In this document: one piece after another, positions 1 through 64,000 of the stretch
Layout of the letters: each line of letters opens with the position of its first letter
Numbering within the stretch: position 1 is the stretch's first letter
Assembly: GCA_022706085.1 (NCBI GenBank)
Contig: JAKJDF010000003.1
Span: forward strand, 338,879 to 402,878
Source of the DNA: Candidatus Latescibacterota bacterium
Lineage (GTDB): Bacteria; Latescibacterota; MWCZ01
Reading direction: 5' to 3'
Length of the DNA stretch: 64,000 nucleotides
Position numbers and translations under genes: made by a program
The notes under the pieces: generated by a model
The model's database searches: none
What the model saw: only the letters and a program-made list of their open reading frames with translations
Told to the model about the DNA's origin: nothing

Positions 1-888
1 CCGGTGGTGGGAGACGCGCACCTCGACACAAGGTTTGGACGCGTGGCCGCGCTCTCAGGAGAGGCGCTCCGCGCGTATGCGGAGACGGTAGTATCCAGCA
101 TTTGTCGCAGCCTGGACTGCGTGTCTGGCACGCCATCAGACCGGGAGGAGGCTCTCGTCCGCGCGCTGAACGCAGATGAAATGGTCGCGTATCTCAGATA
201 CCGGGCCGCCACGCACCTGACATCGAACAACTGGCGGATGCGGAATGCCGGTGTCAAAATGGTGGGGATTCTCCGGCAGCGTGACAAACTTCCGGTTCTC
301 GCCGGATTCGTGAAGGATCGAACGCCCGCCTCACGCATGCGCCGACTTTTGGGCGGCGATTTTGAAACGAACGGGTTCATTCGTCGCAACTCAATGGCAA
401 GCCTGATCCGGCTCGGCGTAGCGTCTCCTGTTGTGCGCGAAGTCATCCTGTGTGGACTCGCGGATCCGTATTTCGAGGTTCGTTCTCAGGCGGCGCGCGC
501 GGTTCAGGTGTTCTGCGGGAGCCTTGAAAACGACAAGGAAATTGTCGAAAGGTTGCTGAACTGCGCGAAGGACAGATACTTTGAAGTTGTGGTGGAGGCA
601 GTGAAGGCTCTGGGCTCCGTTGCTTTCGCAGAGACTGTTCTGGAGGTGTTCCGGTCTCTGTCCCAACACCAGAACTGGCGCGTGCGGCAGGCGGTGGTGG
701 AAGGGTGCTGCGCCCTGCTGGACAGAGGGCAGGACGTACCGAAGGCGTTCCTCAGCGAAATACTGGCGGGGATGATGGTGACGAGTACCGGGTTTTGTCC
801 ATCCTTTTCGCTGAAACTCGCCGTGGCGAAGCTCGGGGAACGAATTCGCGAACCTGACAACGCGGCGGGTGACCGGGGGAAATCCTGA
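1..888 (+). CDS. HEAT-repeat protein, 5' end probably truncated by the window edge
   Basis: Frame is open to nt 1. Repeated ~30-aa units with HEAT/PBS-lyase-like pattern (DPYFEVRSQAARAV, DRYFEVVVEAVKALG, QNWRVRQAVVEGCCALL). Stop overlaps the next start (TGATG). Confidence 0.55.
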   Translation, partial: PVVGDAHLDTRFGRVAALSGEALRAYAETVVSSICRSLDCVSGTPSDREEALVRALNADEMVAYLRYRAATHLTSNNWRMRNAGVKMVGILRQRDKLPVLAGFVKDRTPASRMRRLLGGDFETNGFIRRNSMASLIRLGVASPVVREVILCGLADPYFEVRSQAARAVQVFCGSLENDKEIVERLLNCAKDRYFEVVVEAVKALGSVAFAETVLEVFRSLSQHQNWRVRQAVVEGCCALLDRGQDVPKAFLSEILAGMMVTSTGFCPSFSLKLAVAKLGERIREPDNAAGDRGKS

Positions 889-2039
889 TGCTTTATCACC
901 TTGCGTCGGAAGCATTCCAGTGGTACAGGCAGGCACCGGTCAGTTTCCCGGTTATTGGATCGGACGTCCTGTTGATCACCCGCTTCCTCATGTACCTCTC
1001 CGTTCGTGCGATTCTCGCGATACTTACGTCCTTCGTCGTTACCATGCTTGTCGGACGAAGGCTGATCCGGTTGCTCCACGCGCACCACGTACGGGACACC
1101 ATAAAGGATTTCGGGACTATCTCGGCGACGGACAAGCGCGGAACGCCCACAATGGGGGGCCTCATCATCATTGCGTCTCTCGTTGTCCCCGTGTTGCTGT
1201 GGTGCGACTTGACCAACCGGTTCGTGCAGATCGCACTTGCCGCCACGGCATGGTTCGGAGCGATCGGGGTCGTCGATGACTACCTGAAAGTGCGCCCGTA
1301 CCGTGGACGTATTCGCGGGCTCGGCGAGGCGCAGAAACTCGCGCTTCAGGGATTGTTTGGTCTGGGGTTGGGCATCGTCTACCTGACACCGGCGATTTCT
1401 CCCGTACCTCCAGAGGTAGCGGGCAGCTTTTACGTTCCGTTTTACAAATATGCGGTCTTGCACGACATCGGCTGGTGGTATCTGCCGTTTGTTGTCTTCG
1501 TAACTGTCCTCATTTCGAACAGCGTGAATCTCACCGACGGCATGGATGGGCTTGCGATCATGCCCGCTAACTTCGCTGTTCTGGTTTACGGAGTCATTGC
1601 GTACGCAATGGGGAACGTAGTGTATGCGGAGTATTTGAGGTACGATTACCTGCATGGTTCCGGGGAGTTGTTGGTATTCTGCGCGGCGCTGTTCGGAGCA
1701 GGTCTCGGGTTTCTCTGGTACAACGCGTATCCCGCCGAGATCATCATGGGCGATACGGGCTCGATGGCACTCGGGGGTATTCTCGCCTCTCTCGCCATCA
1801 TGTTGAAACAGGAAGTTCTTTTTCTGATCGTGGGTGGCGTGTTCGTTGCAGAGACTCTGTCCTCTTTCATTCAGCAGAAGATTGGAGAAAACTTCCTGGG
1901 AAGGCGCATCTTTTACCGTGCACCGCTGCACCACCAGATGGAATACCGGGGCCTGGCCGAAACGAAAGTGGTGATCCGCCTCTGGATCATCGCAGGACTG
2001 CTGGCAATGGTCGGGCTGGCTTCCATGAAGTTGAGGTAA
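888..2039 (+). CDS. mraY: phospho-N-acetylmuramoyl-pentapeptide transferase (MraY-like, glycosyltransferase family 4)
   Basis: MraY motifs visible: KRGTPTMGG, VVDDYLKV (DD motif), NSVNLTDGMDGLA, IIMGDTGSMALGG, and C-terminal APLHHQME (HHH motif with third His replaced by Gln). Multi-TM hydrophobic profile. ATG start. Confidence 0.8.
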   Translation: MLYHLASEAFQWYRQAPVSFPVIGSDVLLITRFLMYLSVRAILAILTSFVVTMLVGRRLIRLLHAHHVRDTIKDFGTISATDKRGTPTMGGLIIIASLVVPVLLWCDLTNRFVQIALAATAWFGAIGVVDDYLKVRPYRGRIRGLGEAQKLALQGLFGLGLGIVYLTPAISPVPPEVAGSFYVPFYKYAVLHDIGWWYLPFVVFVTVLISNSVNLTDGMDGLAIMPANFAVLVYGVIAYAMGNVVYAEYLRYDYLHGSGELLVFCAALFGAGLGFLWYNAYPAEIIMGDTGSMALGGILASLAIMLKQEVLFLIVGGVFVAETLSSFIQQKIGENFLGRRIFYRAPLHHQMEYRGLAETKVVIRLWIIAGLLAMVGLASMKLR

Positions 2040-2252
2040 TTTCCCCTTGCTTCCCGCGTGATATTTCACCTTCCTCGCACATCCCATCCTGTGAGCGCTC
2101 GTTTTGCCACCTGTTTTCGCTGTGGAGCCACGCTCCGCCCCACCCCTGTCTAGCCCCTCGACAAGTCCCGCGTTATTTTCTTTCTCCGTGCAGGCCGTCC
2201 CCGTTTTGCCAGCATTTCCGGGCCGATTTCCCTGATTGATTGAGGAAGCAAA

Positions 2253-3287
2253 ATGATTGATATCCGCAGCGACACAGTGACGAAACCCACTCCCGCGATG
2301 CGTGCCTTTATGGCGAACGCCGACGTGGGAGATGATGTGTACCGCGAAGACCCGATGGTCCGCGCGCTGGAGGAGGAAACGGCGGCGCTGTTGGGCAAAG
2401 AGGCCGCACTTTACGTCCCTTCCGGCACGATGAGCAACCAGATCGGCGTGTGGGTGAACACCCGCGAAGGCGACGAAGTGATCTGCGAGCGCGACTGCCA
2501 CATCTACAATTACGAAGCGGGGGCGCCGGCGCTGCTGTCCCGGGTACTCATGAAAACATTGCAGGGTGCACGCGGGGTGATCTCGGCCGCGCAGGTGGAA
2601 GAGGCAGTGAACCCGTCAAATATTCACGCTGCGGCTACTACCCTCGTGTGCCTGGAAAACACGCACAACAAAGCCGGCGGGACGATATATCCGCGTGAGG
2701 AAATGGAGCGCATCAGCGACCTGTGCAAACGAGCGGACATGCGGCTCCACCTCGACGGTGCCAGGTTGTGGAACGCCTCTGCGGCCACCGGAATACCGGA
2801 ACGCGACTACGCGGAACTGGCGGACACCGTATCCGTGTGTTTCTCGAAAGGTCTGGGTGCACCCGTTGGTTCGGCCCTGTGTGGTTCACAGGAGGTAATT
2901 GAACGCGCACGTCGAAAACGCAAGATTCTCGGTGGCGGTATGCGACAGGCAGGAATCATCGCCGCAGGTGCGCTCTATGCGCTGAGGAACCATCGCACGC
3001 GCCTCGTCGAAGACCACGCAAACGCGCGTCGTCTTGCGGAAGCGGTTAACGAATTGCCCGGTATCAAGGTCGATCTTGAGGGCGTCCATACGAACATCGT
3101 GATGATTGAGATCACAGGGAACGCGACGGCACAGCAGGTTTCCACAATGATGAAGGAGGAGGGCGTCCTCATCAATGCGATGCGGCCGAAAGTTCTGCGG
3201 GCAGTAACCCATCTCGATGTCAGTTCCGGGGACGTCGAAAAGGCGATCGAAGCTTTCGCGCGGATCAGTCGCAAAATCCGGAGTTGA
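2253..3287 (+). CDS. ltaE: low-specificity L-threonine aldolase (PLP-dependent)
   Basis: N-terminal [12 protein letters not shown] motif and overall threonine-aldolase-like sequence. GAGGAAG RBS upstream of the ATG. Confidence 0.8.
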
Positions 3288-3304
3288 AACGGGAGGAGTT
3301 TTCC

Positions 3305-4177
3305 ATGAAGATCGCGTTTCATCAGATCACTTCAGGGTCCAAGAGAGACCTGAACGAGACGTTCGAAGCCTATGCTGACGCTGGATGGCGCCACTTCGAG
3401 GTGAACCTCTGGGAAACGGAGGAGTTTGTCACGCAACATGGTGCGAAGTCACTGGCGGATCTGGCGAAGGATTTCGGGCTGAAATGCGTTGGCGCGACAG
3501 GTCTCAGCATCCCCGCGTTTCAGGGTGGAGACGCTCTCGAGGCTGCATTAAAACAAATTGAAAGGCACGCGCAGGTGATGAATGCCCTCGAGTGCACCGC
3601 GATCGTGGTTGGTGGTGACGTGCCAAAGGATTTCCCACCTCGCGCGCAGAACTCCACGGAAGACGCTCTTTCAGCACGGGATGCCGCGTACAGGAACGCA
3701 CTGCGGGAATTTGCGACGGCGGTCGGACGGGTGGCAGAGGTCGCCGCGAAATACGGCGTCACACTGGCGCTGGAGGTCAACTGGTGCGGTCTCGCGCGAA
3801 GCTTCCGGACAATGGCGGAACTGGTGGCGATGGTTGATCGGGACAACGTGGGCGCCACGTGGGACCCCGCGCATTTTTACAGCACACCGTCACGCCTTTC
3901 CGATCTGGACCGCCTCAGAGGCAAGATCGTGCACGCCCATCTCAACGATATCCGAAACTGCTACATGGAAGCGATGGACATCAACGGCGACCGCATGCTG
4001 CCCGGCGACGGTGTGTTGCCACTCGTCGAATGGACCGACAAGATTCATTCACTGGGGTATCGCGGCTGGCATTGCGTGGAGTTGTTCAGCGACGATCTCT
4101 GGGCCGAACCGTTGCGTGAGATCGCAACGCGGACAAAAAAGTCCTGCGAACACGTATGGCCGAACGCCGAGTTCTGA
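3305..4177 (+). CDS. sugar phosphate isomerase/epimerase (xylose-isomerase-like TIM barrel)
   Basis: TIM-barrel sugar isomerase-like sequence (FHQITS..., LEVNWCGLARS, HAHLND). Strong GGGAGGAG RBS 7 nt upstream of the ATG at 3305. The track ORF begins at a TTG at 3284. Confidence 0.65.
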   Translation: MKIAFHQITSGSKRDLNETFEAYADAGWRHFEVNLWETEEFVTQHGAKSLADLAKDFGLKCVGATGLSIPAFQGGDALEAALKQIERHAQVMNALECTAIVVGGDVPKDFPPRAQNSTEDALSARDAAYRNALREFATAVGRVAEVAAKYGVTLALEVNWCGLARSFRTMAELVAMVDRDNVGATWDPAHFYSTPSRLSDLDRLRGKIVHAHLNDIRNCYMEAMDINGDRMLPGDGVLPLVEWTDKIHSLGYRGWHCVELFSDDLWAEPLREIATRTKKSCEHVWPNAEF

Positions 4178-4270
4178 AACCAGGAACGACGATCTCCTCA
4201 GGGAACACAACAAGGCGTGAGACGGCTATCGGGAAGTTGTTGGCCAAGTTGCAGGGAAGGACTGCTCGAC

Positions 4271-5863
4271 ATGGCGCTGAACGAACATGAACAGAAGATC
4301 GCCACAGCCCGGCATATGCGGGAGCACCTGCTGCGCGACCGGTATCGGCCTGGCTACCACTTCGCCATCCCGGAAGACATCGGGATGCCGGGCGACCCCA
4401 ATGGCGCCTTCTGGGCCAACGGCCGGTACCATCTCATGTATCTTTACAACCGGCGAGACGTGAAGGTGTGGGGCGGCAACGGCTTTTCGTGGGGGCACAT
4501 CTCCAGCTCCGACCTCGTACACTGGCGGCACCATCCGGATGCGCTGGTCCCCGGTGGCGACCATGGTGGGTGCTTCAGCGGCGGAGCTTTCGTAGATGAC
4601 GACGGGACAGCGTACCTGACGTACTGGAGATTGCAGACTTCGGAAAATATACCCGATGGATCGGGCATCGGCATCGCGCGAAGCAGGGATCCACACTTCG
4701 ACGAGTGGGAGAAGCTTCGCATTCCCACGCTGGATGGGACGCAATCGGGAATCCTTGAGACGCACGACGGCGCAGGGAATCCGCTGGTCCTATGCAATGC
4801 TGACCCCAGCAATATCTGGAAAAAGGATGGATTCTACTATTTGCAGGCGGGAAACCTGCCCGTTCTGCGGAAGCTGGAGAACTCAGAGGACGGATCGAAA
4901 CGATGGAAGGGCGACTGGGTCGATCTGTTTCGGTCAAGGGATCTTGTTGATTGGGAGTACGTCCACAGGTTCTACGCGAGAAATCCGACGAACAGGTGGA
5001 CGGACGAAAGCGAAGACGACATGTGCCCGAGCTTTCTCCCGCTCCCGAGCTCTTCTTCGGGTGGCGTTCCGAGCGGCAAATACCTCCAGCTTTTCATTTC
5101 CCACAACAAAGGGTGCCAGTACTACGTAGGAACGTACGACGAGGGGAGGGACCTCTTTCTGCCAGAGACACACGGCCGAATGACATGGGTTGACAACACG
5201 TTTTTCGCTCCAGAAGCACTGATCGATGACAAAGGCCGCCAGATAATGTGGGCGTGGCTTCTAGATAACGTGCCTTCCGAACCCGAACAACAGATTCTGG
5301 CAGGGTGGTCTGGAGTCTATTGTCTTCCAAGAACCCTCTGGCTCGGGGAGGACGGGATTCTGCGAATGGCGCCTGTGCCCGAATTGTCGGTGCTGCGGTT
5401 CAACTCACGCGTTTTCGACGACGTGATTCTCGACCCAGATTCTGAGAAAGCGCTGGAAGTGGCCAACGGCGAGTCGGCGGAAATCAATTTCTCCATCGAA
5501 TCGGTGACCGCGACGCAGGCAGGCCTGAAAGTCCGGACGAGCCCTCAAGACGAAGAAACAACTTTGTTGTATTGTGATTTCGAACGCAACAAGCTGGTGT
5601 TCGATTCTACACGGAGCGGGAACGCGGGGCGAAAAGTCAAAGAGGAAGCGCCGTTTGAGTGCCGCAGGGACGAACGCATCGATCTGCGTGTCTTCATAGA
5701 CAGGGCGGTGGTGGAAATCTTCGCGGGGGACCGCCAGGCGATCGCTCGCAGGGTCTACCCGGTTCGCGATGACAGCACCGGAGTGCGCCTGTTCTGTTCA
5801 GGAGGCGAAGTTGCATTCACTCGGATCAGAACCTGGGAAATGATGCCGTCGAATGCGTGGTAA
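4271..5863 (+). CDS. glycoside hydrolase family 32 (beta-fructofuranosidase/levanase-like)
   Basis: GH32 motifs: YRPGYHF, GDPNG (nucleophile block), RDP motif (SRDPHF). The EC acid/base block reads DMCPSF, so the Glu is not obvious. No signal peptide. ATG at 4271 with GGGAAGGA upstream. Confidence 0.7.
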   Translation: MALNEHEQKIATARHMREHLLRDRYRPGYHFAIPEDIGMPGDPNGAFWANGRYHLMYLYNRRDVKVWGGNGFSWGHISSSDLVHWRHHPDALVPGGDHGGCFSGGAFVDDDGTAYLTYWRLQTSENIPDGSGIGIARSRDPHFDEWEKLRIPTLDGTQSGILETHDGAGNPLVLCNADPSNIWKKDGFYYLQAGNLPVLRKLENSEDGSKRWKGDWVDLFRSRDLVDWEYVHRFYARNPTNRWTDESEDDMCPSFLPLPSSSSGGVPSGKYLQLFISHNKGCQYYVGTYDEGRDLFLPETHGRMTWVDNTFFAPEALIDDKGRQIMWAWLLDNVPSEPEQQILAGWSGVYCLPRTLWLGEDGILRMAPVPELSVLRFNSRVFDDVILDPDSEKALEVANGESAEINFSIESVTATQAGLKVRTSPQDEETTLLYCDFERNKLVFDSTRSGNAGRKVKEEAPFECRRDERIDLRVFIDRAVVEIFAGDRQAIARRVYPVRDDSTGVRLFCSGGEVAFTRIRTWEMMPSNAW

Positions 5864-5875
5864 TAGGGGGCCAAA

Positions 5876-7492
5876 ATGGGGTTGTGCGGAAGTCGCCTGG
5901 GTGGCGGGGAGACCAAGATGGAACTTCATGCGTTAACGAATTGCATCGTTGAAATACCTTTTCATTCAGCCGCGGTGTACCAGAATCCTTATGCGGATGT
6001 GACCCTCGACGTGGCGTTTTCGAACTCGCGGGGCGCGAAAATCATCGTTCCTGCTTTCTGGGCCGGCGGCGCAACCTGGAAGGTTCGATTTTCTGCTCCT
6101 TCTGCGGGAACATGGAGGTTCCAGTCAATCTGCGACAACCGGTCAGACATCGGTCTGCACGGGAGAACCGGCGCGATTTCGGTAAAGCGATATCGCGGCA
6201 GCAATCCTGTCCTGAAGCACGGGCGAGTGCGTGTTTCCCCGAACAGACGCTACCTGGAGCACCAGGACGGCACACCGTTTTTCTGGCTCGGCGACACGTG
6301 GTGGATGGGCCTTTGTACGCGTGTTGATTGGCCACACGGGTTCAAGGAACTCACCGCGGATAGAGTTGCGAAAGGGTTCAGTGTAATCCAGATCATCGCC
6401 GGACCCTACCCCGATATGGATGCGTTCGATCCACGGGCGCGGAATGAAGCCGGGTTTGCGTTTGAAAAGGGGTTCACCTCCGTCAACCCGTCATACTACG
6501 ACCACGCGGATCTGAAAATCGGACATCTCGTGGAATCGGGGCTCGTTCCCTGTATCGTTGGAATGTGGGGGTATTACCTCCCCGAAATCGGGGTGGAGCG
6601 CATCAAGCGCTTCTGGCGCTACCTCATCGCGCGGTACGGTGCGTATCCGGTTGTTTGGTGTGCCGCCGGCGAGGGCACCATGCCGTGGTACCTGTCGAAA
6701 ACACCAAAAGAGGACGCTCAGAAGCAGAAGTCGGGCTGGACGGACGTGTGCCGTTACATTCGCTCGACCGATGGATTCGGAAACGTGCTTACCATCCACC
6801 CGACCCGGTACGGGCACGAACAGGTTGAAGACAGAGCGGTACTCGATCTGAACATGTTGCAGACCGGGCATAGCGGGTACGAAAGCGTAGGTCCGACGAT
6901 CGAAAGCGTGCGAACCGCGTACGCGCTTGATCCGCCCATGCCCGTTCTGGATGGCGAAGTGAATTACGAGGGGATTCTCGGCAAGAGCTGGCAGGATGTC
7001 CAGCGGCTCTGTTTCTGGCATTCGATTCTGAACGGTGCGTGTGGCCACACGTACGGGGCAAATGGCATCTGGCAATGCAGTACGAAAACCGAACCGTACG
7101 GTGCGTCGCCACACGGACGCTGCTGGGGTAACACGCCCTGGCAGGAGGCAATGAAGCTCCCCGGTTCCACCCAGCTCGGGCTGGCTCGAAGGTTCCTCCT
7201 CCGACTCGATTGGCACCAGATGGAGCCCCATCCTGAGTGGACGCAAGAGGGTGCCAGCGCAGCCGGCATTCCCGAGCGGTTGCGAGTGATCTATTCACCG
7301 ATGGTCTGGGATCCTCCGGTCATCAAAGAATTGGAACCCGATGTGAAATACCATGCGCGCTTCTTCGATCCGGTTACGGGCGGGGAGCACCCTATCGGCC
7401 CCGTCGATCCCGCCCCGGGCGGAACATGGGCGCCTCCTGTCTTCCCCGAAATGCACGATTGGGTGATCCTTCTGCAGGCGGTTTCGGGATGA
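5876..7492 (+). CDS. DUF5060 + DUF4038 protein (GH140-like putative glycoside hydrolase)
   Basis: Signature DGTPFFWLGDTWW block of DUF4038/GH140-like proteins, preceded by an Ig-like N-domain. AGGGGG RBS upstream. Confidence 0.6.
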   Translation: MGLCGSRLGGGETKMELHALTNCIVEIPFHSAAVYQNPYADVTLDVAFSNSRGAKIIVPAFWAGGATWKVRFSAPSAGTWRFQSICDNRSDIGLHGRTGAISVKRYRGSNPVLKHGRVRVSPNRRYLEHQDGTPFFWLGDTWWMGLCTRVDWPHGFKELTADRVAKGFSVIQIIAGPYPDMDAFDPRARNEAGFAFEKGFTSVNPSYYDHADLKIGHLVESGLVPCIVGMWGYYLPEIGVERIKRFWRYLIARYGAYPVVWCAAGEGTMPWYLSKTPKEDAQKQKSGWTDVCRYIRSTDGFGNVLTIHPTRYGHEQVEDRAVLDLNMLQTGHSGYESVGPTIESVRTAYALDPPMPVLDGEVNYEGILGKSWQDVQRLCFWHSILNGACGHTYGANGIWQCSTKTEPYGASPHGRCWGNTPWQEAMKLPGSTQLGLARRFLLRLDWHQMEPHPEWTQEGASAAGIPERLRVIYSPMVWDPPVIKELEPDVKYHARFFDPVTGGEHPIGPVDPAPGGTWAPPVFPEMHDWVILLQAVSG

Positions 7493-9969
7493 CCTGGCCA
7501 CGAGTACTTCTCCAGCTGCAGGCACGGCGAAATGGAGCGGCGCACGAACCCCACGATGACCGCGCGAATACCTGCTCCTGGTCCGGGAAGCACCTTTCCG
7601 GGCAAGTATCAGGCCCGGTTGCTCGGGCCGACGCGAACCTGAAAGGTCAGGAAACTCAGACCGGCCGCGGAAAAGCCACGTTTGCCACGATCCTTGCGCT
7701 GGTGACATTGGTGGTGACATGCGGGCAAACGGGCGCCGCAACGTCGATAAGCGGGTATGTGCGTGAACGTGGCAGCCGGGAAAGCATCCCTTACGTCAGC
7801 GTCTACATTGAAGGGTTGCGTCTGGGTGGCATGACAAACGCGGCGGGTTATTATGTCATCAATGGTGTGCCGCCGGGCCGCCACGTGGTGGTCGCCGCCA
7901 TGATCGGTTACAATGAATCGCGGCAGACGTTGGTTGTCGCCGCGGAACCGCTCGTGCACAACATTGAGCTGTCCACGGAAGCGATTGAAGTTGCGGCAGT
8001 GGAAGTTCAGGCGGAACGCGCCCGGGCCCCTTCGCTCGAGATCATTCCCAGCAGGGAGACGCTTCGCGGTGTGGATCTGAAGATCGCTCCCGCGGCCGTG
8101 GAAGCCGATCCAATCCGGACACTCCATACGCTCCCGGGGGTGGTGCAGCTTTCCGATTTCAACACCGGGTTGTACGTGCGCGGAGGAACGCCGGATCAGA
8201 ACCTGATCCTTGTGGATGGTTCAGAGTTGTACAACGTGTCGCACATGTTTGGTCTGTTCTCGACGTTTCCTGCGGATGCGATCAAAACCACCGAGTTGCT
8301 CATGGGGGGATACCCGGCGCAATACGGTGGCCGGCTTTCCTCCGTGCTCAACGTGATCACGGAGGAAGGGAACAAGGAGCGATTCAGAGGCTCAGGCGGG
8401 GTAAGCCTGCTGAGCTCCCGCATGACATTGCAGGGCCCGTTCGGGAAAGGCTCGTTCCTTGTGTCGGGGCGGCGGACGTACCTGGAGCCAGTGTTCTGGG
8501 CTGCCAGCCGCTCAAGCGATGCGTTCGACGGAATGGGGTATTTCTTCTACGACTTCCAGGGCAAAATACATCAGATTCTTTCGCACTCCGATCAGTTCGC
8601 CATCGCCGGATACATGGGCAAGGACGCGTTCAAATACACCAACGATTTCATGGATACCCGCTTCGACTGGGGAAACAAATCAGTCTCCCTGAGCTGGAAT
8701 CACCTGTTTTCCGGGGAGCTCTACTCTCATGTGCAGGCAAATCTGAGCCGGTTTGTTTCGCACACTACGTTCAAGATAGAGGATTTCGGCGCCACGGATC
8801 ATAACGAGCTCTTCGACACGGATCTCAGGGGTGATCTTACCTGGTTCGCCAACGAGCGGCACACGTTTGAAACCGGCGTTCATATGAAACGAAACACCAT
8901 GCGCTTCGGGCAGGAATATGCCGGACAGAGTTACGAAGCATTCGATCTCATCGCATACGTCCCCAGCGCCTATGTGCAAGATAGCTGGAGACCGTGGCCG
9001 TTCCTCACGGTGCAACCTGGTCTCAGAGGGACGCTCTTCCGAAGCCGGCTCCGAGATACTCCCGAGTCCGCAACCTACTCTGCATTCGAACCACGGTTCA
9101 CCGTGCGCTACCAGCTGGGGGAACAGACCTTTCTGAAGGCGGCCACCGGGCGCTACAGTCAGTTCATTTTCCGCGTGCCGAGAGAATATCAGGGCATCTC
9201 GATGATGTCTGACATCTGGTTCACCTGCGACGACACGCCGGGAGGGTATCCTCAGCGCGCATGGCACTACGTGCTGGGACTGGAAACAAAAATACGGCAC
9301 GATGTCGATTTGTCGCTTGAAGCGTATTACAAGGATTACGCGGGCCTCGTGGAATTCAATGCCTCACAGACCGCCCCGCAGAGCGTCGAAGACGCACTCC
9401 TGAGGGGCGACGGATATGCATACGGGCTTGATGTTAACGTGAAAAAACGAGCCGGCCGAAACACGGGATGGCTGTCATACTCGATGAGTTGGACCGTTCG
9501 AACCATCGACGGACTGAACCTCGACGAGAACGGGAACCCGCAACCATTCTACCCGAAATTCGACGCGAGGCATCATCTGGACGCGGTGTACAGCTTTGAT
9601 CTATCGCGCCACTGGACCCTTAACAGCCGAATGTCATTGTCGTCAGGGCAGGGGTATACGAAAGTTCTCGGACGGTACGTGGTGGAAGATCCTCTGTTCA
9701 CCCAGGGCCTGTACTATCGCGGACAGAAAAACGGGGCCCGGCTGCCGTATTACATGCGCCTCGACGTAGGAGCGAAGGGCAGTTACCGATTCTGGGGAGT
9801 CAGGTGGATGCCGTTCTTCCAGATTGTGAACGTTCTCAATCGCGCGAATGAGTTCAACAGATACTACGACAGCGGCGACGCGGCGAAAGATCCGCCGGAG
9901 ACCGGCCGCGAACGAGTGATCCCCCAGTTGCCGTTCCTTCCAACCTTCGGCGTGGATGTGGAGTTCTGA
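7489..9969 (+). CDS. TonB-dependent outer-membrane receptor with carboxypeptidase-regulatory-like N-domain
   Basis: ISGYVRE...GYYVINGVPPGRH (CarbopepD_reg-like) followed by a plug domain (LYVRGGTPDQNLILVDGSELYN) and a long barrel ending in terminal Phe (GVDVEF). Start taken as the ATG overlapping the upstream stop (ATGA), but about 60 aa precede the hydrophobic signal-like segment, so the start is uncertain. Confidence 0.75.
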   Translation: MTWPRVLLQLQARRNGAAHEPHDDRANTCSWSGKHLSGQVSGPVARADANLKGQETQTGRGKATFATILALVTLVVTCGQTGAATSISGYVRERGSRESIPYVSVYIEGLRLGGMTNAAGYYVINGVPPGRHVVVAAMIGYNESRQTLVVAAEPLVHNIELSTEAIEVAAVEVQAERARAPSLEIIPSRETLRGVDLKIAPAAVEADPIRTLHTLPGVVQLSDFNTGLYVRGGTPDQNLILVDGSELYNVSHMFGLFSTFPADAIKTTELLMGGYPAQYGGRLSSVLNVITEEGNKERFRGSGGVSLLSSRMTLQGPFGKGSFLVSGRRTYLEPVFWAASRSSDAFDGMGYFFYDFQGKIHQILSHSDQFAIAGYMGKDAFKYTNDFMDTRFDWGNKSVSLSWNHLFSGELYSHVQANLSRFVSHTTFKIEDFGATDHNELFDTDLRGDLTWFANERHTFETGVHMKRNTMRFGQEYAGQSYEAFDLIAYVPSAYVQDSWRPWPFLTVQPGLRGTLFRSRLRDTPESATYSAFEPRFTVRYQLGEQTFLKAATGRYSQFIFRVPREYQGISMMSDIWFTCDDTPGGYPQRAWHYVLGLETKIRHDVDLSLEAYYKDYAGLVEFNASQTAPQSVEDALLRGDGYAYGLDVNVKKRAGRNTGWLSYSMSWTVRTIDGLNLDENGNPQPFYPKFDARHHLDAVYSFDLSRHWTLNSRMSLSSGQGYTKVLGRYVVEDPLFTQGLYYRGQKNGARLPYYMRLDVGAKGSYRFWGVRWMPFFQIVNVLNRANEFNRYYDSGDAAKDPPETGRERVIPQLPFLPTFGVDVEF

Positions 9970-10940
9970 TGGTAAGGAGACTCTGGCTTTCGGTCGCGTT
10001 GTTCGTGGTTGTCGCACAATCAGGGTGCATTCTCAATCCGGTCAAACCCGAGAAGAAAAACGTTCCCGAGCTCTTCCTGCAAGGGTTTCTGGTCGCTGGC
10101 GGGCCGATCGACAACATCATTCTCCGGAAGACAATCCCGCCGGAGATGTATTACGACTTCATGCCGCTGGGCAGGTACGCAGTGTCGGGCGCCGAAGTCG
10201 TGATTACCATCGACGGCGTTCCGCACCCGCTCCCAGAACTCCACGCGGGGACGTACGGTGACCCGAACCTGATTGCTCGCTCAGGGGCTACGTGCGAAAT
10301 CGAGGTGCGTTTCCCGGCAAACCACGAATTCGCCGGGCGGAGGTTGCACGGCACCACCACGATTCCAGAAAAGCCGCGTGCATCCGTAACAATTCACCCG
10401 TACTACGTCCAACGGGGAGCTCGTCTCGACGGCAATTCTCTCACCGGGCTCGTGTTTCCGCGCGAACTGTCTTACCCGGATTCTTTCGGCACCACTACGG
10501 AAAAGGAGCCGTTCCGACTTTCATGGCCGATAAGCGCCTCCGCGGCCGGGTACATGGTGGTGTCCACCGCGGTGGATACGCAGGGTACCGGGCTTCTGCG
10601 GCAACGAGATTACGAGGACTATCTTGATGGAAATTTCCGGGACCCCGTGAAGCGCCAGGCCAAGCGGTCAGCGGGATTCTACATTCTTCCCGATTCCTCA
10701 CAGAGCACCGTGTACTGGTTGCTGTTCAGTTACCGCGGTTGGCACGATGTGTCGATTGTGGCGTGCGACAGCGGGTACTGGGATTATATGGTGACGGTGC
10801 TCAATGACGCCGGAACCGGTGCTGATTCGGATGCCGGGGTGAAGCTGAACGTTCAGGGGGGGCTTGGGATTTTCTGTTCGTACGCTGCCGACACGACGCG
10901 TGCGTACATCCAGCCCGAGTGGCTTCCGTCAACCCGTTGA
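9969..10940 (+). CDS. DUF4249-like lipoprotein partner of the TonB-dependent receptor
   Basis: Signal peptide with lipobox (VVAQSG-C). Sits immediately downstream of a CarbopepD_reg TonB receptor with a TGATG overlap, the usual pairing. Confidence 0.55.
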   Translation: MVRRLWLSVALFVVVAQSGCILNPVKPEKKNVPELFLQGFLVAGGPIDNIILRKTIPPEMYYDFMPLGRYAVSGAEVVITIDGVPHPLPELHAGTYGDPNLIARSGATCEIEVRFPANHEFAGRRLHGTTTIPEKPRASVTIHPYYVQRGARLDGNSLTGLVFPRELSYPDSFGTTTEKEPFRLSWPISASAAGYMVVSTAVDTQGTGLLRQRDYEDYLDGNFRDPVKRQAKRSAGFYILPDSSQSTVYWLLFSYRGWHDVSIVACDSGYWDYMVTVLNDAGTGADSDAGVKLNVQGGLGIFCSYAADTTRAYIQPEWLPSTR

Positions 10941-10953
10941 CGGATGGAAACAG

Positions 10954-10980
10954 AAGGGCGCCCGAAAGGCGCCCTTTGTA
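10954..10980. terminator. bidirectional rho-independent terminator between convergent genes
   Basis: AAGGGCGCC-CGAAA-GGCGCCCTT hairpin followed by TGT; lies between the lipoprotein stop and the serS stop. Confidence 0.6.
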
Positions 10981-11009
10981 AGACCTGATGGCATGGCTCC
11001 GAATGTCCT

Positions 11010-12281
11010 CTACCGCGAGATTGTGTCCTGTCCGCCGAGGTAGGGCTTGAGCACTTCCGGAATCACTATGCTCCCATCCTCAAGCTGGTAGTTCTCCATT
11101 ATCGCAATCATCACGCGCGGCAACGCGAGTCCCGAGCCGTTCAGGGTGTGCACATATTCCGGCTTGGCGCTCGGGGCCGGCCGGTACCGGATATTTGCGC
11201 GCCTCGCCTGAAAGTCACGGAAATTGCTGCAGGAGCTGACCTCCAGCCATTCGCCGCAACCGGCTGCCCACACTTCCACATCGTATTTCATTGCCGCGGT
11301 GAAACTCAGATCGCCGGTGCACATCTGAACGATGCGATGGGGAAGCCCGAGTCCTCTGCACACATCCCGGGCATGCTCCACAAGAGAGGTCAGCTCCGCG
11401 TCAGAGGTCGCCGGCTCCACGAACTTCACCATCTCGACCTTATCAAACTCGTGGCCGCGCTTGATACCACGGACGTCCTTCCCTGCGGACATCTTCTCAC
11501 GACGGAAACACGGAGTATACGCCACGTGATAAAGCGGTAGTTGGGATTTCTCCAGCACTTCGCCAGCGTACAAGTTGGTGACAGGCACCTCCGCCGTGGG
11601 AACCAGCCAGAAGTCTTCCTCGGCGTCGTGGTAAAGGTTCTCACCGAACTTCGGAAGCTGACCGGTGCCTATCAGACATTCGTGTCGTACCACGGCGGGA
11701 GGGTAGACCTCCACGTACCCGTGCCTTGTCCTGTGGAGGTCGAGCATCCATGTGATAAGTGCGCGCTGGAGGCGGGCGCCATCTCCTACGAGAACGTAGA
11801 ACCTTGAGCCGCTTATTTTTACGCCGCGCTCAAAATCGAGAATTCCCAGGTCTGGTCCTATCTCCCAGTGGGGACGAGGCTCGAACGTGAACGTGGGAAG
11901 ATCGCCCTCCATGGCAGTCACGACGTTGTCTGATTCGTCTTTCCCCACCGGAACGTCGGGGTGGGGAAGGTTGGGTACCTCCAGCAGGCGGGCGTTGAGT
12001 TGCTCTTCCACCGCGCGCACCTGCTCATCGAGAACACCAATGCGATCGCTGACTTCACGCATCTCGAGAATCCGTGACTGCCGTTCCACCGAATCCTTGA
12101 CGGCGCTGATCGCCTTCGAAGCAGCATTGCGGCGCGCCTTGAGTTCCTCGACCTCGCGAATCAGGTTCCTTCGCGTCTCGTCAAGGGAGAGGATTTCGTC
12201 TATCGGCGCTTCCGTGAAAAGCTTCGCGATTTCCCGTCTGACGAAATCAGTCTGTTCTCTGATCAATCTCAGATCAATCAT
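11010..12281 (-). CDS. serS: seryl-tRNA synthetase
   Basis: N-terminal coiled-coil ([10 protein letters not shown]...), class II aaRS core ([12 protein letters not shown]). ATG at 12281; the track ORF extends to a TTG at 12299. Confidence 0.9.
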
Positions 12282-12327
12282 GGCTACGTCTCTCCGCAAT
12301 GCCGTGCGAAATGTACCGGCAGCACAA

Positions 12328-13407
12328 TCAATCGTCTTCCGCCGACGGATGCTGAAGCTGATTTGCGCGGTCCGCCATCCGTAACGCTTCTATGAGTTCG
12401 TCAAGGTTCCCATCAAGTATCTCGCTCAGGTTGTGCACCGTCAACTTGATTCGGTGGTCGGTGACGCGGCTCTGCGGGAAGTTGTACGTCCGTATCTTCT
12501 CGCTCCGCTCACCCGTACCAACCTGCGCCCTCCGCGCGGCGGCCTCTTCAGATTGCTGCTGGGTAATCGCGCGGTCAAGAAGACGCGCGCGGAGCACCTT
12601 CATGGCCTTCGCTTTGTTTTTCAGCTGCGAACGTTCGTCCTGGCACTGGACGACAAGCCCCGTGGGTAGATGGGTGATCCTGATTGCCGAATCCGCGGTG
12701 TTCACGCTCTGCCCTCCGGGGCCGCTGGAGCGGAACACATCTATCCTCAGATCTGCCGGGTCAATCTCCACTTCCACATCGTCGGCTTCGGGCAGCACCG
12801 CGACGGAAGCAGTACTGGTGTGTATTCTGCCCTGCGCCTCGGTTGCAGGCACACGCTGAACCCTGTGAACGCCGCTCTCGTATTTCAGGCGGCCGTACGC
12901 GCCTTCTCCCGAAATCTGGGCGATGACTTCTTTCAGTCCGCCCGCAGAGGCTTCGCTCGTGCTCATGACCTCAAGCGACCACCCCTTGGATTCTGCATAC
13001 CGGGAATACATGCGAAAAAGGTCCGCCGCAAACAACGCTGCCTCGTCGCCGCCGGTGCCGCCGCGGATCTCCAGAATCGTGTTTCTGTCGTCGTTCGGAT
13101 CCTTGGGAATCAGTTGTTCCCTGAGCGTCTCTTCAAGAGTTGCCACGCGATCTTCCAGAACGGCGATCTCTTCCTTCGCCAAAGCGATGAGGTCGCGGTC
13201 CTGTTCCTCTTCCAAAATTCGCCGGGCTTCCGCAAGCTGGGCGAGTACGTCCGCGTACCGCCGGCCCGTTTCCACGATCGGTGCAAGCTGCCGGTGTTCT
13301 TTCGCGAGCTTCTGGTACTGGGCGATATCCGCCGTTGCTGCCGGATCGGAGAGAAGCCGCTCGATCTCGGTGAACCGAGTCTCAATGGCGGCGAGGCGAT
13401 CCAACAT
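12328..13407 (-). CDS. prfA: peptide chain release factor 1
   Basis: GGQ motif ([10 protein letters not shown]), PxT-type RF1 sequence. GAGGAAGG RBS. Confidence 0.9.
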
Positions 13408-13432
13408 TTCCCTGTTCCTTCCTCTATATCAT

Positions 13433-14419
13433 TCAGGCGGCGCGACTTACCGGGCCACTGGTTTGCTTTGGAAGACCGACGGCTGCGCACACAGCGGCAA
13501 TAGCGACTGAAAGCTGATCATCGTCCGGTTCGCGTGTCGTGAGACGCTGCAACCAGAGTCCCGGTTTCGAAATGTAACGCGCCCAGCGTGAATTCCGGGA
13601 TTTTCCCGTCGCCTTCAAAACCTCGTAGCCAAGACCCGCAACGACCGGGAGACAGGCGAGGTGCAGGAGAAAACGCGTCTGGAGACCCGGCCACTTGCCC
13701 GCACAAACTGCGTAGAAGGAGTCAGTCATCGCGTAGAACGCAATCGCCACCGCCACGACGAGGAAAACGAAACTGGTTCCGCAACGGGGATGGAAACGCG
13801 AGAACCTTCTTGCCGTCTCCGCCGTGAGTTCCGAGTCCAATCCCGATTCGAACGCGGCCACTGCCTTGTGTTCCGCGCCGTGGTACGCAAACACGCGCTT
13901 CACGTCCGCGATTTTTCCAATCGCCCAGAGGTAGAAAAGAAACACCAGAATGCGTACTGTGCCGGCGAACAGATTGTACGCCACCGGATGGTTGGTCAGG
14001 CCGGCGAGAGTGGCGAATGCCATAGGCAGGAACACAAAAAGGCCAACCCCGAGCACGAACGATACCACAAAAAGAAGCGCCTCCGCCGGCGATACCCGAT
14101 CCTTCACAGGGGTATCGCACCCATCGGAGGCTGCGACGTTCGCGCTGTACGTCAAAGCATTCAGGCCGATGCCAAGCATTTCAAAAAAAGAAACGACGCC
14201 ACGCAAAACGGGCAGCGATAACCCGCGTCGGCGCGCCGCCAGGTTCACGTAGCCCCGGGTTTCAACGGTGATTCCACGAGGCGTGCGCAAGGCGATGGCA
14301 ATGAGCCGGGGAGAACGTATCATGACCCCTTCGATCAGCGCCTGGCCGCCGACCGAAAGATCGAGCCTGGTTCTGTCTGTATTCGAATCCGTGCAACGTT
14401 CGGGGCGTGGAGGTTCCAT
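13433..14419 (-). CDS. DUF1385 family membrane protein (YqhQ-like)
   Basis: VGGQALIEGVMIRSP N-terminus and YHGAEHK motif typical of DUF1385. Conserved position between rpmE and prfA. Confidence 0.75.
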   Translation of the reverse strand: MEPPRPERCTDSNTDRTRLDLSVGGQALIEGVMIRSPRLIAIALRTPRGITVETRGYVNLAARRRGLSLPVLRGVVSFFEMLGIGLNALTYSANVAASDGCDTPVKDRVSPAEALLFVVSFVLGVGLFVFLPMAFATLAGLTNHPVAYNLFAGTVRILVFLFYLWAIGKIADVKRVFAYHGAEHKAVAAFESGLDSELTAETARRFSRFHPRCGTSFVFLVVAVAIAFYAMTDSFYAVCAGKWPGLQTRFLLHLACLPVVAGLGYEVLKATGKSRNSRWARYISKPGLWLQRLTTREPDDDQLSVAIAAVCAAVGLPKQTSGPVSRAA

Positions 14420-14431
14420 TCTGCCCGGCGG

Positions 14432-14641
14432 TTACTTCGCTTCCGAACGGTTGTACCGACGTCGGAAGGCATCTACTCTTCCCGCAGTGTCGATAAGTTT
14501 CTGCTTGCCGGTGAAGAATGGGTGGCATGCACCGCAGATTTCGACGCGAAGGTTCTTCTTCGTTGAGGACGTCTGAACGACGTTACCGCACGCGCAGGCG
14601 ATGGTTGTGGCGTGATATTCAGGATGGATTCCGGATTTCAT
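14432..14641 (-). CDS. rpmE: 50S ribosomal protein L31
   Basis: [10 protein letters not shown]..., CxxC...C...HPFFTG: classic L31. Confidence 0.9.
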
Positions 14642-14771
14642 AGGGAGTGCTCCACAGGTTCCAAGGGGTCCACATGGTTTTCTGCTAAAGCAGAATCAAC
14701 TTCTGAATATAACTTTCGCCGCGCCTTCCGGCAAAATTCTGGCGATCGGCTGAGTGCGCCGGTTGCGTCGA

Positions 14772-16097
14772 TCAGCCGTTCATCATGTCAAGGAATTCGT
14801 GATTGGTCTTTGTGCCGTGCATCCGGTCGATCAGGAATTCCATTGCCTCCGCCGAACTCATTTGCGCCAGGAACTTGCGGAGGATCCATACACGGTGCAG
14901 TTCGAATTCGGTGAGAAGGAGTTCCTCGCGACGCGTTCCTGACTTGTTGACGTCAATTGCGGGGAAAATGCGACGATCCGAAAGCTTACGGTCGAGCACG
15001 AGTTCCATGTTGCCCGTTCCCTTGAACTCCTCGAAAATCACCTCGTCCATACGGCTTCCTGTGTCAATAAGCGCGGTGGCGATGATCGTAAGCGAACCAC
15101 CCTCTTCGATGTTTCGCGCGGCTCCGAAAAACCGCTTCGGGCCATGTAACGCGTTCGCATCTACGCCGCCGGAGAGGATTTTCCCGGAGTGAGGCACCAC
15201 CGTATTGTGGGCGCGGGCAAGCCTGGTGATGCTGTCAAGTAGAATCACCACATCATGCCCGTATTCAACCAGCCGCCGTGCCTTCTCGATAACCATGTCC
15301 GAAACCTGCACGTGGCGGTTCGGCGGTTCGTCAAACGTGGAGCTGATCACCTCGCCATCCACCGACCGTTGCATGTCAGTCACTTCTTCGGGCCGTTCAT
15401 CGATCAGCAGAACGATCAGCTTGATATCAGGGTGATTGTGCGTGATCGCATTTGCGATCTTCTGCAGAAGCATGGTCTTGCCGGCCTTCGGTGGCGAAAC
15501 GATAAGGCCTCGCTGGCCCATGCCTATGGGCGCGAGAAGGTTGACGATGCGCGTCGAAAGCTCGTTCGGATAATGTTCCAGATTAATCCGGCGGTTCGGG
15601 AAAAGCGGGGTGAGGTTATCGAAAAGCGTTTTCTCTTTGGCGAGATCGGGGTTCTCAAAATTGACCGCCTCCACGCGAAGCAACGCAAAATGCCGCTCGT
15701 TCTCTTTCGGTGGACGGATTTGGCCGCTGACCGTGTCGCCCGTTCGAAGGCCGAAACGTTTGATCTGCGACTGGCTGACGTAGATGTCATCCGGGCCCGG
15801 CAGGTAGTTGTAATCTGGCGACCGGAGGAAGCCATTCCCCTGCTCCAGAATCTCGAGCACACCCTCAGCGAATATGAAACCACTTTTCGCAGTTTCCGCC
15901 TCCAGAATCTTGAAAATGAGTTCCTGTTTGCGGTAGCTGGTGTACTCGGGTATGCCGAGCGCGTGCGCCATTTCATGGAGCTCGGCGATGGTCTTCTTCT
16001 TCAATTCGATGATGTTCAAGGGTGTGCCTCCGGCAGGAGATTTGGTGGAACCTCGGGCTTTGCGTTTAGGTCGGGGGCCCATAAAGGGGCATTCCAT
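14772..16097 (-). CDS. rho: transcription termination factor Rho
   Basis: Walker A PKAGKT, RecA-like core, Rho N-terminal RNA-binding region. An alternative ATG lies 5 codons downstream. Confidence 0.9.
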
Positions 16098-16428
16098 TTA
16101 AGCTCGTTCTGGATACGCATACCCAACGTACCAGGGCGAGTCCTGCTGATGCGTTCGGGAAGCCAGAGAAACGATTGTCGAATGGAAGTCAGGTCTTCTG
16201 GTCGTCCTTGCCTGTTGTTCGCGTTCGCAAAAGACAGTTCGACGCGCAATAAGCGAACGATACAAGACCCGCCGACACAATCAGAGTTGTGCCGCTACCA
16301 TACTTCCTTCCAAATGGTATCTCAAGGGCATTCGTCAAGAGGTTACTTGACAGGCGAACAGTAAGAAAGCTCATGGAAAATTGCGGGGTAATTGCGTGTT
16401 TTTAACATAGGGCCTTGAGCCGGAAGTG

Positions 16429-19116
16429 TCAAGTCCGCTCATTTCCGATCACGCGAAGAATAGACTCGCGGACTTTCTCACTTTCTGCGGCGTCGACCAG
16501 TTTCTTCCCGGAACTCGTTACTACATAAAACGCGTCTGCTACGCGATCCCCATCTGTTCCGATACGGGCCATACTAATATCGAGCCCGTTCTCCGAAATC
16601 GCTCTGCTGATGTCGTAAAGCAACCCGATCCTGTCTATTGCAAACACATCAATCACCGTATTGGTTTCACTCACGGTGTTGTCGATCACTACGTGAGAAG
16701 GTGCCACGCCCGCTTTGGGCTTGATCCGTGCCCATCGTCTTCGATGGCGCGCTATGAGTTCTGCAACCGCGGTCTGCCCTGTCCACACGGTTCGGAACGT
16801 CTCGCGAAGAGTATTCACGAACACCTCGTCCCGTATGTCGCTCTCTCCCACCACCTCTACTCCGAATACGTCAACGATGATTCCGTCCGTGCGCGTATAC
16901 GCATCTGCGTAAAGAATATTGAGATTATTGACGGCGAGGACACCGCAGATGTCGCTGAGGAGGTACCTCCGGTCCCTCGTGTACACGATCACGCGTGCGT
17001 GGTTACCTGCGGGCGTTACATCCACCAGCACAGGTTCATTTTTCAGGGAATCCGCTCGCAGTGCGTGGGTAGCTGCTTCGTCCAGGGAGTGCATCAGCGA
17101 ATAGCGTCGCGGCATACCCGAAAGATGTCGCTCTGCCGCTTCTTCGCCGATTCGTTCGGAAAGAAGGTTGCGGAACTTCTGAGGGCTCTCCAGTGTGCGA
17201 AGCGCGGCAAACTCTGGCCCGAGCCCGCGCGTTTCCACAACCTCGCGAAGACGTTGATAAAGGGTATCCAGAAGCTGACATTTCCATCGCGAAAGCGGCC
17301 GCGCCTGGGTCGCGTTCATGTCCGCCCACGTAAGCACGTACAGCATGTCAAGCGTGTCGGTGTCGCTGAAACGCTCCGCCTCGGCCCTTACCATCGCGAG
17401 ATCATCGATATCCCGTCGTTGCGACAGATGGCTTAACCGAAGATGGTGCGCCACCAGAAAGGCAACCAGATCCTGGTCGGCTTTTTCAAGACCGAGTCTA
17501 CGTGTGATGGTAATCGACATCTCGGCACCACGCTCTGCGTGCCCATGCCCGCCGGACTTGCCCACGTCGTGCAGAAGCGCCGCAAGATGGAGGAGATGTT
17601 TCCTCGGGAGGGAACGGTACACCGTCGCCACCCGCGAGTCCTGGCCAGTTGACGCGAGCTCGCTCAACCGGTCAATCACGACAATGGAGTGCTCGTCCGC
17701 CGTGTAGGCGTGGTAGTAGTCATGCTGTACCTGACAGGTCAAGCGTCCGAACTCAGGAACAAACGCGCCCAGCAAACCTGTCCAGTGCATACGGCGAAGG
17801 ACCGCCCCCAGATGCGCCGGTTCACTCAGGATTGACAGAAAGACAGCCGCATTCCCCGGATCCGTTCGGAAGTCTTCGTCGACCAGTGCGAGTTCGTCGT
17901 AAATCGCCCACGATGCCGTCTCGCTCATCATGGCACCAAAGCGTTGCATGTTGGCGAAGAGGCTCAACAATCGGCGCGGGTTGGTGGTGAAAAAGTCTTT
18001 CCTGCGCCTGGGAAGGAGGATTTTTCCGCGGACGTAAACGGCCCCATCCGGGAGCACCCGCCGCCGGACAATATCGGTTACAGTCTGGATCCCGCGCGGC
18101 CGGCGGAGTGCCTGATGACACACCGCATCGGATATCCGGACGATCTCCCGCGCTGCGAGATAATAATCCCGCATGAAATGCTCCACTCCCAGTGCCGCAG
18201 CGTCGTCCCGGTATCCGAATGCGGCAGCCACCCTGGGCTGAGCCGAAAAATCGAGTCGGTCGTGTTTCCTCTTGTGTACGAAGTGAAGCTCGTTGCGCAC
18301 CTTCCAGAGCAGATCAATCGACTGCTCCAGAAGACGGAAATCCCGTTTGGATATCAGATGATGCTCCACAAGCGCCTCAAGCGAAGCAGTTCCATGCCTT
18401 GCACTCGCAATCCATTGCAGAGCATGAACGTCTCGAAGGCCTCCGGTAGATTCCTTGACGTCCGGTTCCAGCACCTGGGCGTACGAACCGTGCGCCTCAC
18501 GCCGCGTGTGGAGCTGACGAACGATCTTCTCCGAAAACTCCCAGCCGCCGTCCGCCATGAAACGCGCACGAAAATTGTTGACAAACCGACCGAACAAGGG
18601 TTCGAGCCCGGCGAGAAAACGCGCGTCTACGACTGCAGTCTGCGCGATGTCGTCCCTGGAAGCAAAGTCCAGAGTGCTCTGCAAACTTCTGGCGGAATGG
18701 CCAAGATCAAACCCTACGTCCCAGAGCAGATGCAAAACCCCGTGCACAATCGGAGAGTGGTCCGGTACCTCGTCCGCGAACAGGAACAACAGATCAACAT
18801 CCGAGCAGATGTTCAGGGCGCCCCTGCCGTACCCGCCGAGAGCGATTACTGCACACTCTCCCGGAGTACCCTCCCCGTTGAGCATAACCGCCCGGTATGC
18901 CTCGATGACAACCGCATCCACCGCGGCGGTCCATTGCTGAACCACATGATGTCCGGAAGCGCCAGCCCGGTGCTCGTAGTGCAAACGCTCACGTTCCCGC
19001 TCAACGAATTCCCGGAAGATCCGCAACTGAATAGAAGTGCTTTTCTCCTCCGAATAACCCTTCGCGTGCGCTTCCCGAGTCAGCAGTTCCAAGCTCTGAC
19101 GCAAATCGGTCATCAT
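16429..19116 (-). CDS. glnD: [protein-PII] uridylyltransferase / uridylyl-removing enzyme
   Basis: Nucleotidyltransferase block GGYGRGALNICSDVDLLFL, HD domain (HDVGK), two C-terminal ACT-like domains, 895 aa. Confidence 0.85.
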   Translation of the reverse strand: MMTDLRQSLELLTREAHAKGYSEEKSTSIQLRIFREFVERERERLHYEHRAGASGHHVVQQWTAAVDAVVIEAYRAVMLNGEGTPGECAVIALGGYGRGALNICSDVDLLFLFADEVPDHSPIVHGVLHLLWDVGFDLGHSARSLQSTLDFASRDDIAQTAVVDARFLAGLEPLFGRFVNNFRARFMADGGWEFSEKIVRQLHTRREAHGSYAQVLEPDVKESTGGLRDVHALQWIASARHGTASLEALVEHHLISKRDFRLLEQSIDLLWKVRNELHFVHKRKHDRLDFSAQPRVAAAFGYRDDAAALGVEHFMRDYYLAAREIVRISDAVCHQALRRPRGIQTVTDIVRRRVLPDGAVYVRGKILLPRRRKDFFTTNPRRLLSLFANMQRFGAMMSETASWAIYDELALVDEDFRTDPGNAAVFLSILSEPAHLGAVLRRMHWTGLLGAFVPEFGRLTCQVQHDYYHAYTADEHSIVVIDRLSELASTGQDSRVATVYRSLPRKHLLHLAALLHDVGKSGGHGHAERGAEMSITITRRLGLEKADQDLVAFLVAHHLRLSHLSQRRDIDDLAMVRAEAERFSDTDTLDMLYVLTWADMNATQARPLSRWKCQLLDTLYQRLREVVETRGLGPEFAALRTLESPQKFRNLLSERIGEEAAERHLSGMPRRYSLMHSLDEAATHALRADSLKNEPVLVDVTPAGNHARVIVYTRDRRYLLSDICGVLAVNNLNILYADAYTRTDGIIVDVFGVEVVGESDIRDEVFVNTLRETFRTVWTGQTAVAELIARHRRRWARIKPKAGVAPSHVVIDNTVSETNTVIDVFAIDRIGLLYDISRAISENGLDISMARIGTDGDRVADAFYVVTSSGKKLVDAAESEKVRESILRVIGNERT

Positions 19117-19174
19117 TGGCGGGGCGCCCGTCTGGGAATGTTGTTCCGAGTGGGATATTTGCGTAACGTGAACG

Positions 19175-19990
19175 CTATGGTGCGGTTACCGAACCGGTGA
19201 ATGCAACATCGGCATTGCCCTCAAGGAACACGTCTTCCGCGTGTTCTCCCCGATTCACGAAATGAATCGTCAACGGCAACCCGCTTTGAGTGATGCCGAC
19301 AACCGGAGAATCGAAAAGCCCGAGAAACGATCCGATGATAGCCGCAGCAGTCGTGCCGGTTCCACAGGCGAGCGTTTCGTCCTCCACGCCCCGTTCATAC
19401 GTTCTGATGCGGAACGTGTGCCTGTCCAGAGGGGTGATGAAATTGGCGTTTGTGCCCGCGGGTCGGAACACTTCGTGGTACCGTATCTCGCGCCCGATGC
19501 CAACCACGTCCACGGCGTCAACATCAGCGACGACCTCCACCGCGTGAGGGACTCCGGTGTTGAGCGTGTGCAGTGTTCGCGTCCCTCCGGAGAGCTCAAC
19601 GCAGGTGTTCAGCGAAAGTGAATGCGGCGGGGTCATCTGAAGCTTCACGTTTGCACCCCGGATTTCCGCCTCATGCGTTCCGGCGGCTGATACGAAACGC
19701 ATCCGGGCAGGGGCGATTCCGTGGAGGTACGCGAAGCGGGCGATACAACGACCGCCATTGCCGCACATTTCCGCTTCGCCGCCGTCAGCATTGTAATACC
19801 GCATTCGGAAATGCGCGTTCTCGGTATTCTCCAGAAGGAGGACACCGTCGGCCCCCACGGATAGCCTGCGCCGGCATACGTCGCGAACGAATTTCGCTCT
19901 TGGTTGGCCCTCAGGCAGGGAGGCGTTCCGGTTATCGACTACCACAAAATCGTTGCCTGCTCCGACCATTTTTGTGAACTGAATGTCCAA
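19175..19990 (-). CDS. dapF: diaminopimelate epimerase
   Basis: QFTKMVGAGNDFVVVD N-terminus and GNGxRC active-site blocks. A TTG start at 19990 matches the conserved N-terminus; an in-frame ATG is at 19969. Confidence 0.85.
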   Translation of the reverse strand: MDIQFTKMVGAGNDFVVVDNRNASLPEGQPRAKFVRDVCRRRLSVGADGVLLLENTENAHFRMRYYNADGGEAEMCGNGGRCIARFAYLHGIAPARMRFVSAAGTHEAEIRGANVKLQMTPPHSLSLNTCVELSGGTRTLHTLNTGVPHAVEVVADVDAVDVVGIGREIRYHEVFRPAGTNANFITPLDRHTFRIRTYERGVEDETLACGTGTTAAAIIGSFLGLFDSPVVGITQSGLPLTIHFVNRGEHAEDVFLEGNADVAFTGSVTAP

Positions 19991-20257
19991 TGCAGTGTCC
20001 TCGAGTACGTTCCGGCAGGTGGCAGATTGGCGTTCGTGGGAGAAAGACTTCCGGGAAACGGAAAGTGATTGACACTATCAGAAAATCGCCCTCGGAGACT
20101 GTTAACGTCAAGGGCTCATCCGGCGTCAGCGGCTTGTGCAAAACGCAGTGACTGTTGCATTTTCAACACTGCGGGAGGCCAGCGCTCATCTAGGCCCTGA
20201 AAAAGGACTCCGGGCGCACAGGTACAGGCTTTTGTAACCTTGCAGGAGACAACCGAA

Positions 20258-21748
20258 ATGGCGGCGTCGAGGAAAATGATCGCCATTGATCTGGGTGCGT
20301 CAAGCGGACGGACGATTCTGGGCGAACTGGGGAAGAAACTCAGCCTGAGGGAGATTCACCGGTTTCCGAACGGACCGGTTTCCGATAGCGGACGGATGCG
20401 CTGGGACTTCGACCGTCTCTGGCAATCGGTGCAGGAAGGCATCCGGCGGGCCTCGGCAAATGCCGGCGGAGACATTGCGAGCCTTGGCCTGGACACATGG
20501 GGCGTAGACTACGGCCTTCTGGGCGAGGACGGGCGATTGCTGGAACCGCCCGTTCACTATCGGGATTCGCGCACGAACGGGATGATGGATTTTGCGTTCA
20601 AAAGGGTGCCACGCAAAGAGATATACGAAACGACGGGTCTGCAGTTTCTTCAACTGAATACGCTTTATCAATTGCTCGCGGAACAGACGTCAGGCTCGGG
20701 GCTTCTCGAGAAGGCGAAAACGCTGCTGATGATCCCCGACGTTTTTGATTACCTCCTGACGGGGATCGCAAAAGCGGAATTCACGGATGTCACCACCACT
20801 CAGTGTTACGATCCTCGAGCCCGGGGGTGGGCTCGCCCCCTGCTCGAACGCCTGGGAATTCCGACGCACTTCTTGCCGGAGATCATTCCGCCGGGTACAC
20901 CGCTTGGCGCCGTCCGCCCGGAATTGGCCGCCCGTCTGGAGTTGCACGGCGCCAGAGTCATCGCGCCCGGATGTCACGATACGGCCTCCGCGGTGGCGGC
21001 AGTTCCGGCGCGTGAAGGCGGGAAATGGGCGTATTTGAGCTCGGGAACGTGGTCGTTGATGGGCGTGGAGCTTCCAGAACCACACATTACGGAGACCGCG
21101 CTCGCGTACAACTTTACGAATGAAGGTGGCATCGGGGGCACGTTCCGGTTCCTGAAAAACATCAGCGGTCTCTGGCTGCTTCAGGAATGTCTCAGATACT
21201 GGCGAGAACATGATGGTGAGGACATTTCATATGCCGAGGCAGTCGCGCGTGCGAAAGCGGCGCGCCCGTTCCAGTCCTGGGTCGACCCTGACGCGCCGGA
21301 CTTCAACACGCCGGCTTCGATGCCGGAAGCGATTTCTCAATATTGCTCGAACACCGGGCAGGTGGTGCCCCGGACCAGGGATGAGATTCTGCGTACCGTA
21401 TTTGAGAGCCTTGCCCTCAAGTATCGGTCGGTATTTGACATGCTGAGGGAAATGGTCGGCGGCATTCAGGTGCTTCACATTGTCGGCGGAGGATCGGCGA
21501 ACGAGTTGTTGAACCAGTTTTCCGCCAACGCGCTCGGAGTTCAGGTTCTCGCCGGGCCCGTGGAAGCGACGGCGATTGGCAATTTGATGGTGCAGGCGAT
21601 GGCTCTTGGAGAAGTTCGCTCAACGGCGGAAATCAGAACAGTCGTACGGGATTCGTTCCCCGTTACTTTGTTCGAGCCGCAGGATTCTGGCGACTGGGAG
21701 GACGCGTACGGACGCTGGCGGGAGGTGATCGTGAAATCTGTCGCTTAG
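20258..21748 (+). CDS. rhaB: FGGY-family sugar kinase, rhamnulokinase-like
   Basis: IAIDLGASSGR N-terminal motif, FGGY kinase architecture. AGGAG RBS 9 nt upstream of the ATG at 20258. Confidence 0.65.
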   Translation: MAASRKMIAIDLGASSGRTILGELGKKLSLREIHRFPNGPVSDSGRMRWDFDRLWQSVQEGIRRASANAGGDIASLGLDTWGVDYGLLGEDGRLLEPPVHYRDSRTNGMMDFAFKRVPRKEIYETTGLQFLQLNTLYQLLAEQTSGSGLLEKAKTLLMIPDVFDYLLTGIAKAEFTDVTTTQCYDPRARGWARPLLERLGIPTHFLPEIIPPGTPLGAVRPELAARLELHGARVIAPGCHDTASAVAAVPAREGGKWAYLSSGTWSLMGVELPEPHITETALAYNFTNEGGIGGTFRFLKNISGLWLLQECLRYWREHDGEDISYAEAVARAKAARPFQSWVDPDAPDFNTPASMPEAISQYCSNTGQVVPRTRDEILRTVFESLALKYRSVFDMLREMVGGIQVLHIVGGGSANELLNQFSANALGVQVLAGPVEATAIGNLMVQAMALGEVRSTAEIRTVVRDSFPVTLFEPQDSGDWEDAYGRWREVIVKSVA

Positions 21749-21911
21749 TACGGTAGGCACTGAAATTGTCGGGAACGCCGCTGTTTTCACAACGTCCTGA
21801 AAAACTCGAACACTGCATCTGCGGGGTGCCACCGAACGGAATCTGAACGGTTTGAGTGGTCAAAGGTTAAAAAAGGGGGGCAGGGAAACGGACACGCTCT
21901 GGCAGGCAGAC

Positions 21912-23342
21912 ATGGAAGCAACGGAACGCGTCAAAGGAACGAACGGGACCGTACTCATCGTCGATGATGATCCGGCAATTCGCAGGTTGCTGGCGGCCGC
22001 GCTGGAAAGAGCGGGTTTTCAGGTGCGGCAAGCGGAGGGATACCGCCAGTGCTATGGCGAGATGAGTGACACGGCAAGCGTTGATGCAGTCCTTCTCGAC
22101 ATCATGTTACCCGAAGTCAACGGGCTGGAAATCCTGCGCCATTGTTCCAAACTGGATTCGCCGCCCGCTGTAGTGATGATGACGGCTTCAACGGATGTCT
22201 CGGACGCCGTCAATGCCCTGAAATTAGGCGCGTTTGACTACCTGATAAAACCGGATGACACGAGCAATTTGCCGAAGCTTACCGGCGTATTGAGGAACGC
22301 CGTCTCCTTCACGCGCTCAGAGCGCGAGATCGTTCGGTTGAGGCGGGAACTGGTAGCGCGCAACCGCCCGGCGGACATTGTTGGCACCTCGGCGCCCATG
22401 CAACGAGTTTTCGAGGCAATCCGCCAGGTTGCCGACAGCGATGCGTCCGTTCTGATCACGGGGGAGAGCGGCACGGGAAAGGAACTGGTGGCAAAGGCGA
22501 TCCACGAGGCAAGTTCTCGCTCCAGGGGGCCTTTTGTTGTCGTAAATTGCTCGGCGATCCCCGTTACGCTCATTGAAAGCGAGCTGTTTGGTCATGAAAA
22601 AGGAGCATTTACAGGCGCAATAACTCAAAAGAGGGGCAAATTCGAGATCGCGCACGGCGGGACGATTTTCCTCGACGAGATAGGAGACATGGATTCCGGT
22701 TCGCAGACGCGATTGCTGCGTGTGCTCCAGGAGCAGGCGTTCGAACGGGTCGGCGGCACGCACCCCATCAATGTCGACGTTCGGTTCATTGCCGCAACCA
22801 ATCAGGACCTGCAGGTGCGTGTTCGAGAGTCGGCATTCCGATTGGACCTGTTCTACCGGATCGCGGTCTTTACCATCTCATTACCGCCGCTGCGGGATCG
22901 GACGGAGGATATTCCGCTCCTGGCCGCACATTTCCTGAACCTTCACGCATCTAGAGCCCGCAAAAAAGCTGCCGGGTTCGAACCGGCGGCGATGAACGCT
23001 CTTATCCGGCACGCATGGCCGGGGAATGTTCGGGAACTGGGCAATGTGATCCAGCACGCGGTGATCGTCTCAGAAGGACCAACCATCCGGCTTGAACATC
23101 TCCCGCCACACCTGGTGCAGGAAGGTGCCTCCAAAACGCCGGCAGGAGAGAACGTGGTGCTTCTTCGAGATCCTTCCACACACGATATTCGTCCACTGAA
23201 AGAAGTGGAAAAGGAGGTGATGAAAAGAGCGCTTGAGGCCACGGAGGGCAACTTTGCGCAGGCCGCCATGAAGCTCCAGATCGGCCGGGCCACGCTGTAC
23301 CGCAAGGTGAAGGAATACGGACTGGACGCGGATGGAACTTGA
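21912..23342 (+). CDS. sigma-54-dependent response regulator (NtrC/Fis family)
   Basis: Receiver domain (LIVDDD), AAA+ sigma-54 activator core (GESGTGKE, GAFTGA-type loop EKGAFTGA), C-terminal HTH. Confidence 0.85.
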   Translation: MEATERVKGTNGTVLIVDDDPAIRRLLAAALERAGFQVRQAEGYRQCYGEMSDTASVDAVLLDIMLPEVNGLEILRHCSKLDSPPAVVMMTASTDVSDAVNALKLGAFDYLIKPDDTSNLPKLTGVLRNAVSFTRSEREIVRLRRELVARNRPADIVGTSAPMQRVFEAIRQVADSDASVLITGESGTGKELVAKAIHEASSRSRGPFVVVNCSAIPVTLIESELFGHEKGAFTGAITQKRGKFEIAHGGTIFLDEIGDMDSGSQTRLLRVLQEQAFERVGGTHPINVDVRFIAATNQDLQVRVRESAFRLDLFYRIAVFTISLPPLRDRTEDIPLLAAHFLNLHASRARKKAAGFEPAAMNALIRHAWPGNVRELGNVIQHAVIVSEGPTIRLEHLPPHLVQEGASKTPAGENVVLLRDPSTHDIRPLKEVEKEVMKRALEATEGNFAQAAMKLQIGRATLYRKVKEYGLDADGT

Positions 23343-23410
23343 CGGTTCTGGGCGTACATGTTCCCCATCTCTGCTCCGTGGGTGTCCAAAAGGCGATGAT
23401 GGAGGGCAGT

Positions 23411-23929
23411 ATGTCTCCTTACGTAAATCGAATACGGCGTGCACTGAAGCTTGATCCCGCATTGTTCGAGGAAGTGGAAGCGGACAAGCATGCAACCGGC
23501 GAGGCCGTTGGGGTGGTCCTGTTATCAAGTGGCGCGACGGGCCTTGGAGCGATTCCTCAAACAAGCATCGGATCGCTCGCGATTCTGTTTGTTGCGGTGC
23601 TTGTCGGGTGGTGTGCGTGGGTATATGTGACATTCGTGTTCGGGGTTCAGGTGTTTTCTGTACCCGAGACAGATGTTGACGTGGGCCAGATAGTACGCAC
23701 ATCGGGGTACGCTGCTGCACCCGGTCTTTTCGCGATTTTCGGCATCATTCCCCTTCTCTACGTCCCCGCGCTTGCGCTGGCGCTGGTGTGGATGCTCGCC
23801 GCAATGGTTGTTTCGGTGCGTCAGGCGTTCGACTACTCCAGTACCTGGCGTGCTCTCGGTGTGTGCGCGGCCGGTTGGATAGTTCTTGCGGCGTACATCG
23901 GTGGGGTTGTTCTCCTGTTGCAGTGCTGA
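23411..23929 (+). CDS. Yip1-domain integral membrane protein
   Basis: About 5 TM helices after a charged N-terminus, Yip1/DUF1282-like. GGAGGG RBS before the ATG at 23411. Confidence 0.5.
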   Translation: MSPYVNRIRRALKLDPALFEEVEADKHATGEAVGVVLLSSGATGLGAIPQTSIGSLAILFVAVLVGWCAWVYVTFVFGVQVFSVPETDVDVGQIVRTSGYAAAPGLFAIFGIIPLLYVPALALALVWMLAAMVVSVRQAFDYSSTWRALGVCAAGWIVLAAYIGGVVLLLQC

Positions 23930-23964
23930 AAACGGCGAACACCGGATTGGAGAGGACACGAAGC

Positions 23965-25245
23965 ATGGAAGCGTCCCGTGTGCGGGTTTTGGCTTCCCTT
24001 TCCGCGCTCGTGTTTTCCACTGTTGTGTTTGCAGTAGCCGGGCTTTTTGTGGACCGGCAGCTACAGGCGCTGCTGGACGACCGTTTGGCAGAGGCGTTGC
24101 TGGCACAGGCGAAATCGGTTGCGGGGGCAGTTTTTCTGGAAAACACGACGGACTCGGTCGCACTGGCGCTGGCAACGGGTACCCTTTCAGAGACACGGGA
24201 GCAGACCGGTGCGGAACTGGTAGTGCTCCTGGACGCGCGCGGCAGGGTATTGTTCACTGACCCTCCAGTTCTCGGAGAACGTCCGTACATCGATCTGGAT
24301 AACGCCGCCCTGGCGTCCGCCATAACTGGAAAACCGGCATGCGGGGAGCGTTTCCGTATCGGCAACGTGGATCTGAAAACTGCCTTTGCGCCGGTTTTCA
24401 GCCCGTTCGGCGAAGTAGTGGCAATCGTGGGAATCGAAGCGCCGGCGGATTTCTTCGGAGCACTTCGTGACGTGAGGCGGGCGCTTGTTATTACGCTGGG
24501 TCTGGGCATGGCGCTGGTCGCGGGGTTGGTCGTTGTGGTATGGCATTTCTGGGCGCGGAGTGAGGCTTCTGAACGCGCGCTGTGGGATAGTCAGCAGTTG
24601 GCCATGATCGGGCAGATGACCGCGACGATGGCCCACGAGGTGCGGAACCCGCTCGGGATCATCAAAGCGGCGGCAGAACGGATCCGCCGTAAGTACGGCG
24701 ATGGAACGGAGCTTTTCGATTTCATTCCCGATGAAGTGGATCGACTCGACCGTCTTACGGAATGGTATCTGCGATTCGCCAAACCTGGCGATTTGAGGCT
24801 TACGAAAGCCAGAATGGGGCCGATCCTCCAGGATTCGGTCTCCCGTGTTCGCGGTGAACTGGAAGCGGCAGCGATCGAGGTGGTCGTAGAGGATCTGGCG
24901 GAATCGGAATGCCTGGTGGACTATGATCGCCTTGTGCAGGTGAACATCAACATCCTTCTGAACGCCCGGCAGGCGATAGGCTCAAACGGGAGGATCGAGG
25001 CAAAAGTATTCGAAAAATCGGACGTGATAAGGGTGGAGGTGAAAGACAACGGACCCGGGATTCCGCCCCGTGTTCAGCCCAACGTGTTCCAACCATTCTT
25101 CACCACGAAAACCGCGGGCAGTGGACTGGGGCTTCCCGTCGTGAAGCAGGTCGTTGAGGCCCTTGGCGGCAGAGTGGGGCTGACCAGCAGGCCGGGAGAT
25201 GGAACCACGGTGTGGTATGAACTCCCGTGTGCGAAAGACAACTGA
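23965..25245 (+). CDS. sensor histidine kinase with periplasmic sensor domain
   Basis: Two TM segments flanking an approx. 190-aa loop, H-box HEVRNPL, N/G-box HATPase (DNGPGIP, GSGLGL). GGAGAGGA RBS. Confidence 0.85.
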   Translation: MEASRVRVLASLSALVFSTVVFAVAGLFVDRQLQALLDDRLAEALLAQAKSVAGAVFLENTTDSVALALATGTLSETREQTGAELVVLLDARGRVLFTDPPVLGERPYIDLDNAALASAITGKPACGERFRIGNVDLKTAFAPVFSPFGEVVAIVGIEAPADFFGALRDVRRALVITLGLGMALVAGLVVVVWHFWARSEASERALWDSQQLAMIGQMTATMAHEVRNPLGIIKAAAERIRRKYGDGTELFDFIPDEVDRLDRLTEWYLRFAKPGDLRLTKARMGPILQDSVSRVRGELEAAAIEVVVEDLAESECLVDYDRLVQVNINILLNARQAIGSNGRIEAKVFEKSDVIRVEVKDNGPGIPPRVQPNVFQPFFTTKTAGSGLGLPVVKQVVEALGGRVGLTSRPGDGTTVWYELPCAKDN

Positions 25246-25269
25246 TCGAAATCGGAAGAAGGACGATAG

Positions 25270-25608
25270 ATGCAGCGCGACAGAGTTGGCAAAATCGTTC
25301 CCATAGGAAAAGGTCTGTGTCGCGTGATCGTTCGCTCGCGCAAACTGGCGGAGAGACTTTCCAGCGTGCCCGGTGTAGAGGTCAGAGCGCAGGACGCGGA
25401 ATACCTGGGGTGGTGGGTGATATTTCCGGAGTCGATGCGCGCGTTGATCGAACCGGTGTTCCGTGAGAAAACGATCGTGACCGAACACGCCGCGCAGTTG
25501 TCCCTGCTGGACATCGATGCTGGTGATGCCGGCAATTCAAAAGGGGAACCGCCTGAGAAATGCGGCGATGGCACGGGAGAGGGGAATGGCTCGGGTACTC
25601 CTGGTTGA
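25270..25608 (+). CDS. small hypothetical protein (weak call)
   Basis: 112-codon ORF in the HK-to-RR gap with high GC3; overlaps the RR start by about 20 nt; no recognisable family. Confidence 0.25.
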   Translation: MQRDRVGKIVPIGKGLCRVIVRSRKLAERLSSVPGVEVRAQDAEYLGWWVIFPESMRALIEPVFREKTIVTEHAAQLSLLDIDAGDAGNSKGEPPEKCGDGTGEGNGSGTPG

Positions 25609-26905
25609 CGACGAACGGAAGCTCGCGGTACTGCTTGCGGGAGAACTGACTGATGCGGGGCACTCGGTGCTTACCGCGCAAGACGGGCGAACAGCGATTC
25701 AACTGGTAAAGGAACAGGCTTTTGATGTTGTCGTAACGGACATCCGTATGGAGGAGGTTGACGGTCTCGCGCTTCTCAGGGCGGTGAAAGACACATGTCC
25801 GGACACGGACGTGATCATGATGACGGCGTACGCCAATATCGAGACAACAGTGGAAGCTCTGAGAAAGGGAGCGGCGGATTACCTCATCAAGCCCTTCCCA
25901 CCGGAAGAACTTATTCTTGCCGTTGAGCGCGTTGCAGAACGGCAGAGGCTTGCCCTCGAGAACAGGCAACTCAAACGTGAACTCGCCTCAGGGGAATCCG
26001 AATTCATTGCTGCGAGCGACGCCATGAAAACCGTTGCCGATCTGGTGTCCCGGATCGCGAAAACGGACACGAGCGTGCTGATCACCGGCGCAAGCGGGAC
26101 GGGGAAGGAAGTCGTTGCAAGGGCCATTCACGCTCGCAGCAAGAGGAAGGACGGGCCGTTTGTCGCTGTGAACTGCGCGGCTTTGCCGGAGCCGTTGCTC
26201 GAGAGTGAGCTTTTTGGGCACGAACGTGGAGCCTTCACCGGGGCGGACCGACGCAAACTGGGGAGATTTGAGCTGGCTGACAAAGGCACCCTGTTCCTCG
26301 ATGAGATTGGAGAAATCGGTCAGAGCATTCAGGTCAAGCTTCTGCGCGCACTGGAGACGAAGACATTCGAGCGTGTGGGAGGGACCGCGAACATCAGCGT
26401 GGATGTGCGGATCATTGCCGCCACGAACAAGGATCTTCCCACAGCGATCGCGAACAAACAGTTCCGAGAAGACCTGTACTACCGCCTGAACGTATTCCCG
26501 ATAAGCCTGCCGCCGTTGAAAGAGCGGATTGCGGATATCCGCGCGTTAGCGGCCCATTTCGTGGCGCCGACCGGGCTGAAACTCTGTGACGCCACGCTCA
26601 GGCGGCTTGAGGAATACGAGTGGCCGGGGAATGTGCGTGAGCTCCGCAATGTTCTGGAACGCGCGGTCATATTGTGCGACGGCGATACGATTCTGCCAGA
26701 ACACCTGTCGCTGGACCCCGTCTCTCGCCGGACGGGGAACGATAGCGACGTGGCTGACCTGAACCTGGAAAGAAGGGAACGGAAAGCGCTGGAGGAGGCA
26801 TTGGCCCGCGCGAAAGGGAACAAGGCGGAGGCTGCGCGGTTGCTGGGAATCAGCAGGAGAGCCCTTTACTCACGCGCGGCGAGCCTCGGCATTACCCTGA
26901 CGTAA
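25586..26905 (+). CDS. sigma-54-dependent response regulator (NtrC/Fis family), second copy
   Basis: Receiver (LLVDDE), AAA+ core ([16 protein letters not shown]), HTH. GGGAGAGGGG RBS before the ATG at 25586. Confidence 0.85.
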
Positions 26906-26968
26906 AGAGCGCACCGGATGGCAAGTCGAACGGGGATACCGCCGCCATGCCACCCGGTGCAGAACATG

Positions 26969-27142
26969 TTACTCCAGCGTAATCGCCTCACTTGGGCATT
27001 CGTCTACACAAGCGCCGCAATCCGTGCACTCTTCGGGGTTCACCACTGCCACGTCTTCGTCCATCGTGATGGCTTCGGACGGGCACACTTCCACGCAACT
27101 TCCACAACCAGTGCATTCCTCTTTGTTGACTACTGCAGGCAT
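26969..27142 (-). CDS. 2x[4Fe-4S] ferredoxin
   Basis: Two CxxCxxCxxxCP motifs. AGGAG RBS before the ATG at 27142. Confidence 0.8.
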
Positions 27143-27197
27143 TTTCTTGCTCCTGAGTTGAGTTGAATACTCCCGGAATGAGTTCCGGGTCTGCCGG

Positions 27198-28271
27198 CTA
27201 CGCAAAGTTCACAAGTGAGCTATCCCCGAGAACGAATCTATTCTCTGAAGGCATGAGTCGTTCGTGGGTGATCCGGACGTTCTTGCCGATGAGACTCGAC
27301 CCGATACGGGATTTGATACCGGAAATGACGCTTTTCTCCATTATGATGCTGTATTCCACCTCACTCCCTTCTATCGTTACACCCGGCCCAATGGAGGTAT
27401 AGGGTCCTATATATGCGTCACGGATCATCGAACCGGGGCCGACGATGACCGGCCCGCGTATGATGCTTCTTTCAACGACCGCGGAAGACTCGATTACCAC
27501 ACGCCCGACAACGGAAGATTGGCCGTCCACGTTTCCGCGGCACGAAGCCTCGGTGATTTTTTCCAGCAGTAACCGGTTGAGGTCTATCATGTCTTCCGGC
27601 TTACCGGTGTCCTTCCACCACCCTTCCAACATCAGCGGCTGAACCACAAGGTTCCGGGCGATCAGTTCCCGTAATGCATCGGGCAGTTCCAGCTCGCCTC
27701 GGGGGGAGGGCTTCACCTTTCCGATGACATCGAAAATGCACGGCTGGAACACGTAAATACCGGCGACCGCAAGGTTACTCTTGGGTGATTCCGGTTTCTC
27801 TTCGAGACCTACGATTCTCCCATTTTCGATTTCCGCTATGCCAAATTGGTGCGGGTTATCTGTCTTGTGCAGAACGACGACTGACGCCGGGTGGTTTTTT
27901 GCGAATGCCTCCACGACGGAGGTGATACCATTCTCTACGAGGATGTCGCCGAGAACCATCAGAAACGGTGCACCAGCCGCCCAGTCTTGTGCTAACGATA
28001 CAGCATGTGCTGTGCCAAGAGGGTTATCCTGGACGATATAGTCCACCTCGACACCCCAGCGCGAACCATCGCCCACCGCGCCTTCGATTTCGTGCCGGTT
28101 TACCCCGACCACTATGCCGATCTCCGTAATTCCGGCCTTGTGGAGCATTTCGATCGTGTAGTGGATCAGTGGCTTGTTGGCAACCGGCAGAACGTGCTTG
28201 GCCGAGGTGTAAGTGATGGGACGCAATCTGCTTCCCATACCGGCACAGAGGAGCAACCCTTTTTTTAGCAT
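27198..28271 (-). CDS. sugar-1-phosphate nucleotidyltransferase with C-terminal left-handed beta-helix (long-form RmlA/GlmU-like)
   Basis: [14 protein letters not shown]... (G-x-G-T/S-R-L nucleotide-binding signature), then hexapeptide-repeat C-terminus. Confidence 0.7.
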
Positions 28272-28285
28272 TTGGCATCCTTCGG

Positions 28286-28327
28286 CTCTCAGTCGCTGAG
28301 AGACCTCTCTCAGTCGCTGAGAGACCT
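28286..28327. repeat. exact tandem duplication of a 21-nt palindromic unit (CTCTCAGTCGCTGAGAGACCT x2)
   Basis: Two perfect copies. Each unit contains the 7-bp inverted repeat CTCTCAG/CTGAGAG around TCG. The second copy encodes the last 5 codons and stop of the DUF1015 gene. Coordinates +/-1 nt. Confidence 0.8.
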
Positions 28328-29581
28328 CATGACCATACCCGTGAGAGGTTTCGGGCTGAAATACGTGGATTTGTGCGGCATCACGTCACCGGCTTCGGCG
28401 ACCGCCGCAATCTGAGCGGCCGACGGCGCGCGTATCAGAAAAAAGATGTCAGCAGAACCTGATACGACGGCAGAACAGCCGTCCTCCGGGTCGACCGTAT
28501 ATCTGATGTTCACGTCGTTCTCACTCACACCTGCAATACGCTGCAGGATCACCTCGTGCAGGAGAGACACGTCGAGTTTGCGCCAGGCCGGCGACCGTTG
28601 TGGATCTATCCATTCGGCAACGCGTTCCCACGACCGCAACCCGAGAAGAAAAACTCCGTGATTCTTCACCCACATCCCGATTTTATAAGATTCCGCGGTG
28701 TCTACTTTGAGTAATCCTGCGAGATTCGGGCTGGTTGCGCCAATTCTCGTCACCGCGAAATACTCGTCCAGACGGCTGAGAAATCCACCCACGTCAAACG
28801 ATGGTGGAAACGTCACGACCCGGTGCGGAGGCAGAATAGTAAGGTTCGGGTCATCGCTGGAGCAAAGATACACCATCAATGACTCCGCCGCCCCTCGGAT
28901 ACCCATGGCGCGCTGCTGGTCGCGAAAGCGTATCGCTGTCTCGTACCGATGGTGCCCGTCAGCGATGATAAGTGGGTACCGGCGTACTACTTCCGCAACT
29001 CGCCTGATGTCGCCAGTATCGGTTACCCGCCACATCCTGCTCGTGCCGCCGGCGGTTTGAGCCTCTGCGTCAGGTGGAGCACTTGCGACGCGTGCGTACG
29101 TTCCGCCAAGTTCGTCCGTCGGGTCGCGATAAAGCAGGAAGACGGGACTCAGGTTGGCGAGCGTCTCCTCCATGAGGCGGAGTCGGTCCGCCTTCGGTCC
29201 GGCGAACGTCCGTTCGTGTGGCAACACTGACCCCTTGCCGATTTCTTCCAGTACAAGCGCCCCAATAAAACCGCGCCTGACGGCAGGTTTGCCCGAGGGC
29301 GTCACGTACCGCTCCTCGAGGAAGTACAACGCCGGGGCGGGGTCACGCACCAGAACTCCCGATTCCCTCCATCTGCGCCAGAGGCTTCCCGCATAGCGAT
29401 ACTTCGCGTCTCCATCTCCGATCGGCAGGTCAATCCGCACCACATTGAACAGGTTTTTTGAGAGAAGGTGTGCGCGTCCTTCGGGAGTGATGACGTCGTA
29501 CGGGGGTGCAACGACTGTCTCCAGCGCTCCAACCTTTTCACTGTTATAGCGGATGCCCCGAATTGGGTTGATGATCGCCAC
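28310..29581 (-). CDS. DUF1015 family protein
   Basis: ADGHHRYETA motif and overall DUF1015-like sequence. GTG start overlapping the ispG stop. Confidence 0.65.
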   Translation of the reverse strand: MAIINPIRGIRYNSEKVGALETVVAPPYDVITPEGRAHLLSKNLFNVVRIDLPIGDGDAKYRYAGSLWRRWRESGVLVRDPAPALYFLEERYVTPSGKPAVRRGFIGALVLEEIGKGSVLPHERTFAGPKADRLRLMEETLANLSPVFLLYRDPTDELGGTYARVASAPPDAEAQTAGGTSRMWRVTDTGDIRRVAEVVRRYPLIIADGHHRYETAIRFRDQQRAMGIRGAAESLMVYLCSSDDPNLTILPPHRVVTFPPSFDVGGFLSRLDEYFAVTRIGATSPNLAGLLKVDTAESYKIGMWVKNHGVFLLGLRSWERVAEWIDPQRSPAWRKLDVSLLHEVILQRIAGVSENDVNIRYTVDPEDGCSAVVSGSADIFFLIRAPSAAQIAAVAEAGDVMPHKSTYFSPKPLTGMVMRSLSD

Positions 29582-30717
29582 TAGGAAATCCTTCCCTCCA
29601 CCCGTGCCTTTTCAATTTCTTCGAACAGCGCAGACACCAGTTCCTCTTCTTTGACTCGCCTCACGACCGCACCGTCGCGGTACACCAGTCCGACGCCCTT
29701 GCCACCGGCAATGCCAAAGTCCGCTCCCTGAGATTCACCCGGCCCGTTAACCACACACCCCATGACCGCGACCCGAAATGACTCCGAGTACTTCTCCAGA
29801 CGGCGTTCCACTTCCTGAGCGATGCTGATCAGGTCAATCTCGACGCGGCCGCAGGTGGGGCAGGAAATCAGCGTCGGGCCTTTCACTCGCAGTCGCAGCG
29901 CTTTCAGGATATCAAACCCGACGGCGACTTCCTTGACCGGGTCATCGGTCAGAGAAACGCGTATCGTATCCCCGATGCCTGCCGCCAGGATAGCGCCGAT
30001 GCCGACCGCGGAAGCGATTGAACCGGTTTTCGCCGTTCCGGCTTCCGTGATGCCCACATGCAGAGGATAGGGGCGCTCTCTGGAAAAATCGGTATAGGCC
30101 GCGATCGCCATCGGAACGTCCGACGCCTTGAGCGATACCACGATGTCGTGAAATGACAGATCCTCAAGTATTCGGACGTGACGCAACGCGCTTTCTACCA
30201 GTCCGGCGGCCGTCGGGTACCCGAATCTCTCCAGAATATCCTTTTCCAGCGAACCCGCGTTGACTCCGACCCTGATAGGGATCCCGCGCTCCGAACATGC
30301 GCTTGCCACGCGTTCGACAGACTGCCGCGTACCGATGTTACCCGGGTTGATACGAAGCTTGTCCACTCCCTGCTCCACCGCCACCAGAGCAAGACGGTGC
30401 CCGAAATGGATATCGGCGACGAGAGGTATCGGAATCTGTCTCCGGATTTCCCCGAGCGCAAGCGCGTCCGCTTCATGCGGGACCGCAACCCTGACAATCT
30501 CACAACCGGCGGCCGCAAGGGCGTTAATCTGTCGGACGGTGGCGTCTATGTCTCGCGTGTTTGTGGTGCACATGGACTGAACCGTCACAGGCGCGCCACC
30601 GCCAATATGTACCCCACCGACCGAAACGCGATGCGTTGCGGTCCGAGGGGTAAACGGCTTCACGTGAGAACAGGCGCCGTCACCCAGCTGCCCGGAATCA
30701 GTGTTCTCGTGTGCCAT
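29581..30717 (-). CDS. ispG: 4-hydroxy-3-methylbut-2-enyl diphosphate synthase (GcpE)
   Basis: VQSMCTT, TIM-barrel GcpE core, C-terminal 4Fe-4S cysteines (CPTCGR...GCVVNGPGE). Confidence 0.9.
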
Positions 30718-30858
30718 GGAACGTGTCCGTGAAGAACGCAGAAATGCAACTCTGGAAAACGCGCTTCGGGAATGCCGTGACCCGGTGCCCGGGCGGGAAA
30801 GTTATAAGATAAGACACTTCGCCCGGCTCCGTCCATTTCCCCGGAATGGTTTCGCTTC

Positions 30859-33800
30859 TCAGAACACCGCGTTGAATTCCGCCCTTGCAGTGTGCATCAA
30901 TCGTGTCCCTGCATTCCGACGTGCGGAATAGGAAACAGACAGTGTGGCGAGAGAGGAAAGGCGATAGCTGGCCAGCACTGACGCTCGGAAATTGTGGCCC
31001 CCGTTCCTGCCGTTGAGCAGGTGGACCGGAAGCATTCTATTGGGTGTTCCGTTGTGCACAAAAACTCCCGACCATTGCGCTGACGTACGCATCACGCCGC
31101 GATTTCCCCACGACTTGCGCCACGCCGGTTCAAGGCTGACGACATACGCTCCCAGCGGCTTGCCCTGAACACTGCCGTACGCCGCGGCGGGAACGCCATC
31201 CTTGCCTGCACCCACTTCGTTCCGCAGGGAGAACTCATCGAACGACGAATTCCGGTACGTGATGGATTGATCGAGCCAGCTTCTCCGCACGGAGTAATCC
31301 TGATTGCTCCCACTTCTCAAATCGCTCTGCCACTTGAGCTCTGCGGTCCAATCCGTTCCGGGGCGCACCCTGAGTCTTCCACGAACCGAGTAGTCTTTCT
31401 GGTTCGTCACCGCCGGCACGCCGGCGCGGGAATACAGTGCAGCGTCATAATCTTCATACGCCATGACGCGGAACCGCAGGTCTCCCGCCCACGATGGGTC
31501 CCGGAAAAGCAGGTCCTGGGTTACGCGCACCGAACCTCGCAGGGTCGGAGATTTGCCCGCTTTTCGAAACGTCCACAGCTTCAGGAGGTAAAGATCACTC
31601 GTACGCGCGGTGTCGGTTTCGCTGATCAGAACGTTCGTCTCTGTACCCACTACCCTGATCGCTCGTTGCCACAACGGACGAATCTCGTTTGTCCTCGGAT
31701 TCGCCGCTCCTTTCCACAGACGATTGAAATCGGTGTTCATCTGCCACGCCGCGTCCAACGTCACCGTCGGACTGAAGTCGTCCGTGTCTCGGTACCGGAG
31801 AACGTAAGAAGCGGCCGGATCGCCAGCGGGCGCGATGACAACCTCTGTTTCAGCGAGGATCGCACGGGTGTCGTTCGGGTCAATCGGTGCGTAGTCGCCG
31901 CGGCCGGCACCGACGTAGAGAAACAGGCGCTCACGTTTCGCTGTTCGAGTTGAAGCGACGCGGTAGCGAAACGCATTTCGTACGCCGCCACCGAGAGCTT
32001 CATGGCGGATATCCACGTCAGCGTTGTCGGAAACGGTGCCGCCCCCACCGGCGAAATTCTGGCGTTTTCGCCACGCATATTCAGCCGTACTGGACAGACC
32101 TTTCCAGGAGCGCACGGCGCCGCGCCACGTCTGCGTATAGGATCGCTGCTGGCGGACCCAGCTCCCGAACAGGCTGTCGTATACGCTGTTGTACCGCGAT
32201 TGGACCTCCGCGGAGATGGCGAAATGTTCTGTCTCGGACATTGCAAGTCCCGCCGACCAGTCCTGGAATCTCGTTCCGTAGAGACGTTCGCGAGGGCTAT
32301 TCCGTGTGTCCTGTTCACCTTCCCATTTCGCCGAAGAAGTTACGTGGAAAACAGGGGTTTTGACTTCCGCTCGGCCCCTGTAGATATCACCGGAGGTCAC
32401 AGAACCATGTACCGGGCTGATGCTCATGGCGATCTTCTCACCAGTAACGCGTACGGCGGGCATGTGGTCGCCCGTGGTGCGCCACGACAGGCCGGTTCGC
32501 CGCGCCGTGTGCCCGTCGCGTTCGGCAAGGCGGTTTCGTTCCAACCAGCCGATGTCCCAGTCCAGCGTGTGGCTTTGTACCGGGTTGTACGTAAGCGCCA
32601 CTTCTCCGGTAGTCTCCTGTTCTCTGTTCTCGTCCACGCCGAGGCCCCAGCGCCGGTTGTCGTAGGGGTCTATGGTCCGATACAGAGCCCCAAAACCTTC
32701 GTCGACTTTCCTGCCTTTCGCGCGAACGTTGACCGAACCGAATCGGCCGTCCCGGGGGGCCAGGCGCGTTTCGATGGAGATCGTTCCCGCAAAGCGCGTG
32801 TTATCTTCGTCATCGGCACGGGAAATGACGTTTTTGTCGATATCGCTCATCGCGGCTTCGCATTCCAGCTGGAAGTTGTTCGCCGGCCGGTATGTCGTCC
32901 ACAGAGACGCAAGCCGTGTGCGTTGCGGGAGCGGGTAGGTGATTCGCGGGACCCAGTCGCCATTTCCCTGGCCCACGTAGACCATGTCCTGTTCGAAGTA
33001 TCCCTGTCTCCGGATGTAAGATCCTTTCCCCGGGCCGACGCGCGTGAACATCACGTCATACTCGCCGCTGTCGGGAGTCGTTTTTACGAAGTACTCAGTG
33101 TTCGGGTCAACGAGGCGGTACCCGCCGCCGGGTTGATACGACCAACCGGGCCGCGATGCCCGCGCGGGATCGTCTCCGGCGGCAGCCAGTATTGCTCTGG
33201 CAGTGTCATCCATTTCTACACCGAACGACTCGCCGGTATCGTCGCCTTCCTGAACGAAAAACACGCGTGTCTGCCACTCTCCGCGGCGCTGTCCATCCTG
33301 CGCATATGCGGACAGAAGCGTTGTCGTTCGTGCGTACGATTCGCTCGAATACTCGTAGTCTACGACCACTTCCATGTCATCCCGCAGAAGCCATTTGCGC
33401 GTAAACGTGAGCTCACCGGCCGAATAGTCTATCGTGTAATCGTTCGGTTCGCCCCGGACAAGCAGTCTGCCATCTATCCACACTCGTTCGGTTCCCGCAA
33501 TAACCACGATGCCCGCATTGCCGTTTTTGTCGGTCAGACGGTAAGGTCCCTGATTGCCGTCAATTACAGGAAGATGGAGACTGCGAAACTCGCCCCGCGT
33601 GGTGGCGATCCCTGCGGAGGCACCCCATCGATCGAAGGACGCCGCACCCATGGCCCCGTCCAGCCGCCGGGAAAAACGGCCGAATTCCCCGACGTCATTC
33701 CTGGCGTCGAATGAACCGAGCAGCGCACGATAGTGGGGGCTTTTGATCTCCACCAGAACCTTGTCAATCTCTTGCAGTTCCTGCGTTGTTCCCTCCGGTT

Positions 33801-34428
33801 GAATTGGCAGGTTCTGGTCGCTCAATTCCGCCGTAACGGTAACATTTTCGGCGACGGTACCGTTGATGCTGACGCGAAGCGACTGCTCCAGAGTGAGATC
33901 GCGTCCCGAACCTACCTGCACCGCGAAGGTCTTGTTTCCGCCGATTCGCAGGTTGCTTTCGGGCAACGGCTGGCGGCGCGCAAGCGCGGACGTGCGGGGC
34001 GCGCCGATCGTATCTCGCGCCACCGAGTCCAGTTGCGCCGGTCGCAACCATCGCTGTCGTACGGGCCAGTCCGCAGGAATTCTGCGATAACGGATGACGA
34101 CCTCGGCGCCGGGCGGCAACGGTCTCAGGAAGACGACGCGTCGATGATCGTAGTCCACCGCGAAATCTTTCCCGGAGATTAGCCCACCATCCGACGTCTC
34201 CACTTCCACGGAATCGCGCACGAGCACCACTTCGGGAAGCAAGACCGCGATCGTCTCAGCGGCCGGCACGTTCCACACAAACTGTTCCCAGCCGGATTTC
34301 AATTCCCCCGCAACGACGGATCCATTCGCACGCAGGATCAACATGCTCGCGAAAATGGCTAGCAAACCTGCGCGAGGAGTCCGCCACGGGCGGACGGGTG
34401 ACCGGACTCTCCGGTTCTTCGCGCGCAT
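30859..34428 (-). CDS. very large secreted protein, predicted outer-membrane beta-barrel, unknown function
   Basis: 1189 aa from the ATG at 34428 (Arg-rich n-region, hydrophobic core AGLLAIFASMLIL, then LRA-NG). Rich in Tyr/Trp/Arg amphipathic beta-strand-like segments; C-terminus ...RAEFNAVF ends in aromatic Phe as in OM barrels. No recognisable family. Alternative starts at 34344 (ATG) and 34545 (TTG). Confidence 0.55.
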   Translation of the reverse strand: MRAKNRRVRSPVRPWRTPRAGLLAIFASMLILRANGSVVAGELKSGWEQFVWNVPAAETIAVLLPEVVLVRDSVEVETSDGGLISGKDFAVDYDHRRVVFLRPLPPGAEVVIRYRRIPADWPVRQRWLRPAQLDSVARDTIGAPRTSALARRQPLPESNLRIGGNKTFAVQVGSGRDLTLEQSLRVSINGTVAENVTVTAELSDQNLPIQPEGTTQELQEIDKVLVEIKSPHYRALLGSFDARNDVGEFGRFSRRLDGAMGAASFDRWGASAGIATTRGEFRSLHLPVIDGNQGPYRLTDKNGNAGIVVIAGTERVWIDGRLLVRGEPNDYTIDYSAGELTFTRKWLLRDDMEVVVDYEYSSESYARTTTLLSAYAQDGQRRGEWQTRVFFVQEGDDTGESFGVEMDDTARAILAAAGDDPARASRPGWSYQPGGGYRLVDPNTEYFVKTTPDSGEYDVMFTRVGPGKGSYIRRQGYFEQDMVYVGQGNGDWVPRITYPLPQRTRLASLWTTYRPANNFQLECEAAMSDIDKNVISRADDEDNTRFAGTISIETRLAPRDGRFGSVNVRAKGRKVDEGFGALYRTIDPYDNRRWGLGVDENREQETTGEVALTYNPVQSHTLDWDIGWLERNRLAERDGHTARRTGLSWRTTGDHMPAVRVTGEKIAMSISPVHGSVTSGDIYRGRAEVKTPVFHVTSSAKWEGEQDTRNSPRERLYGTRFQDWSAGLAMSETEHFAISAEVQSRYNSVYDSLFGSWVRQQRSYTQTWRGAVRSWKGLSSTAEYAWRKRQNFAGGGGTVSDNADVDIRHEALGGGVRNAFRYRVASTRTAKRERLFLYVGAGRGDYAPIDPNDTRAILAETEVVIAPAGDPAASYVLRYRDTDDFSPTVTLDAAWQMNTDFNRLWKGAANPRTNEIRPLWQRAIRVVGTETNVLISETDTARTSDLYLLKLWTFRKAGKSPTLRGSVRVTQDLLFRDPSWAGDLRFRVMAYEDYDAALYSRAGVPAVTNQKDYSVRGRLRVRPGTDWTAELKWQSDLRSGSNQDYSVRRSWLDQSITYRNSSFDEFSLRNEVGAGKDGVPAAAYGSVQGKPLGAYVVSLEPAWRKSWGNRGVMRTSAQWSGVFVHNGTPNRMLPVHLLNGRNGGHNFRASVLASYRLSSLATLSVSYSARRNAGTRLMHTARAEFNAVF

Positions 34429-34541
34429 CCGCAGGGTCGTCGGCGCAAACCGGCGATTACGTGCGACAGGATGGGTCTGGGAGAGGGACGAGCCGCGGCG
34501 CAGCCATCCGGCGGGATGCAGAAAGGGCGCGGTGTTCGACG

Positions 34542-35039
34542 TCAAAGGACCAGTTGCTTGAACGTATCCGAGCCAAGTGCGACGAAAAATGGCGGTTCAA
34601 ATCCTGCCATGCGAACGTACACGGAGAGCTTGCCGTTGTGGTTGTTGGTGTGATCGCGCATGAAAATGAGGATCTGCGCCGGAGTGGCCTCGAATCCCCA
34701 CGGCGTCAGAACGGGAGCATGGAGGCGGTGAAAACTGATCGATCGAGCAAGCGAAATCACTTCGTCTCGAGTCTGGAGAAGGAGGTTCCAGAGCGCTGTC
34801 CGGCCGGGGTAGTCGTCAGGTGAAAACCCTTCCGATTCAAATGCCCAGCCCTGGCCTGCGGCACCGAGTGCCATCCCCCGTTCCACGGATGCGATATGCA
34901 CTATCTGTTCGCGGAACGAGCGCACCGCGGGCGATGGACGGAAGTCAATGTGTTCTTCCGGCATTGCTTCGACCATGCCGATAGAGACGTCGTGGACTAT
35001 TTCATACAGCGGGAGAAAAACACGATCCGCAAACTGCAT
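34542..35039 (-). CDS. DinB-like (DinB_2) metal-dependent hydrolase family protein
   Basis: 165-aa C-terminal portion of the track ORF starting at the ATG at 35039, with His-containing helices (EQIVHIASVERG, HRLHAP). The rest of the long track ORF is antisense to the SDR gene. Confidence 0.5.
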   Translation of the reverse strand: MQFADRVFLPLYEIVHDVSIGMVEAMPEEHIDFRPSPAVRSFREQIVHIASVERGMALGAAGQGWAFESEGFSPDDYPGRTALWNLLLQTRDEVISLARSISFHRLHAPVLTPWGFEATPAQILIFMRDHTNNHNGKLSVYVRMAGFEPPFFVALGSDTFKQLVL

Positions 35040-35178
35040 GGGGCACTCCTGTGTTCTTCGGCGCAATTCTGTTCCCGGGGGTGCCGAAGGGTTACATTTC
35101 AGACGTGCGAATGAGTTACAAGAACCGTGTGCAAAGCGTGCGGAAACACAAAAGACTCCTTCTCGTTGGTGTAAGAAT

Positions 35179-35970
35179 ATGGACTTGGGCCTCAAAGGGC
35201 AAGTTGTGATGGTGTGTGGCGCCAGCAGCGGGTTGGGGCTGGCTGTTGCGGAAGAATTCGCCAGGGAAGGGGCAAGAATAGCGATTTGCGCCCGTTCCGC
35301 CGACGAACTGGAACGACAGACGGCAAGGCTTTCCTCAACACATTCCGTCGAGGTGCTACCGGTCGCGGCGGACCTCTCGAACGCCGACGGGGTGAATGCC
35401 GCGTTCACCGGGGTGCGGAACGGATTGGGTGGGGTTGACGTACTGGTCACGAACGCCGGTGGGCCACCCGCGGCGAGGTTTGAACACACGAACGACTCAG
35501 AGTGGGAAGCGGCATTCCAGTTGACGCTGATGCATGCGGTCCGTCTCTCCCGGCTTGCGGCTCCGATCATGCGGCAGCGCGGCGGGGGACGCATCGTGAA
35601 TTTGGTCTCGATCAGCGTGAAACAGGTCGTGGAAAACCTCGTGCTTTCGACGGCGATCCGTTCCGCCGTTGTCGGCCTGGCGAAAACTCTCGCGATGGAA
35701 CTCGGGCCCTGGGGTATCACGGTCAACAACGTTTGCCCCGGGTATATCGGCACGAAACGCCTGGAATCCCTCTGGGGCGGAGCCGCGGAAAAGGCCGGAA
35801 TCACGTTTGACGAATACTGCCGCAATCAGGCGAAAGCGATTCCTCTCGGCAGGATCGGGACACCTCAGGACGTTGCCGCCCTTGTCGTGTTTCTCGCGTC
35901 GTCGCTGGCCAGCTACATGACCGGCGCCACGATCCAGGTAGACGGCGGCCTGTACAAGGGTTTGCTGTGA
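35179..35970 (+). CDS. SDR family oxidoreductase (3-oxoacyl-ACP-reductase-like)
   Basis: CGASSGLGLAVA Rossmann motif, NAG block, YxxxK-type active-site region. Confidence 0.8.
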   Translation: MDLGLKGQVVMVCGASSGLGLAVAEEFAREGARIAICARSADELERQTARLSSTHSVEVLPVAADLSNADGVNAAFTGVRNGLGGVDVLVTNAGGPPAARFEHTNDSEWEAAFQLTLMHAVRLSRLAAPIMRQRGGGRIVNLVSISVKQVVENLVLSTAIRSAVVGLAKTLAMELGPWGITVNNVCPGYIGTKRLESLWGGAAEKAGITFDEYCRNQAKAIPLGRIGTPQDVAALVVFLASSLASYMTGATIQVDGGLYKGLL

Positions 35971-36884
35971 TTTCGAAGCCTCTTCCAGTCGCATCTGAAC
36001 CCGCCAACGGGGCGGAGCAGGGGAAGCGTCGTCTCCCACCGTGGTTTCGTGTTCCGGCGCCAGGGAATGAACGATACCGTGAGATCAAAGCCCTTCTCCG
36101 GCGCGAGCGTCTCCACACGGTCTGTGAGGGAGCGCGTTGTCCGAATATCGGGGAATGCTGGGGTAAGCATGGCACCGCCACGTTCATGATTCTCGGCAAG
36201 CATTGTACACGTCGGTGTCGTTTCTGTGCGGTAGAAAAAGGAACGCCTTCCATCCCGGATATCAGTGAGGCTGACAGCGTCGCTCGGGCAGTTCGAAGCC
36301 TCGGCCTTCGCCACGTTGTAATCACCTCCGTGACGAGGGACGATCTCCCGGACGGCGGGGCAGGTGCATTCGCGGCGGTGATTCACTCTGTGCGTGCCGC
36401 GAACGAAGGCGTCTCAATCGAGGTTCTGATTCCCGATTTCCGCGGGGACCTTGAATTGCTCAACGTCGTTCTGAAAGCGCGCCCGGACGTGCTGAATCAC
36501 AATCTGGAAACTGTGCGACGGCTGTACACGGCGGCGCGGCCGCAGAGCGATTACGAGCGCTCCCTCTCGGTGCTCCGCCATGCCTCGAAGCAGGGATGCG
36601 TCACCAAAACGGGCATCATGGTAGGACTGGGCGAAAGATGGGACGAGCTTGAGGACCTGTTTGCTGATGTCGCGCGTGCCGGATGTTCAATGATGACGAT
36701 CGGGCAGTATCTGCGCCCATCTGAGCAGCACCTTCCCGTAGATCGTTTTTACACGCCTGACGAATTCGCGATGCTTCGAAGCAGCGCCGAGAAGGCCGGT
36801 GTAAGCCATGTGGAAAGCGGCCCGCTGGTCAGAAGTTCATACCACGCGGCCCGGCAGGTGAAACACGCCACTCGTGAGAGGTGA
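35967..36884 (+). CDS. lipA: lipoyl synthase
   Basis: HTVCEGARCPNIGECW and radical-SAM CTRRCRFC motifs. GTG start overlapping the upstream stop. Confidence 0.9.
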   Translation: MISKPLPVASEPANGAEQGKRRLPPWFRVPAPGNERYREIKALLRRERLHTVCEGARCPNIGECWGKHGTATFMILGKHCTRRCRFCAVEKGTPSIPDISEADSVARAVRSLGLRHVVITSVTRDDLPDGGAGAFAAVIHSVRAANEGVSIEVLIPDFRGDLELLNVVLKARPDVLNHNLETVRRLYTAARPQSDYERSLSVLRHASKQGCVTKTGIMVGLGERWDELEDLFADVARAGCSMMTIGQYLRPSEQHLPVDRFYTPDEFAMLRSSAEKAGVSHVESGPLVRSSYHAARQVKHATRER

Positions 36885-36889
36885 ACAAA

Positions 36890-37819
36890 ATGCCGATCAT
36901 ATCGCGTATCGCCCCGATCATTCTTCTGGCCGGCATTGCCGTGGCGGGATGCGGCGATGAGGTTGGAGACGAGCAGGTACGGGAGAAGCAAGGAGAAGGC
37001 GTCAGCGAGTTGGCCGCGGTTTCGCCAGTCGCGGATGACCAGGGTGGCGCACCGGGGACCATGATGGCAACTCGCGGCGGGATTCAAAATCCGGTCCCGG
37101 GTCCGATGGCTGCGACGCCCGTGGATACCTTCCACCGTCAGATCATCAAAACGGTGGACATGACGTTGGAAGTGCCGAATGTTGACTCAGCCCTCGCGCG
37201 GTCTGAGCGGATCGCGCTCGAAGCGGGCGGTTATGTCGGGTCGGTAAGCAGGAACGAGGCACCCCCTGAAGGCGCTCGCAGCGGCATGATCACGCTCAAA
37301 GTGCCCGCCGGGAAGACGGACGAGTGCCTGTCCAGGCTCCGCGCTCTCGGGTCCCTCAAAAATGAACACATCTGGACGGAGGACGTCACCGAAGACTATT
37401 ACGACACGTCGATACGCCTGAGAAACGCACAGGCGGCCCGCGAGCAATTCGAAGCGCTGCTTCGTCAGGCTCGCACGGTGCCGGAAATCGTTGAGGTGCA
37501 GCGCGAACTCCAACGCACGACCGAGGAAATCGAACGGATGACCGGCCATCTGCGCCGCCTTTCGAATATGGTCGCGTTTTCGACGGTCAACCTGAGCGTT
37601 ACCGAACCGGTCCCCATCCTTCACGACAGGACAAGTGTTTTGGGCAGGCTGGCGGCAGCCCTGCGAGAAATGGTAGACACGTTCTGGCGCACGATCGCGT
37701 GGCTGATACGTATGCTCGGTGTGGTGATTCCAGTGGGACTGCTCGTTGGCGGGGTGTGGTGGTCGGTTCGCACCCACCTCAAAGCGCGCGTGCGACGCAA
37801 ATCGCGCAACCCGAGTTGA
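36890..37819 (+). CDS. DUF4349-like lipoprotein
   Basis: Lipobox (IAVAGC), coiled-coil middle, C-terminal TM helix. GAGAGG RBS. Confidence 0.55.
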   Translation: MPIISRIAPIILLAGIAVAGCGDEVGDEQVREKQGEGVSELAAVSPVADDQGGAPGTMMATRGGIQNPVPGPMAATPVDTFHRQIIKTVDMTLEVPNVDSALARSERIALEAGGYVGSVSRNEAPPEGARSGMITLKVPAGKTDECLSRLRALGSLKNEHIWTEDVTEDYYDTSIRLRNAQAAREQFEALLRQARTVPEIVEVQRELQRTTEEIERMTGHLRRLSNMVAFSTVNLSVTEPVPILHDRTSVLGRLAAALREMVDTFWRTIAWLIRMLGVVIPVGLLVGGVWWSVRTHLKARVRRKSRNPS

Positions 37820-37871
37820 GTCTCCAACCACTTCCTGCACCGGCGCACTCGTTGGGCAGCGCGGGCGTGCA

Positions 37872-39119
37872 TCACATGGTGATACCGGGCGCGGGAAACG
37901 CCTCGCAGAACGACGCAATCTCGTTCCGAGTCGAATCGAGCAGCGTTTCGTCGTCGTGATTGCGGATTATCAGGTCCATCCATTCGGCAATCTGGCGCAT
38001 CTCCGCTTCCTTCATGCCGCGAGTTGTAACAGCCGGCGTTCCGATTCTCAGGCCTGAAGGGTCGTTCGCTCTCCGCGGGTCATCGGGGATGGTATTGTAG
38101 TTCGTTTCTATCCCGCCAAGGTCCAGCGCGCGCGCGGCGATTTTGCCGGAAATTCCCTTATTCGTCAAGTCAATAAGAATCAGATGGTTGTCTGTTCCAC
38201 CCGATATCAGGTTGTACCCCTTTTTCACCAGGGCGTCCGCGAGCGTTTTTGCATTGCGCACGATCTGCCTGCCGTATTCCCGAAACTCGGGAGTGGCGGC
38301 TTCTTTCAGCGCGACGGCGATCGCAGCGGTCGTGTTGTTGTGGGGGCCACCCTGAAGGCCGGGGAATACTGCACGGTCGATTTTCTTCGCGAGTTCCTCT
38401 GAATTGGTCATAATCATCGCCCCGCGCGGCCCACGCAAGGACTTGTGCGTTGTCGTAGAGATCACGTCGGTGATTCCTACGGGCGATGGATGCTCCCCGG
38501 CGATGATCAGGCCGGAGATATGGGCAATGTCGGCAAGCGAATACGCTCCGACAGACCGGGCTATTTCGGCAATTCGGGGGAAATCTATGATGCGGGAGTA
38601 CGCCGTTGCCCCGCAGATGATAAGCTTCGGCCGGTGTTCCTTCGCCAACGCCTCGAGAGCGTCGTAGTCCAAAAGGCCGTTTGCGGTGTTGACGTGATAG
38701 GGAACAGAACGATAGTACCGGGCGGAGAAATTCACCTTCCATCCGTGAGTGAGGTGTCCGCCATGACGGAGATCGAGCCCCATGAGGGTATCCCCGGGCT
38801 CAAGCAGAGCGTGGCATACGGCCTGGTTGGCCGGCGAACCGGAATAGGGCTGGACGTTCACATATCTGGCACCGAACAGCTCTTTCGCGCGGTTCTGGGC
38901 AAGTGTTTCCAGCACATCAACGTTTTGCTGTCCCTCGTAATAGCGGTTCCCCGCGTACCCTTCGGAGTACTTGTTGGTGAACACTGAACCTGTGGCCTCA
39001 AGAACTGCTCTGGAGACGTAGTTCTCCGAGGGGATCAAGCGGATTTTACTCGTCTGACGTACCTCTTCCTGCTGAACCAGCGCCCACACTTCGGGATCAA
39101 CATCACGCAGATTGCTCAT
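37872..39119 (-). CDS. glyA: serine hydroxymethyltransferase
   Basis: SHMT blocks (IPSENY..., TTTHKSLRGPRG PLP-lysine region). AAGGAG RBS 7 nt before the ATG at 39119. Confidence 0.9.
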   Translation of the reverse strand: MSNLRDVDPEVWALVQQEEVRQTSKIRLIPSENYVSRAVLEATGSVFTNKYSEGYAGNRYYEGQQNVDVLETLAQNRAKELFGARYVNVQPYSGSPANQAVCHALLEPGDTLMGLDLRHGGHLTHGWKVNFSARYYRSVPYHVNTANGLLDYDALEALAKEHRPKLIICGATAYSRIIDFPRIAEIARSVGAYSLADIAHISGLIIAGEHPSPVGITDVISTTTHKSLRGPRGAMIMTNSEELAKKIDRAVFPGLQGGPHNNTTAAIAVALKEAATPEFREYGRQIVRNAKTLADALVKKGYNLISGGTDNHLILIDLTNKGISGKIAARALDLGGIETNYNTIPDDPRRANDPSGLRIGTPAVTTRGMKEAEMRQIAEWMDLIIRNHDDETLLDSTRNEIASFCEAFPAPGITM

Positions 39120-39278
39120 TAAAAACTCCTTAAGGTACATAAACGCCGCCGGGGAATGGGTGCCGTCGGATTTGGAGAAAAAGTCCGCCCGTGGCAAGGA
39201 TTAAAATGTACCGTTTGCGCCACTTGCTTCGCAAGGCGAAACTCAAGGATGCGCCGCATCGGCAGACCTGAGAGCGTG

Positions 39279-40154
39279 TTATCTGAGGTGCAGGTCCGCA
39301 AGCATCCGGAAGAGGTTATCGAGGCAGACGCGCGTGGCGTACTCGCCTTCCTTGCTGAAGGCAGCCCCGCCGGGTCGGTTCAGCTGTTCTTCGTCGAGGG
39401 CTGTCGGTCTCCAGTGGGTTTCGAGCGACACGAACCCATCGTAACCGTCGGCGACAAGTGCAGCGAACTGGGAGCGGTAATCCACAAGTCCTTCCCCGAT
39501 TGGGACACACCGGGGTTCGTTCTTCGCCGGGTCCCGCAGCGCGTCCTTGAGATGCATGTGGCGCATCCTGTGCTTCACCGCCTCGTATCCGTCGGGGAAC
39601 GGGATTTCCCTGTCCTCGTCGTCGTAGATGCAATTTGCCGGGTCCCACATTGCGGCAACCCGGTCCGCGTTGAGATCGCCCAGAAATCTCGCGAGGCGCC
39701 TGCCGGTTCCGACCATCGTGCTTGCTTCATTCTCAATGGCGAGGGTCTTGTCGTATTTTTCAAGAAGGGTAAGTGGCTCGGCAAAAGCGGTCAGTATATC
39801 CTGCCAGTGGTTTTCCACGGGCGTTTCGCGCCAGAACGTGAATCCCCTGATAATCGAGCACTCGAGAGCGTCGGCGAGACGGGCACACCGCTCGAGAATC
39901 AGAATGTGTTCTTTTCGTTCCTCGGCGTTGCCCAGATGGCATTTGAAAAAGGGGGACGCTATGCTGGCCACCTTGAGGCCGGTTCCCTTCAGGATTTCCC
40001 GAACTTCGCGGATATCCCGGTTATCAAGTTGTTGAGGGGGTTTGTCCCAGACCGAGCGTATTTCGACGCCATCGAGACGGTACTCCGACGCAACGGCTAC
40101 CGCTCGTTCAAAGTCCTGCGAAATCTCATCCGTGAAAACCGACAGCTTGAACAT
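39279..40154 (-). CDS. sugar phosphate isomerase/epimerase (xylose-isomerase-like TIM barrel)
   Basis: 291-aa portion from the ATG at 40154 with TIM-barrel isomerase-like blocks. The upstream 94 codons of the track ORF look non-coding. Confidence 0.6.
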   Translation of the reverse strand: MFKLSVFTDEISQDFERAVAVASEYRLDGVEIRSVWDKPPQQLDNRDIREVREILKGTGLKVASIASPFFKCHLGNAEERKEHILILERCARLADALECSIIRGFTFWRETPVENHWQDILTAFAEPLTLLEKYDKTLAIENEASTMVGTGRRLARFLGDLNADRVAAMWDPANCIYDDEDREIPFPDGYEAVKHRMRHMHLKDALRDPAKNEPRCVPIGEGLVDYRSQFAALVADGYDGFVSLETHWRPTALDEEQLNRPGGAAFSKEGEYATRVCLDNLFRMLADLHLR

Positions 40155-40278
40155 ACGGGTTATCCCTTCAGGTGGCGAAAGTTTTCTGCTGTTACCCGGC
40201 AGGGCTTTGCGCGGCTTGTGAAAAAGTATACGCGGGTCGCGGAGATATGAACAACCACATCCGTTCGGACGAAGAACC

Positions 40279-42945
40279 GTGACTTCTCGAAGTCGTTTGC
40301 CACGAGCAACCGTATCGCAGCTTGAACGGATTGTCGGACGTGGTTTCGTGATCGTGGACGAAGCCCTGCTGCAACTGCACGCCGAAACCAGAGGCAGCGA
40401 TTCCGTCCGCCCGGTGGCAATTCTGCTACCCTCCACGGATGAGCAGGTTTCTCAACTTTTTCGCCTGCTCGGGAGAGAGGGGCTTGGTGCTTCGGTGCGC
40501 GGCGGTGGCTCCGGTCTGGTCTGGGGGGCACTCCCACACGACGCGGTCACAGTAATCAGCACCGCGCGGATGAACACACCCCTGCGAATTGTTCCGGAAC
40601 AGATGAATGTCACTGCGGGGGCAGGAGTGCGGATAGAGGAAATCGCTGCCGGCGTGGCTGCACACGGATTCCGACTTTGTGGCGGAATGGACATGCCCCC
40701 GTTTGCCACGGCAGGCGGATTTGTCGCGAGAAACGGGGATGGTTACGGTGGACCCTTAGGGCTCGCAGATGGCCTCTTGTCCGGAATCAGGTGCGTTTTC
40801 GCGTCGGGTGACATCGTCTCGTCTTCCAAGTCGGGTTTCAGCGGACCGCTCGATCTGCACGGGTTCGCCGTGGGGTCGGAAGGGACCCTTTGTGTCGTCA
40901 CCGAGGCGACGTTTCGCCTGGAACCCGCGCCGCCGAGAGAAGTGATTGTGGTGGCGTTGTTTCGGGACGTGGTTGCCGCAACCGTCGCCGGTGTGGGTCT
41001 GTTCAAGACGGGGTTCTTACCGGACAGCGCGGACATTATCGCCGCAGAAGCCATTCGAGGGGCTCTGGCGGGCGAAGCGGCGGCAGCCGCAGGCGCGGCG
41101 TTGCTGGTCTCTATCTCCGGTGGTGAGCAGGACGTGGAGGACGGTGCGCAATGGGTATCGGGTATCTGCCATGATTTCCTCGCGATGCAGGCTCTCGTGA
41201 CTGAGAACCGGCAGAGGCAAGAGATAGCGAATTGCTGGCGTTCCGCGCAGCGCCAGTTCTGCTCGCCTCATGGCGGTGTGCTTGCGGATTTTTCCTGCCC
41301 GCTGGCGGCTCTTCCGGAGCTGACGGGATATGCCCTGGGGCAGGCGCGGGAGTACGGAGTTGTCCTGTCTGGAATGGTCAGGGTGGCTTCTGAGTGTCTT
41401 TGGATGCATGGTGCAGCGAAACAGGGCGAGGAGGCAAAAGAACAGGCTTTCGCGGCGCGGCTTCAGGAGAAGGCGTTGGCGCTGAAAGGGAGCGCTCTTG
41501 CCGCGCACGGTGTTGGAGCGCGACGACTGGATTTGTTGCCGTCGCTGCACCGAGAGGCCGATCTGGACGCGATGAGACGTATCGATGCGGTGTTTGACAA
41601 GGACGCCATTTTGTCTCTTTCCCTCCCGCAGGCACGAAGCGCGGAACGGCGTGACATTGTTGCACGCAGGAGGCGTGAGGAAGAGGTCAGGGTACTCAAG
41701 GCAAAAACAGCGGAGATTACCAGCAAGGCATCGCTTGGCGCTCTTGCTGAGTCGTTGGCCGTCCCGGCACCGGAGGTATTGGGCTTACTGGTGCGGTCGG
41801 CGAGGGAACGAGGCATCGTGCTTTCAATAAACGGGTTTCCTCGCGGCGCTTCCCTCGACCTCGACACTTCAGGTCTGAACAAGGTCGTGCTCTCCGACAA
41901 CACAAGCAGAGTAGTTGTCGCGGAGGCAGGGATTGCTCTGAATGACCTGGCCACCCATCTCGCCGCCAACGGGCTGTGGTTCCCCGGGTCACCCTACGTC
42001 GACGGCGCCATTCGTCTCGGGGATTTTCTTGCCTGGGAGACTGAGGGCGGGTTTGCGCCGGGGTACGGGAGAATGTACTCGCGGGTCCTCGGGCTGGAGG
42101 CGGTTACGGGTCGCGGAGACGTGATGTCCTGGGGCGGGATGGTTCGCATGCAACATGCTGGATTGCGACTTTCTGAACTTTGCCTCGGGAAGCGGAACCG
42201 GTACGCGATCATCACCGCAGTTGCGTTGCGTGTCGCGGTTACTCCCGCCACCAGGCAGTGCGTAGTCGCGTCTTACGACAATATCGCGGCCGCGTCGAGC
42301 TTCGCTCGCCTCGCGCTGCGGGGAGGGCAAGGGAGTTCAGGGCACCTTGCCCCTCGCGCGGTAGCCCTTTTCAATGGTCCGCCAGGTAGTGGTCGCTCGG
42401 GAGAAGGTGTCTCTGTGGTCGTGGAGTTTTCGGGAACCTCTTCCTCCGTGGCGGGACACGTGAACCGTGCGACGGTACTGGCGGCCGTGGAGGGAGCGGA
42501 CCACATTACTTCCCACGAAGACAAGGCGTGCGAAGGCCTCTGGAGACGTATCGCAGAACGGTACAGCCCCGTGCCGGACGCCGTCAACGACGAAAGTCTG
42601 AAGCTGGTTTTGACTACCCCACCGGACACGCTCGGGTTCTGCCTTGACCATATTTCTCGCGCCTGTTCACGCCGCGGGCGCAGATGTGAGTATGTTGCCG
42701 ATGCGCTGGCTGCGCGGGCAGACGTTGTTGTCCCGAACGGGGTATCGGTGGCTCCCGAGATTCTGCGGGAACTGGACGAGAATCTGACGGAGACGCCCGC
42801 AAGGATCGAGGTGTTTTCCCGGCATGAAGGCCTGCAGGAATTCATGCAGAACCAAGGACAGCCTCCGCTGGCGGAGGAACTTAAACAGCAGTTCGACCCG
42901 AGCGGGATACTGCCTTCCGGCCGTCTCCCCGCGATCGGCAGATGA
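40279..42945 (+). CDS. tandem-duplicated FAD-linked oxidase (two FAD_binding_4 + FAD-oxidase_C units in one 888-aa chain)
   Basis: First unit PSTDEQ...GGGSGLVWGA ... DAVFDKDAILS; second unit VVAEAGIALNDL...GLWFPGSPY ... QQFDPSGILPSGR. GTG start. Confidence 0.6.
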   Translation: MTSRSRLPRATVSQLERIVGRGFVIVDEALLQLHAETRGSDSVRPVAILLPSTDEQVSQLFRLLGREGLGASVRGGGSGLVWGALPHDAVTVISTARMNTPLRIVPEQMNVTAGAGVRIEEIAAGVAAHGFRLCGGMDMPPFATAGGFVARNGDGYGGPLGLADGLLSGIRCVFASGDIVSSSKSGFSGPLDLHGFAVGSEGTLCVVTEATFRLEPAPPREVIVVALFRDVVAATVAGVGLFKTGFLPDSADIIAAEAIRGALAGEAAAAAGAALLVSISGGEQDVEDGAQWVSGICHDFLAMQALVTENRQRQEIANCWRSAQRQFCSPHGGVLADFSCPLAALPELTGYALGQAREYGVVLSGMVRVASECLWMHGAAKQGEEAKEQAFAARLQEKALALKGSALAAHGVGARRLDLLPSLHREADLDAMRRIDAVFDKDAILSLSLPQARSAERRDIVARRRREEEVRVLKAKTAEITSKASLGALAESLAVPAPEVLGLLVRSARERGIVLSINGFPRGASLDLDTSGLNKVVLSDNTSRVVVAEAGIALNDLATHLAANGLWFPGSPYVDGAIRLGDFLAWETEGGFAPGYGRMYSRVLGLEAVTGRGDVMSWGGMVRMQHAGLRLSELCLGKRNRYAIITAVALRVAVTPATRQCVVASYDNIAAASSFARLALRGGQGSSGHLAPRAVALFNGPPGSGRSGEGVSVVVEFSGTSSSVAGHVNRATVLAAVEGADHITSHEDKACEGLWRRIAERYSPVPDAVNDESLKLVLTTPPDTLGFCLDHISRACSRRGRRCEYVADALAARADVVVPNGVSVAPEILRELDENLTETPARIEVFSRHEGLQEFMQNQGQPPLAEELKQQFDPSGILPSGRLPAIGR

Positions 42946-42961
42946 ACATCGGGAATACGAC

Positions 42962-43414
42962 ATGAGCCTTTTGATTGCGCCGAAAGCCCTCGAGAAATGG
43001 GCCTCGAACGACCTCGATGCCCGGAAAAACCAGGATGGGTCTTATGATTTCGTTTTTCGTTACGAGGGTTCTTCGTGCCGGAACGGCGGCAAGGGATTTC
43101 CAGCGGAAATCCGTGTATGTCTCTCACCCGCGGATGTTAGAAACTGGCGCATCAAAGACCTTACGATAGTCGTGCCGCCGGTGGGGCGCGAAGGATGGGA
43201 GGCTACGTGCATTTTCGGGGAGATCGGGAAGGACAGCCTGAGGAGAATGGGGACTTGGGTTCCGTTTCGAGGACAACGCCTCGATGAAGCTCTCGCATCC
43301 GACACGACACTCAACCACGGCGGCTGCTTCTGCACACCCGCCCACGTCAATCACAAGGTGCTGCTTGCTCTTGAGACGATAAGATGGTGGTTGGATAACA
43401 AGGCGAAGGCGTGA
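42962..43414 (+). CDS. hypothetical protein (150 aa, Cys/His-containing)
   Basis: ATG-initiated ORF with no recognisable family (CRNGG...CIFGE...HGGCFCTPAH). Confidence 0.4.
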   Translation: MSLLIAPKALEKWASNDLDARKNQDGSYDFVFRYEGSSCRNGGKGFPAEIRVCLSPADVRNWRIKDLTIVVPPVGREGWEATCIFGEIGKDSLRRMGTWVPFRGQRLDEALASDTTLNHGGCFCTPAHVNHKVLLALETIRWWLDNKAKA

Positions 43415-43517
43415 ACGCGGGACTCAAAAGCGTTCGAGGTCGCGTTGGCCGGGCGCGGTGCGGAACCGTATTTTCGGGACATTGGGAACTTCGAACATTT
43501 CGCCTGTGAGGGAAACC

Positions 43518-46382
43518 GTGTATACGATCGTAATCAGCCAGAAGAACCCGGAGATGGACGCGCATGCGAGAGGTACCCTCGCAGACATACGCGATCACGG
43601 ACTCACCGGGATCACGCGTGTGGAGGTAGATCGAGTTTTCCGGGTCGAGGGAAACCTTTCCAGGGATGCTGCCGAACTTCTCGCGACGCGGCTATTCGTG
43701 GACCCGGTTGTGGAGACGTGGGCGGTGTACGCCGCAGGGGAGACTCCTGACAGGCAGGGCGCCAGCCACGTGCTTGAGATCGCGTACAACCCCGGTGTCA
43801 TGGACCCCGTGGAAGGATCTGTTCTGAAGGCTTCCAGCGACCTTGGTGTCGCGCTGGGTGCTGTACGAACAGCCGCGAGGTACCGTTTCTACGGAGAAGC
43901 GACCGCCTCTGAAATCCTTGACGCCGCGTACGCCTTTCTCGCGAACAAGACTGTCAACCACGTAGTCATGGGGAACGATGACCTCCCCAAGCCGTTCGCC
44001 GCTGAGGAATTCAAGGGTCCCTCCCACGTAGAGCTGGTCGACCGTGATGATGATGACTTGATGGCGATCAGTCGCGGGCGCGGGTTATCCCTGAGCATAT
44101 CCGAAATGCGGCGGATCAAGGAACACTTCGAACAACTGGGCAGGAATCCTACTGACATAGAACTGGAAACCCTCGCTCAGACCTGGTCCGAGCACTGCGT
44201 CCACAAGACGTTCAAAGGCAGAATTGAGTTCGACGGTGAAGTCATCGACAATTTGCTCAAACAGACCATCGTGAAGGCGACTCAGGAGCTTGCGAAGCCC
44301 TGGTGCGTGTCTGTATTTGATGACAACGCCGGAGTGATCGAGTTTGACGAGAAGAACCATATTTGTTTCAAAGTGGAGACCCATAACCATCCCAGTGCGC
44401 TGGAACCGTACGGCGGTGCCGGAACGGGCATCGGAGGGGTGATCAGGGATGTGTTGGGGACCGGGCTCGGGGCGAAACCGGTAGCCAACACCGACGTGTT
44501 CTGTTTCGCCCGGCCCGATTACCCGGCGGACGAGATTCCGGACGGTATACTCCATCCACGGCGGATCATGCGCGGCGTTGTCGCGGGCGTACGGGATTAC
44601 GGCAACCGGATGGGTGTACCTACCGTCAATGGTGCGGTCATTTTCGACGATCGCTATCTCGGCAATCCGCTCGTCTACTGCGGTACCGTCGGTTTGCTGC
44701 CCGTCGGGTGCGAGCGGAAAACCGTGCTTCCCGGAATGAAGATAGTGGTTGTCGGCGGGCGAACCGGACGAGACGGTATTCACGGTGCGACGTTCAGCAG
44801 CGCAGAGTTGGGCAGTGACGAGGAGAACGTCTGGTCCAACGCTGTTCAGATCGGCAACCCCATTACGGAGAAGAAAGTCACGGATGTTCTGATGATGGCA
44901 CGTGACAGGGGATTGTACAGTGCTATCACTGACTGCGGGGCAGGGGGGTTGTCTTCCGCAGTAGGGGAAATGGGTGAGCGGACCGGTGCGGTAGTGGACC
45001 TTGAACGCGCACCGCTGAAGTACGAGGGGCTGAGCTACACCGAGGTATGGATCTCCGAAGCTCAGGAACGGATGGTACTTGCGGTCCCTCCACAACATGC
45101 GGAGGAACTGCTGGCGCTGTTTGAGTCCGAAAACGTTGAAGCGACGGTGATTGGAGAGTTCACGGACACCGGAAGGCTGGTTCTGCGGTACCACGGTGTT
45201 GAGGTTGCGGATTTGGACATGAGGTTCCTGCACAAAGGTGTGCCTCAGGTTCGCAGGAACGCTGTGTGGCGACCGCGGGAAGAGTGCGATCCAGTGTTCG
45301 AAGAACCCGCGTCGCTGAATGCGGATTTGCTGGCGCTTCTCTCGCATCCGACGATCGCAAGTAAGGAATGGATTATTCGCCAATACGATCATGAGGTGCA
45401 AGGCGGTTCAGCGCTGAAGCCGCTGGTTGGCGTGGAGAATGACGGGCCTTCGGACGCATCCGTAATCCGTCCGGTTCTCGACAGCGAAAAAGGTGTGCTT
45501 CTTGCCAACGGTATCAATCCACGGTACTCACTCTTGGACCCATACTTCATGGGCCTTGCCGTTATTGACGAGGCGATCCGGCAGGTCGTGGCGGCCGGGG
45601 GTAACCGCGGCCGAACGGCGCTTCTGGACAATTTCTGCTGGGGCAATCCGGAGAACCCGGAACGCCTCGGGGAACTGGTGCGGGCCGCGCGGGGATGTTA
45701 TGAGGCGGCGAAGGCATTCGAAACGCCTTTCATAAGCGGCAAGGACAGTTTTTACAACGAGTACGCCGTTCCTTCCGGCACGATTGCGATACCGCCAACG
45801 CTGTTAATAAGCGCAATTTGTGTGATTGAAGATGTACGGAAACTGGTGAGTATGGACTTGAAGGAACCGGGCCATTTCGTGTACGTGGTGGGGCTTACGC
45901 GTGCTGAGATGGGTGGTTCGCACTACTGGATGCTGCACGATGCGATCGGCCGTGATGTGCCGAAGGTTGACCTCGCGAGTGCGCCAACAGCGATGGACAA
46001 GATGAGCGCCGCAATTCGGGCTGGGTGTGTGCGGGCATGCCACGATTGCTCTGAGGGAGGTATCGGTGTAGCGGCGGCCGAGATGGCGTTTTCGGGCGGC
46101 GTGGGCTGTGAAATCGATCTGGGGCACTTGCCCGCGGATTCAACGCACGGGCGATCGGATATCCTGTTGTTCAGTGAGTCGCCCACCAGGTGGATATGCG
46201 AGGTACCTCCTGACCGGCAGAAAGAGTTCGAGACTATCATGGAAGGCACTCCGCACGGTCGCGTTGGGCAGACAACGGCTTCACTGAGGATGCGTGTCAC
46301 GGGTCTCTCCGGCAACGCGGTGATCGATCTGTCGCTGGAAGAAATGAAAGAGGCCTGGCAGCGCACCTTGCGAGAGGTGTGA
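43518..46382 (+). CDS. purL: phosphoribosylformylglycinamidine synthase, fused PurS-PurL
   Basis: N-terminal approx. 80-aa PurS-like domain (YTIVISQKN...GITRVEVDRVFRVEG) then PurL (AIR-synthase-like repeats, 974-aa frame). GTG at 43518 has a GAGGGA RBS; the frame is open from 43458. Confidence 0.85.
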   Translation: MYTIVISQKNPEMDAHARGTLADIRDHGLTGITRVEVDRVFRVEGNLSRDAAELLATRLFVDPVVETWAVYAAGETPDRQGASHVLEIAYNPGVMDPVEGSVLKASSDLGVALGAVRTAARYRFYGEATASEILDAAYAFLANKTVNHVVMGNDDLPKPFAAEEFKGPSHVELVDRDDDDLMAISRGRGLSLSISEMRRIKEHFEQLGRNPTDIELETLAQTWSEHCVHKTFKGRIEFDGEVIDNLLKQTIVKATQELAKPWCVSVFDDNAGVIEFDEKNHICFKVETHNHPSALEPYGGAGTGIGGVIRDVLGTGLGAKPVANTDVFCFARPDYPADEIPDGILHPRRIMRGVVAGVRDYGNRMGVPTVNGAVIFDDRYLGNPLVYCGTVGLLPVGCERKTVLPGMKIVVVGGRTGRDGIHGATFSSAELGSDEENVWSNAVQIGNPITEKKVTDVLMMARDRGLYSAITDCGAGGLSSAVGEMGERTGAVVDLERAPLKYEGLSYTEVWISEAQERMVLAVPPQHAEELLALFESENVEATVIGEFTDTGRLVLRYHGVEVADLDMRFLHKGVPQVRRNAVWRPREECDPVFEEPASLNADLLALLSHPTIASKEWIIRQYDHEVQGGSALKPLVGVENDGPSDASVIRPVLDSEKGVLLANGINPRYSLLDPYFMGLAVIDEAIRQVVAAGGNRGRTALLDNFCWGNPENPERLGELVRAARGCYEAAKAFETPFISGKDSFYNEYAVPSGTIAIPPTLLISAICVIEDVRKLVSMDLKEPGHFVYVVGLTRAEMGGSHYWMLHDAIGRDVPKVDLASAPTAMDKMSAAIRAGCVRACHDCSEGGIGVAAAEMAFSGGVGCEIDLGHLPADSTHGRSDILLFSESPTRWICEVPPDRQKEFETIMEGTPHGRVGQTTASLRMRVTGLSGNAVIDLSLEEMKEAWQRTLREV

Positions 46383-46389
46383 GCTCCGG

Positions 46390-47226
46390 ATGCACCTCCG
46401 CGCGGAGGATCTTGAAGCGTACCGGGACCGGTTGTGGTGCCGCCTGCCATCGCTCCGAATCCATGATGAGGATGAGGCCGCCGCGTATCTGCAGCGGGTT
46501 CCGATGTGCCTCGCTTTTGGTGGGTATGCGCTCGGTGTGCCCACGATGTGGGTGGCCGCATGCGGCGTCCGCAATCCAGTTTTCCCCAGGCATTCCCATC
46601 ACGACGCGGCAGTAGGATTGGTATGGCGTGCGAAAGAGACGCTGGTCCATTCTGGTGCCGCGTATTACGGGCGTTTGTTCCTCAACAGACCCTCCTTTGT
46701 TGCCAGGAGCTGGCTTGCCACGGTGCTGGCCGGGTACCCGCCGGTGAAGCTTTCGCAAGAAGCACAGGCTGTTTCGCAAACGCTGAAAGAATCAGGTCCT
46801 CTTCCCACACGAGAACTCGGCATCCGGTCGGGCATTTGTGACCGACGGGTCCTCACAAAGGCGCTTGAGGAAGCCCAGACGGGATTGCGGGTTACAAAGG
46901 TGGAGGAACGCAGCGACCCGTTCACGTACGTGTGGGGTACGCTGAGCACGCTCTACGCGCAGGAAATCGATCAGGCGAAGGAGATTCCTCAGTGTGTCGC
47001 ACAGAGGAAGATCGTCGCGCTGTGGTTGAATTCGCTTGGATTTACACAAGCGGGGCGTCTCGCGAGGATACTCGGATGGGATGAGCGTATCGTCCGGAAC
47101 GCACTCGCCGATCTCGTCGCTTCAAAAACCGTTGTGGACGAGGTTTCACTGGAAGGCGCACGCGGATTCTGGGTGGGCATCCCCAGGCTTCTTGACGAAG
47201 GGATTACTGGCCCTGCGGTCGAGTGA
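46390..47226 (+). CDS. hypothetical protein, possibly winged-helix containing
   Basis: ATG ORF of 278 aa with no confident family; 3' end overlaps the convergent BMC gene by about 23 nt. Confidence 0.4.
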   Translation: MHLRAEDLEAYRDRLWCRLPSLRIHDEDEAAAYLQRVPMCLAFGGYALGVPTMWVAACGVRNPVFPRHSHHDAAVGLVWRAKETLVHSGAAYYGRLFLNRPSFVARSWLATVLAGYPPVKLSQEAQAVSQTLKESGPLPTRELGIRSGICDRRVLTKALEEAQTGLRVTKVEERSDPFTYVWGTLSTLYAQEIDQAKEIPQCVAQRKIVALWLNSLGFTQAGRLARILGWDERIVRNALADLVASKTVVDEVSLEGARGFWVGIPRLLDEGITGPAVE

Positions 47227-47833
47227 AAAGAGCCTGAATCACAGGGTCGGGATGCGGGATAACATGCGTTGAGGCCAGGGTGCCGACGCGTTCTGCCGCC
47301 ACGGCCCCGGCTGCGAGAGACGCTGTGACAGCCGAAACGTCGCCCGTGACGAGAACGGAAACCCTTGTCTGCCCGATCTTCTCTTTGGCAAGAAGCCCCA
47401 CATCGGCGGATTTGAGCATTGCGTCAAGCGCGGCCACGGCGCCGGCGAAGCCGCGCGTTTCCAGCATCCCCATTGCACGGTCATCCACCGGAACGAGTCC
47501 AACTGCTGGGATTATGTGGTTCCGGGATTTCAGAAGGCCGCTGATCGAGGGTTTGCACGCTATCCACATGGTGTATGCGCACGACGAGTAGCGCGGGATG
47601 ACTGTCGCGCCCACCAGAGCATCCAACTGCCTGGCTGTTGCTTCTCCGGCATCATGCGCAGCCGTGACCGCTGCCGCGTTCCCCGAAGCCTTGATGGTCA
47701 AGGCACCAAGCGTGTTGACCTCGAGCGCGATGAGGGTGATCGCCGCTGACTTCACCATCGCGTCTGCCACGACTACTGCAGGCGGAAGGCCCTGGACTTC
47801 AACGATGGTCAAAGCTTCGTCCGTTTTGCTCAT
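47204..47833 (-). CDS. bacterial microcompartment shell protein, tandem BMC domains (BMC-T, PduT-like)
   Basis: Two BMC (PF00936-type) domains. Domain 1: EALTIVEVQGL...ADAMVKSA...VIPR. Domain 2: [65 protein letters not shown]...HVIPHP. ATG start 3 nt after the aldolase stop. Confidence 0.85.
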   Translation of the reverse strand: MSKTDEALTIVEVQGLPPAVVVADAMVKSAAITLIALEVNTLGALTIKASGNAAAVTAAHDAGEATARQLDALVGATVIPRYSSCAYTMWIACKPSISGLLKSRNHIIPAVGLVPVDDRAMGMLETRGFAGAVAALDAMLKSADVGLLAKEKIGQTRVSVLVTGDVSAVTASLAAGAVAAERVGTLASTHVIPHPDPVIQALFTRPQGQ

Positions 47834-47836
47834 GCG

Positions 47837-48859
47837 TTACCTATTCGTCCGCATCTGACGCACGACCTCCGCGACAATCGCCTGAATTTCTGCTTCGGAA
47901 GGGGAGCCATCCTGCCCAAGGGGCTCGCACCCGACGGCTCCTTCGATCTCCGCAACGAAGCCATGTTCGCTGAGGATGCAGTGGAGAGTCTGGCGCACCG
48001 CGTTGAGATCGCACTTTTCTTTCGGGGAAAGTGGCTGGCGGGATTGCCCCATAACGAAGCCCCTCAAGCTGGCTGCCGCACGGAAGCCTTCCGGGAATCC
48101 CGCTCCGAACAGCATGACATTGATGAGCTCCAGCAGCTTGAACTGGATTCTGCGCGCCTCCTCGATCTGACCCGATTCCGCAAGCGCGTACAACTTCATC
48201 ACAACTTCCGGAACGATTCCGCTTGTGGCGATGGTTCCCCCATCGCCGCCCATCAACAACGCGGGCAGAATGATCTCTTCGGTACCGATGAGAATGCTGA
48301 AATCGGGGCGCCGTGGCCGCATACGGTTGATCAGGTTGAGGAAACGCGGAAAATCCCGGCTCGAATCTTTGATGCCGACGATGCGTGGGAAATCAGCAAG
48401 ACGCTCGATGGTGTCCAGGCTGATTTCGTTGGCAAACTGCGGGATGTTGTAAAGCACGATGTCGAGTTCCGTGTGGCGCGCAAGTTCGGCGAAGTACTCA
48501 CCCACTGAGTCCTGCGAGAGTTTGAAGTAGTAAGGCGCGCAGATGGCAGCCGCAGTGCAGCCCATTTCGGCGTACGCGGCGCAGGCGGCCAATGTGTCAC
48601 GGACTGTTGCCTCTGCTGCACCAGCGAGGACGGGAACGCGCCCATTGACCTGGCTGGCAACGATCCGGATGATTTCGCGCCGTTCTTCCGGACTGAAACG
48701 GGTGAATTCCCCGGTGCTCCCGTTGGGGTAGAGGCCGCTCACTCCCTTCTGAACGAGCCATTCTACGTAGCGACGAAGCTCGTCCTCCGCGATATTCCCG
48801 TTGCGATCCAGCGGTACGAGATTTGGCGTGAGGATACCCTTAATTCTGGCCTGTGACAT
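47837..48859 (-). CDS. DHDPS/NAL-family class I aldolase (2-keto-3-deoxy-sugar-acid aldolase-like) with C-terminal extension
   Basis: GSTGEF, YNIP, Schiff-base Lys block VGIKD. About 45 extra C-terminal residues: Gly/Pro/Ser linker then amphipathic helix SEAEIQAIVAEVVRQM. Confidence 0.8.
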   Translation of the reverse strand: MSQARIKGILTPNLVPLDRNGNIAEDELRRYVEWLVQKGVSGLYPNGSTGEFTRFSPEERREIIRIVASQVNGRVPVLAGAAEATVRDTLAACAAYAEMGCTAAAICAPYYFKLSQDSVGEYFAELARHTELDIVLYNIPQFANEISLDTIERLADFPRIVGIKDSSRDFPRFLNLINRMRPRRPDFSILIGTEEIILPALLMGGDGGTIATSGIVPEVVMKLYALAESGQIEEARRIQFKLLELINVMLFGAGFPEGFRAAASLRGFVMGQSRQPLSPKEKCDLNAVRQTLHCILSEHGFVAEIEGAVGCEPLGQDGSPSEAEIQAIVAEVVRQMRTNR

Positions 48860-48875
48860 GTCAGTCCGCTCTTCA

Positions 48876-49640
48876 TCAGAAGGTGATGGTCAATCCGCCG
48901 TCGATGGTGATTGTTTCACCAGTAATGTATGTTGCGTAGGGACCTGCAAGGAATACCACCGCTCCGGCGATTTCGTCCGGTCTGCCGGCACGGCGGAGAG
49001 GGAGATGGTGTCCCTCGACGTAGTTGGTGCGAAACCATTCCCCGGCGAGCTCGTTTTTCCCGCCGGCTTTGACGGACATCGGGGTATCCACAAAGCCGGG
49101 TGCAACTGCATTCACGAGGATGCCCTGGTCCGCAAGTTCCACGGCAAGGGCCCGAACGTACTGTGTAAGTGCGCCTTTTGCTGTTGCGTAGGCGGAAGCG
49201 CCTTTCTCGACCCGTTCGCGATGGATGCTTGTAACCACCACGATCCTGCTTCCGAAAGGCATCAGAGGGACGAACGCGCGTGTGCAATGCACGGCTCCCA
49301 TGAGCATGGTGTCAATGGGAAGCATCCAATCCGCGAGTTCGGAAGTTATGGGATGGGCTGCAGCCGACACGCCTGCGTTATTTACCAGCACGTGGAGCGC
49401 ACCCCAGCGATCACGGATCAGGTCCCTCGCGTTCGCTACCTGAGCCGCAACAGTGACGTCGGTCGGAATCACAAGATGGTCGCCTTCCGGCATGGCACTG
49501 CGGGTTTCTTCAAGCATTTCCTTCCGTCGCCCCAGCAGCCCGACAGACGCTCCTTCCCGTGCAAAGCGCACGGCGATGGAGCGTCCGATGCCGCTTCCCG
49601 CCCCGGTGATCACGGCGTTTTTGCCGTCCAATGTGCCCAT
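48876..49640 (-). CDS. SDR family sugar dehydrogenase
   Basis: TGAGSGIGR Rossmann motif, NNAG, SxnY...K catalytic pattern. GAGGAA RBS before the ATG at 49640. Confidence 0.8.
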   Translation of the reverse strand: MGTLDGKNAVITGAGSGIGRSIAVRFAREGASVGLLGRRKEMLEETRSAMPEGDHLVIPTDVTVAAQVANARDLIRDRWGALHVLVNNAGVSAAAHPITSELADWMLPIDTMLMGAVHCTRAFVPLMPFGSRIVVVTSIHRERVEKGASAYATAKGALTQYVRALAVELADQGILVNAVAPGFVDTPMSVKAGGKNELAGEWFRTNYVEGHHLPLRRAGRPDEIAGAVVFLAGPYATYITGETITIDGGLTITF

Positions 49641-49648
49641 TCCGTTCC

Positions 49649-50830
49649 TCAATCGAAATGGTCAATTTCGACCAACACTTTTCCGTTCAATTCGATCCGT
49701 ACAGGTTGCAGGTATTCCTTCGCAGCGCTTACGTCCAGTTCCATCCCGAGTCCCGTGGCTCGCGGCAGGCGAACCAGCCCATCCGAACCTGGAACCAACG
49801 GTGCGGCCACGAGGCGCTTTGCAAGGTCCGACGCGGCAGCAGGGAACTCGAGATACCGGAACATGGATTCGCCAGCGAAGACATGGAACGATGCCGCGAG
49901 CGAAAGATGCGATTTGAACGTATGGTTCACATAGATCGCACCGTGATTTCTGGTAAGTACCGCGACATCCCTCGCCGGAGTCAATCCGCCGATGCGTCCC
50001 ACGTCAATCTGGAGGAAGTCCACCTTTCCGTTGCAGAGGATATCCTGAGCCGTTCGGAAGCGCGCCGCACCTTCGCCCGCAGCTATGGGTACCGGGGGAT
50101 TCAGCGCTTTCAACTTGCCGTATTCGTCTACCGCGTCCGGAAGGAGAGGCTCTTCCAGCCAGGTAGGCCGGAACGGTGAGAACGCGAGAGCTCTGGCGTA
50201 TGCGGTTTCGTAATCAGTTCCCCAGGCGACTCCGGCGTCGATCATGATTTCCGCTTCTTCACCCATACCTTCGCGCGCGGCGGCTACCAGGTCTACGTCG
50301 AAATCCGCACCGTGTTTCCCCATCGGTCCCCAGCCGAATTTCGCGGCACGGAAGCCCAGTCTTCTCAATCCCCTCGCGCGTTCGAGGGTCTCCTGTGGTG
50401 TATCTGCGAACAAAACGGACGCGTAGGGGAGCTTTGGATACGCGATTGCGCTTCCGAGCAGGTGATACACCGGCTCGTCCAACTGTTTCCCGAGCGCATC
50501 CCACATCGCAATGTCGGCCGCGCTGTACGCGTGATCGATCTGTTCGATGTCAAGTCCCTGCCTGCGGACCTTCTGATACAACCTTCTGACATCTTCCGGC
50601 GTGTCGAGCCGCTCCCCGAGCAAAGATTCCCTGATGTTGATGATGTTCCCGTGCGACATCGGGCAGTAATACGCAGCGAGGCTCACCAGGGGAGACGCGT
50701 CGGATTCCCCCCAACCCGTCACCCCGGTGTTCGTTCGGATGCGCACAAGAAAAGTATCCTGCGTTCCATCGGCCGCGTCGGTAATATGGGGCATTGCGAG
50801 AATAAACGCGTCAACGTCCGTAATCAGCAT
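49649..50830 (-). CDS. enolase-superfamily (mandelate racemase / muconate lactonizing enzyme family) sugar-acid dehydratase
   Basis: MR/MLE N-terminal capping domain and barrel with metal ligands (IDAG..., EEP, ...DVG). ATG at 50830; the track ORF extends 45 codons further to a non-ATG start. Confidence 0.75.
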   Translation of the reverse strand: MLITDVDAFILAMPHITDAADGTQDTFLVRIRTNTGVTGWGESDASPLVSLAAYYCPMSHGNIINIRESLLGERLDTPEDVRRLYQKVRRQGLDIEQIDHAYSAADIAMWDALGKQLDEPVYHLLGSAIAYPKLPYASVLFADTPQETLERARGLRRLGFRAAKFGWGPMGKHGADFDVDLVAAAREGMGEEAEIMIDAGVAWGTDYETAYARALAFSPFRPTWLEEPLLPDAVDEYGKLKALNPPVPIAAGEGAARFRTAQDILCNGKVDFLQIDVGRIGGLTPARDVAVLTRNHGAIYVNHTFKSHLSLAASFHVFAGESMFRYLEFPAAASDLAKRLVAAPLVPGSDGLVRLPRATGLGMELDVSAAKEYLQPVRIELNGKVLVEIDHFD

Positions 50831-50832
50831 CG

Positions 50833-52143
50833 TCAACCTTTCGAACTGGTCGTGTTGCCGTAATAGCCGGCCTTCTCGTACGACTCGTCCAGAAGTTCGA
50901 TCACGTGAGCGACGGAAACGTCCATACCTGCTTGACGGACGCCTGCCTGGATCTGCATCTGGCATCCCGGATTAGCCGTCACCAATGTTTCAGCGCCGGT
51001 TTCGAACAACGCGCTCAATTTGCGCTGTAACACTTCTTCGGCGATATCGGCGTGGGTGAGATTGTATATGCCTCCGGAGGCACAACATCGATCGGCTCCG
51101 CGCAAGGGTCTGAAATCGAGGTCTGGAACTCCTTTGAGGACGTCCAACGGGGCAGTTTTCACCTTTTGGGCGTGGTACAGGTGGCACGGTGCGTCGTATG
51201 TGACTTTGCGTCGAATTGGCGCGCCTTTGACGACCCCCGTTCGGGCAAGCAGCTCGGTCACATCGCATACGCGAGATGCAAATCTGTGGGCGCGCGCAGC
51301 GTAGCGGGGGTCGTCTTTCAACAACTCCCCGTATTCTTTCATCAAAGCCGCGCAACCTGCCGCGTTCACAACGATGGGAGTGTCGTTGCTATCCTCCAGA
51401 GAATCGATGTTTTTCCTCGCCAGTTCCCTGGCAGCATCTACGAAACCGCTGTGGTCATGGAGAGAGCCGCAACAGGTCTGTGCCTGAGGAACCGTAACCC
51501 GAAAACCGTTCACCGCGAGGACGCGTGTGGTAGCCTGATTGACGTTTTTGAAGAGCTCATCCATCACGCATCCGCGGAACTGCACGACAGCTCCTCTTTC
51601 AGGAGCTTGCGGTGAAACGGGTGCGAATTCTCCTTTGCGGGGCGGCGGAGGCAGCATTTCAAGTCCCAGGCGGACGATTGATGGCAACCACCGCCACCAG
51701 CCGTTCGAAGGGCGCAGATGCCGGATTACACGCATCGGGTATACCGCCGGTCTGAGCAGAGAACGGCGGGGCAGAAGGTAAAGACCCATCCATCGCAACG
51801 CGCGCGCAAGCCACCCCATGTCCGACGCGCCCAGCCGTCGCAGATCGTGCCGCGCGGCCTCCATTATGGTTCCATAGCGCACGCCCGAAGGGCAGGCTGT
51901 CTCGCACGCGCGGCAGACGATGCACGATTCGATGTGGCGGGTGTATGCCTCATCGGGTGTGATTCTGCCCTCTGCTGCTGCCCGCATGAGGTAGAGCCTT
52001 CCGCGGGGAGAATCGTTTTCGTCTCCGAGAACGCTGTACGTGGGGCAATGGGGAAGACAGAAGCCGCAATGAACGCACGCGAGGAGATTATTCTCCTGTT
52101 TCTTCACGGCGTCTGGCAACAGACGTTTTCGTTTTCCAAACAC
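50833..52143 (-). CDS. glcF: glycolate-oxidase-type iron-sulfur subunit (GlcF-like, 2x4Fe-4S + CCG domains)
   Basis: CVHCGFCLPHCP and CIVCRACETACP ferredoxin motifs, C-terminal CCG-type Cys clusters (CCGS..., CCASGG). GTG start with GGAAG RBS. Confidence 0.75.
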   Translation of the reverse strand: MFGKRKRLLPDAVKKQENNLLACVHCGFCLPHCPTYSVLGDENDSPRGRLYLMRAAAEGRITPDEAYTRHIESCIVCRACETACPSGVRYGTIMEAARHDLRRLGASDMGWLARALRWMGLYLLPRRSLLRPAVYPMRVIRHLRPSNGWWRWLPSIVRLGLEMLPPPPRKGEFAPVSPQAPERGAVVQFRGCVMDELFKNVNQATTRVLAVNGFRVTVPQAQTCCGSLHDHSGFVDAARELARKNIDSLEDSNDTPIVVNAAGCAALMKEYGELLKDDPRYAARAHRFASRVCDVTELLARTGVVKGAPIRRKVTYDAPCHLYHAQKVKTAPLDVLKGVPDLDFRPLRGADRCCASGGIYNLTHADIAEEVLQRKLSALFETGAETLVTANPGCQMQIQAGVRQAGMDVSVAHVIELLDESYEKAGYYGNTTSSKG

Positions 52144-52161
52144 GGTTACTTCCAGGCTGCT

Positions 52162-53487
52162 TCAGATTCCTTCCGCGAATCTGCCGGGATTGAGCACCCC
52201 GGAAGGATCGAAGGCTTGTTTCATTCCCTTCATGAGCGAGGCGGCCGTACCGGTCGGCCCCCACACGTCGATGTGCTCTTTCCATCCGGTTGGCAACTTC
52301 TGCAGGATGAGCGAACCGCCCGACGACACCACTTGCAGGCGGATTTCTGAGAGCGCGGGCAGAAGTGCTTGCATCACGGTCGCGTCGCAGGGGGTTTCCA
52401 CCATCAGCGTCGCGCACCCGACGCCAGCGGATGCCGAAAAGTATACGCATTCGGCGGCGTGTCGCAGCGTGTCGGCAACCATCGAGAGAAAAAGTGGAAG
52501 CCGCGACGGAACGGTGTTCAGGCGGACAACAATCGGAAATCCCAACGGAAGGTCTGAGACCATCTGCCAGAAAGCGCTCGCTGTCTGCGCGGGGACGGGC
52601 GCACGCACGCTCAATTCCAATTCCGAGGCGATCCTTTCCATCTGCATTGTCTGCACGCGCACATCGGCCTCTTCGCCCGCGACCCGGACGCAAAGGCACT
52701 GATCTGGCAGGTCGCCTTCCAGGCCCACTTTTCTGAGCGCGTTCTCTGATACGATCTCCAATGAAACCGGATTGACGTTCCTCGCCATCATGCATTCGGC
52801 CGTCTTCCAGACCCGATCGATCTCGTCCGATCCACACACCAATGTCATTTCCGTGGCCGGTTTCGGGTAGACCTTCAGACTTACTTGAGTTATGATCCCC
52901 AGCGTGCCGTATGAACCGGTGAAGAGACGAGTGAGATCATATCCCGCAACGTTCTTGACAACCTTCCCGCCGCTTTGGATGAGCTTCCCGTCGGGCGTGG
53001 CGATCTGGAGGCCAAGGATCCAATCCCGCGGTTGACCGTAACCAAGGCGCAGCGTTCCCGTCTGCGCGGTGGCAACTATTCCGCCGATTGTGCGGCTGCT
53101 GGCACCCGGGGGATCGAGAGGCAGGATCTGACCGTGCTCACCAAACACCCTGTTCAGGTTGGAGAGGAGACAACCGCTCTGAACAGTGGCCGTGAGATCG
53201 GCTGGCTCGTACTCCTCGAATGCGTTGAGGCGGGCCGTGGAAAGCCAGATGTCTCCCCTGCGGGGCGGGTTACCAATCGAGATTGCAGAACCAGAGCCGA
53301 TGGGAAGCACTGCCAGCCGTTCCCGCGCGGCAAGTTCCAGCACGGCGGCAACTTGCTGAGAATTGGCCGGTTTGACGAGGTATCTCGGCCGCACACCATC
53401 CAATGACGCCCATTCGACGGGCACTTCCGTGACAAAATCGTCGCCGGTAATCCGCGCAAGAGGAGTTCTCATTCCCGTTACCGTCAA
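52162..53487 (-). CDS. glcE: FAD-binding oxidase subunit (GlcE-like)
   Basis: FAD_binding_4 block (AVLPIGSGSAISIG), GlcE-like length. TTG at 53487, or ATG at 53472. Confidence 0.7.
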   Translation of the reverse strand: MTVTGMRTPLARITGDDFVTEVPVEWASLDGVRPRYLVKPANSQQVAAVLELAARERLAVLPIGSGSAISIGNPPRRGDIWLSTARLNAFEEYEPADLTATVQSGCLLSNLNRVFGEHGQILPLDPPGASSRTIGGIVATAQTGTLRLGYGQPRDWILGLQIATPDGKLIQSGGKVVKNVAGYDLTRLFTGSYGTLGIITQVSLKVYPKPATEMTLVCGSDEIDRVWKTAECMMARNVNPVSLEIVSENALRKVGLEGDLPDQCLCVRVAGEEADVRVQTMQMERIASELELSVRAPVPAQTASAFWQMVSDLPLGFPIVVRLNTVPSRLPLFLSMVADTLRHAAECVYFSASAGVGCATLMVETPCDATVMQALLPALSEIRLQVVSSGGSLILQKLPTGWKEHIDVWGPTGTAASLMKGMKQAFDPSGVLNPGRFAEGI

Positions 53488-53509
53488 TCCAGTGATGCCG
53501 TCAGTGTCG

Positions 53510-53836
53510 TCAGTAGCGTTTCATTGCCGGTTCAACGGCCGTGCACCAGCTGTCGATGCCACCTTCCAGGCTGATGACGTTTCTAACACCGTGCGCGATT
53601 GCCATGGCGCAGGCCTGGCGACTGCGCCCTCCGTGGTGGCAATGGAAGACGTACTCCTTGTCGGGCTCAAGAGCGTCTATCCACCCTGAAATCTGGCTCA
53701 AAGGGCGGAGAAGGGCTCCTTCGATGTGGCAAATGTCCCACTCGTTCTGCTCGCGGACGTCTACCAGAACGAAGTCCTTTCCGTTTTCGAGCAATTCCTT
53801 CAATTGAGCGGGCGTAATTGTCCTGATCTCCGCCAT
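53510..53836 (-). CDS. rhodanese-domain sulfurtransferase
   Basis: Single rhodanese domain with active-site FHCHHGGRS. GAGGAAAGG RBS before the ATG at 53836. Confidence 0.75.
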   Translation of the reverse strand: MAEIRTITPAQLKELLENGKDFVLVDVREQNEWDICHIEGALLRPLSQISGWIDALEPDKEYVFHCHHGGRSRQACAMAIAHGVRNVISLEGGIDSWCTAVEPAMKRY

Positions 53837-53971
53837 GCCTTTCCTCGTGGAAAGTTTTCGATCGAAAGGGACAAACCAAAGGTACATGCGCTCAGCAGGG
53901 ATTCCTAGGCCGCAGCACCTCGCGCGGGGTTGTTTGCCACTGTTTCGTGTCGTCGGTAAATTCTGAACATT

Positions 53972-53986
53972 GTCCCGAGTCGGGAC
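53972..53986. promoter_or_regulatory. perfect 7-1-7 palindrome GTCCCGA-G-TCGGGAC in a divergent intergenic region (candidate operator)
   Basis: Seen directly. Lies between the rhodanese operon start and the PmoA-like gene start. Followed by a T5 run but the stem/loop is poor for a terminator. Confidence 0.3.
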
Positions 53987-54038
53987 ACCCAGGTTTTTGC
54001 CGATTCAGTAATCCGCCTCACGTGCAGGAGCGTGCTCC

Positions 54039-55223
54039 ATGGAAACAGCAAAAGTGACGATATCGGCCGGTCCACACGACCGACATTTTGTTCCAATTCG
54101 AACTCGTATCCCCGTGCCGCCGGGTGCCCGTTCGGTGGTCCTCGCGCCATACATGGCGAACCCTCCCAAAAAAGGGTACATCCCCGCGCCTGCTATGGTG
54201 GCGCAACTTGGCGAACGAGGAGCGGACGGGACAGCAGAAGTGACGTTCATTCTGCCCTATCTGGCGAGGAATGCCGCCGCGACATTCCAGATCACTTTTC
54301 TGCCCTCACAAGCCGACGAAAAAGCGATTCTTGCGCCGCAACCCGACGGCGACATTGAGATTACTATCTCTGGCACTCGCCTCGGCCGTTACCACGCTGA
54401 CAAGAAATGGGCGAGGCCTTTCCTGCATCCGGTGATGGGGCCGTTCGGGCATTCCGTTACCCGAGGGTGGCCTGTGGAACCTCGTGAGAACGAATCGCAG
54501 GATCACCATCATCATAAATCGTTGTGGGTCGCGCACGGGAGTGTGAACGGCGTTGACAACTGGTCGGAGGAGACGGGACACGGGAAACAGATTCAGAAAC
54601 AGGTGCTGAGCCGCCAGAGCGGACCGGTGTTCGGCGTGCTGGAAACGGTGAATGACTGGGTTGACAACTCCGGCAAGAAGGTGTGCGAAGACCGACGGAA
54701 ATGGTGCTTCTGGGCGATGCCGCAAGGCCTGCGCATGGTTGATCTCGAAGTTGAGTTCCGTGCCAGCGAGGGTCCCGTCGTATTCGGCGACACGAAGGAA
54801 GGCGGTATCATCGCCGTCCGGGTTGCGACGTGCATGGATGTTCCCCGAACGGGGCGTATTACGAATGCTGATGGCGGGACAAACGAACCGGAGACATGGG
54901 GCAAGAGGTCGCCCTGGTGCGATTACTCCGGTCTCGACGAAGGCGGGAATGAGGTTGGGATCGCACTTTTCAATCATCCCAAAAGCTTTCGGTATCCAAC
55001 CTACTGGCACGTTCGTAATTATGGCCTGATGACTGCCAATCCGTTCGGGTTGAGCGAATTCTACGGCGACAAATCCCGCAACGGTTCCCACACTCTGGGC
55101 GCGGGTGAAACGCTTGTGTTCGCGTACCGGGTGTACGTGCACGCGGGCGACGTGGTGGGCGGGCAGGTGGCCGACGCGTTTCACGGCTACATTAATCCCC
55201 CGTCCGTCAGCGTGGTTCCCTGA
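54039..55223 (+). CDS. PmoA-family (DUF6807-like) protein
   Basis: DHHHHKSLWVAHGSVNGVDNW block resembles the PmoA/DUF6807 family. AGGAG RBS. Confidence 0.45.
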   Translation: METAKVTISAGPHDRHFVPIRTRIPVPPGARSVVLAPYMANPPKKGYIPAPAMVAQLGERGADGTAEVTFILPYLARNAAATFQITFLPSQADEKAILAPQPDGDIEITISGTRLGRYHADKKWARPFLHPVMGPFGHSVTRGWPVEPRENESQDHHHHKSLWVAHGSVNGVDNWSEETGHGKQIQKQVLSRQSGPVFGVLETVNDWVDNSGKKVCEDRRKWCFWAMPQGLRMVDLEVEFRASEGPVVFGDTKEGGIIAVRVATCMDVPRTGRITNADGGTNEPETWGKRSPWCDYSGLDEGGNEVGIALFNHPKSFRYPTYWHVRNYGLMTANPFGLSEFYGDKSRNGSHTLGAGETLVFAYRVYVHAGDVVGGQVADAFHGYINPPSVSVVP

Positions 55224-55325
55224 GAGAGGCGAACTGAACCAATGGAGAGAAGCCGGTGACGAGGAGTCCAGGGCGCAAGGCTTGACCTGAACATCCTTTT
55301 CGGTTACACTCAACTGCACATTTTC

Positions 55326-55362
55326 CTGCACCGACTCTGCCCGTCGGTGCAGGTTTTGTTTT
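55326..55362 (+). terminator. rho-independent terminator
   Basis: CTGCACCGAC-TCTGCCC-GTCGGTGCAG hairpin followed by GTTTTGTTTT, about 100 nt after the PmoA-like stop. Confidence 0.75.
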
Positions 55363-55425
55363 ACGTTTCCAAACGGGCAGCCGCGGAAAGGCGGGCAGAG
55401 TGGCCATAATCAGGGAGTTCGTTTG

Positions 55426-55911
55426 ATGAACAGCATCTATATGACCCGGGAAGGACGAGCCAAGCTGGAAGAAGAGTTACGCTTTCTCAAAGTCGAAGAA
55501 CGTCCCCGGATCAAGCGCCAGATTGTGGAAGCCCGGGAGAAAGGCGACCTTACCGAAAATGCAGAGTACGACGCTGCGAAGGAGGAGCAGGGACGCCTGG
55601 AAGCGAAGATCGCGAAACTCCAGGATCAGCTTTCCCGCGCGATCGTCCTTGACGATCAGAGTTTGCCTGAGGGTAAGGCGCACATCGGGCGTCGGGTGGA
55701 TCTGGAGGACCTGAACACCGGTAAACGGTTCAGTTACACACTCGTATCCGAGGCGGAAAGCGACTTCGCGTCGGGGAAAATATCCACGGGCTCGCCAGTG
55801 GGGAAGGGGCTTGTGGGACATGGGGCCGGGGAGGAGGTTACGGTTCAAGTGCCTGCGGGGACAAAGCGATTCCGCATCCTCCGCGTTGTTTCCTCGGCAG
55901 ATGCGCAATAG
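55426..55911 (+). CDS. greA: transcription elongation factor GreA
   Basis: MTREGRAKLEEEL..., coiled-coil N-domain, FKBP-like C-domain. AGGGAG RBS. Confidence 0.9.
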   Translation: MNSIYMTREGRAKLEEELRFLKVEERPRIKRQIVEAREKGDLTENAEYDAAKEEQGRLEAKIAKLQDQLSRAIVLDDQSLPEGKAHIGRRVDLEDLNTGKRFSYTLVSEAESDFASGKISTGSPVGKGLVGHGAGEEVTVQVPAGTKRFRILRVVSSADAQ

Positions 55912-55944
55912 GGTTGCGCTCGTTGGTCAGTGACGCTGCTTAAC

Positions 55945-56364
55945 CTACTGAGATTCTTTCCCAACCGGGGCGAGTCTGCACTCGCCGGGCAGATATCGGT
56001 ATCTGCCGCCGGCCGGTCCCAGATAATCGCCGTTCTCTTTGCGCCATGCAGCAGCGACGCGAAATTCGTGGGACAGAGCAGAGAAAAGCGAACACGTTTC
56101 CGTGGTTGATCCGTCCGGACAGTCATCGAGGCGCTCCGGACACCTCACAAAAAGCCCTGGTTCACCGCTCAAAGCGTAGTTCAGCTGCGTGACGTCGCCC
56201 GTTTCCTCGGCGACAAGTTGACGGAATGTCCATTCCCTGTACCGCGGGAAGGCCTGCCATATAACCCCGGCGGAGACTGCCACCAGAACCACTGCCTCGA
56301 CGGGCGTCAGCGCGAACCATCCCAGAACCCAGCGCAGCCGGAACAAACGCCTCCTCTCGATCAT
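55945..56364 (-). CDS. hypothetical membrane protein
   Basis: One TM helix (WVLGWFALTPVEAVVLVAVSAGVIW); ATG at 56364; no family. Confidence 0.35.
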   Translation of the reverse strand: MIERRRLFRLRWVLGWFALTPVEAVVLVAVSAGVIWQAFPRYREWTFRQLVAEETGDVTQLNYALSGEPGLFVRCPERLDDCPDGSTTETCSLFSALSHEFRVAAAWRKENGDYLGPAGGRYRYLPGECRLAPVGKESQ

Positions 56365-56369
56365 TCGAT

Positions 56370-57230
56370 TCAAAGAGCGAGGATCTTCGTGCACAGGGCC
56401 TCGGTATTGATGATGGCCCTTGAGTCAAGAAGAACGCCTGGCAGCCTCGGTATGTCCTTCTGGACGTCACTTCGGCCGACCTCGAGAGGAACCGAGACGA
56501 ACCACTGCTGGAGTCTGTACTGCGCGTAGAGCCGGTATTTCCCCGGGGGGACATCGGAGAACGAGAACCTGCCATCGAGCCCCACCGGCGCGGCCATTAC
56601 GCGCTTGGGCGTGGCGGAACCGTTGGCGCCGGCGAACATGATTCGCTTTTGCTCCGCCCGGACCGCCCGGAGGCTGTCCATCGATGTCTGAAGTCGTCGG
56701 TGGATTGCCTCAGCTGAGTCCCGAAGCTCGTCCTTGAGCTTGTCCAACCCGGCGGCCAACTCCGGTGCAGTTGCGGGCCTGCATTCGACGACAATTCCTT
56801 GGAAAATGGAGTCAAACGGCGTCAGAGCAGTGATCTCACGACGGGGCGGCAGGGTGACTGAAGTCGGGATCTGCCCCCGGTTCAAGACGTTGATCTTCTC
56901 GCGAAGTACTCCCAGTTGGATGAGAGCGGGTAGCTGTCTACGGAGGAATTCCACGTCCTTGCCAAGAAGCGCGAGAGTTACAAGCCGTTCGCGTTCTTTC
57001 AGATCGTATTCCAATTCGGGTGAATCGTGAACGAGCCACACCTCTCCCCATTGGGCGTTCCCCTGCAGGCCGGGAGGAACATACATCGTTCCCTGGACAC
57101 GGGCGCGCCGGGTGCCGCACGAAGAAAACAGCAATATGCCGACAAGCGCCGCCATGCATGCACACGCAATGTGCGGTATGCGGGTTTCACCATACGCCGC
57201 ATTCGAGCATCGTTTTTCGAATCGCGCCAT
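56370..57230 (-). CDS. hypothetical lipoprotein with carboxypeptidase-regulatory-like C-terminus
   Basis: Lipobox (LLFSSC), C-terminal RFSFSDVPPGKYRLYAQ beta-sandwich-like block. Start ambiguous (ATG 57230, ATG 57155, or GTG 57251). Confidence 0.45.
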   Translation of the reverse strand: MARFEKRCSNAAYGETRIPHIACACMAALVGILLFSSCGTRRARVQGTMYVPPGLQGNAQWGEVWLVHDSPELEYDLKERERLVTLALLGKDVEFLRRQLPALIQLGVLREKINVLNRGQIPTSVTLPPRREITALTPFDSIFQGIVVECRPATAPELAAGLDKLKDELRDSAEAIHRRLQTSMDSLRAVRAEQKRIMFAGANGSATPKRVMAAPVGLDGRFSFSDVPPGKYRLYAQYRLQQWFVSVPLEVGRSDVQKDIPRLPGVLLDSRAIINTEALCTKILAL

Positions 57231-57319
57231 AGCGAATCTCCTGACGAGCACTGATGTCTTACGCTGAAGCGGCTTGCAGGCCGCTGGTTTTCAATTGCAG
57301 TCCAAATTCCTCTGTGTTC

Positions 57320-57880
57320 TCAATCCCCGCGTGTGGCTTTCGCAGGTCCGCCGCTGATACGCGCCAGCAAACGGCCAAAAAAGCCGTCAGCGGCAAGATG
57401 ACTGAAAAGCCCCACGATGGCCGCGAGGTAAAAAGGCAACCCCGCCGAAATCTTTCCGAAATCTGGCGTCCGCAACCACCGCCCGTCGTCCGAAACATAC
57501 AGAGGTAACAGAACGATCGGAAGAGGAACCAGCACGGCGGCCCACACCTTGTGCGTCCACCCCCTGTGGTTTCCAAGCGCGGGCAGAATCCCGACGAGCC
57601 CAATTACCGCGGCCATTTTCCACTGGCTGCGCGCGATACTGTATAACGAGAAAGCGAGCAGCACGCGGTAAAATACTTTCCTCCCGCGGCTGGCGGTGTC
57701 GACGTCGGGCCAAAGTGCCGCCAGCACTGCCACGGCAAGCTGAGCGACGAACCCCCAGCCGCTCAGGACGAACCACCCGCCGCGGTTACCAACCAACCGA
57801 GGCAGAAGCAGAGAAGTCGCGACCGCGAGAATCAGGAACCATACGACTCCGGCAACCACATGCCCACGGAATTCGCTCAC
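57320..57880 (-). CDS. membrane-bound metal-dependent hydrolase (YdjM/DUF457-like)
   Basis: RGH...HRGWTH His motifs, 4-5 TM segments. GTG start. Confidence 0.5.
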   Translation of the reverse strand: MSEFRGHVVAGVVWFLILAVATSLLLPRLVGNRGGWFVLSGWGFVAQLAVAVLAALWPDVDTASRGRKVFYRVLLAFSLYSIARSQWKMAAVIGLVGILPALGNHRGWTHKVWAAVLVPLPIVLLPLYVSDDGRWLRTPDFGKISAGLPFYLAAIVGLFSHLAADGFFGRLLARISGGPAKATRGD

Positions 57881-57966
57881 GGCAATCCCCGGGTGCGTCT
57901 CGGAAGCTCTGTCGGCACCCTCAACGAAGCAATGTACATCGTTTTCCCGCCTTCACGCAAATATGG

Positions 57967-58620
57967 TCAGGGCGTGCGCTCCCCACGTACCGGCCGACAT
58001 AACGCCAACGGGAGCGACACAATCACGGCGAGCATGGCAGCTGGGTGCCAATATGGCAGATCCAGCAGGCACGAGACGAGCGCCACGTCAGCGCACGCGA
58101 CGAACACGGAGATAAGCCAAACGACTCCGAGCAGCGAACCACGGGTCGATACAGCAAGAAGAGGCAGGACCACAAGCGCGTACGGAGCGGGAGCCAGCGC
58201 AAAAGCCTGAAACGCGGGGTAGGTGCGCCCGCCCAACCACTCGACTGCGGGGAATCCGACTCCCGCTGCACAGAAGGCCAGAACTGCCGCGAGAGGCCAG
58301 CCGGAACGGGGGAGGCGAATCCGTGTTCTGCCGAGGATGGTGTCTGCAAATCCGAGCGCGCTCGAAAGCAGGAACACCGCGCCCCAGAAGAGGATGATTT
58401 CGTGGTTCTCGCCAGCGTGTCTTCCGAGGGTTGGGTAAAAAAACAACCCTGTTGTGAGAGCAGAGCTTGCGAACACTGCTTTCAGTGCCGTGCTGGCCCA
58501 CGGTGCGCCCCGAATGAGGTCCACCAGGGACCAGACAAAGGCAAGCGTGAGAACGGCTCGCGTGCCTTGATAGGAGTCATTGAGGTTCGCGAGGAACTCC
58601 GCGTACGTGCTTTCGGACAT
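57967..58620 (-). CDS. hypothetical polytopic membrane protein
   Basis: ATG ORF, 6-7 hydrophobic helices, no family. Confidence 0.4.
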   Translation of the reverse strand: MSESTYAEFLANLNDSYQGTRAVLTLAFVWSLVDLIRGAPWASTALKAVFASSALTTGLFFYPTLGRHAGENHEIILFWGAVFLLSSALGFADTILGRTRIRLPRSGWPLAAVLAFCAAGVGFPAVEWLGGRTYPAFQAFALAPAPYALVVLPLLAVSTRGSLLGVVWLISVFVACADVALVSCLLDLPYWHPAAMLAVIVSLPLALCRPVRGERTP

Positions 58621-58635
58621 GCGCGCGTGCCTGAA

Positions 58636-61600
58636 TCAGGTGTTGCCAGTCGCGAGCGCGCTGAGTGTCCGGCGCAGCGACGCTAACTGAACCGGGTTCC
58701 ACTTGGAGTTGCGCGCCGCACGGACGGCCTCCTCCAATGCCTCGGTGAGAATTTCTGAACGGTTTACGTCACCAGCAATTCGCGCTGTTTCCGCCGCATT
58801 TTGAACCGCCCACATACGAGCGTAGTCCTCGATGCCGATGCGTATCGCCTGGACGCGAACGCTTGGGACTGGCACGCGTGCTCCGCCGTACACCATCTCC
58901 CAATCATTGTTGTTCGGATTTGGCCCCTGCCAGAGGTCCACGCCCCTGGTGCAGTACGACCAGTAACCGACACCGGTAAGGCCGAGTTCCCAGGCGGTCC
59001 AGATCATCTCCCAGTAGTACTTCACTCCCACCATATCCTTGACGCCGCCATACGCTTCGTAAGTCCACAGTGTTTTTCCCGTGGTCTTGAGGTAGTTGTA
59101 ACGTTCCCTCGATGCCTCTGTAAGGACTGATCCAAAACTCAACTGGAAAATGTCAACGACGTCAATCACCCGTCGCAGGTCAGCGACCGTCATACCCTTG
59201 AAAGGATCGGTGTACACCTGGACCCGGGGGTCTATTCGCTTGAACAGTCTGGCCTGGTATTCCAGCTCGTCAATGAGCTTGCCGCCGAGCAGCCCTGGCT
59301 CATCTACCGGGTAGAACGCCCAACTCTCGTACCCGAAGCCCTTCTCCGCAAGGTGAGTTACCCACAGCGGGAGATACTGCGAAAACGCGCGCTCCCACTC
59401 CGGGGTGTGGGAACTAGGTGCGTCGGAGGCCGGGTGAAGGCCGCCGGGACTGATGAGCATCATATCGGTGGGCCGCAGTCTGTCCAGGATCCAATCGTGC
59501 TCGGACCAGTCTACTTCGCCTTGCAGGTTGCCTGCATTGTCGTACGCCACTTTCGGCAATCGCGTGATGACGAATACGTTGGTGTGATGCGCCTGCATAT
59601 CGCGGATTGTAGCTTCCTCGATGTCGCGCAACGGGGAGGAGTGAGGGTAACCCCAGTTGCAGAAGCGAACGGGCATCTGTTCCGGTAACTCGAAGGAGGA
59701 AACCGTCCAATGGATGGGAATCTCCCACGTAGTGCCCGCAGGAGTAAGCGCCCTCAAATGGAGCGCCGTCGAATACTCGCCAGCCGGGAGATCACCGGTG
59801 TCAACATCTACCCACAATCGTGCAGAGCTGGTGGCTGAAACCCCTACAAGGCCCGCTTCGCCGAGGTCGGGCAGGGCGTCGGGTCCCATTTTTGACGTTG
59901 ATGTCGGTACCCAGGTGACCTTCCGCAATGTAAGATGGGTGACCGCATCAATTCTCTGGCCGGTGGGGCACGCAATCCGGTCAAGAGACGCGCGAATCTC
60001 GAGGGGTACGTCAAGCAGGTTCGCGATCTGCACGACAAAGACCTCGTGTCCCCGCATGTCTGTCGTCAGAGTGATCCGTGGAGCGCAGTCCCCGGCAGGC
60101 ACATCGAGCTCCGGCGCGAAGGCGCTCCAGGGGTCTTCCACAATCCACGGTAAGAACTCGGTGGGGGCGTCTCGTTCCGCCGTCAACGCAACTCGTCTCT
60201 TCTGCAGCTCTGCTTCGCGGCGGAGTCGCCCGAGGAAGTGCCTGATTTCTCCGACAAATGCGCGGCGTTGTTCACAGGAACTTGTTTCGTATTGAGGCAG
60301 ACGCTCCAGAATATCGTGCCACGTGAGCTTGCGTGTGCGCGTTCCCCGTGCGAGGTCGTTCGTGATGCCGTACCCACCGGCAATGCCTGAGAGGTGCTTC
60401 AAAAGGCGCTCAGCTTCGGCCTGCTCATCCTCAAAAAGGGTTACGGAGAACTGGCTGGAAGAGGCGCCGATCGGGGTACGATCGGCGTCGCGATACATCG
60501 TTGCCTCCACCGTGTATTCGCCGCAGGCGAGGATTTCGAACTCAACCGTGCGGTCCGAATCCGCAACTCCGAAGTGCGTGACCCCGTCAGCACCCAGGAG
60601 TGAAACGCTGGCGTACGTCCCCGACGGAAGGTCGTAATCAAGGGTGTTTGACCCGAGCTGCAATTGATTCTTCGGCCCGGCCACAGCAGGAAGATCACGG
60701 AGTTTCTCAGTTTTTCTGCCGAGCAGATTCCCGGTGCGCAGATTGCTGGCGCGCCCATCGAATCCGCCGCGGCTTGTCGGCCAATCCGTCTTGCCTCCAA
60801 GGCATTTGAAACAACTCAGGGCTCCAGTGGTAGCGTTCACTGTGAAGATTTCAATTATTCCATCGCCGTCCAGATCAGCGGCAACGGGTGCCCCGATCAT
60901 CGTACCCTCAAGACGGTAATTCTCGATCTGCACCCCCTCAGAATCGAAAACACGGAGAACTGTTCCGGCGCGTTGAACGAGCAGCGATTCCAACTTGCCG
61001 TCGCCGTCAATATCTACCAGTGAAGGCGCAAATGGTTGGTCACCATCTCCCGAATCCATGTTTGCCCAGATGAGCGTGCCATCCGACGCGACGGCCTGGA
61101 TCGCACGACCGGCGTTGACAAATACGATTTCCGTAACGCCATCGGCGTTAATATCGCCCGCGGCAATGCCGATTTCGAGGCTTCCGGCTCCCGCGCCACG
61201 GCAAGTCCACTCGACCTCACCCTCCGGAGTGATGCAGCGAAGGACGTCGTCCATAGACCCTGCGAGAACTCGTGGGCCTTGCCCGAAATCAACCAGTATC
61301 GGTGCGGAGAATTCAGCGGATGCATCTGTTTTGACGCGCCACAGGAGTTTTCCATCGAAGTCGATGCAGTAGATGAACGAATCTCCTGCACAGAAGACGA
61401 TTTCATCCTCGCCGTCGCGATCGATATCACCTATCGCCGCGGGCCCCACGGCTCGCACGTTCGTGTGGAACTGCCACGCATGGTCCCCGGAATCCAGCGC
61501 AAGACCGGTGACACGCCCCTTCGCATCAGTCACGATGACACGGGAAACGCTCCCGCCGAACGCTATTCCTATGCTGTTGAAGGGGCTGGTCTCGGCCTCG

Positions 61601-61893
61601 ACGTCGGACGCCCAGACGAGCGTACCGTTGTCTGAAAGGCGGATCGCCTTTCCCGCTTCCGTGGCCGCGAGCACGCATCTGTCGGGACTTTCCCCGGAGG
61701 ACACGGAAACCCACGTCCCCAACTTCGAACCTACCGGCGTTCTCCAGTGCTCATTGCGATCTGAATCGATAGCGACTATGTGGCCCGATTTCGTTCCGCA
61801 GACCAGGAGTGTTCCGTCCTGCGTGGGGAGGACTGCCGGACAACCCAGAAATCCGCCAGTTCCGAACGTCCACAGATGGGTGAGTGAACTCAT
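58636..61893 (-). CDS. FG-GAP/beta-propeller repeat protein fused to DUF4091-like glycoside-hydrolase-like domain
   Basis: Repeated DIDGDG/DINADG/DLDGDG (FG-GAP-like) units in the N-terminal half. C-terminal half (WAFYPVDEP...YWSYC) resembles DUF4091. GGAGGG RBS before the ATG at 61893; an ATG at 61920 overlaps the dapB stop (ATGA). Confidence 0.55.
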   Translation of the reverse strand: MSSLTHLWTFGTGGFLGCPAVLPTQDGTLLVCGTKSGHIVAIDSDRNEHWRTPVGSKLGTWVSVSSGESPDRCVLAATEAGKAIRLSDNGTLVWASDVEAETSPFNSIGIAFGGSVSRVIVTDAKGRVTGLALDSGDHAWQFHTNVRAVGPAAIGDIDRDGEDEIVFCAGDSFIYCIDFDGKLLWRVKTDASAEFSAPILVDFGQGPRVLAGSMDDVLRCITPEGEVEWTCRGAGAGSLEIGIAAGDINADGVTEIVFVNAGRAIQAVASDGTLIWANMDSGDGDQPFAPSLVDIDGDGKLESLLVQRAGTVLRVFDSEGVQIENYRLEGTMIGAPVAADLDGDGIIEIFTVNATTGALSCFKCLGGKTDWPTSRGGFDGRASNLRTGNLLGRKTEKLRDLPAVAGPKNQLQLGSNTLDYDLPSGTYASVSLLGADGVTHFGVADSDRTVEFEILACGEYTVEATMYRDADRTPIGASSSQFSVTLFEDEQAEAERLLKHLSGIAGGYGITNDLARGTRTRKLTWHDILERLPQYETSSCEQRRAFVGEIRHFLGRLRREAELQKRRVALTAERDAPTEFLPWIVEDPWSAFAPELDVPAGDCAPRITLTTDMRGHEVFVVQIANLLDVPLEIRASLDRIACPTGQRIDAVTHLTLRKVTWVPTSTSKMGPDALPDLGEAGLVGVSATSSARLWVDVDTGDLPAGEYSTALHLRALTPAGTTWEIPIHWTVSSFELPEQMPVRFCNWGYPHSSPLRDIEEATIRDMQAHHTNVFVITRLPKVAYDNAGNLQGEVDWSEHDWILDRLRPTDMMLISPGGLHPASDAPSSHTPEWERAFSQYLPLWVTHLAEKGFGYESWAFYPVDEPGLLGGKLIDELEYQARLFKRIDPRVQVYTDPFKGMTVADLRRVIDVVDIFQLSFGSVLTEASRERYNYLKTTGKTLWTYEAYGGVKDMVGVKYYWEMIWTAWELGLTGVGYWSYCTRGVDLWQGPNPNNNDWEMVYGGARVPVPSVRVQAIRIGIEDYARMWAVQNAAETARIAGDVNRSEILTEALEEAVRAARNSKWNPVQLASLRRTLSALATGNT

Positions 61894-61916
61894 TGCGTTC
61901 CCTCCGGTCTGAGGTT

Positions 61917-62732
61917 TCATCGCAAAGCCAGAACATCAACCATGTCGTACAACCCTTGTGGTTTGCCGACAACCCATTTTGCAGCACGGAGTGCCCCCAT
62001 CGCAAACGTGTCGCGGCTCTGGGCCCGGTGGCGCAATTCTACTGACTCGCCGACGCCCCCGAACAAGACGTCGTGCTGGCCGACGATATCCCCCGCCCGC
62101 AAGGAGTGCATCCCGATCTCATGAATGGGACGTTCGCCGGTGATGCCGGCCCTTCCGTGGCGGACGGATTTTTCGAAATCCCAGTTCCATGTTTTCGCTA
62201 CTGCTTTTGCCAGTGAGATGGCGGTCCCGCTGGGCGCGTCGCATTTCTGTGTGTGGTGAGCTTCCACTATCTCGCAATTGAACCGCGGTCCGAGAAGACG
62301 CGCCGCTTCCTCAACCAGGCGCAAAAGCACGGTGACGCCTACACTGAAATTGCTTGTCTTCACGACTGCAATCCCTCGCGCTGCATCTTTGAACGCCTGT
62401 TCCTGCTCAGACGACAGGCCCGTAGTTCCCAGCACAAGCGGCTTTGCTGAGGCCCTGCAGATGGCGACCTGCTCCACCGTGGCTTCGGGGTCGTTGATGA
62501 AGGCAATTGCGACGTCTGCGCCTTTGATGGCATCAGCCAGATTGTCGACGACGGGAACCGAAAGACGCCCGACGCCCGCTATTTCGCCAGCGTCGCAACC
62601 GATTGCCGGGTTGCCAGGTTTCTCCACAGCTCCCGCGATATTGACTTCGGTGTCTTCGTGAGCCAGGGCAATGACGCGCCGACCCATTCTTCCTGCCGAT
62701 CCGCATACTGCGATTCGCACCATGAACCTCAT
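61917..62732 (-). CDS. dapB: 4-hydroxy-tetrahydrodipicolinate reductase
   Basis: VRIAVCGSAGRMGR N-terminal Rossmann motif and DapB C-domain. Alternative ATG 3 codons in. Confidence 0.85.
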   Translation of the reverse strand: MRFMVRIAVCGSAGRMGRRVIALAHEDTEVNIAGAVEKPGNPAIGCDAGEIAGVGRLSVPVVDNLADAIKGADVAIAFINDPEATVEQVAICRASAKPLVLGTTGLSSEQEQAFKDAARGIAVVKTSNFSVGVTVLLRLVEEAARLLGPRFNCEIVEAHHTQKCDAPSGTAISLAKAVAKTWNWDFEKSVRHGRAGITGERPIHEIGMHSLRAGDIVGQHDVLFGGVGESVELRHRAQSRDTFAMGALRAAKWVVGKPQGLYDMVDVLALR

Positions 62733-62865
62733 GCTCCTGTTGTCGTGTGGCGCCAGGCCGCGGGTCCCGAAGTGGACCCGATTCGTGCATTCCTAGTATA
62801 GGACCGGACTGGCGATTGGAGGAAGTGCTCTGCTCGCTGCGAATTGTCCGGTTTGGGTGCGATAG

Positions 62866-62900
62866 TGCATTACTGGCAAGATAATGCAGTTATTGCATTA
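62866..62900 (+). promoter_or_regulatory. candidate enhancer (UAS) for a sigma-54 activator: TGCATTA - 9 nt - TAATGCA - 5 nt - TGCATTA
   Basis: Three 7-nt half-sites seen directly, including a perfect TAATGCA-N5-TGCATTA palindrome about 85 bp upstream of the -24 element, in a locally AT-rich patch. Confidence 0.5.
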
Positions 62901-62974
62901 TACACTGTTGCGGAGCGGTGTCGGAAAGCGCAGCAGTGTCCTTTTTATGGGCAACAATCGCCGAAGCGCAACAA

Positions 62975-62990
62975 TGGCACACTCGTTGCA
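62975..62990 (+). promoter_or_regulatory. sigma-54 (RpoN) -24/-12 promoter TGGCAC-N5-TTGCA
   Basis: Exact match to consensus TGGCAC N5 TTGCW (TGGCACACTCGTTGCAT), oriented toward the small ORF at 63112. Confidence 0.65.
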
Positions 62991-63111
62991 TGCTGGAAGT
63001 CCTGGTTCTTCGAAGTGCGAGCGTTAGTCTGAGCACGGAACCCTGGAAAAAGCCTGTCGCGCAAAGCGAGGGCGAACAACAAGAAAATGGAAAGACTCAA
63101 AGGAGCGAACC

Positions 63112-63390
63112 ATGACGTTATACAGTCAGCCCAACGCGTTCGGGATCACCGGAATTTCCCAATGTCCCATATACGACCCTGGTTGCGGTTCACGCGACGA
63201 TTGGTTCGGGTTGTCGTCCGAATCTCCCGTGTTTACCGACATGTCTCACATTGCAGAGCTGGCAGCGCTCGACCTCCGGTCAAGGGGGAAAACGCGCAAT
63301 CTCAGGAATGCCGAGGATCGGGAAAAGGTTCTTTCCAAAGATCGTCGGGGGCGGGGGTGGTCTCATCCGTCAGAGCGCGACCGAAACTGA
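63112..63390 (+). CDS. small hypothetical protein (92 aa, CPIYDPGC motif), putative sigma-54-dependent
   Basis: ATG with AAAGGAG RBS 7 nt upstream; downstream strong hairpin; no family recognised. Confidence 0.45.
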   Translation: MTLYSQPNAFGITGISQCPIYDPGCGSRDDWFGLSSESPVFTDMSHIAELAALDLRSRGKTRNLRNAEDREKVLSKDRRGRGWSHPSERDRN

Positions 63391-63406
63391 TGTGAACGCC
63401 CTTCAT

Positions 63407-63454
63407 GAAAGGAAAGGAACCGTGGCCTAAGTGGCACGGTTCCTTTCCTTTTCC
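63407..63454. terminator. strong hairpin, likely bidirectional terminator
   Basis: GAAAGGAAAGGAACCGTG(G)CC-TAAGT-GGCACGGTTCCTTTCCTTTTCC: about 19-bp stem with a U-rich 3' arm; lies between the small ORF stop and the convergent tsaC stop. Confidence 0.65.
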
Positions 63455-63462
63455 TGGTTGCG

Positions 63463-64000
63463 CTACGCATCCACGATTTCGCCACTCCACCATTCCCGCA
63501 GAGTGGGCAGATCAACAGCGCCCCGCCGCAGCACCAGCAGTGTGGCCCCGACGGGCCGCACAAGCGTTGACGGGAGATCTCCCGGCGCGCGTTCTCCCTC
63601 AAACACCCCCGCGAGGCCTTGGGGGAACTGAGCTTCCACCTCTTCCGCCGTTCGCGCGGGCGGCATGTTCTGACGGTTTGCGCTTGTCGCCGTGATGGCG
63701 CCTCCCGCGGAATCAGCGAGCATCCTCGCGCCGGGGTGGGAAGGTACGCGGACCGCGACGGTACCAGTCCCGCCGGTAATCACGCGCGCGACCGAGTCTT
63801 TCGCCGGGAGTACGACCGTGAGCGGCCCGGGCCACGCGAGGGAAATCAGGCGTACGGTGGCGGGGGTCAAGGAAATTGCGAAGCTGGACACCACTTCGGC
63901 CTTTCCGAGGATGAGGCTTACCGGTTTGTCGGTGTCTCTTCCTTTCAGTCTGACGAGGCGAGTCAGCGCCGCCATATCGGACGGGAGGACGGCGAGCCCG
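63463..64000 (-). CDS. tsaC: L-threonylcarbamoyladenylate synthase (YrdC/Sua5 family), N-terminus beyond window
   Basis: KGRDTDKPVSLIL and ...SANRQNMPPARTAEEV blocks typical of the YrdC domain. The frame runs open to the window end, so this is the 3' part only. Confidence 0.7.
   Translation of the reverse strand, partial: GLAVLPSDMAALTRLVRLKGRDTDKPVSLILGKAEVVSSFAISLTPATVRLISLAWPGPLTVVLPAKDSVARVITGGTGTVAVRVPSHPGARMLADSAGGAITATSANRQNMPPARTAEEVEAQFPQGLAGVFEGERAPGDLPSTLVRPVGATLLVLRRGAVDLPTLREWWSGEIVDA

Follow-up and report, generated by a model that had tools for sequence, protein, structure and literature searches.

The 64,000-nt stretch of Candidatus Latescibacterota DNA analysed here (the window) encodes a 1189-aa protein that structural models predict to be a β-barrel of the outer membrane, with about 40 strands and a greater width than any solved barrel. 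In the reading that we favour, to which we give a probability of about 0.5, the protein is secreted and forms a single barrel that serves as a gated large-bore channel or sheath, with an NHL-repeat protein and an Omp85 protein as likely partners. The protein belongs to a large family confined to the FCB superphylum.

Identification of the gene and its family

The coding sequence runs on the minus strand from an ATG at 34428 to a stop codon at 30859-30861 (30859..34428, stop codon included), as defined by the ORF list, the translation and the homologues, and it matches the 1189-aa ORF of the first-pass annotation. The features of this gene described below are also on the minus strand. The frame is open further 5′: a TTG at 34545 (34543..34545), which has a 4-nt overlap with the stop of the upstream DinB-like gene, would give a 1228-aa product with the same stop. 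In two metagenome contigs belonging to the same species, gene callers picked this TTG. It would add 39 residues ahead of the signal peptide; with the ATG, the signal peptide is normal and the start agrees with that of homologues.

A word-indexed search revealed 919 homologues, and an exhaustive profile search revealed 5131 clusters at 50% identity. Because of these numbers, the ORF is, on sequence grounds, not a chance frame. Family members are about 1100-1200 aa long and were found in at least 585 species genomes, all from FCB (Fibrobacterota-Chlorobiota-Bacteroidota) lineages, including KSB1, Zixibacteria, Latescibacterota, Calditrichota and Ignavibacteriota. Ignavibacterium album is a cultured carrier (IALB_1764); a literature search found no paper mentioning IALB_1764.

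No Pfam match passed the E = 0.005 threshold, and the 1189-aa protein has no curated family. A Pfam/NCBIfam scan gave no POTRA/Omp85, LptD, Plug/TonB-dependent receptor, autotransporter or TamB/AsmA signal. The first-pass annotation had been unable to place the protein among BamA/TamA, LptD, SprA, TonB-dependent receptors or autotransporters, and these scans left it equally unplaced, the only trace being a 26-bit local match to SprA in NCBIfam. A TonB-dependent receptor was rejected in the absence of any Plug or 22-strand TonB_dep_Rec match in Pfam at E ≤ 1. LptD was rejected because there was no OstA/LptD match in Pfam or NCBIfam and the domain at the N-terminus duplicates an insert domain described below. 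The protein itself has no POTRA or Omp85 matches in Pfam or NCBIfam, which argues against BamA/TamA (Omp85). An autotransporter had no Pfam match, and the strands span aa 159 to 1189 rather than forming a C-terminal 12-strand domain with a passenger. Direct counting bore out the reported abundance of Trp, Tyr and Arg (R 10.8%, Y 3.7%, W 2.8%).

The neighbouring genes ispG/GcpE (29581-30717), DUF1015 (28310-29581), NTP_transferase (27198-28271) and a 2x[4Fe-4S] ferredoxin gene (26969-27142) are all on the minus strand, in the co-orientation noted earlier. Whether homologues also neighbour ispG had been raised as a question; the arrangement was confined to the same species, and none of 86 loci in other species had it. 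The window also contains a genuine TonB-dependent receptor (7237-9969), which matches Plug in Pfam.

Structural models and strand covariation

Two AlphaFold2 models, of different members and from different alignments, had pLDDT 84.1 and 85.4 and pTM 0.70 and 0.72. Their architectures agree: a signal helix is followed by a small N-terminal β domain and then by 40 long antiparallel strands, and strand 8 leads into an inserted second copy of the small domain. The predicted structure is thus a meander of long antiparallel strands and neither a soluble β-solenoid nor a propeller. In each of two Foldseek runs, the best 50 PDB matches were all outer-membrane β-barrels. SprA chains came first in both (E = 1.6e-10 and 6.9e-10). 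TM-scores were low (0.22-0.30), and SprA was only marginally ahead of 22-strand receptors and other large barrels; the fold match is therefore generic.

Strand pairing was evaluated by mean-field covariation on 453 sequences. Covariation supported 36 of the 39 sequential antiparallel pairings (median z 5.5), across both inserts. An alternating hydrophobic/polar 9-residue stretch was present in 29 of the 40 strands, consistent with the β-strand-like segments described in the first-pass annotation. Loops after odd strands of the models were longer than those after even strands (p = 0.005 and 0.011), an alternation that fits periplasmic turns versus extracellular loops. Covariation between strand 1 and strand 40 was not significant (z = 1.25-1.47, rank 63 of 703). 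The best N-terminal partner window of strand 40 was residues 165-175, within strand 1 (z = 2.8); other windows were nearly equal. The outer-membrane barrel proposed earlier is thus supported by the models, the barrels among the Foldseek matches, the loop lengths and the terminal Phe. Its closure is weakly indicated: the models and the literature suggest it, and our own covariation does not demonstrate it. The protein would be located in the outer membrane.

Domain organisation

Seven Arg and one Lys are present within the first 19 residues of the N-terminus, MRAKNRRVRSPVRPWRTPRAGLLAIFASMLILRANGS, and in a hydropathy analysis no other 19-residue segment of the protein is as hydrophobic as residues 22-40. 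An Arg-rich n-region followed by a hydrophobic signal, as recognised in the first pass, is evident from these features. The signal peptide (aa 1-34; 34327..34428; sequence and hydropathy) has the hydrophobic core AGLLAIFASMLIL, and residues 21-34 form a helix in the AlphaFold2 model. Judging from the sequence, cleavage is likely near LRA/NG.

The signal peptide is followed by a small β domain (aa ~44-120; 34069..34299) with short strands and pLDDT 86-91, which by the topology of the models would be periplasmic. By hhalign (probability 98.3%, E = 1.3e-14), this domain is a homologue of the one inserted between strands 8 and 9. A linker (aa ~121-158; 33955..34068) has low confidence, with pLDDT < 50 at residues 124-156; the second model has the same low-confidence linker at residues 118-150.

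Strands 1-8 (aa 159-286; 33571..33954) were assigned by DSSP on the model, and pairs 1-2 to 7-8 had covariation z of 6.5, 4.6, 9.4, 4.1, 4.9, 2.4 and 1.6. The most conserved motif of the family, AELSDQNLPIQPEGTTQELQEIDKV (aa 200-224; 33757..33831), runs from the end of strand 3 through a loop into the beginning of strand 4. A200, L202, D204, P208, Q210, P211, G213, E220, D222 and V224 are invariant in aligned homologues. The loop is poorly modelled, with pLDDT < 50 at residues 206-220, and at 200-214 of P0121.

The insert domain (aa ~287-353; 33370..33570), identified by hhalign against the N-terminal domain as copy 2 of the small β domain, has the motif GNQGPY...AGTERVWIDG..RGE.NDYTIDY..GE.TFT. 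It overlaps a stretch (aa 310-361) that matches phage distal-tail families in Pfam/NCBIfam. Strands 9-11 (aa 354-401; 33226..33369) follow in the model; pair 8-9, across the insert, had z = 5.5 and pair 10-11 had z = 4.4. A second insert (aa ~402-502; 32923..33225) consists of one helix (408-417) and a small β domain with short strands (425-497), and is predicted by strand parity to be extracellular. Covariation links strands 11 and 12 over this insert (z = 10.2).

Strands 12-40 (aa 503-1189; 30862..32922) were evident from both models, covariation and the alternating hydrophobic pattern. Sequential pairs in this region mostly had z of 4.3-11.3, except for pair 14-15 (1.6), and the models place a helical periplasmic insert at aa ~901-924. 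Strand 40, MHTARAEFNAVF (aa 1178-1189; 30862..30897), carries a β-signal. The C-terminus reads ...HTARAEFNAVF, and F1189, the C-terminal Phe already pointed out in the first pass, is present in every aligned homologue of two sets (66/66 and 40/40). Conservation of H1179 and A1187 reaches at least 90%, and the alternating hydrophobic pattern of this strand scores 0.88 vs 0.23.

Gene neighbourhoods in other lineages

Of 85 loci, 46 have an NHL-repeat gene directly upstream on the same strand, and 39 have an Omp85 gene directly downstream, also on the same strand. The NHL protein is an exported six-bladed propeller. The Omp85 protein is BamA-like (TIGR03303, 193-245 bits, model positions 147-726); it is below the BamA cut-off of 297 bits, lacks the first two POTRA domains and has three POTRA domains. 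Its scores were 48-53 bits against TamA (cut-off 625) and 24-26 bits against TamL (cut-off 400). In four loci, the trio of NHL, barrel and Omp85 genes follows rplM-rpsI-rpsB-tsf-pyrH-frr; the rpsB-tsf-pyrH-frr region is the position of the bamA cluster in many bacteria. Neither partner gene was found in the 64-kb window, in Ignavibacteria loci or in I. album. The two are therefore not obligatory neighbours.

Proposed function of the barrel

We propose that the exported protein would insert in the outer membrane as a single barrel of about 40 antiparallel strands. Its two homologous small β domains would be periplasmic, one ahead of strand 1 and one following strand 8; the further insert and several longer loops would face outward. 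Because such a barrel would be too wide to stay open, a gated large-bore channel or sheath is proposed, and a folded protein would cross the outer membrane through it or sit in it. The conserved motif, in a loop that the models leave unplaced, is probably folded into the lumen as a gate, or may bind a partner. The NHL six-bladed propeller is a candidate plug or passenger, and the BamA-like Omp85 may be a dedicated insertase or a co-channel; these partners are not adjacent in the lineage of the window itself.

A wider proposal is more tentative. The family may be the core of an unrecognised outer-membrane machine of FCB candidate phyla, in which a ~40-strand barrel, the largest single-chain one, together with a dedicated BamA-like Omp85 and the NHL propeller, would transport or accommodate folded proteins without relying on the T9SS. 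The invariant LTDQNTPIQPEG loop would then be a gate or partner site.

The housekeeping setting of the gene bears on a different explanation, which we consider unlikely: a structural giant barrel that is not a transporter, but an abundant scaffold or non-specific pore tying the outer membrane to envelope layers. The 30-strand SlpA of Deinococcus has such a tethering role, and SlpA/SDBC structures (8ae1, 7zgx, 8agd) were among the Foldseek matches (TMq 0.20-0.22); however, the likeness to SlpA was no better than that to many other barrels. The gene lies among housekeeping genes in most lineages, in the four loci above directly after frr, and this setting suggests a constitutive envelope component. 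The two periplasmic domains could anchor such a barrel to the cell wall, but no SLH, OmpA-like or other peptidoglycan-binding domain was found in Pfam. The strictly conserved loop motif and the recurrent propeller/Omp85 pairing argue for a specific interaction rather than a passive role.

Relationship to SprA and the type IX secretion system

SprA/Sov (PDB 6H3I, 6H3J, 8GL6, 8GL8; TIGR04189) resembles the present protein in being a single-chain giant barrel restricted to FCB lineages, and in having a small β domain detectable by sequence. However, SprA/Sov has about 2300-2400 aa, 36 strands and a large extracellular cap, whereas the present protein has 1189 aa, 40 modelled strands and no cap. 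A stripped-down SprA/Sov, i.e., a T9SS translocon or paralogue with a barrel but without the roughly 150 kDa extracellular cap, would agree with the top rank of SprA in both Foldseek runs and with the confinement of both families to the same superphylum. TIGR04189 was matched by 24 of 40 diverse members (best E = 6.4e-9). In the 1189-aa protein, however, this match is limited to 65 residues (aa 307-371) that overlap the small insert domain and scores 26.1 bits (E = 1.1e-6) vs a cut-off of 200. Ten fragments from the rest of two members gave no SprA match even at E ≤ 10, and family profiles searched against PDB sequences gave no SprA chain at E ≤ 10. The small insert domain also matches phage distal-tail families; it is therefore a shared module, and a match to it is no evidence that the barrels are homologous.

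T9SS cargo genes (Por_Secre_tail) occur near family members in two loci (L001 and L004), and a TPR lipoprotein gene lies upstream in the clade of the window, its product having a weak likeness to PorW/SprE among many other TPR families. However, T9SS core genes, such as those for PorV, Plug or PorW, are not conserved neighbours across the 85 loci, and none was present among the scanned window ORFs. A survey whose species included Ignavibacterium album and Caldithrix abyssi reported SprA proper from FCB phyla, with the exception of Chlorobiota (PMC12611786). The present family occurs in I. album; it coexists with canonical SprA at least at the phylum level, and probably in I. album itself. Taken with the difference in strand number and the halved length, these findings make a reduced SprA improbable, more so than a structural barrel.

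An open, TamB/AsmA-like, periplasm-spanning β groove docked on Omp85, which would move lipids or nascent outer-membrane proteins, is the least probable explanation: the size of about 1150 aa, all-β content and N-terminal hydrophobic helix resemble TamB, a three-POTRA Omp85 gene adjoins the gene in loci that have no separate TamB-sized gene, and our covariation test did not demonstrate closure, but TamB/DUF490 and AsmA signals were absent in Pfam and NCBIfam, the adjoining Omp85 is BamA-like rather than TamA or TamL, the best 50 structural matches were all closed barrels with no groove-type proteins, many members (that of the window included) have no Omp85 neighbour, and an integral barrel is in keeping with the invariant terminal Phe, the alternation of short with long loops and the even number of strands.

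Discussion

The 40-strand barrel that we favour has a probable counterpart in the literature. Solan, Pereira, Lupas, Kolodny and Ben-Tal (PNAS 2021) predicted a "large single barrel" superfamily that includes 40-strand and 38-strand families (PMC8346858). Their family 002 comprises 1194 proteins, for which a barrel-closing contact and no fewer than 40 predicted strands were reported, and its structural homologues are a fragment of 6H3I_A (SprA) and 6R2Q_B (MtrB) (PMC8346858). In our two Foldseek runs, 6h3i_A ranked 3 and 5 and 6r2q_B ranked 33 and 11 (HHpred was used in that study). Matched on strand count in the models and on structural homologues, the present family is probably the 40-strand large single barrel. 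Both are large families of uncharacterised proteins; that study did not assign a function to its 40-strand family, dissect its domains or describe its phyletic range or gene neighbourhood.

In LptD-LptE, MtrB-MtrA and SprA with Plug or PorV, the barrel lumen is filled or gated by a separate protein encoded in an adjacent gene. LptD and MtrB are among the Foldseek matches of the present protein; however, unlike those systems, it has no LptD/OstA sequence match and no multihaem partner. In contrast to plug-and-barrel systems, the candidate partner here is an NHL propeller, encoded adjacently in about half of the loci, which by analogy may occupy the lumen. BamA/TamA and BamB offer another parallel, since KSB1-type loci likewise pair a BamA-like Omp85 (downstream) with an exported β-propeller (upstream). 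The BamB propeller is eight-bladed and PQQ-like, whereas that found here is of NHL type with six blades.

The 36-strand SprA continues to be named as the largest barrel known (bioRxiv 2026.03.07.710327). A 40-strand barrel formed from only about 1150 residues would be a new size limit, and it would raise the question of how a BAM-type machinery closes such a sheet. Many little-studied phyla (KSB1, Zixibacteria, Latescibacterota, Calditrichota, Ignavibacteriota) have the family as a core gene, yet Pfam and NCBIfam contain no model for it, and thousands of genomes therefore label it "hypothetical protein". Ignavibacterium album IALB_1764 provides a cultured handle on it. The recurrent pairing of the giant barrel with a truncated BamA paralogue and a propeller offers a concrete hypothesis that can be tested, namely that of a dedicated assembly or co-channel module.

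Gene and start codon

The minus-strand open frame runs from a TTG at 34545 to the stop codon at 30859-30861. Within it, the ATG at 34428 yields exactly the 1189-aa product that the first-pass annotation had proposed (window 30859-34428, minus strand), here termed the giant barrel protein. The start is ambiguous over 34428-34545 (minus strand): the TTG, which would give 1228 aa, overlaps the stop codon of the upstream DinB-like gene by 4 nt and is where gene callers began the gene on two conspecific metagenome contigs. On sequence grounds the ATG is more likely to be the start, because a normal signal peptide results and homologues begin there. A consensus scan around the gene found neither promoter-like sites (0) nor a minus-strand terminator ahead of ispG.

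The N-terminus of the protein, MRAKNRRVRSPVRPWRTPRAGLLAIFASMLILRANGS, is strongly basic, and the most hydrophobic stretch of the whole chain follows, as expected from the Arg-rich n-region and hydrophobic signal described earlier. The composition (Arg 10.8%, Tyr 3.7%, Trp 2.8%) bore out the richness in Trp, Tyr and Arg. The C-terminal Phe of the ending ...RAEFNAVF, which had been taken as a mark of outer-membrane barrels, was found to be invariant in the aligned homologues (66/66 and 40/40).

Predicted structure

AlphaFold2 models were built for the window protein with its family alignment (A1) and, independently, for the best representative of the family (P0121) with a different alignment (A3). 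The two models were confident (pLDDT 84.1 and 85.4; pTM 0.70 and 0.72) and had identical architecture, all of it encoded on the minus strand. An N-terminal signal helix is followed by a small beta domain (aa ~44-120, window 34069-34299), a disordered linker, and 40 long strands of 7-26 residues each that reach the last residue. Three inserts interrupt the strands: strand 8 is followed by a small beta domain (aa ~287-353, window 33370-33570), strand 11 by a helix and beta element (aa ~402-502), and strand 28 by a short helical segment.

The top 50 Foldseek matches in the PDB were exclusively outer-membrane barrels in both runs. Chains of SprA, the 36-strand type IX secretion translocon, came first (E = 1.6e-10 and 6.9e-10); TonB-dependent receptors, SusC, MtrB, LptD, FimD and Deinococcus SlpA were close behind. 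TM-scores for SprA were low (0.22-0.30), and the match is therefore to a fold class and to no particular family. The presence of SlpA among these matches would accord with a structural scaffold comparable to that protein; many other barrels in the list match equally well, and we consider the scaffold reading unlikely.

Family assignment and resemblance to SprA

The first-pass annotation could place the protein in no known family, and no curated family was found to cover it in Pfam, NCBIfam or PDB sequences. Pfam gave a sub-threshold DUF2460 match alone (aa 310-361). The NCBIfam model for SprA/Sov, TIGR04189, scored 26 bits against a cut-off of 200 and was confined to aa 307-371, a segment that also had weaker matches to phage distal-tail and tail-tube families. 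PDB sequence searches with the protein or the family profile gave no match, and no SprA chain appeared at E ≤ 10 with the whole protein, the family profile, the insert segment or the insert-domain profile. Assignments to TonB-dependent receptors, LptD, Omp85, autotransporters and TamB were rejected on family-membership criteria. Among the homologues listed as matches, all 240 of 240 lacked a precomputed Pfam domain, and those named by their source were called "hypothetical protein".

The insert that follows strand 8 is a homologue of the N-terminal domain (hhalign probability 98.3%, E = 1.3e-14), indicating an internal duplication; by strand parity, both copies lie in the periplasm. This repeated small domain is the sole SprA-like part of the protein. 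It has weak matches both to SprA and to the phage distal-tail/tail-tube families DUF2460, TIGR02217 and NF052337. Among 40 diverse members, 24 matched TIGR04189 and 12 matched the distal-tail family TIGR02217; in the window protein both matches fall inside the repeated domain. When ten fragments from the rest of two members were compared with NCBIfam, no SprA match was obtained even at E ≤ 10. SprA is specific to the Fibrobacterota-Chlorobiota-Bacteroidota (FCB) superphylum, in which Chlorobiota is the only phylum without it, according to a survey that took in I. album and C. abyssi (PMC12611786, Nature 2025). Canonical SprA therefore coexists with the giant barrel family, at least at the phylum level. 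A reduced SprA-type translocon would account for the leading Foldseek matches and the shared small domain; set beside the absence of SprA matches in the rest of the protein, this reading appears improbable.

Strand topology and a conserved loop

In a mean-field covariation analysis of 453 aligned members (effective number 340), 36 of the 39 antiparallel pairings between consecutive strands were supported at z > 2 (median z 5.5), and an analysis with 334 sequences agreed. Covarying pairs spanned both inserts (strands 8-9, z = 5.5; strands 11-12, z = 10.2) and bridged long loops (pairs 27-28, 28-29 and 29-30). Loops were longer after odd-numbered than after even-numbered strands (medians 7 and 4; p = 0.005 and 0.011 in the two models), as would be expected for external loops and periplasmic turns. 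In a window scan, 29 of 40 strands had a 9-residue stretch in which, across the family, hydrophobic positions alternate with non-hydrophobic ones; the first reading had noted alternating aromatic/polar beta-strand-like segments.

Covariation thus supports a sequential meander of strands at the sequence level; closure is not among the features that it supports, with z = 1.25-1.47 between strands 1 and 40. When strand 40 was compared with residues 40-300, the best antiparallel window was 165-175, in strand 1 (z = 2.8), and others were nearly equal. An open TamB-like groove would fit these closure values; set against exclusively barrel matches in the top 50 and the rejected TamB assignment, it is very improbable. 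The 40-strand models, the Foldseek matches and the covariation-backed topology together upheld the earlier interpretation as an outer-membrane barrel.

Conservation in the family peaks in the motif AELSDQNLPIQPEGTTQELQEIDKV (aa 200-224, window 33757-33831, minus strand), which has ten invariant positions and is also written LTDQNTPIQPEGTTQ.LQEIDKV. It comprises the end of strand 3 and then mostly loop, with pLDDT < 50 in both models. Such strict conservation where the models cannot place the chain suggests a putative partner-binding or gating element, and the motif is a candidate functional site.

Distribution

A 66-member profile found 5131 clusters at 50% identity, 2519 of them at E ≤ 1e-30, and members were almost all 1100-1200 aa long. 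Relatives are encoded in at least 585 species-level genomes, the best 80 of which belong to KSB1, Zixibacteria, Latescibacterota, LCP-89, Zhuqueibacterota, Calditrichota, Cloacimonetes, Ignavibacteria/Ignavibacteriota and Bacteroidota-labelled MAGs. This large family is confined to lineages of the FCB superphylum; it has a cultured representative in IALB_1764 of Ignavibacterium album JCM 16511. Among the matches listed, the members closest to the window protein were 43-53% identical. PurL of the source organism was just 56-59% identical to its nearest named relatives, several of which are KSB1, Latescibacterota or Calditrichaeota.

The window also holds a GH32 fructan hydrolase (4217-5863) and a SusC-like TonB-dependent receptor with CarboxypepD_reg and Plug domains (within 7237-10940, plus strand), followed by a weak, sub-threshold DUF4249 match (25.6 bits; cut-off 28.5). 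We interpret this group as resembling a polysaccharide-utilisation unit of the sort typical of FCB bacteria.

Gene neighbourhood

The co-oriented downstream genes named in the first-pass annotation were found: ispG/GcpE, DUF1015, an NTP-transferase and a small 2x[4Fe-4S] ferredoxin. The link to ispG did not hold: comparison of homologue neighbourhoods revealed that the ispG-DUF1015 arrangement is confined to the same species. It therefore carries no functional information, and we reject a functional connection with ispG/DUF1015.

Neighbour genes were clustered over 85 loci. In 46 of them the gene directly upstream on the same strand encodes an NHL-repeat propeller of ~310 aa that has a signal peptide and, in some cases, a lipobox; in 39 the gene directly downstream encodes an Omp85 of ~590 aa with three POTRA domains. 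The Omp85 scored 193-245 bits against TIGR03303 (cut-off 297; model positions 147-726 of 741). It is BamA-like as judged by these profile scores, and TamA or TamL identity was ruled out by the NCBIfam comparison. The propeller-barrel-Omp85 trio occurs in KSB1, Zixibacteria, LCP-89 and Calditrichota-type genomes (loci L014, 5921-12071, and L015, 2181-12387; also L001, L002, L004 and L005), in four loci directly after rplM-rpsI-rpsB-tsf-pyrH-frr. A small protein of ~130-180 aa with no Pfam match (cluster c7) often precedes the propeller.

Ignavibacteria and Bacteroidota-labelled loci have housekeeping neighbours (DUF4412, Ogt, UvrD, BrkB and carboxyltransferase, or YkuD and SpoU), and IALB_1764 stands alone. 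In the clade of the window, a gene for a ~560-aa TPR lipoprotein (lipobox VIGC) lies upstream of the barrel gene in three relatives, immediately so in L003 (8312-9991) and L006 (5126-6820); in NCBIfam the lipoprotein best matches generic TPR families, and a weak match to PorW/SprE is among the hits. No NHL, Omp85 or TPR homologue was found within the 64-kb window.

Elsewhere in the window, the N-terminal third of a 1094-aa protein (58636-61920, minus strand) holds propeller repeats of the PQQ/BamB-like and FG-GAP kinds; the rest of the chain carries no assignment. An 888-aa protein (40279-42945, plus strand) has two FAD_binding_4 stretches and one FAD-oxidase_C; it exceeds the usual length of a glycolate or lactate oxidase subunit and could be a fusion. 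Three ORFs had no Pfam match at the thresholds used: 504-2501 (minus, 665 aa), 39156-40250 (plus, 364 aa) and 56370-57251 (minus, 293 aa).

Discussion

The protein is very probably a Sec-exported, BAM-type outer-membrane barrel of ~40 strands; the probability that we assign, about 0.85, refers to the barrel itself. The best-supported form of this reading includes two docking domains in the periplasm and a conserved loop for gating or for a partner. The lumen of such a barrel would have to be occupied or gated. Because of its size and the recurrent propeller and BamA-like neighbours, we propose that the barrel could be a gated large-bore channel or a sheath for a folded protein, with the Omp85 acting as a dedicated insertase or co-channel and the NHL propeller as a plug or passenger. 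This mechanism is wholly inferred, and we hold its chances to be about even.

Solan et al. (PNAS 2021; PMC8346858) used contact maps to predict a "superfamily of large OMBBs" (OMBB, outer-membrane beta-barrel), "larger than any OMBB reported", which contains families of 40 and 38 strands. The supplement to their preprint describes a 1194-member "large_single_barrel" family of at least 40 strands with a clear barrel-closing signal and gives its PDB homologues as "6H3I_A fragment-6R2Q_B". Since both the number of strands and the pair of structural neighbours agree with ours, the giant barrel family is probably their 40-strand family or a sister of it. Our literature search found no paper on IALB_1764 or on the family motif GNQGPY, and a 2026 preprint (bioRxiv 2026.03.07.710327) still calls SprA the largest known barrel. 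The giant barrel family is distinct, very widespread and uncurated, and it widens the known size range of single-chain barrels.

Follow-up and report, generated by a model that had tools for sequence, protein, structure and literature searches.

The PVM microcompartment is a sugar-degrading metabolosome that sequesters lactaldehyde; its signature enzyme, an aldolase, bears a C-terminal encapsulation peptide (Erbilgin et al. 2014; Sutter et al. 2021). That enzyme belongs to class II (PF00596) and acts on phosphorylated fuculose or rhamnulose, and the main locus has BMC-H, BMC-P, aldehyde dehydrogenase (AldDh), and PTAC. The 2021 catalogue also describes satellite "EUT modules" of SPU/HO organelles (EutABC with an EutL-type BMC-T), i.e. 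a signature enzyme plus a BMC-T, which it reads as functional extensions (Sutter et al. 2021). In non-phosphorylative sugar degradation, L-fucose route 1 (with the L-KDF aldolase FucH; Watanabe 2020) and L-rhamnose LRA1-4 use an SDR/AKR dehydrogenase, a lactonase, an enolase-superfamily dehydratase, and a DHDPS/NAL-type aldolase. A DHDPS/NAL-type L-KDF aldolase yielding pyruvate and L-lactaldehyde is an established enzyme (Watanabe 2020, cited in PMC11199699). Descriptions of these routes place them in the cytosol and include neither a shell gene nor a targeting tail.

The operon described here lies in a 64-kb stretch of Latescibacterota DNA (the window). Its aldolase is class I (PF00701) and putatively acts on a non-phosphorylated 2-keto-3-deoxy acid, unlike the PVM enzyme, and its only shell gene is a BMC-T. 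As in the EUT modules, a distal signature enzyme and one BMC-T would offer an entry pore and an extra substrate to an existing organelle; here, however, the enzyme is a DHDPS-family aldolase rather than ethanolamine ammonia-lyase, the BMC-T is of the standard tandem rather than the permuted EutL/PduB type, and the host BMC types are different. In contrast with route 1 and LRA1-4, the operon has no lactonase gene. We consider it likely to be a satellite operon of a BMC, contributing an aldolase cargo with an encapsulation peptide and a BMC-T pore to an organelle whose shell proteins BMC-H and BMC-P are encoded elsewhere.

Operon layout and conservation

Seven ORFs occupy the minus strand from 47204 to 53836, from the rhodanese gene through the tandem-BMC gene:

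53510-53836, minus strand: single-domain rhodanese with a CHHGGRS active-site loop (PF00581, 1e-19)
52162-53487, minus strand: GlcE-like FAD-binding subunit with a degenerate cap domain (PF01565, 3e-29)
50833-52143, minus strand: GlcF-like Fe-S subunit with two [4Fe-4S] motifs and two CCG domains (PF13183 (Fer4) and two PF02754, 3e-30)
49649-50830, minus strand: enolase-superfamily (MR/MLE) acid-sugar dehydratase, 393 aa (PF13378/PF02746, 1e-45)
48876-49652, minus strand: SDR oxidoreductase (PF13561, 2e-58)
47837-48859, minus strand: DHDPS/NAL-family class I (Schiff-base) pyruvate aldolase, 340 aa (PF00701, 8e-63)
47846-47965, minus strand: encapsulation-peptide-like C-terminal extension of the aldolase, with a variable linker (residues 299-321) and an amphipathic helix (residues 322-338, EAEIQAIVAEVVRQM)
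47204-47833, minus strand: tandem BMC-domain shell protein, BMC-T, standard non-permuted type, 209 aa (two PF00936 domains, 5e-38)

The intergenic gaps, in the order from rhodanese to BMC, are 22, 18, 2, -4 (or 8), 16, and 3 nt. The longest ORF of the rhodanese gene extends to 53887, and that of the MR/MLE gene to 50965, overlapping the preceding gene; for the latter we took the start at 50830, the version called in relatives. ORF calls and gaps bear out the original prediction of seven co-oriented, closely packed genes, and Pfam matches to all seven products confirm each of its family assignments, including the BMC-domain call, which passes the HMM search. All operon enzymes score below the NCBIfam equivalog cutoffs. 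The seven-gene order is repeated in four relatives whose BMC-Ts are 85-95% identical, and also on one further contig (P0224), where aldolase identity drops to 73%; such recurrence marks the arrangement as conserved and not due to chance.

Aldolase, C-terminal extension, and BMC-T partner

Three features of the aldolase are invariant, namely the Schiff-base Lys in GIKDSS, the YNIP tyrosine, and the GSTGE motif; it has no PDB relative above about 30% identity. A housekeeping dapA gene lying by coincidence beside a stray BMC gene would account for the DapA structures that top its PDB matches, and dapB is encoded within the window (61917-62732). Against this, DapA requires Arg138 for aspartate semialdehyde binding, and this residue is Phe here (motif YNIPQFAN); the enzyme carries a tail of 45 residues without counterpart in DapA, and its adjacency to BMC-T is kept across phyla. 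The original prediction had named a best match to dapA as evidence against itself; the aldolase scores below the cutoff of the dapA model (166 against 206). On the sub-cutoff score and the Arg138 substitution the aldolase is not DapA by sequence; we reject the housekeeping reading, whose probability we regard as negligible, and propose the aldolase as the encapsulated signature enzyme.

The extension consists of a variable linker followed by a conserved amphipathic helix. Every one of the 11 BMC-T-linked aldolases, which come from at least 4 phyla, carries it, and so do all 120 of the best aldolase homologues, which reach down to 57% identity. AF2 predicts the linker to be disordered (pLDDT 47-60) and models the terminal helix at residues 322-338 with confidence (pLDDT about 80). 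The tail thus has the architecture of a microcompartment encapsulation peptide, with a putative role in targeting. Targeting tails were not found on the accessory enzymes of the operon.

This encapsulation-peptide-like C-terminus, which the original prediction overlooked, is the strongest evidence that the locus provides.

The adjoining BMC-T, currently annotated as "hypothetical protein BWY06_01622", is modeled by AF2 as two canonical BMC folds (pLDDT 89.7). Its closest PDB match is 6ner, a synthetic BMC-H tandem fusion (TM 0.78/0.88). Of its two domains, the second is of the canonical BMC-H kind, and the edge lysines are invariant in ADAMVK and LDAMLK. Neither pore loop contains a cysteine, and pore-loop residues vary across the aldolase-linked family, whose members group together by similarity, separate from PduT-like BMC-Ts. 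We propose that this protein is a dedicated pore or docking tile.

Searches starting from the BMC-T recovered about 20 non-redundant loci in which it is adjacent to the aldolase, in Latescibacterota, Armatimonadota, Planctomycetota, and Verrucomicrobiota, the last two being phyla that the pair shares with PVM. Conversely, the BMC-T adjoins the aldolase in 5 of 5 loci picked by aldolase similarity alone. Cross-phylum conservation is limited to these two genes; GlcE/GlcF/rhodanese and MR/MLE/SDR come and go.

Probable satellite status and host organelle

The window holds no second shell gene, i.e. no BMC-H or BMC-P, and no AldDh, PduL, or class II aldolase (PF00596) gene, which extends to all 64 kb the predicted lack of an aldehyde dehydrogenase in the operon. 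Similarly, none of the aldolase/BMC-T loci examined has a BMC-H or BMC-P within 10 kb. For Ca. Latescibacteria bacterium ADurb.Bin168, the MAG matching the window, the 2021 catalogue lists a BMC-P and a PduT-like BMC-T, and its tree labels, "fragmented (main) (omitted)", point to a main BMC locus in the host. One shell gene in the window, with neither BMC-H nor BMC-P, together with a BMC-P and a PduT-like BMC-T elsewhere in the MAG, matches what the catalogue defines as a satellite locus. As such, the locus is probably a satellite cargo-plus-pore module and not a self-contained BMC locus.

This modifies the prediction of an undescribed BMC locus type: the catalogue's enzyme table contains none of PF00701, PF13378, PF02754, and PF01565, and the gene set is to that extent undescribed, but it is a satellite with one shell gene rather than a locus type of its own. 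Satellite BMC-Ts of this kind are probably in the catalogue already as the "Ts_mud/T_pvm" clade (such as Psta_3171 and Acid_2257), recorded from PVM and ACI genomes with no aldolase mentioned. The likeness is drawn from length, taxa, and satellite status, which match three Planctomycetales partners of the aldolase; by contrast, the catalogue text names no adjacent PF00701 aldolase and its HMM table lacks PF00701, and in the part of the tree examined the clade is without members from Latescibacteria or Verrucomicrobia.

Two other readings of the single shell gene were weighed. With a full pathway adjoining and no matching locus type in the catalogue, the operon might be a self-contained minimal BMC type, its shell built from the tandem BMC-T alone. 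We regard this as highly improbable: the 64 kb encode no pentamer or hexamer, the accessory enzymes are neither conserved with the pair nor tailed, and a BMC-P is found elsewhere in the MAG according to the catalogue. No closed BMC shell without BMC-H is known. Alternatively, the tandem BMC protein could act as a scaffold, either soluble or forming sheets, to which the aldolase tail binds and which organizes or regulates a cytosolic pathway without an organelle. The pair always lies away from other shell genes, its strict one-to-one pairing suggests a direct protein-protein partnership, and the evidence for a host main locus comes from those tree labels. Yet the canonical BMC-H second domain, the edge lysine of tile-tile contacts kept in both domains, and the BMC-P in the same MAG all point to a shell. 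Moreover, the phyla involved are those with PVM, MIC7, MUF2, or ACI organelles in the catalogue, which assigns the probable homologues to PVM or ACI main loci as satellites, and we judge the scaffold unlikely.

The MIC7 metabolosome of Ca. Latescibacteria and Eisenbacteria is found in the same phylum as the window, and its main locus has shell genes and AldDh but no aldehyde-generating enzyme (Sutter et al. 2021). A complete Latescibacterota genome (L077) has this layout (H-P-AldDh-T-P-P, without a signature enzyme), and no match to the module was found in it; the module is therefore optional, and its connection with MIC7 is put forward here as a conjecture.

Substrate and redox partners

The SDR scores 182 bits against the NCBIfam glucose 1-dehydrogenase subfamily (cutoff 215) and is proposed to be the sugar 1-dehydrogenase of a cytosolic upper pathway; it is co-located with the aldolase/BMC-T pair in five further loci, including the P0224 contig. 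The MR/MLE product, whose gene lies beside the pair in several lineages, reaches none of the NCBIfam equivalog cutoffs and best matches the structure 2hzg (351 bits), which has no assigned function. RhaT occurs near the pair in two distant relatives; a third has an SDR, an MR/MLE gene, an SSF transporter, and a fuconolactonase-like Amidohydro_2 as neighbors, and one contig (P0277) has GH106 (the alpha-L-rhamnosidase family), AKR, Amidohydro_2, MFS, and MR/MLE genes. These neighborhoods, with their lactonase-like genes and sugar transporters, support by gene content a non-phosphorylative 6-deoxy-sugar or pentonate route. The originally predicted route, with a class I aldolase as its last enzyme, gains support, while its substrate is assigned by family and neighborhood.

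A rhodanese gene accompanies the FAD/Fe-S pair in every one of the six other loci with it. In the FAD subunit the PF02913 remnant is confined to the last 22 residues, the GlcE and GlcD models score equally (171 bits, both below cutoff), and the PDB relatives (3pm9, LctD, glycolate oxidase, D2HGDH, and LDHD) mostly match the FAD domain only. The Fe-S subunit scores 294 bits against GlcF (cutoff 333) and 218 against the L-lactate dehydrogenase LdhH. The pair thus resembles GlcDEF glycolate oxidase and two-subunit FAD plus Fe-S D-lactate dehydrogenases in combining an FAD_binding_4 with a Fer4/CCG subunit, but differs in its sub-cutoff scores, degenerate cap domain, attached rhodanese, and lack of GlcD in the operon. 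This absence had been predicted and stands for the operon itself, although 4.3 kb away, in a relative position kept in close relatives, lies a gene whose product has a GlcD-like domain:

40279-42945, plus strand: 888-aa fusion of a GlcD-like and a GlcE-like part, comprising FAD_binding_4, complete FAD-oxidase_C, and another FAD_binding_4

This protein may possibly be linked functionally to the operon. GlcD/GlcE-family flavoenzymes are specific for D-2-hydroxy acids or glycolate, a poor fit to the L-lactate expected from L-lactaldehyde.

The same module could instead use a pentonate in a Dahms-type route, with D-xylonate or L-arabinonate dehydrated to 2-keto-3-deoxy-pentonate, which the aldolase would split into pyruvate and glycolaldehyde; the latter would be oxidized to glycolate, from which the GlcE/GlcF-type enzyme would make glyoxylate. 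Among NCBIfam models, GlcF and GlcE score best for the two redox subunits, and glycolate, being achiral, avoids the D/L mismatch of the lactate reading. The aldolase shares its family with the E. coli keto-deoxy-pentonate aldolases YagE and YjhH, the former being one of the PDB matches, and the MR/MLE product weakly matches an archaeal arabinonate dehydratase model. Several homologues are named "2-dehydro-3-deoxy-D-pentonate aldolase" by JGI, but automatically. The GlcE/GlcF pair, however, is missing from most loci with the module and so cannot define its substrate, and the RhaT, GH106, and fuconolactonase-like neighbors of distant relatives, together with fucose/rhamnose dehydrogenase-like SDRs, suit 6-deoxy sugars. 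We give the pentonate route some, though limited, credence.

Under the favored satellite reading, the BMC-T would insert into the facets of a shell made from BMC-H and BMC-P encoded elsewhere. Judging from families and synteny, the SDR would oxidize the sugar in the cytosol, a lactonase step would be spontaneous or depend on a gene elsewhere, and the MR/MLE enzyme would dehydrate the sugar acid to a 2-keto-3-deoxy sugar acid. This anionic acid would then enter the organelle, probably via the co-encoded BMC-T, and the encapsulated aldolase, as its family and tail architecture suggest, would cleave it to pyruvate and a reactive aldehyde, most likely L-lactaldehyde from L-fucose- or L-rhamnose-type 6-deoxy sugars, or alternatively glycolaldehyde from pentonates. 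The organelle's own aldehyde dehydrogenase would consume the aldehyde. The rhodanese, GlcE-like, and GlcF-like trio would be a lineage-specific accessory, probably oxidizing the 2-hydroxy acid product (lactate or glycolate) with either the quinone pool or a thiol/disulfide acceptor taking up the electrons.

The module thus resembles a plug-in: a protein organelle whose genes lie elsewhere in the genome would gain a new substrate from it, and the module could supply the aldehyde-generating enzyme that is missing from MIC7.

Gene content and surroundings of the operon

ORF analysis and a Pfam HMM search of each product confirm the seven-gene operon and every domain call of the original prediction. 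All of the genes are on the minus strand in one head-to-tail series, 47204-53836 (extending to 53887 with the longest possible rhodanese ORF), and the gaps between them, starting from the rhodanese, are 22, 18, 2, -4 (or 8), 16, and 3 nt.

Genes of the operon and the Pfam domains of their products
53510-53836 (-): rhodanese; rhodanese domain
52162-53487 (-): GlcE-like FAD protein; FAD_binding_4 and a 22-residue remnant of FAD-oxidase_C
50833-52143 (-): GlcF-like Fe-S protein; Fer4 dicluster and two CCG domains
following gene (-): MR/MLE protein; MR_MLE N- and C-terminal domains
following gene (-): SDR; SDR domain
47837-48859 (-): aldolase, 340 aa; DHDPS domain (PF00701)
47204-47833 (-): tandem shell protein (BMC-T), 209 aa; two BMC domains

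All seven products fall below the NCBIfam equivalog cutoffs (e.g. the best dehydratase model scores 125 on the MR/MLE protein, against a cutoff of 750); the sequences thus fix their families with certainty and not their specificities. The closest structure to the MR/MLE protein, 2hzg, is not mentioned in the literature searched for its function, and the SDR has no matches in the PDB at 1e-40. The BMC-T gene is annotated as 'hypothetical protein BWY06_01622' in Ca. Latescibacteria bacterium ADurb.Bin168, where the protein matches exactly.

The genes flanking the operon are unrelated to it: a convergent AlkZ-like gene, purL, and a gene for an 888-aa double-FAD protein on one side, and a divergent DUF6807 gene and greA on the other. 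The AlkZ-related gene (46390-47226, +) overlaps the 3' end of the convergent BMC-T gene (47204-47833, -) by 23 nt, and the overlap is retained, in longer form, at two relatives' loci (L007 and L008). Counts from a promoter and terminator scan were not above those of shuffled sequences.

Two other regions of the window concern sugar use. On the rhamnulokinase model, whose cutoff is 528 bits, an FGGY kinase (20240-21748, +) reaches 494 bits; the gene after it encodes a sigma-54-dependent response regulator (21852-23342, +). The organism probably has the phosphorylative L-rhamnose route as well. A cluster resembling those for glycan utilisation (2253-10940, +) encodes a beta-eliminating lyase, a xylose-isomerase-like TIM barrel, a GH32 enzyme, an apiosidase-like enzyme, a TonB-dependent receptor with CarboxypepD_reg and Plug domains, and a DUF4249 protein.

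A tailed aldolase paired with a tandem shell protein

The predicted BMC domains withstand the HMM search, with two PF00936 stretches found in canonical, non-permuted order (4.8e-38). In the AF2 model these form two beta-alpha-beta-beta-alpha-beta units, with the BMC-H tandem fusion 6ner as best structural match. Both domains carry the edge lysine of the tile-tile interface (K28 and K141, in D-A-M-x-K), which is invariant in the alignments, and the protein thus has the two PF00936 domains and edge lysine of a standard tandem non-permuted BMC-T. The PduT subtype was rejected, as the pore loops (LEVNTLGA and KEKIGQTR) lack Cys and no PduS lies nearby; the protein scores 39.5 bits on the NCBIfam PduT model, below the cutoff of 250.

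In the aldolase, the Schiff-base lysine K164, the catalytic Y137, and G47-S48-T49-G50-E51 are invariant in the alignment, and the model superposes on DHDPS, NAL, and YagE structures with TM 0.78/0.90. The lysine, the tyrosine, the G-S/T-T-G-E motif, and the TIM barrel place it in the DHDPS/NAL superfamily of class I pyruvate-dependent aldolases. That it is not a housekeeping dapA holds up: the score on TIGR00674 is 166.4 bits, below the cutoff of 206.15, and DapA Arg138, the residue for binding aspartate-semialdehyde, is replaced by Phe. The same replacement is seen in all BMC-T-linked aldolases when aligned with E. coli DapA.

In that alignment with DapA, the aldolase runs about 45 residues past the DapA C-terminus. 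This tail has two parts, a linker that is variable and rich in Gly, Pro, and Ala and then an amphipathic helix that is conserved (e.g. EAEIQAIVAEVVRQM, EQIGKIVAEVIRQM, and AKVRDIVERVVRQI), and occurs in 11 of 11 aldolases adjoining tandem BMC genes in different lineages and in all of the 120 best database homologues (332-374 aa, identity down to 57%). AlphaFold2 models residues 1-298 with confidence as a TIM barrel; the linker comes out as disordered (pLDDT 47-60), and a helix follows at the terminus (322-338). A terminal amphipathic helix of ~15-20 residues, a poorly conserved linker, and the lack of both in the non-BMC paralogue DapA are the features of an encapsulation peptide; judged by sequence and model, the tail has the defining architecture of such a peptide, and the aldolase would be packaged in the shell lumen. 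No targeting tail is evident at either terminus of the other six operon proteins. A tail-only search (71 residues against 1.84 billion representatives) returned 9 matches and had too little power for sizing the family. The variable linker (residues 299-321; 47897-47965, -) almost always holds a single cysteine (GC.P, ACGP, or SACRRP; homologues P0203-P0321).

Locus contexts in relatives were gathered by searching with BMC-T, and alignment A2 was used for locus scanning, A1 being too diverse. The conserved unit is the aldolase plus BMC-T.

Gene content of relatives' loci
Full seven-gene operon: L007, L013, L090, L091 (close relatives)
MR/MLE, SDR, aldolase, and BMC-T, with no rhodanese/FAD/Fe-S genes: L009, L095, L096 (55-60% BMC-T identity)
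Rhodanese/FAD/Fe-S genes, aldolase, and BMC-T, with no MR/MLE or SDR: L014
Aldolase and BMC-T only: Fimbriimonadaceae MAG L016; Planctomycetales MAGs L021 and L027; Opitutales L022; Kiritimatiellia L025; another Verrucomicrobiota MAG, L028; several metagenome contigs

The pairing is also found when starting from the aldolase: all five homologues picked by aldolase similarity alone have a tandem BMC gene of 203-229 aa directly after them, and one of these five contigs shows the complete seven-gene order at 73% aldolase identity. A BMC-T without an aldolase (L099) is a carboxysomal CcmO adjoining CcmM, and is not a counter-example. Aldolase-linked BMC-Ts find their best matches among themselves and are distinct from PduT-like proteins; their nearest outsider is carboxysomal CcmO. 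No BMC-H or BMC-P gene occurs within 10 kb at any of these aldolase/BMC-T loci.

Several of these loci have features of their own. In the Fimbriimonadaceae locus (L011/L016, 7020-7829), a gene ~60 nt upstream of the pair encodes a 269-aa protein that matches no Pfam family. On a Phycisphaerae contig (L171, 8078-11688), the genes directly upstream of the pair encode a 2-hydroxyacid dehydrogenase and a genuine DeoC (273 bits); SPU microcompartments have DeoC as their signature enzyme, and ACI loci include 2-Hacid_dh. Planctomycete aldolase-linked BMC-Ts carry charged- and Pro-rich inserts of 30 to ~100 residues between the BMC domains.

Insert-bearing planctomycete BMC-Ts
L021, 9983-10738
L027, 10064-10804
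L138, 5604-6530

Relation to known microcompartments

In the 2021 survey of microcompartments, a main locus has BMC-H and BMC-P genes, and a satellite is a distal locus that carries shell genes and may also carry enzymes (Sutter et al. 2021). A tblastn search with BMC-H and three BMC-P queries gave BMC-T as sole match, with no other BMC-domain gene and no BMC-P in the 64-kb window, i.e. within 47 kb on one side of BMC-T and 16 kb on the other. The operon is thus not a main locus, and is probably a satellite by the survey's definition. Also missing from the 64 kb are a BMC-type aldehyde dehydrogenase (AldDh), a class II aldolase, and PduL. A PVM microcompartment was rejected as well, as the PF00596 class II aldolase, BMC-H, the BMC-P triplet, AldDh, and PTAC are all missing from the window. 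A main locus elsewhere rests on the tree entries of the survey for the same MAG, which include a BMC-P (BWY06_01657, labelled 'fragmented (main) (omitted)') and a PduT-like BMC-T (BWY06_00608), and therefore indicate other shell genes in this genome.

The observation behind the original prediction stands and its interpretation is partly right: the locus is not a new, self-contained BMC type and is instead best read as a satellite cargo-plus-pore module. The absence of a described locus type with these enzymes is supported, since the HMM table of the survey holds no PF00701, PF13378, PF02754, or PF01565; PF00701 comes up in it only once, for a 'nearby' gene of MUF2 (Sutter et al. 2021). The aldolase family is not among the catalogue's BMC enzymes, and the module is widespread. 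A full-text literature search found nothing linking microcompartments with dihydrodipicolinate-synthase-family enzymes or keto-deoxy acid aldolases.

The survey lists ACI, FRAG1-7, HO, MIC2-7, and MUF2-3 as types with an AldDh and without a recognisable aldehyde-generating enzyme. Among these, MIC7, from Latescibacteria and Eisenbacteria, has shell genes and AldDh only, and the layout of a complete Latescibacterota chromosome (L077; H, P, AldDh, T, P, P) matches it exactly. It is plausible that the module supplies the signature enzyme to organelles without one. The closest precedent for this logic is the 'EUT modules' of the survey, satellite functional extensions made of EutABC and BMC-T. In the entries of its BMC-T tree, a 'Ts_mud/T_pvm' clade of ~20 representatives is nearly all 'PVM (sat)' from Planctomycetes, with two 'ACI (sat)' (Sutter et al. 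2021); judged by length, taxon, and satellite status, it is probably the same family as the planctomycete BMC-Ts of L021, L027, and L138.

Our tentative reading, which we place somewhat short of an even chance, treats the tailed aldolase with its private BMC-T as a portable cargo-plus-pore cassette. Spread over at least four phyla, it would retarget already existing aldehyde-oxidising microcompartments (PVM, MIC7, MUF2, and ACI) to non-phosphorylated 2-keto-3-deoxy sugar acids, and would be the missing signature enzyme of incomplete-core types, e.g. MIC7 of Latescibacteria. Under the cassette reading, the strict 1:1 pairing would reflect docking of the aldolase tail on its own BMC-T, with the substrate cleaved during passage through the pore.

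Candidate substrates and the accessory redox genes

Aldolases of the DHDPS family split 2-keto-3-deoxy acids into pyruvate and an aldehyde. [quoted passage not shown] Of the four-step non-phosphorylative set (dehydrogenase, lactonase, dehydratase, and aldolase), the operon covers SDR, MR/MLE, and aldolase; it has no lactonase, so the set is not together there. Lactonase-like Amidohydro_2 genes occur at L009, L022, and the P0277 contig, which carries an aldolase homologue.

In distant lineages, the genes around the module point towards 6-deoxy sugars. RhaT-family transporters lie beside it at L021 and L171, and L171 also has an SDR that resembles L-rhamnose 1-dehydrogenase at a score below cutoff. 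At L022 the neighbours are an SDR, an MR/MLE, an SSF transporter, and an Amidohydro_2 protein with L-fucono-1,5-lactonase as best match, and on the P0277 contig a GH106 family enzyme, an AKR, Amidohydro_2, MFS, and MR/MLE. From this gene context, the aldolase is a candidate L-KDF/L-KDR aldolase. The P0277 contig also holds, 3 kb from the pair, a second, longer DHDPS-family gene (371 aa), with two MR_MLE genes and an aldo-keto reductase on its flanks (13318-18402); the arrangement suggests parallel sugar-acid pathways.

In the pathway we propose, the SDR and the MR/MLE enzyme would make the keto-deoxy acid in the cytosol, and the acid would enter the organelle, probably via the co-encoded BMC-T. 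The tail-anchored aldolase would then free pyruvate and lactaldehyde inside, and the organelle's AldDh would remove the aldehyde. The protein families, the architecture of the tail, the conserved pair, and its position apart from other shell genes are observed, while the substrate, the pore function, the encapsulation, and the part played by the rhodanese/FAD/Fe-S genes are inferred.

The rhodanese, FAD, and Fe-S genes always occur together as a unit, yet in some lineages only. The Fe-S protein scores 294 on the GlcF model (cutoff 333), and the FAD protein 171 on GlcE (cutoff 284) and also 171 on GlcD. The operon does not encode a GlcDEF glycolate oxidase: GlcE and GlcF are below cutoff and GlcD is missing from it. 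The predicted absence of GlcD holds for the operon itself, and that of a BMC-type AldDh for the whole window; a GlcD-like domain is present 4.3 kb away from the operon, solely in the 888-aa protein (40279-42945, +). This protein, which resembles GlcD fused to GlcE, has two FAD_binding_4 domains and a complete FAD-oxidase_C. Its position is the same in close relatives, and it is a possible catalytic partner for the GlcF-like subunit. Putative GlcD catalytic motifs were not seen in either FAD protein. In the rhodanese (53510-53887, -) the CHHGGRS active-site loop is intact. The gene always accompanies the FAD/Fe-S pair and not the sugar genes, and its product finds its best NCBIfam similarity in the C-terminal rhodanese domain of MoeZ/MoeB.

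These three genes are best read as an accessory 2-hydroxy-acid dehydrogenase, acting on lactate or glycolate. The pathway may instead run from a pentonate through glycolaldehyde to glycolate, and this version better matches the GlcE/GlcF similarity; the distant neighbours described here point to the 6-deoxy sugars of the lactaldehyde version.

A widespread tailed class I aldolase paired with one shell tile is a testable candidate for the missing aldehyde-generating enzyme in several phyla, and each inferred step is open to direct test. Beyond phosphorylated ketoses, microcompartment chemistry would then take in non-phosphorylated sugar acids that come from fucose- or rhamnose-rich algal and plant polymers, and the module would offer a natural, compact enzyme-tag-pore cassette for shell engineering.

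Follow-up and report, generated by a model that had tools for sequence, protein, structure and literature searches.

A conserved pair of a tailed DHDPS-family aldolase and a tandem-domain shell protein as a probable satellite of a metabolosome in Latescibacterota

The window, the whole stretch of 64,000 nucleotides analysed here, comes from a Candidatus Latescibacterota bacterium and carries a same-strand gene run that starts with a rhodanese-domain protein and leads through oxidase-like, dehydratase, dehydrogenase and aldolase genes to a microcompartment (BMC) shell gene. From the first gene of the run onward, the features are:

53510..53887, minus strand: rhodanese-domain protein (PF00581), first gene of the run
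52162..53487, minus strand: GlcE/GlcD-like FAD-binding subunit (PF01565 and PF02913)
50833..52143, minus strand: GlcF-like Fe-S/CCG subunit of a glycolate/lactate-type oxidase (PF02754 and Fer4 families)
49649..50830, minus strand: enolase-superfamily (MR_MLE) acid-sugar dehydratase (PF13378 and PF02746), 393 aa from the MLITDVD start
48876..49652, minus strand: SDR oxidoreductase, putative sugar 1-dehydrogenase (PF13561 and PF00106)
47837..48859, minus strand: DHDPS/NAL-family class I aldolase, 340 aa (PF00701, E 8e-63), predicted cargo or signature enzyme
47897..47965, minus strand: linker from the aldolase barrel to the terminal helix, residues 299-321 (pLDDT 50-63), poorly conserved
47846..47896, minus strand: C-terminal helix of the aldolase, a predicted encapsulation peptide, residues 322-338, EAEIQAIVAEVVRQMRT (AF2 pLDDT 82-85)
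47834..47836, minus strand: 3-nt spacer, read from the sequence, between the aldolase stop (TAA, 47837-47839) and the BMC-T ATG
47204..47833, minus strand: BMC-T(s) shell gene, 209 aa (two PF00936 matches, AF2 fold, dN/dS 0.23)
47534-47833, minus strand: first BMC domain of the shell protein, approximately residues 1-100
residues 101-118, minus strand: inter-domain linker of the shell protein
47207-47479, minus strand: second BMC domain of the shell protein, residues 119-209

The gene order of the rhodanese-led run is repeated in L008, L018, L022 and L023. At the junction of its aldolase and shell genes the minus strand reads ...AAT AGG TAA CGC ATG AGC..., confirming the 3-nt spacing given in an earlier reading made from the sequence only. 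Distant orthologues, too, have the two genes tightly spaced or overlapping, which fits co-translation. Promoter and terminator consensus scans stayed within shuffle expectation and are uninformative on the limits of the operon.

The shell ORF starts with ATG and encodes 209 residues with no internal stop. A Pfam scan finds PF00936 in two matched stretches (E 4.8e-38), a PduA query matches 47821-47591 and 47488-47210 in tblastn, and the AF2 monomer model (mean pLDDT 89) contains two alpha/beta BMC folds, with the order strand-helix-strand-strand-helix-strand occurring twice. PduA (residues 1-91), EutM (2-86) and CcmK2 can be aligned colinearly with either domain, so neither is circularly permuted; the protein is a non-permuted BMC-T(s) with tandem BMC domains, and the gene called in the sequence-only reading is real. 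That reading had named two ways in which its proposal could fail, a truncated pseudogene copy, and missing edge lysines together with the absence of other shell genes. The first is ruled out by the intact frame and a dN/dS of 0.23 against an 89%-identical orthologue, and the second by K28 and K141, one per domain, which are invariant in the 18 relatives compared. The tiling-edge motif is IPRYS in domain 1 and IPHPD in domain 2 (IPRPD or RPH in relatives), and the protein thus possesses both the D-A-M-x-K lysine and the PRPH-like motif by which tiling of BMC-T(s) proteins is judged. The pore loops, EVNTLGA and KIGQTRV, contain no PduT-like Fe-S pore cysteine, for which that reading had suggested a check; neither Cys84 nor Cys92, both in the stretch that follows domain 1, is conserved. 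In PVC members the domain 2 loop reads KIGAAYV, and the pore loops show no family-wide conservation, which counts against one shared pore specificity. At non-synonymous sites the tile evolves about nine times faster than the aldolase.

The aldolase and the BMC-T form a conserved two-gene cassette that is shared by Latescibacterota, Armatimonadota, Planctomycetota, Verrucomicrobiota and Kiritimatiellia. Of the 61 metagenome relatives that could be assessed, 46 have the aldolase directly upstream of the tile (the other 15 have no aldolase there), and so do nine of nine family matches in species-representative genomes, which span Latescibacterota, Fimbriimonadaceae, Planctomycetales, Opitutales, Kiritimatiellia and Verrucomicrobiota. 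Protein look-ups place it immediately 5' of the tile in four different gene contexts, and the window enzyme is 47%-99% identical to the gene upstream of the tile in every pair locus. The reverse test gave the same picture: in all three relatives picked solely for the similarity of their aldolase, the next gene downstream is a BMC gene. The genes around the pair all vary. MR_MLE, SDR and Amidohydro_2 genes flank it in relatives, RhaT, GH106 rhamnosidase and aldo-keto reductase genes lie near Planctomycete-type pairs, the dehydratase and SDR are absent from the contexts of L015 and L018, and the Latescibacterota lineage has glycolate/lactate-oxidase-like rather than fucose/rhamnose genes as neighbours. 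No description of the pairing was found in the literature searched (DHDPS, rhamnonate or fuconate with microcompartments); satellite BMC-T genes as such are already catalogued.

Why does a shell protein travel with an aldolase? A candidate link is the C-terminal tail of the enzyme. In the AF2 model the barrel ends near residue 298 and is followed by a low-confidence linker and then by the helix of residues 322-338. The linker varies in length and sequence between orthologues while the terminal helix is conserved, with the motif I/V-x-x-I-V-x-x-V-h-x-x-L/M (hydrophobic positions i, i+3, i+4, i+7, i+8 and i+11) in every orthologue, across five phyla, as well as in the 120 closest relatives. These relatives are 323-374 aa long, bar one copy of 301 aa that is cut at a contig end and still has the tail. 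Solved DHDPS/NAL chains among the top matches are mostly 289-316 aa long (up to 343), and their alignments stop at query residues 271-296, ahead of the tail. The hydrophobic moment of the tail (0.38) is modestly above shuffled controls and comparable to that of reference encapsulation peptides, in a measure that discriminates weakly even for the reference peptides. The N-terminal peptides of the AldDH in L086 (a Latescibacterota main locus) and in L141 follow the same pattern. As predicted from sequence and model, the tail has the architecture of an encapsulation peptide, an amphipathic helix of about 15-20 residues that a disordered, poorly conserved linker attaches to the enzyme, and it is tied to compartment association: 120 of 120 closest relatives are tailed, and the three sampled have a BMC gene downstream.

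It could be argued that the tile is a generic satellite that tunes permeability, as proposed for CcmK3/K4-type proteins, and that the aldolase remains cytosolic, with adjacency reflecting co-regulation and the tail serving oligomerisation or regulation. Altered permeability has been proposed as a general satellite function (Sutter et al., PMC8217296), and the pore loops that differ between lineages and the fast divergence of the tile are in line with it. However, the full encapsulation-peptide architecture of the tail, its match to the AldDH targeting peptides of related loci, its occurrence throughout the closest aldolase relatives and the persistence of the pairing in loci sampled from the aldolase side make this explanation rather unlikely.

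The sequence-only reading had also described the shell gene as solitary, and it is: the 64 kb hold a single PF00936 gene and nothing else that could code for a BMC-H, BMC-T or BMC-P protein. Six-frame searches of the window by tblastn and phmmer --max, with PduA, EutM, CcmK2, EutN, CcmL, PduN and the two window domains as queries, returned no further shell gene, the next-best match having an E-value of at least 0.017. Pfam scans of 39 further large window ORFs detected no shell, AldDH or PTAC genes, with ORFs 4..12299 and those at 54-58 kb identified only via equivalent called genes in L019/L008. dapB and dapF also lie in the window. No shell gene occurs in the approximately 9 kb past the left window edge, covered by contig L019, so that the locus contains one PF00936 and zero PF03319 genes in 64 kb plus 9 kb of left flank. 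A satellite BMC locus is defined by PF00936 or PF03319 genes but not both, and by a main locus with BMC-H and BMC-P at another site of the same genome (Axen 2014; Sutter 2021).

A main locus probably exists in the same organism. An identical protein, OQB39515.1 (BWY06_01622), belongs to the metagenome-assembled genome (MAG) Ca. Latescibacteria bacterium ADurb.Bin168. In the supplementary shell-protein trees of Sutter et al. 2021 (PMC8217296) this MAG is listed with BWY06_01657, a BMC-P labelled '(main)', and with BWY06_00608, a PduT-type BMC-T labelled '(sat)'; BWY06_01622 itself was not found in the portions of the trees examined. The main-locus evidence is thus a published tree label for a binned MAG, in which binning errors are possible. 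A search with the three BMC-Ps of a related Latescibacterota chromosome gave 4045 matches, and the best 120 included none that could be assigned to ADurb.Bin168 or to the long contigs carrying window genes. The pair mostly lies at a distance from other shell genes, but three metagenome contigs are exceptions. In L141 and L171 it abuts PTAC, three BMC-H, BMC-P, AldDH, BMC-P, BMC-P and a class II aldolase, a complete, PVM-like locus, and in L169 it lies near AldDH, BMC and BMC-P genes (tblastn only).

The sequence-only reading had left a choice between a satellite of a main BMC locus and a scaffold that works without a shell. The first alternative is supported at MAG level by the main-locus BMC-P and the PduT-type BMC-T recorded for ADurb.Bin168, and it gains further support from the pair standing beside a complete shell/AldDH/PTAC locus in three metagenome contigs. 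For the second, BMC-T trimers or sheets would bind the aldolase tail and cluster the pathway without a closed compartment. Such a complex would be compatible with 21 of 23 pair loci (at least 5 kb on both sides) having no other shell gene nearby, with the pair as the sole invariant unit among changing neighbours and with the tight or overlapping gene junctions. It is at odds with the listing of BMC-P and further BMC genes in the one checkable genome, ADurb.Bin168, and with the full loci beside the pair in L141, L169 and L171. Furthermore, the pair occurs in the phyla from which PVM, ACI, MIC7 and FRAG organelles are known, members of a related clade, 'T_pvm', are labelled as satellites of genomes having main loci, and both edge-lysine motifs for tiling with hexamers are kept. 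We therefore regard a shell-independent complex as quite improbable; the evidence favours the satellite reading.

The chemistry of the pathway is approached through the enzymes of the run, none of which, aldolase, dehydratase and SDR included, obtains an NCBIfam assignment above cut-off. The GlcF-like subunit scores 294 bits against NCBIfam GlcF (cut-off 333), and the GlcE/GlcD-like subunit is below cut-off for both GlcE and GlcD. The best solved relatives of the SDR are aldose/glucose 1-dehydrogenase-like proteins, and the dehydratase, likewise 393 aa long as called in L004, L008 and L011, has 2HZG as its top PDB match (E 6.5e-104), an entry without a function-specific name; PDB searches fixed no specificity for either. 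The aldolase has similar scores for the HpaI-like, DapA, NanA and KdgD models, all below cut-off. Its identification as DapA (4-hydroxy-tetrahydrodipicolinate synthase) is contradicted by 166 bits against TIGR00674 (cut-off 206) and by an alignment in which the position of DapA Arg138, the residue that binds aspartate semialdehyde, is not conserved; where DapA has an LYNVPGRTG-type motif, the aldolase has LYNIPQFANE. The idea that the enzyme is a dehydratase/decarboxylase of the DHDPS family, of KdgD or L-KDA dehydratase type, or else a biosynthetic DapA, with an organelle link of another kind, could appeal to these similar scores and to dapB and dapF in the same window, but is very improbable in view of the Arg138 position, the placement of the gene behind those for a sugar-acid dehydratase and a sugar dehydrogenase, the relatives that adjoin a class II aldolase metabolosome and the KdgD-type models, which score lowest.

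It is probable, in our view, that the pair is a portable plug-in cassette for a second sugar-breakdown route, consisting of a tagged aldolase and a tile of a metabolosome whose hexamer, pentamer and AldDH genes are elsewhere in the genome. Gene integrity, domain class, cross-phylum pairing and tail architecture form the direct basis of this interpretation, complemented by other shell genes in the same MAG and by adjacency to full loci in some genomes. The tile would be a structural, trimeric pseudohexamer of the BMC-T(s) class, inherited and translated together with the aldolase. In the cytosol, the SDR sugar dehydrogenase and the enolase-superfamily dehydratase would turn a sugar into a 2-keto-3-deoxy sugar acid, which would then enter the compartment; the sugar is most likely a 6-deoxyhexose, L-fucose or L-rhamnose. 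Inside the compartment the aldolase, presumably encapsulated, would cleave the sugar acid to pyruvate and an aldehyde, L-lactaldehyde most likely and glycolaldehyde possibly, and the CoA-acylating aldehyde dehydrogenase of the organelle would use up the aldehyde inside. The tile may act as a pore for the larger anionic substrate, as a docking surface for the aldolase tail, or as both. In the bifidobacterial non-phosphorylated fucose route, a DHDPS-annotated gene has been proposed to be an L-KDF/KDR aldolase (PMC5080750).

A more specific version of the plug-in interpretation is offered only tentatively. The tile might be the dedicated receptor and gate of its own aldolase, and in Latescibacteria the cassette might supply the missing signature enzyme of MIC7/fragmented AldDH-only organelles. 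With a tile of this kind, transfer of the two genes would be enough to equip any aldehyde-oxidising compartment with a non-phosphorylated sugar-acid route.

Many catalogued MIC, FRAG, HO and ACI loci encode an AldDH but no known aldehyde-generating enzyme. A tagged class I aldolase travelling with its own tile is a concrete candidate enzyme for some of them. For the fucose/rhamnose organelles of Planctomycetes and Verrucomicrobia, the cassette suggests a second, non-phosphorylated entry route. The engineering of synthetic compartments, too, could profit from a natural pair of enzyme and matching tile.

Among known shell proteins, PduT resembles the window protein in having two non-permuted BMC domains in one chain of ~185-210 aa. 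In PduT-type proteins a conserved pore cysteine ligates a 4Fe-4S cluster, and PduS is usually adjacent; the window protein has neither the cysteine nor an adjacent PduS. A PduT-type Fe-S BMC-T is ruled out by the missing cysteine and by the score against TIGR02526 (39.5 bits, cut-off 250), and the AF2 model superposes on PduT with a TM of ~0.4, versus 0.75-0.89 on 6NER, a synthetic BMC-H tandem fusion. Membership of the CcmO group of beta-carboxysome BMC-T proteins was likewise rejected: the protein reaches 114 bits on NF053792, where the cut-off is 270, and the window lacks carboxysome genes.

The arrangement resembles the 'EUT module' satellites, which consist of EutA/B/C and an EutL-type BMC-T. 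Sutter et al. 2021 interpret such a module as a means of opening an existing compartment to one more substrate, which the tile admits (PMC8217296). Both combine an aldehyde-generating signature enzyme with one trimeric tile away from the main locus. However, the EUT module brings a B12-dependent lyase and a permuted EutL-type BMC-T(sp), whereas the cassette has a single DHDPS-family class I aldolase with a predicted C-terminal targeting helix and a non-permuted BMC-T(s), and its substrate would be a sugar acid.

As for the tile, the 2021 catalogue describes a BMC-T(s) clade, 'T_pvm'/'Ts_mud', in which Planctomycetes sequences mostly carry the label 'PVM (sat)' and those of Acidobacteria 'ACI (sat)', and the catalogue text consulted makes no mention of an adjacent PF00701 gene (PMC8217296). 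Its members are likewise tandem non-permuted tiles (173-242 aa), and their genes are satellites in genomes that have metabolosomes of the aldolase type, a description that the Planctomycetales members of the pair family, L030 and L036, fit. The window protein appears to resemble the clade by length, taxa and satellite status only.

The PVM aldolase bears a C-terminal encapsulation peptide. According to the catalogue, so do the ACI/MUF aldolases (PMC8217296). [quoted passage not shown] 2014, as summarised in PMC4207490 and PMC8217296). The window contains no PF00596, AldDH or PTAC gene and is thus not a PVM locus, whereas L141 and L171 have such a locus beside the cassette.

The MIC7 and fragmented (FRAG) loci of Latescibacteria and other candidate phyla share the phylum of the window and are described as having no signature enzyme, with negative searches by encapsulation-peptide HMMs in fragmented-locus genomes. 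The locus of the related Latescibacterota chromosome (L086), composed of BMC-H, BMC-P, AldDH with an N-terminal encapsulation peptide, BMC-T and two BMC-P and nothing else, matches the MIC7 description. Differently from MIC7 and FRAG loci as described, the cassette would provide a candidate signature enzyme.

The conserved unit at this locus is a pair of genes, an aldolase and the shell gene (the tile) that follows it:

47837..48859, minus strand: aldolase of the DHDPS family (PF00701), 340 aa
47204..47833, minus strand: tile, ATG start, uninterrupted reading frame, 209 aa

The minus-strand junction, AGG TAA CGC ATG with TAA as the aldolase stop, bears out the 3-nt gap noted in the sequence-only reading. 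Two PF00936 BMC domains are found in the tile (Pfam, E 4.8e-38), and since both are colinear with PduA, EutM and CcmK2 in alignment, it is a non-permuted tandem tile of the BMC-T(s) class; its AF2 model has two BMC folds (mean pLDDT 89). Measured against the 89%-identical orthologue of contig L008, the tile has a dN/dS of 0.23, compared with 0.016 in the aldolase and 0.06-0.09 in two further operon genes: the tile is under purifying selection, clearly looser than that on the other operon genes. With its frame intact and this ratio, a truncated pseudogene copy is ruled out. The edge lysines, whose possible absence the same reading had raised, are present, K28 and K141 (one per domain) being invariant in 18 relatives, and PRPH-like edge motifs are retained. 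The PduT-like Fe-S pore cysteine that it suggested looking for is lacking; the two tile cysteines follow domain 1 and are unconserved. The NCBIfam PduT and CcmO models both score far under cut-off, and neither type is retained. Between window 47204-48859 and L008 8975-10630, the aldolase is 99% identical (dN 0.0065) and the tile 89% (dN 0.058), domain 1 and the linker being the fastest-changing tile parts.

The tile had been described as a solitary BMC-T gene without BMC-H or BMC-P partner in 64 kb, and this is confirmed. A six-frame translation searched with hexamer and pentamer seeds and both tile domains gave no further shell coding in the window (best other score E 0.017). Pfam scans of 39 large window ORFs found housekeeping genes and no AldDH, PTAC or shell genes, nor do any lie in the ~9 kb past the left edge covered by an overlapping contig. 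An AlkZ-like DNA glycosylase (PF24741, PF06224; 46390-47226, plus strand) converges on the tile with a 3' end overlap of 23 nt, common to all close relatives (L001-L010). Counted from its first start codon, the PurL ORF (43458-46382, plus strand) is 974 aa long, with a weak PurS-like match at the N-terminus; relatives are called at 954 aa. A 1228-aa ORF (30859-34545, minus strand) has no Pfam match at E <= 1e-5.

A PF00701 gene of 340-353 aa lies directly upstream of every tile homologue looked up, at increasing distance, and the other neighbours vary:

89%-identical homologue: gene order identical to the window
60%-identical homologue: upstream, two Amidohydro_2, MR_MLE, SDR
52%-identical homologue: upstream, rhodanese, GlcE, GlcF
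38%-identical homologue: upstream, an unknown 269-aa gene

The pair was also found in nine MAGs of a one-genome-per-species scan (Latescibacterota, 1; unclassified, 2; Fimbriimonadaceae, 1; Planctomycetales, 2; Opitutales, 1; Kiritimatiellia, 1; Verrucomicrobiota, 1), and neither a BMC-P nor another BMC gene lay within 10 kb of it. A metagenome scan yielded 80 tile relatives, and the aldolase is directly upstream in 46 of the 61 whose upstream sequence extends to 1 kb or more. Conversely, all three relatives picked by aldolase similarity alone are followed immediately by a BMC gene, which in two cases overlaps the aldolase by 4 nt. No other shell gene is present at 21 of 23 pair loci with at least 5 kb on each side, so the pair normally stands as a satellite. 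Three contigs (L119, L156, L163) carry a related solitary BMC-T without the aldolase, preceded by a gene ending ...LLEASGGVTLETV...GVDRISVGAITHS, which we take to resemble a NadC-type phosphoribosyltransferase.

Where, then, are the shell partners? The tile exactly matches OQB39515.1 ('hypothetical protein BWY06_01622') of the MAG Candidatus Latescibacteria bacterium ADurb.Bin168. For this MAG, the accessible part of the supplementary shell-protein trees of a BMC catalogue lists a 99-aa BMC-P (BWY06_01657), labelled 'fragmented (main)', and a 183-aa PduT-type BMC-T (BWY06_00608), labelled '(sat)' (Sutter et al., 2021; PMC8217296). In the organism as binned, the missing partners are thus listed elsewhere in the genome, subject to possible binning error; this favours the earlier suggestion of a satellite to a main BMC locus. 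Elsewhere the cassette stands beside a complete metabolosome locus (Pfam):

L141 377-7843 and L171 9045-17289: PVM-like main loci with PTAC, three BMC-H, BMC-P, AldDH, two more BMC-P and a class II aldolase (PF00596, 353 aa)

At a third locus, L169, AldDH, BMC and BMC-P matches lie within ~6 kb of the pair (tblastn only). These neighbourhoods tie the pair to an organelle. L141 and L171 have two aldolases per compartment, class II (PF00596) and tagged class I.

The aldolase barrel ends at about residue 298; in the AF2 model a low-confidence stretch (299-321) precedes a helix (322-338, pLDDT 82-85) reading EAEIQAIVAEVVRQMRT. The pattern I/V-x-x-I-V-x-x-V-h-x-x-L/M is kept at the extreme C-terminus of orthologues from five phyla, behind linkers that vary in length and sequence. 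It occurs in 120 of the 120 closest aldolase relatives in the database (57-100% identity; 323-374 aa, except one contig-truncated 301-aa copy that has the tail), and alignments to solved DHDPS/NAL chains stop at query residues 271-296, short of it. The AldDH targeting peptides of L141 and of the complete Latescibacterota chromosome L086 share the pattern, and EutC and EutE peptides match it too; the tail's hydrophobic moment resembles that of these reference peptides but is statistically weak. Sequence and model give the tail the architecture that defines an encapsulation peptide (EP), and we infer that it works as one.

The aldolase is not DapA, falling under the NCBIfam cut-off with the aspartate-semialdehyde arginine unconserved; no curated NCBIfam model fixes its specificity. 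Upstream of it lie an SDR, whose closest solved relatives are aldose 1-dehydrogenases, and an acid-sugar dehydratase of the enolase superfamily. The SDR is called as 80 aa only in L008 (GCA_035395565.1, 8554-8793), which may reflect a frameshift or assembly error. Together with the Amidohydro_2 genes of the related locus L011, these three form a putative non-phosphorylated aldose pathway gene set. A DHDPS-annotated gene of bifidobacteria has been proposed as a 2-keto-3-deoxy-fuconate/-rhamnonate aldolase giving pyruvate and L-lactaldehyde (PMC5080750), and L-lactaldehyde is the intermediate confined in PVM organelles (PMC4207490). RhaT, GH106 rhamnosidase, aldo-keto reductases and more MR_MLE genes lie near Planctomycete-type cassettes. 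A class I aldolase reaching the same aldehyde by a non-phosphorylated route would fit alongside the class II enzyme of L141 and L171. Because glycolate/lactate-oxidase-like genes lie upstream in the window lineage, glycolaldehyde from a pentonate is a live alternative. An ORF at 40279-42945 (plus strand) encodes 888 aa with two FAD_binding_4 modules and resembles a GlcD-GlcE fusion; it lies ~7 kb from the GlcE-/GlcF-like genes of the aldolase operon, in the opposite orientation.

What does the tile contribute? Domain 2 is hexamer-like (~45-51% identity to PduA, EutM and CcmK2) and domain 1 divergent. The pore might be fitted to an anionic C5-C6 acid, an attractive idea that is weakened because the pore loops are unconserved between lineages (EVNTLGA and KIGQTRV in the window; in PVC members ELAHQGG or EPTGIET, combined with KIGAAYV); the tile may equally well dock the aldolase tail. 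Superposition of the AF2 model gives TM 0.75-0.89 with the synthetic BMC-H tandem fusion 6NER and only ~0.4 with natural BMC-T(s) structures (PduT, HO-5812); the modelling suggests a differing relative domain placement, or independent origin via hexamer duplication. Planctomycetales tiles (L030 10001-10738; L036 10103-10804) have a low-complexity insert of 50-80 residues between the domains, preceded by the short motif GGDHMLP (YGGR(E/D)xxxP in Verrucomicrobiota).

Satellite BMC-T(s) genes are already known, and as one of these the tile is ordinary; the conserved cassette is the moderately interesting part. No description of the pairing was found in the literature searched. By description, the tile probably belongs to the T_pvm/Ts_mud clade, for which the accessible part of the catalogue's BMC-T(s) tree has ~22 representatives, nearly all labelled 'PVM (sat)' and from Planctomycetes, and two 'ACI (sat)' (PMC8217296). 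The accessible part of its text does not link this clade to a PF00701 gene, although figures may show the pairing; its sole PF00701 mention there concerns MUF2, and EP-HMM searches of fragmented-locus genomes are given as negative (PMC8217296). As far as the accessible parts of the sources go, the L141/L171 locus shares the PVM layout (PMC4207490; PMC8217296), with the cassette as an addition, and L086 (BMC-H, BMC-P, AldDH, BMC-T and two BMC-P, without signature enzyme) fits the description of MIC7 (PMC8217296). Among described systems, the catalogue's 'EUT modules', in which EutABC and an EutL tile are satellites of non-EUT organelles, are the closest precedent (PMC8217296).
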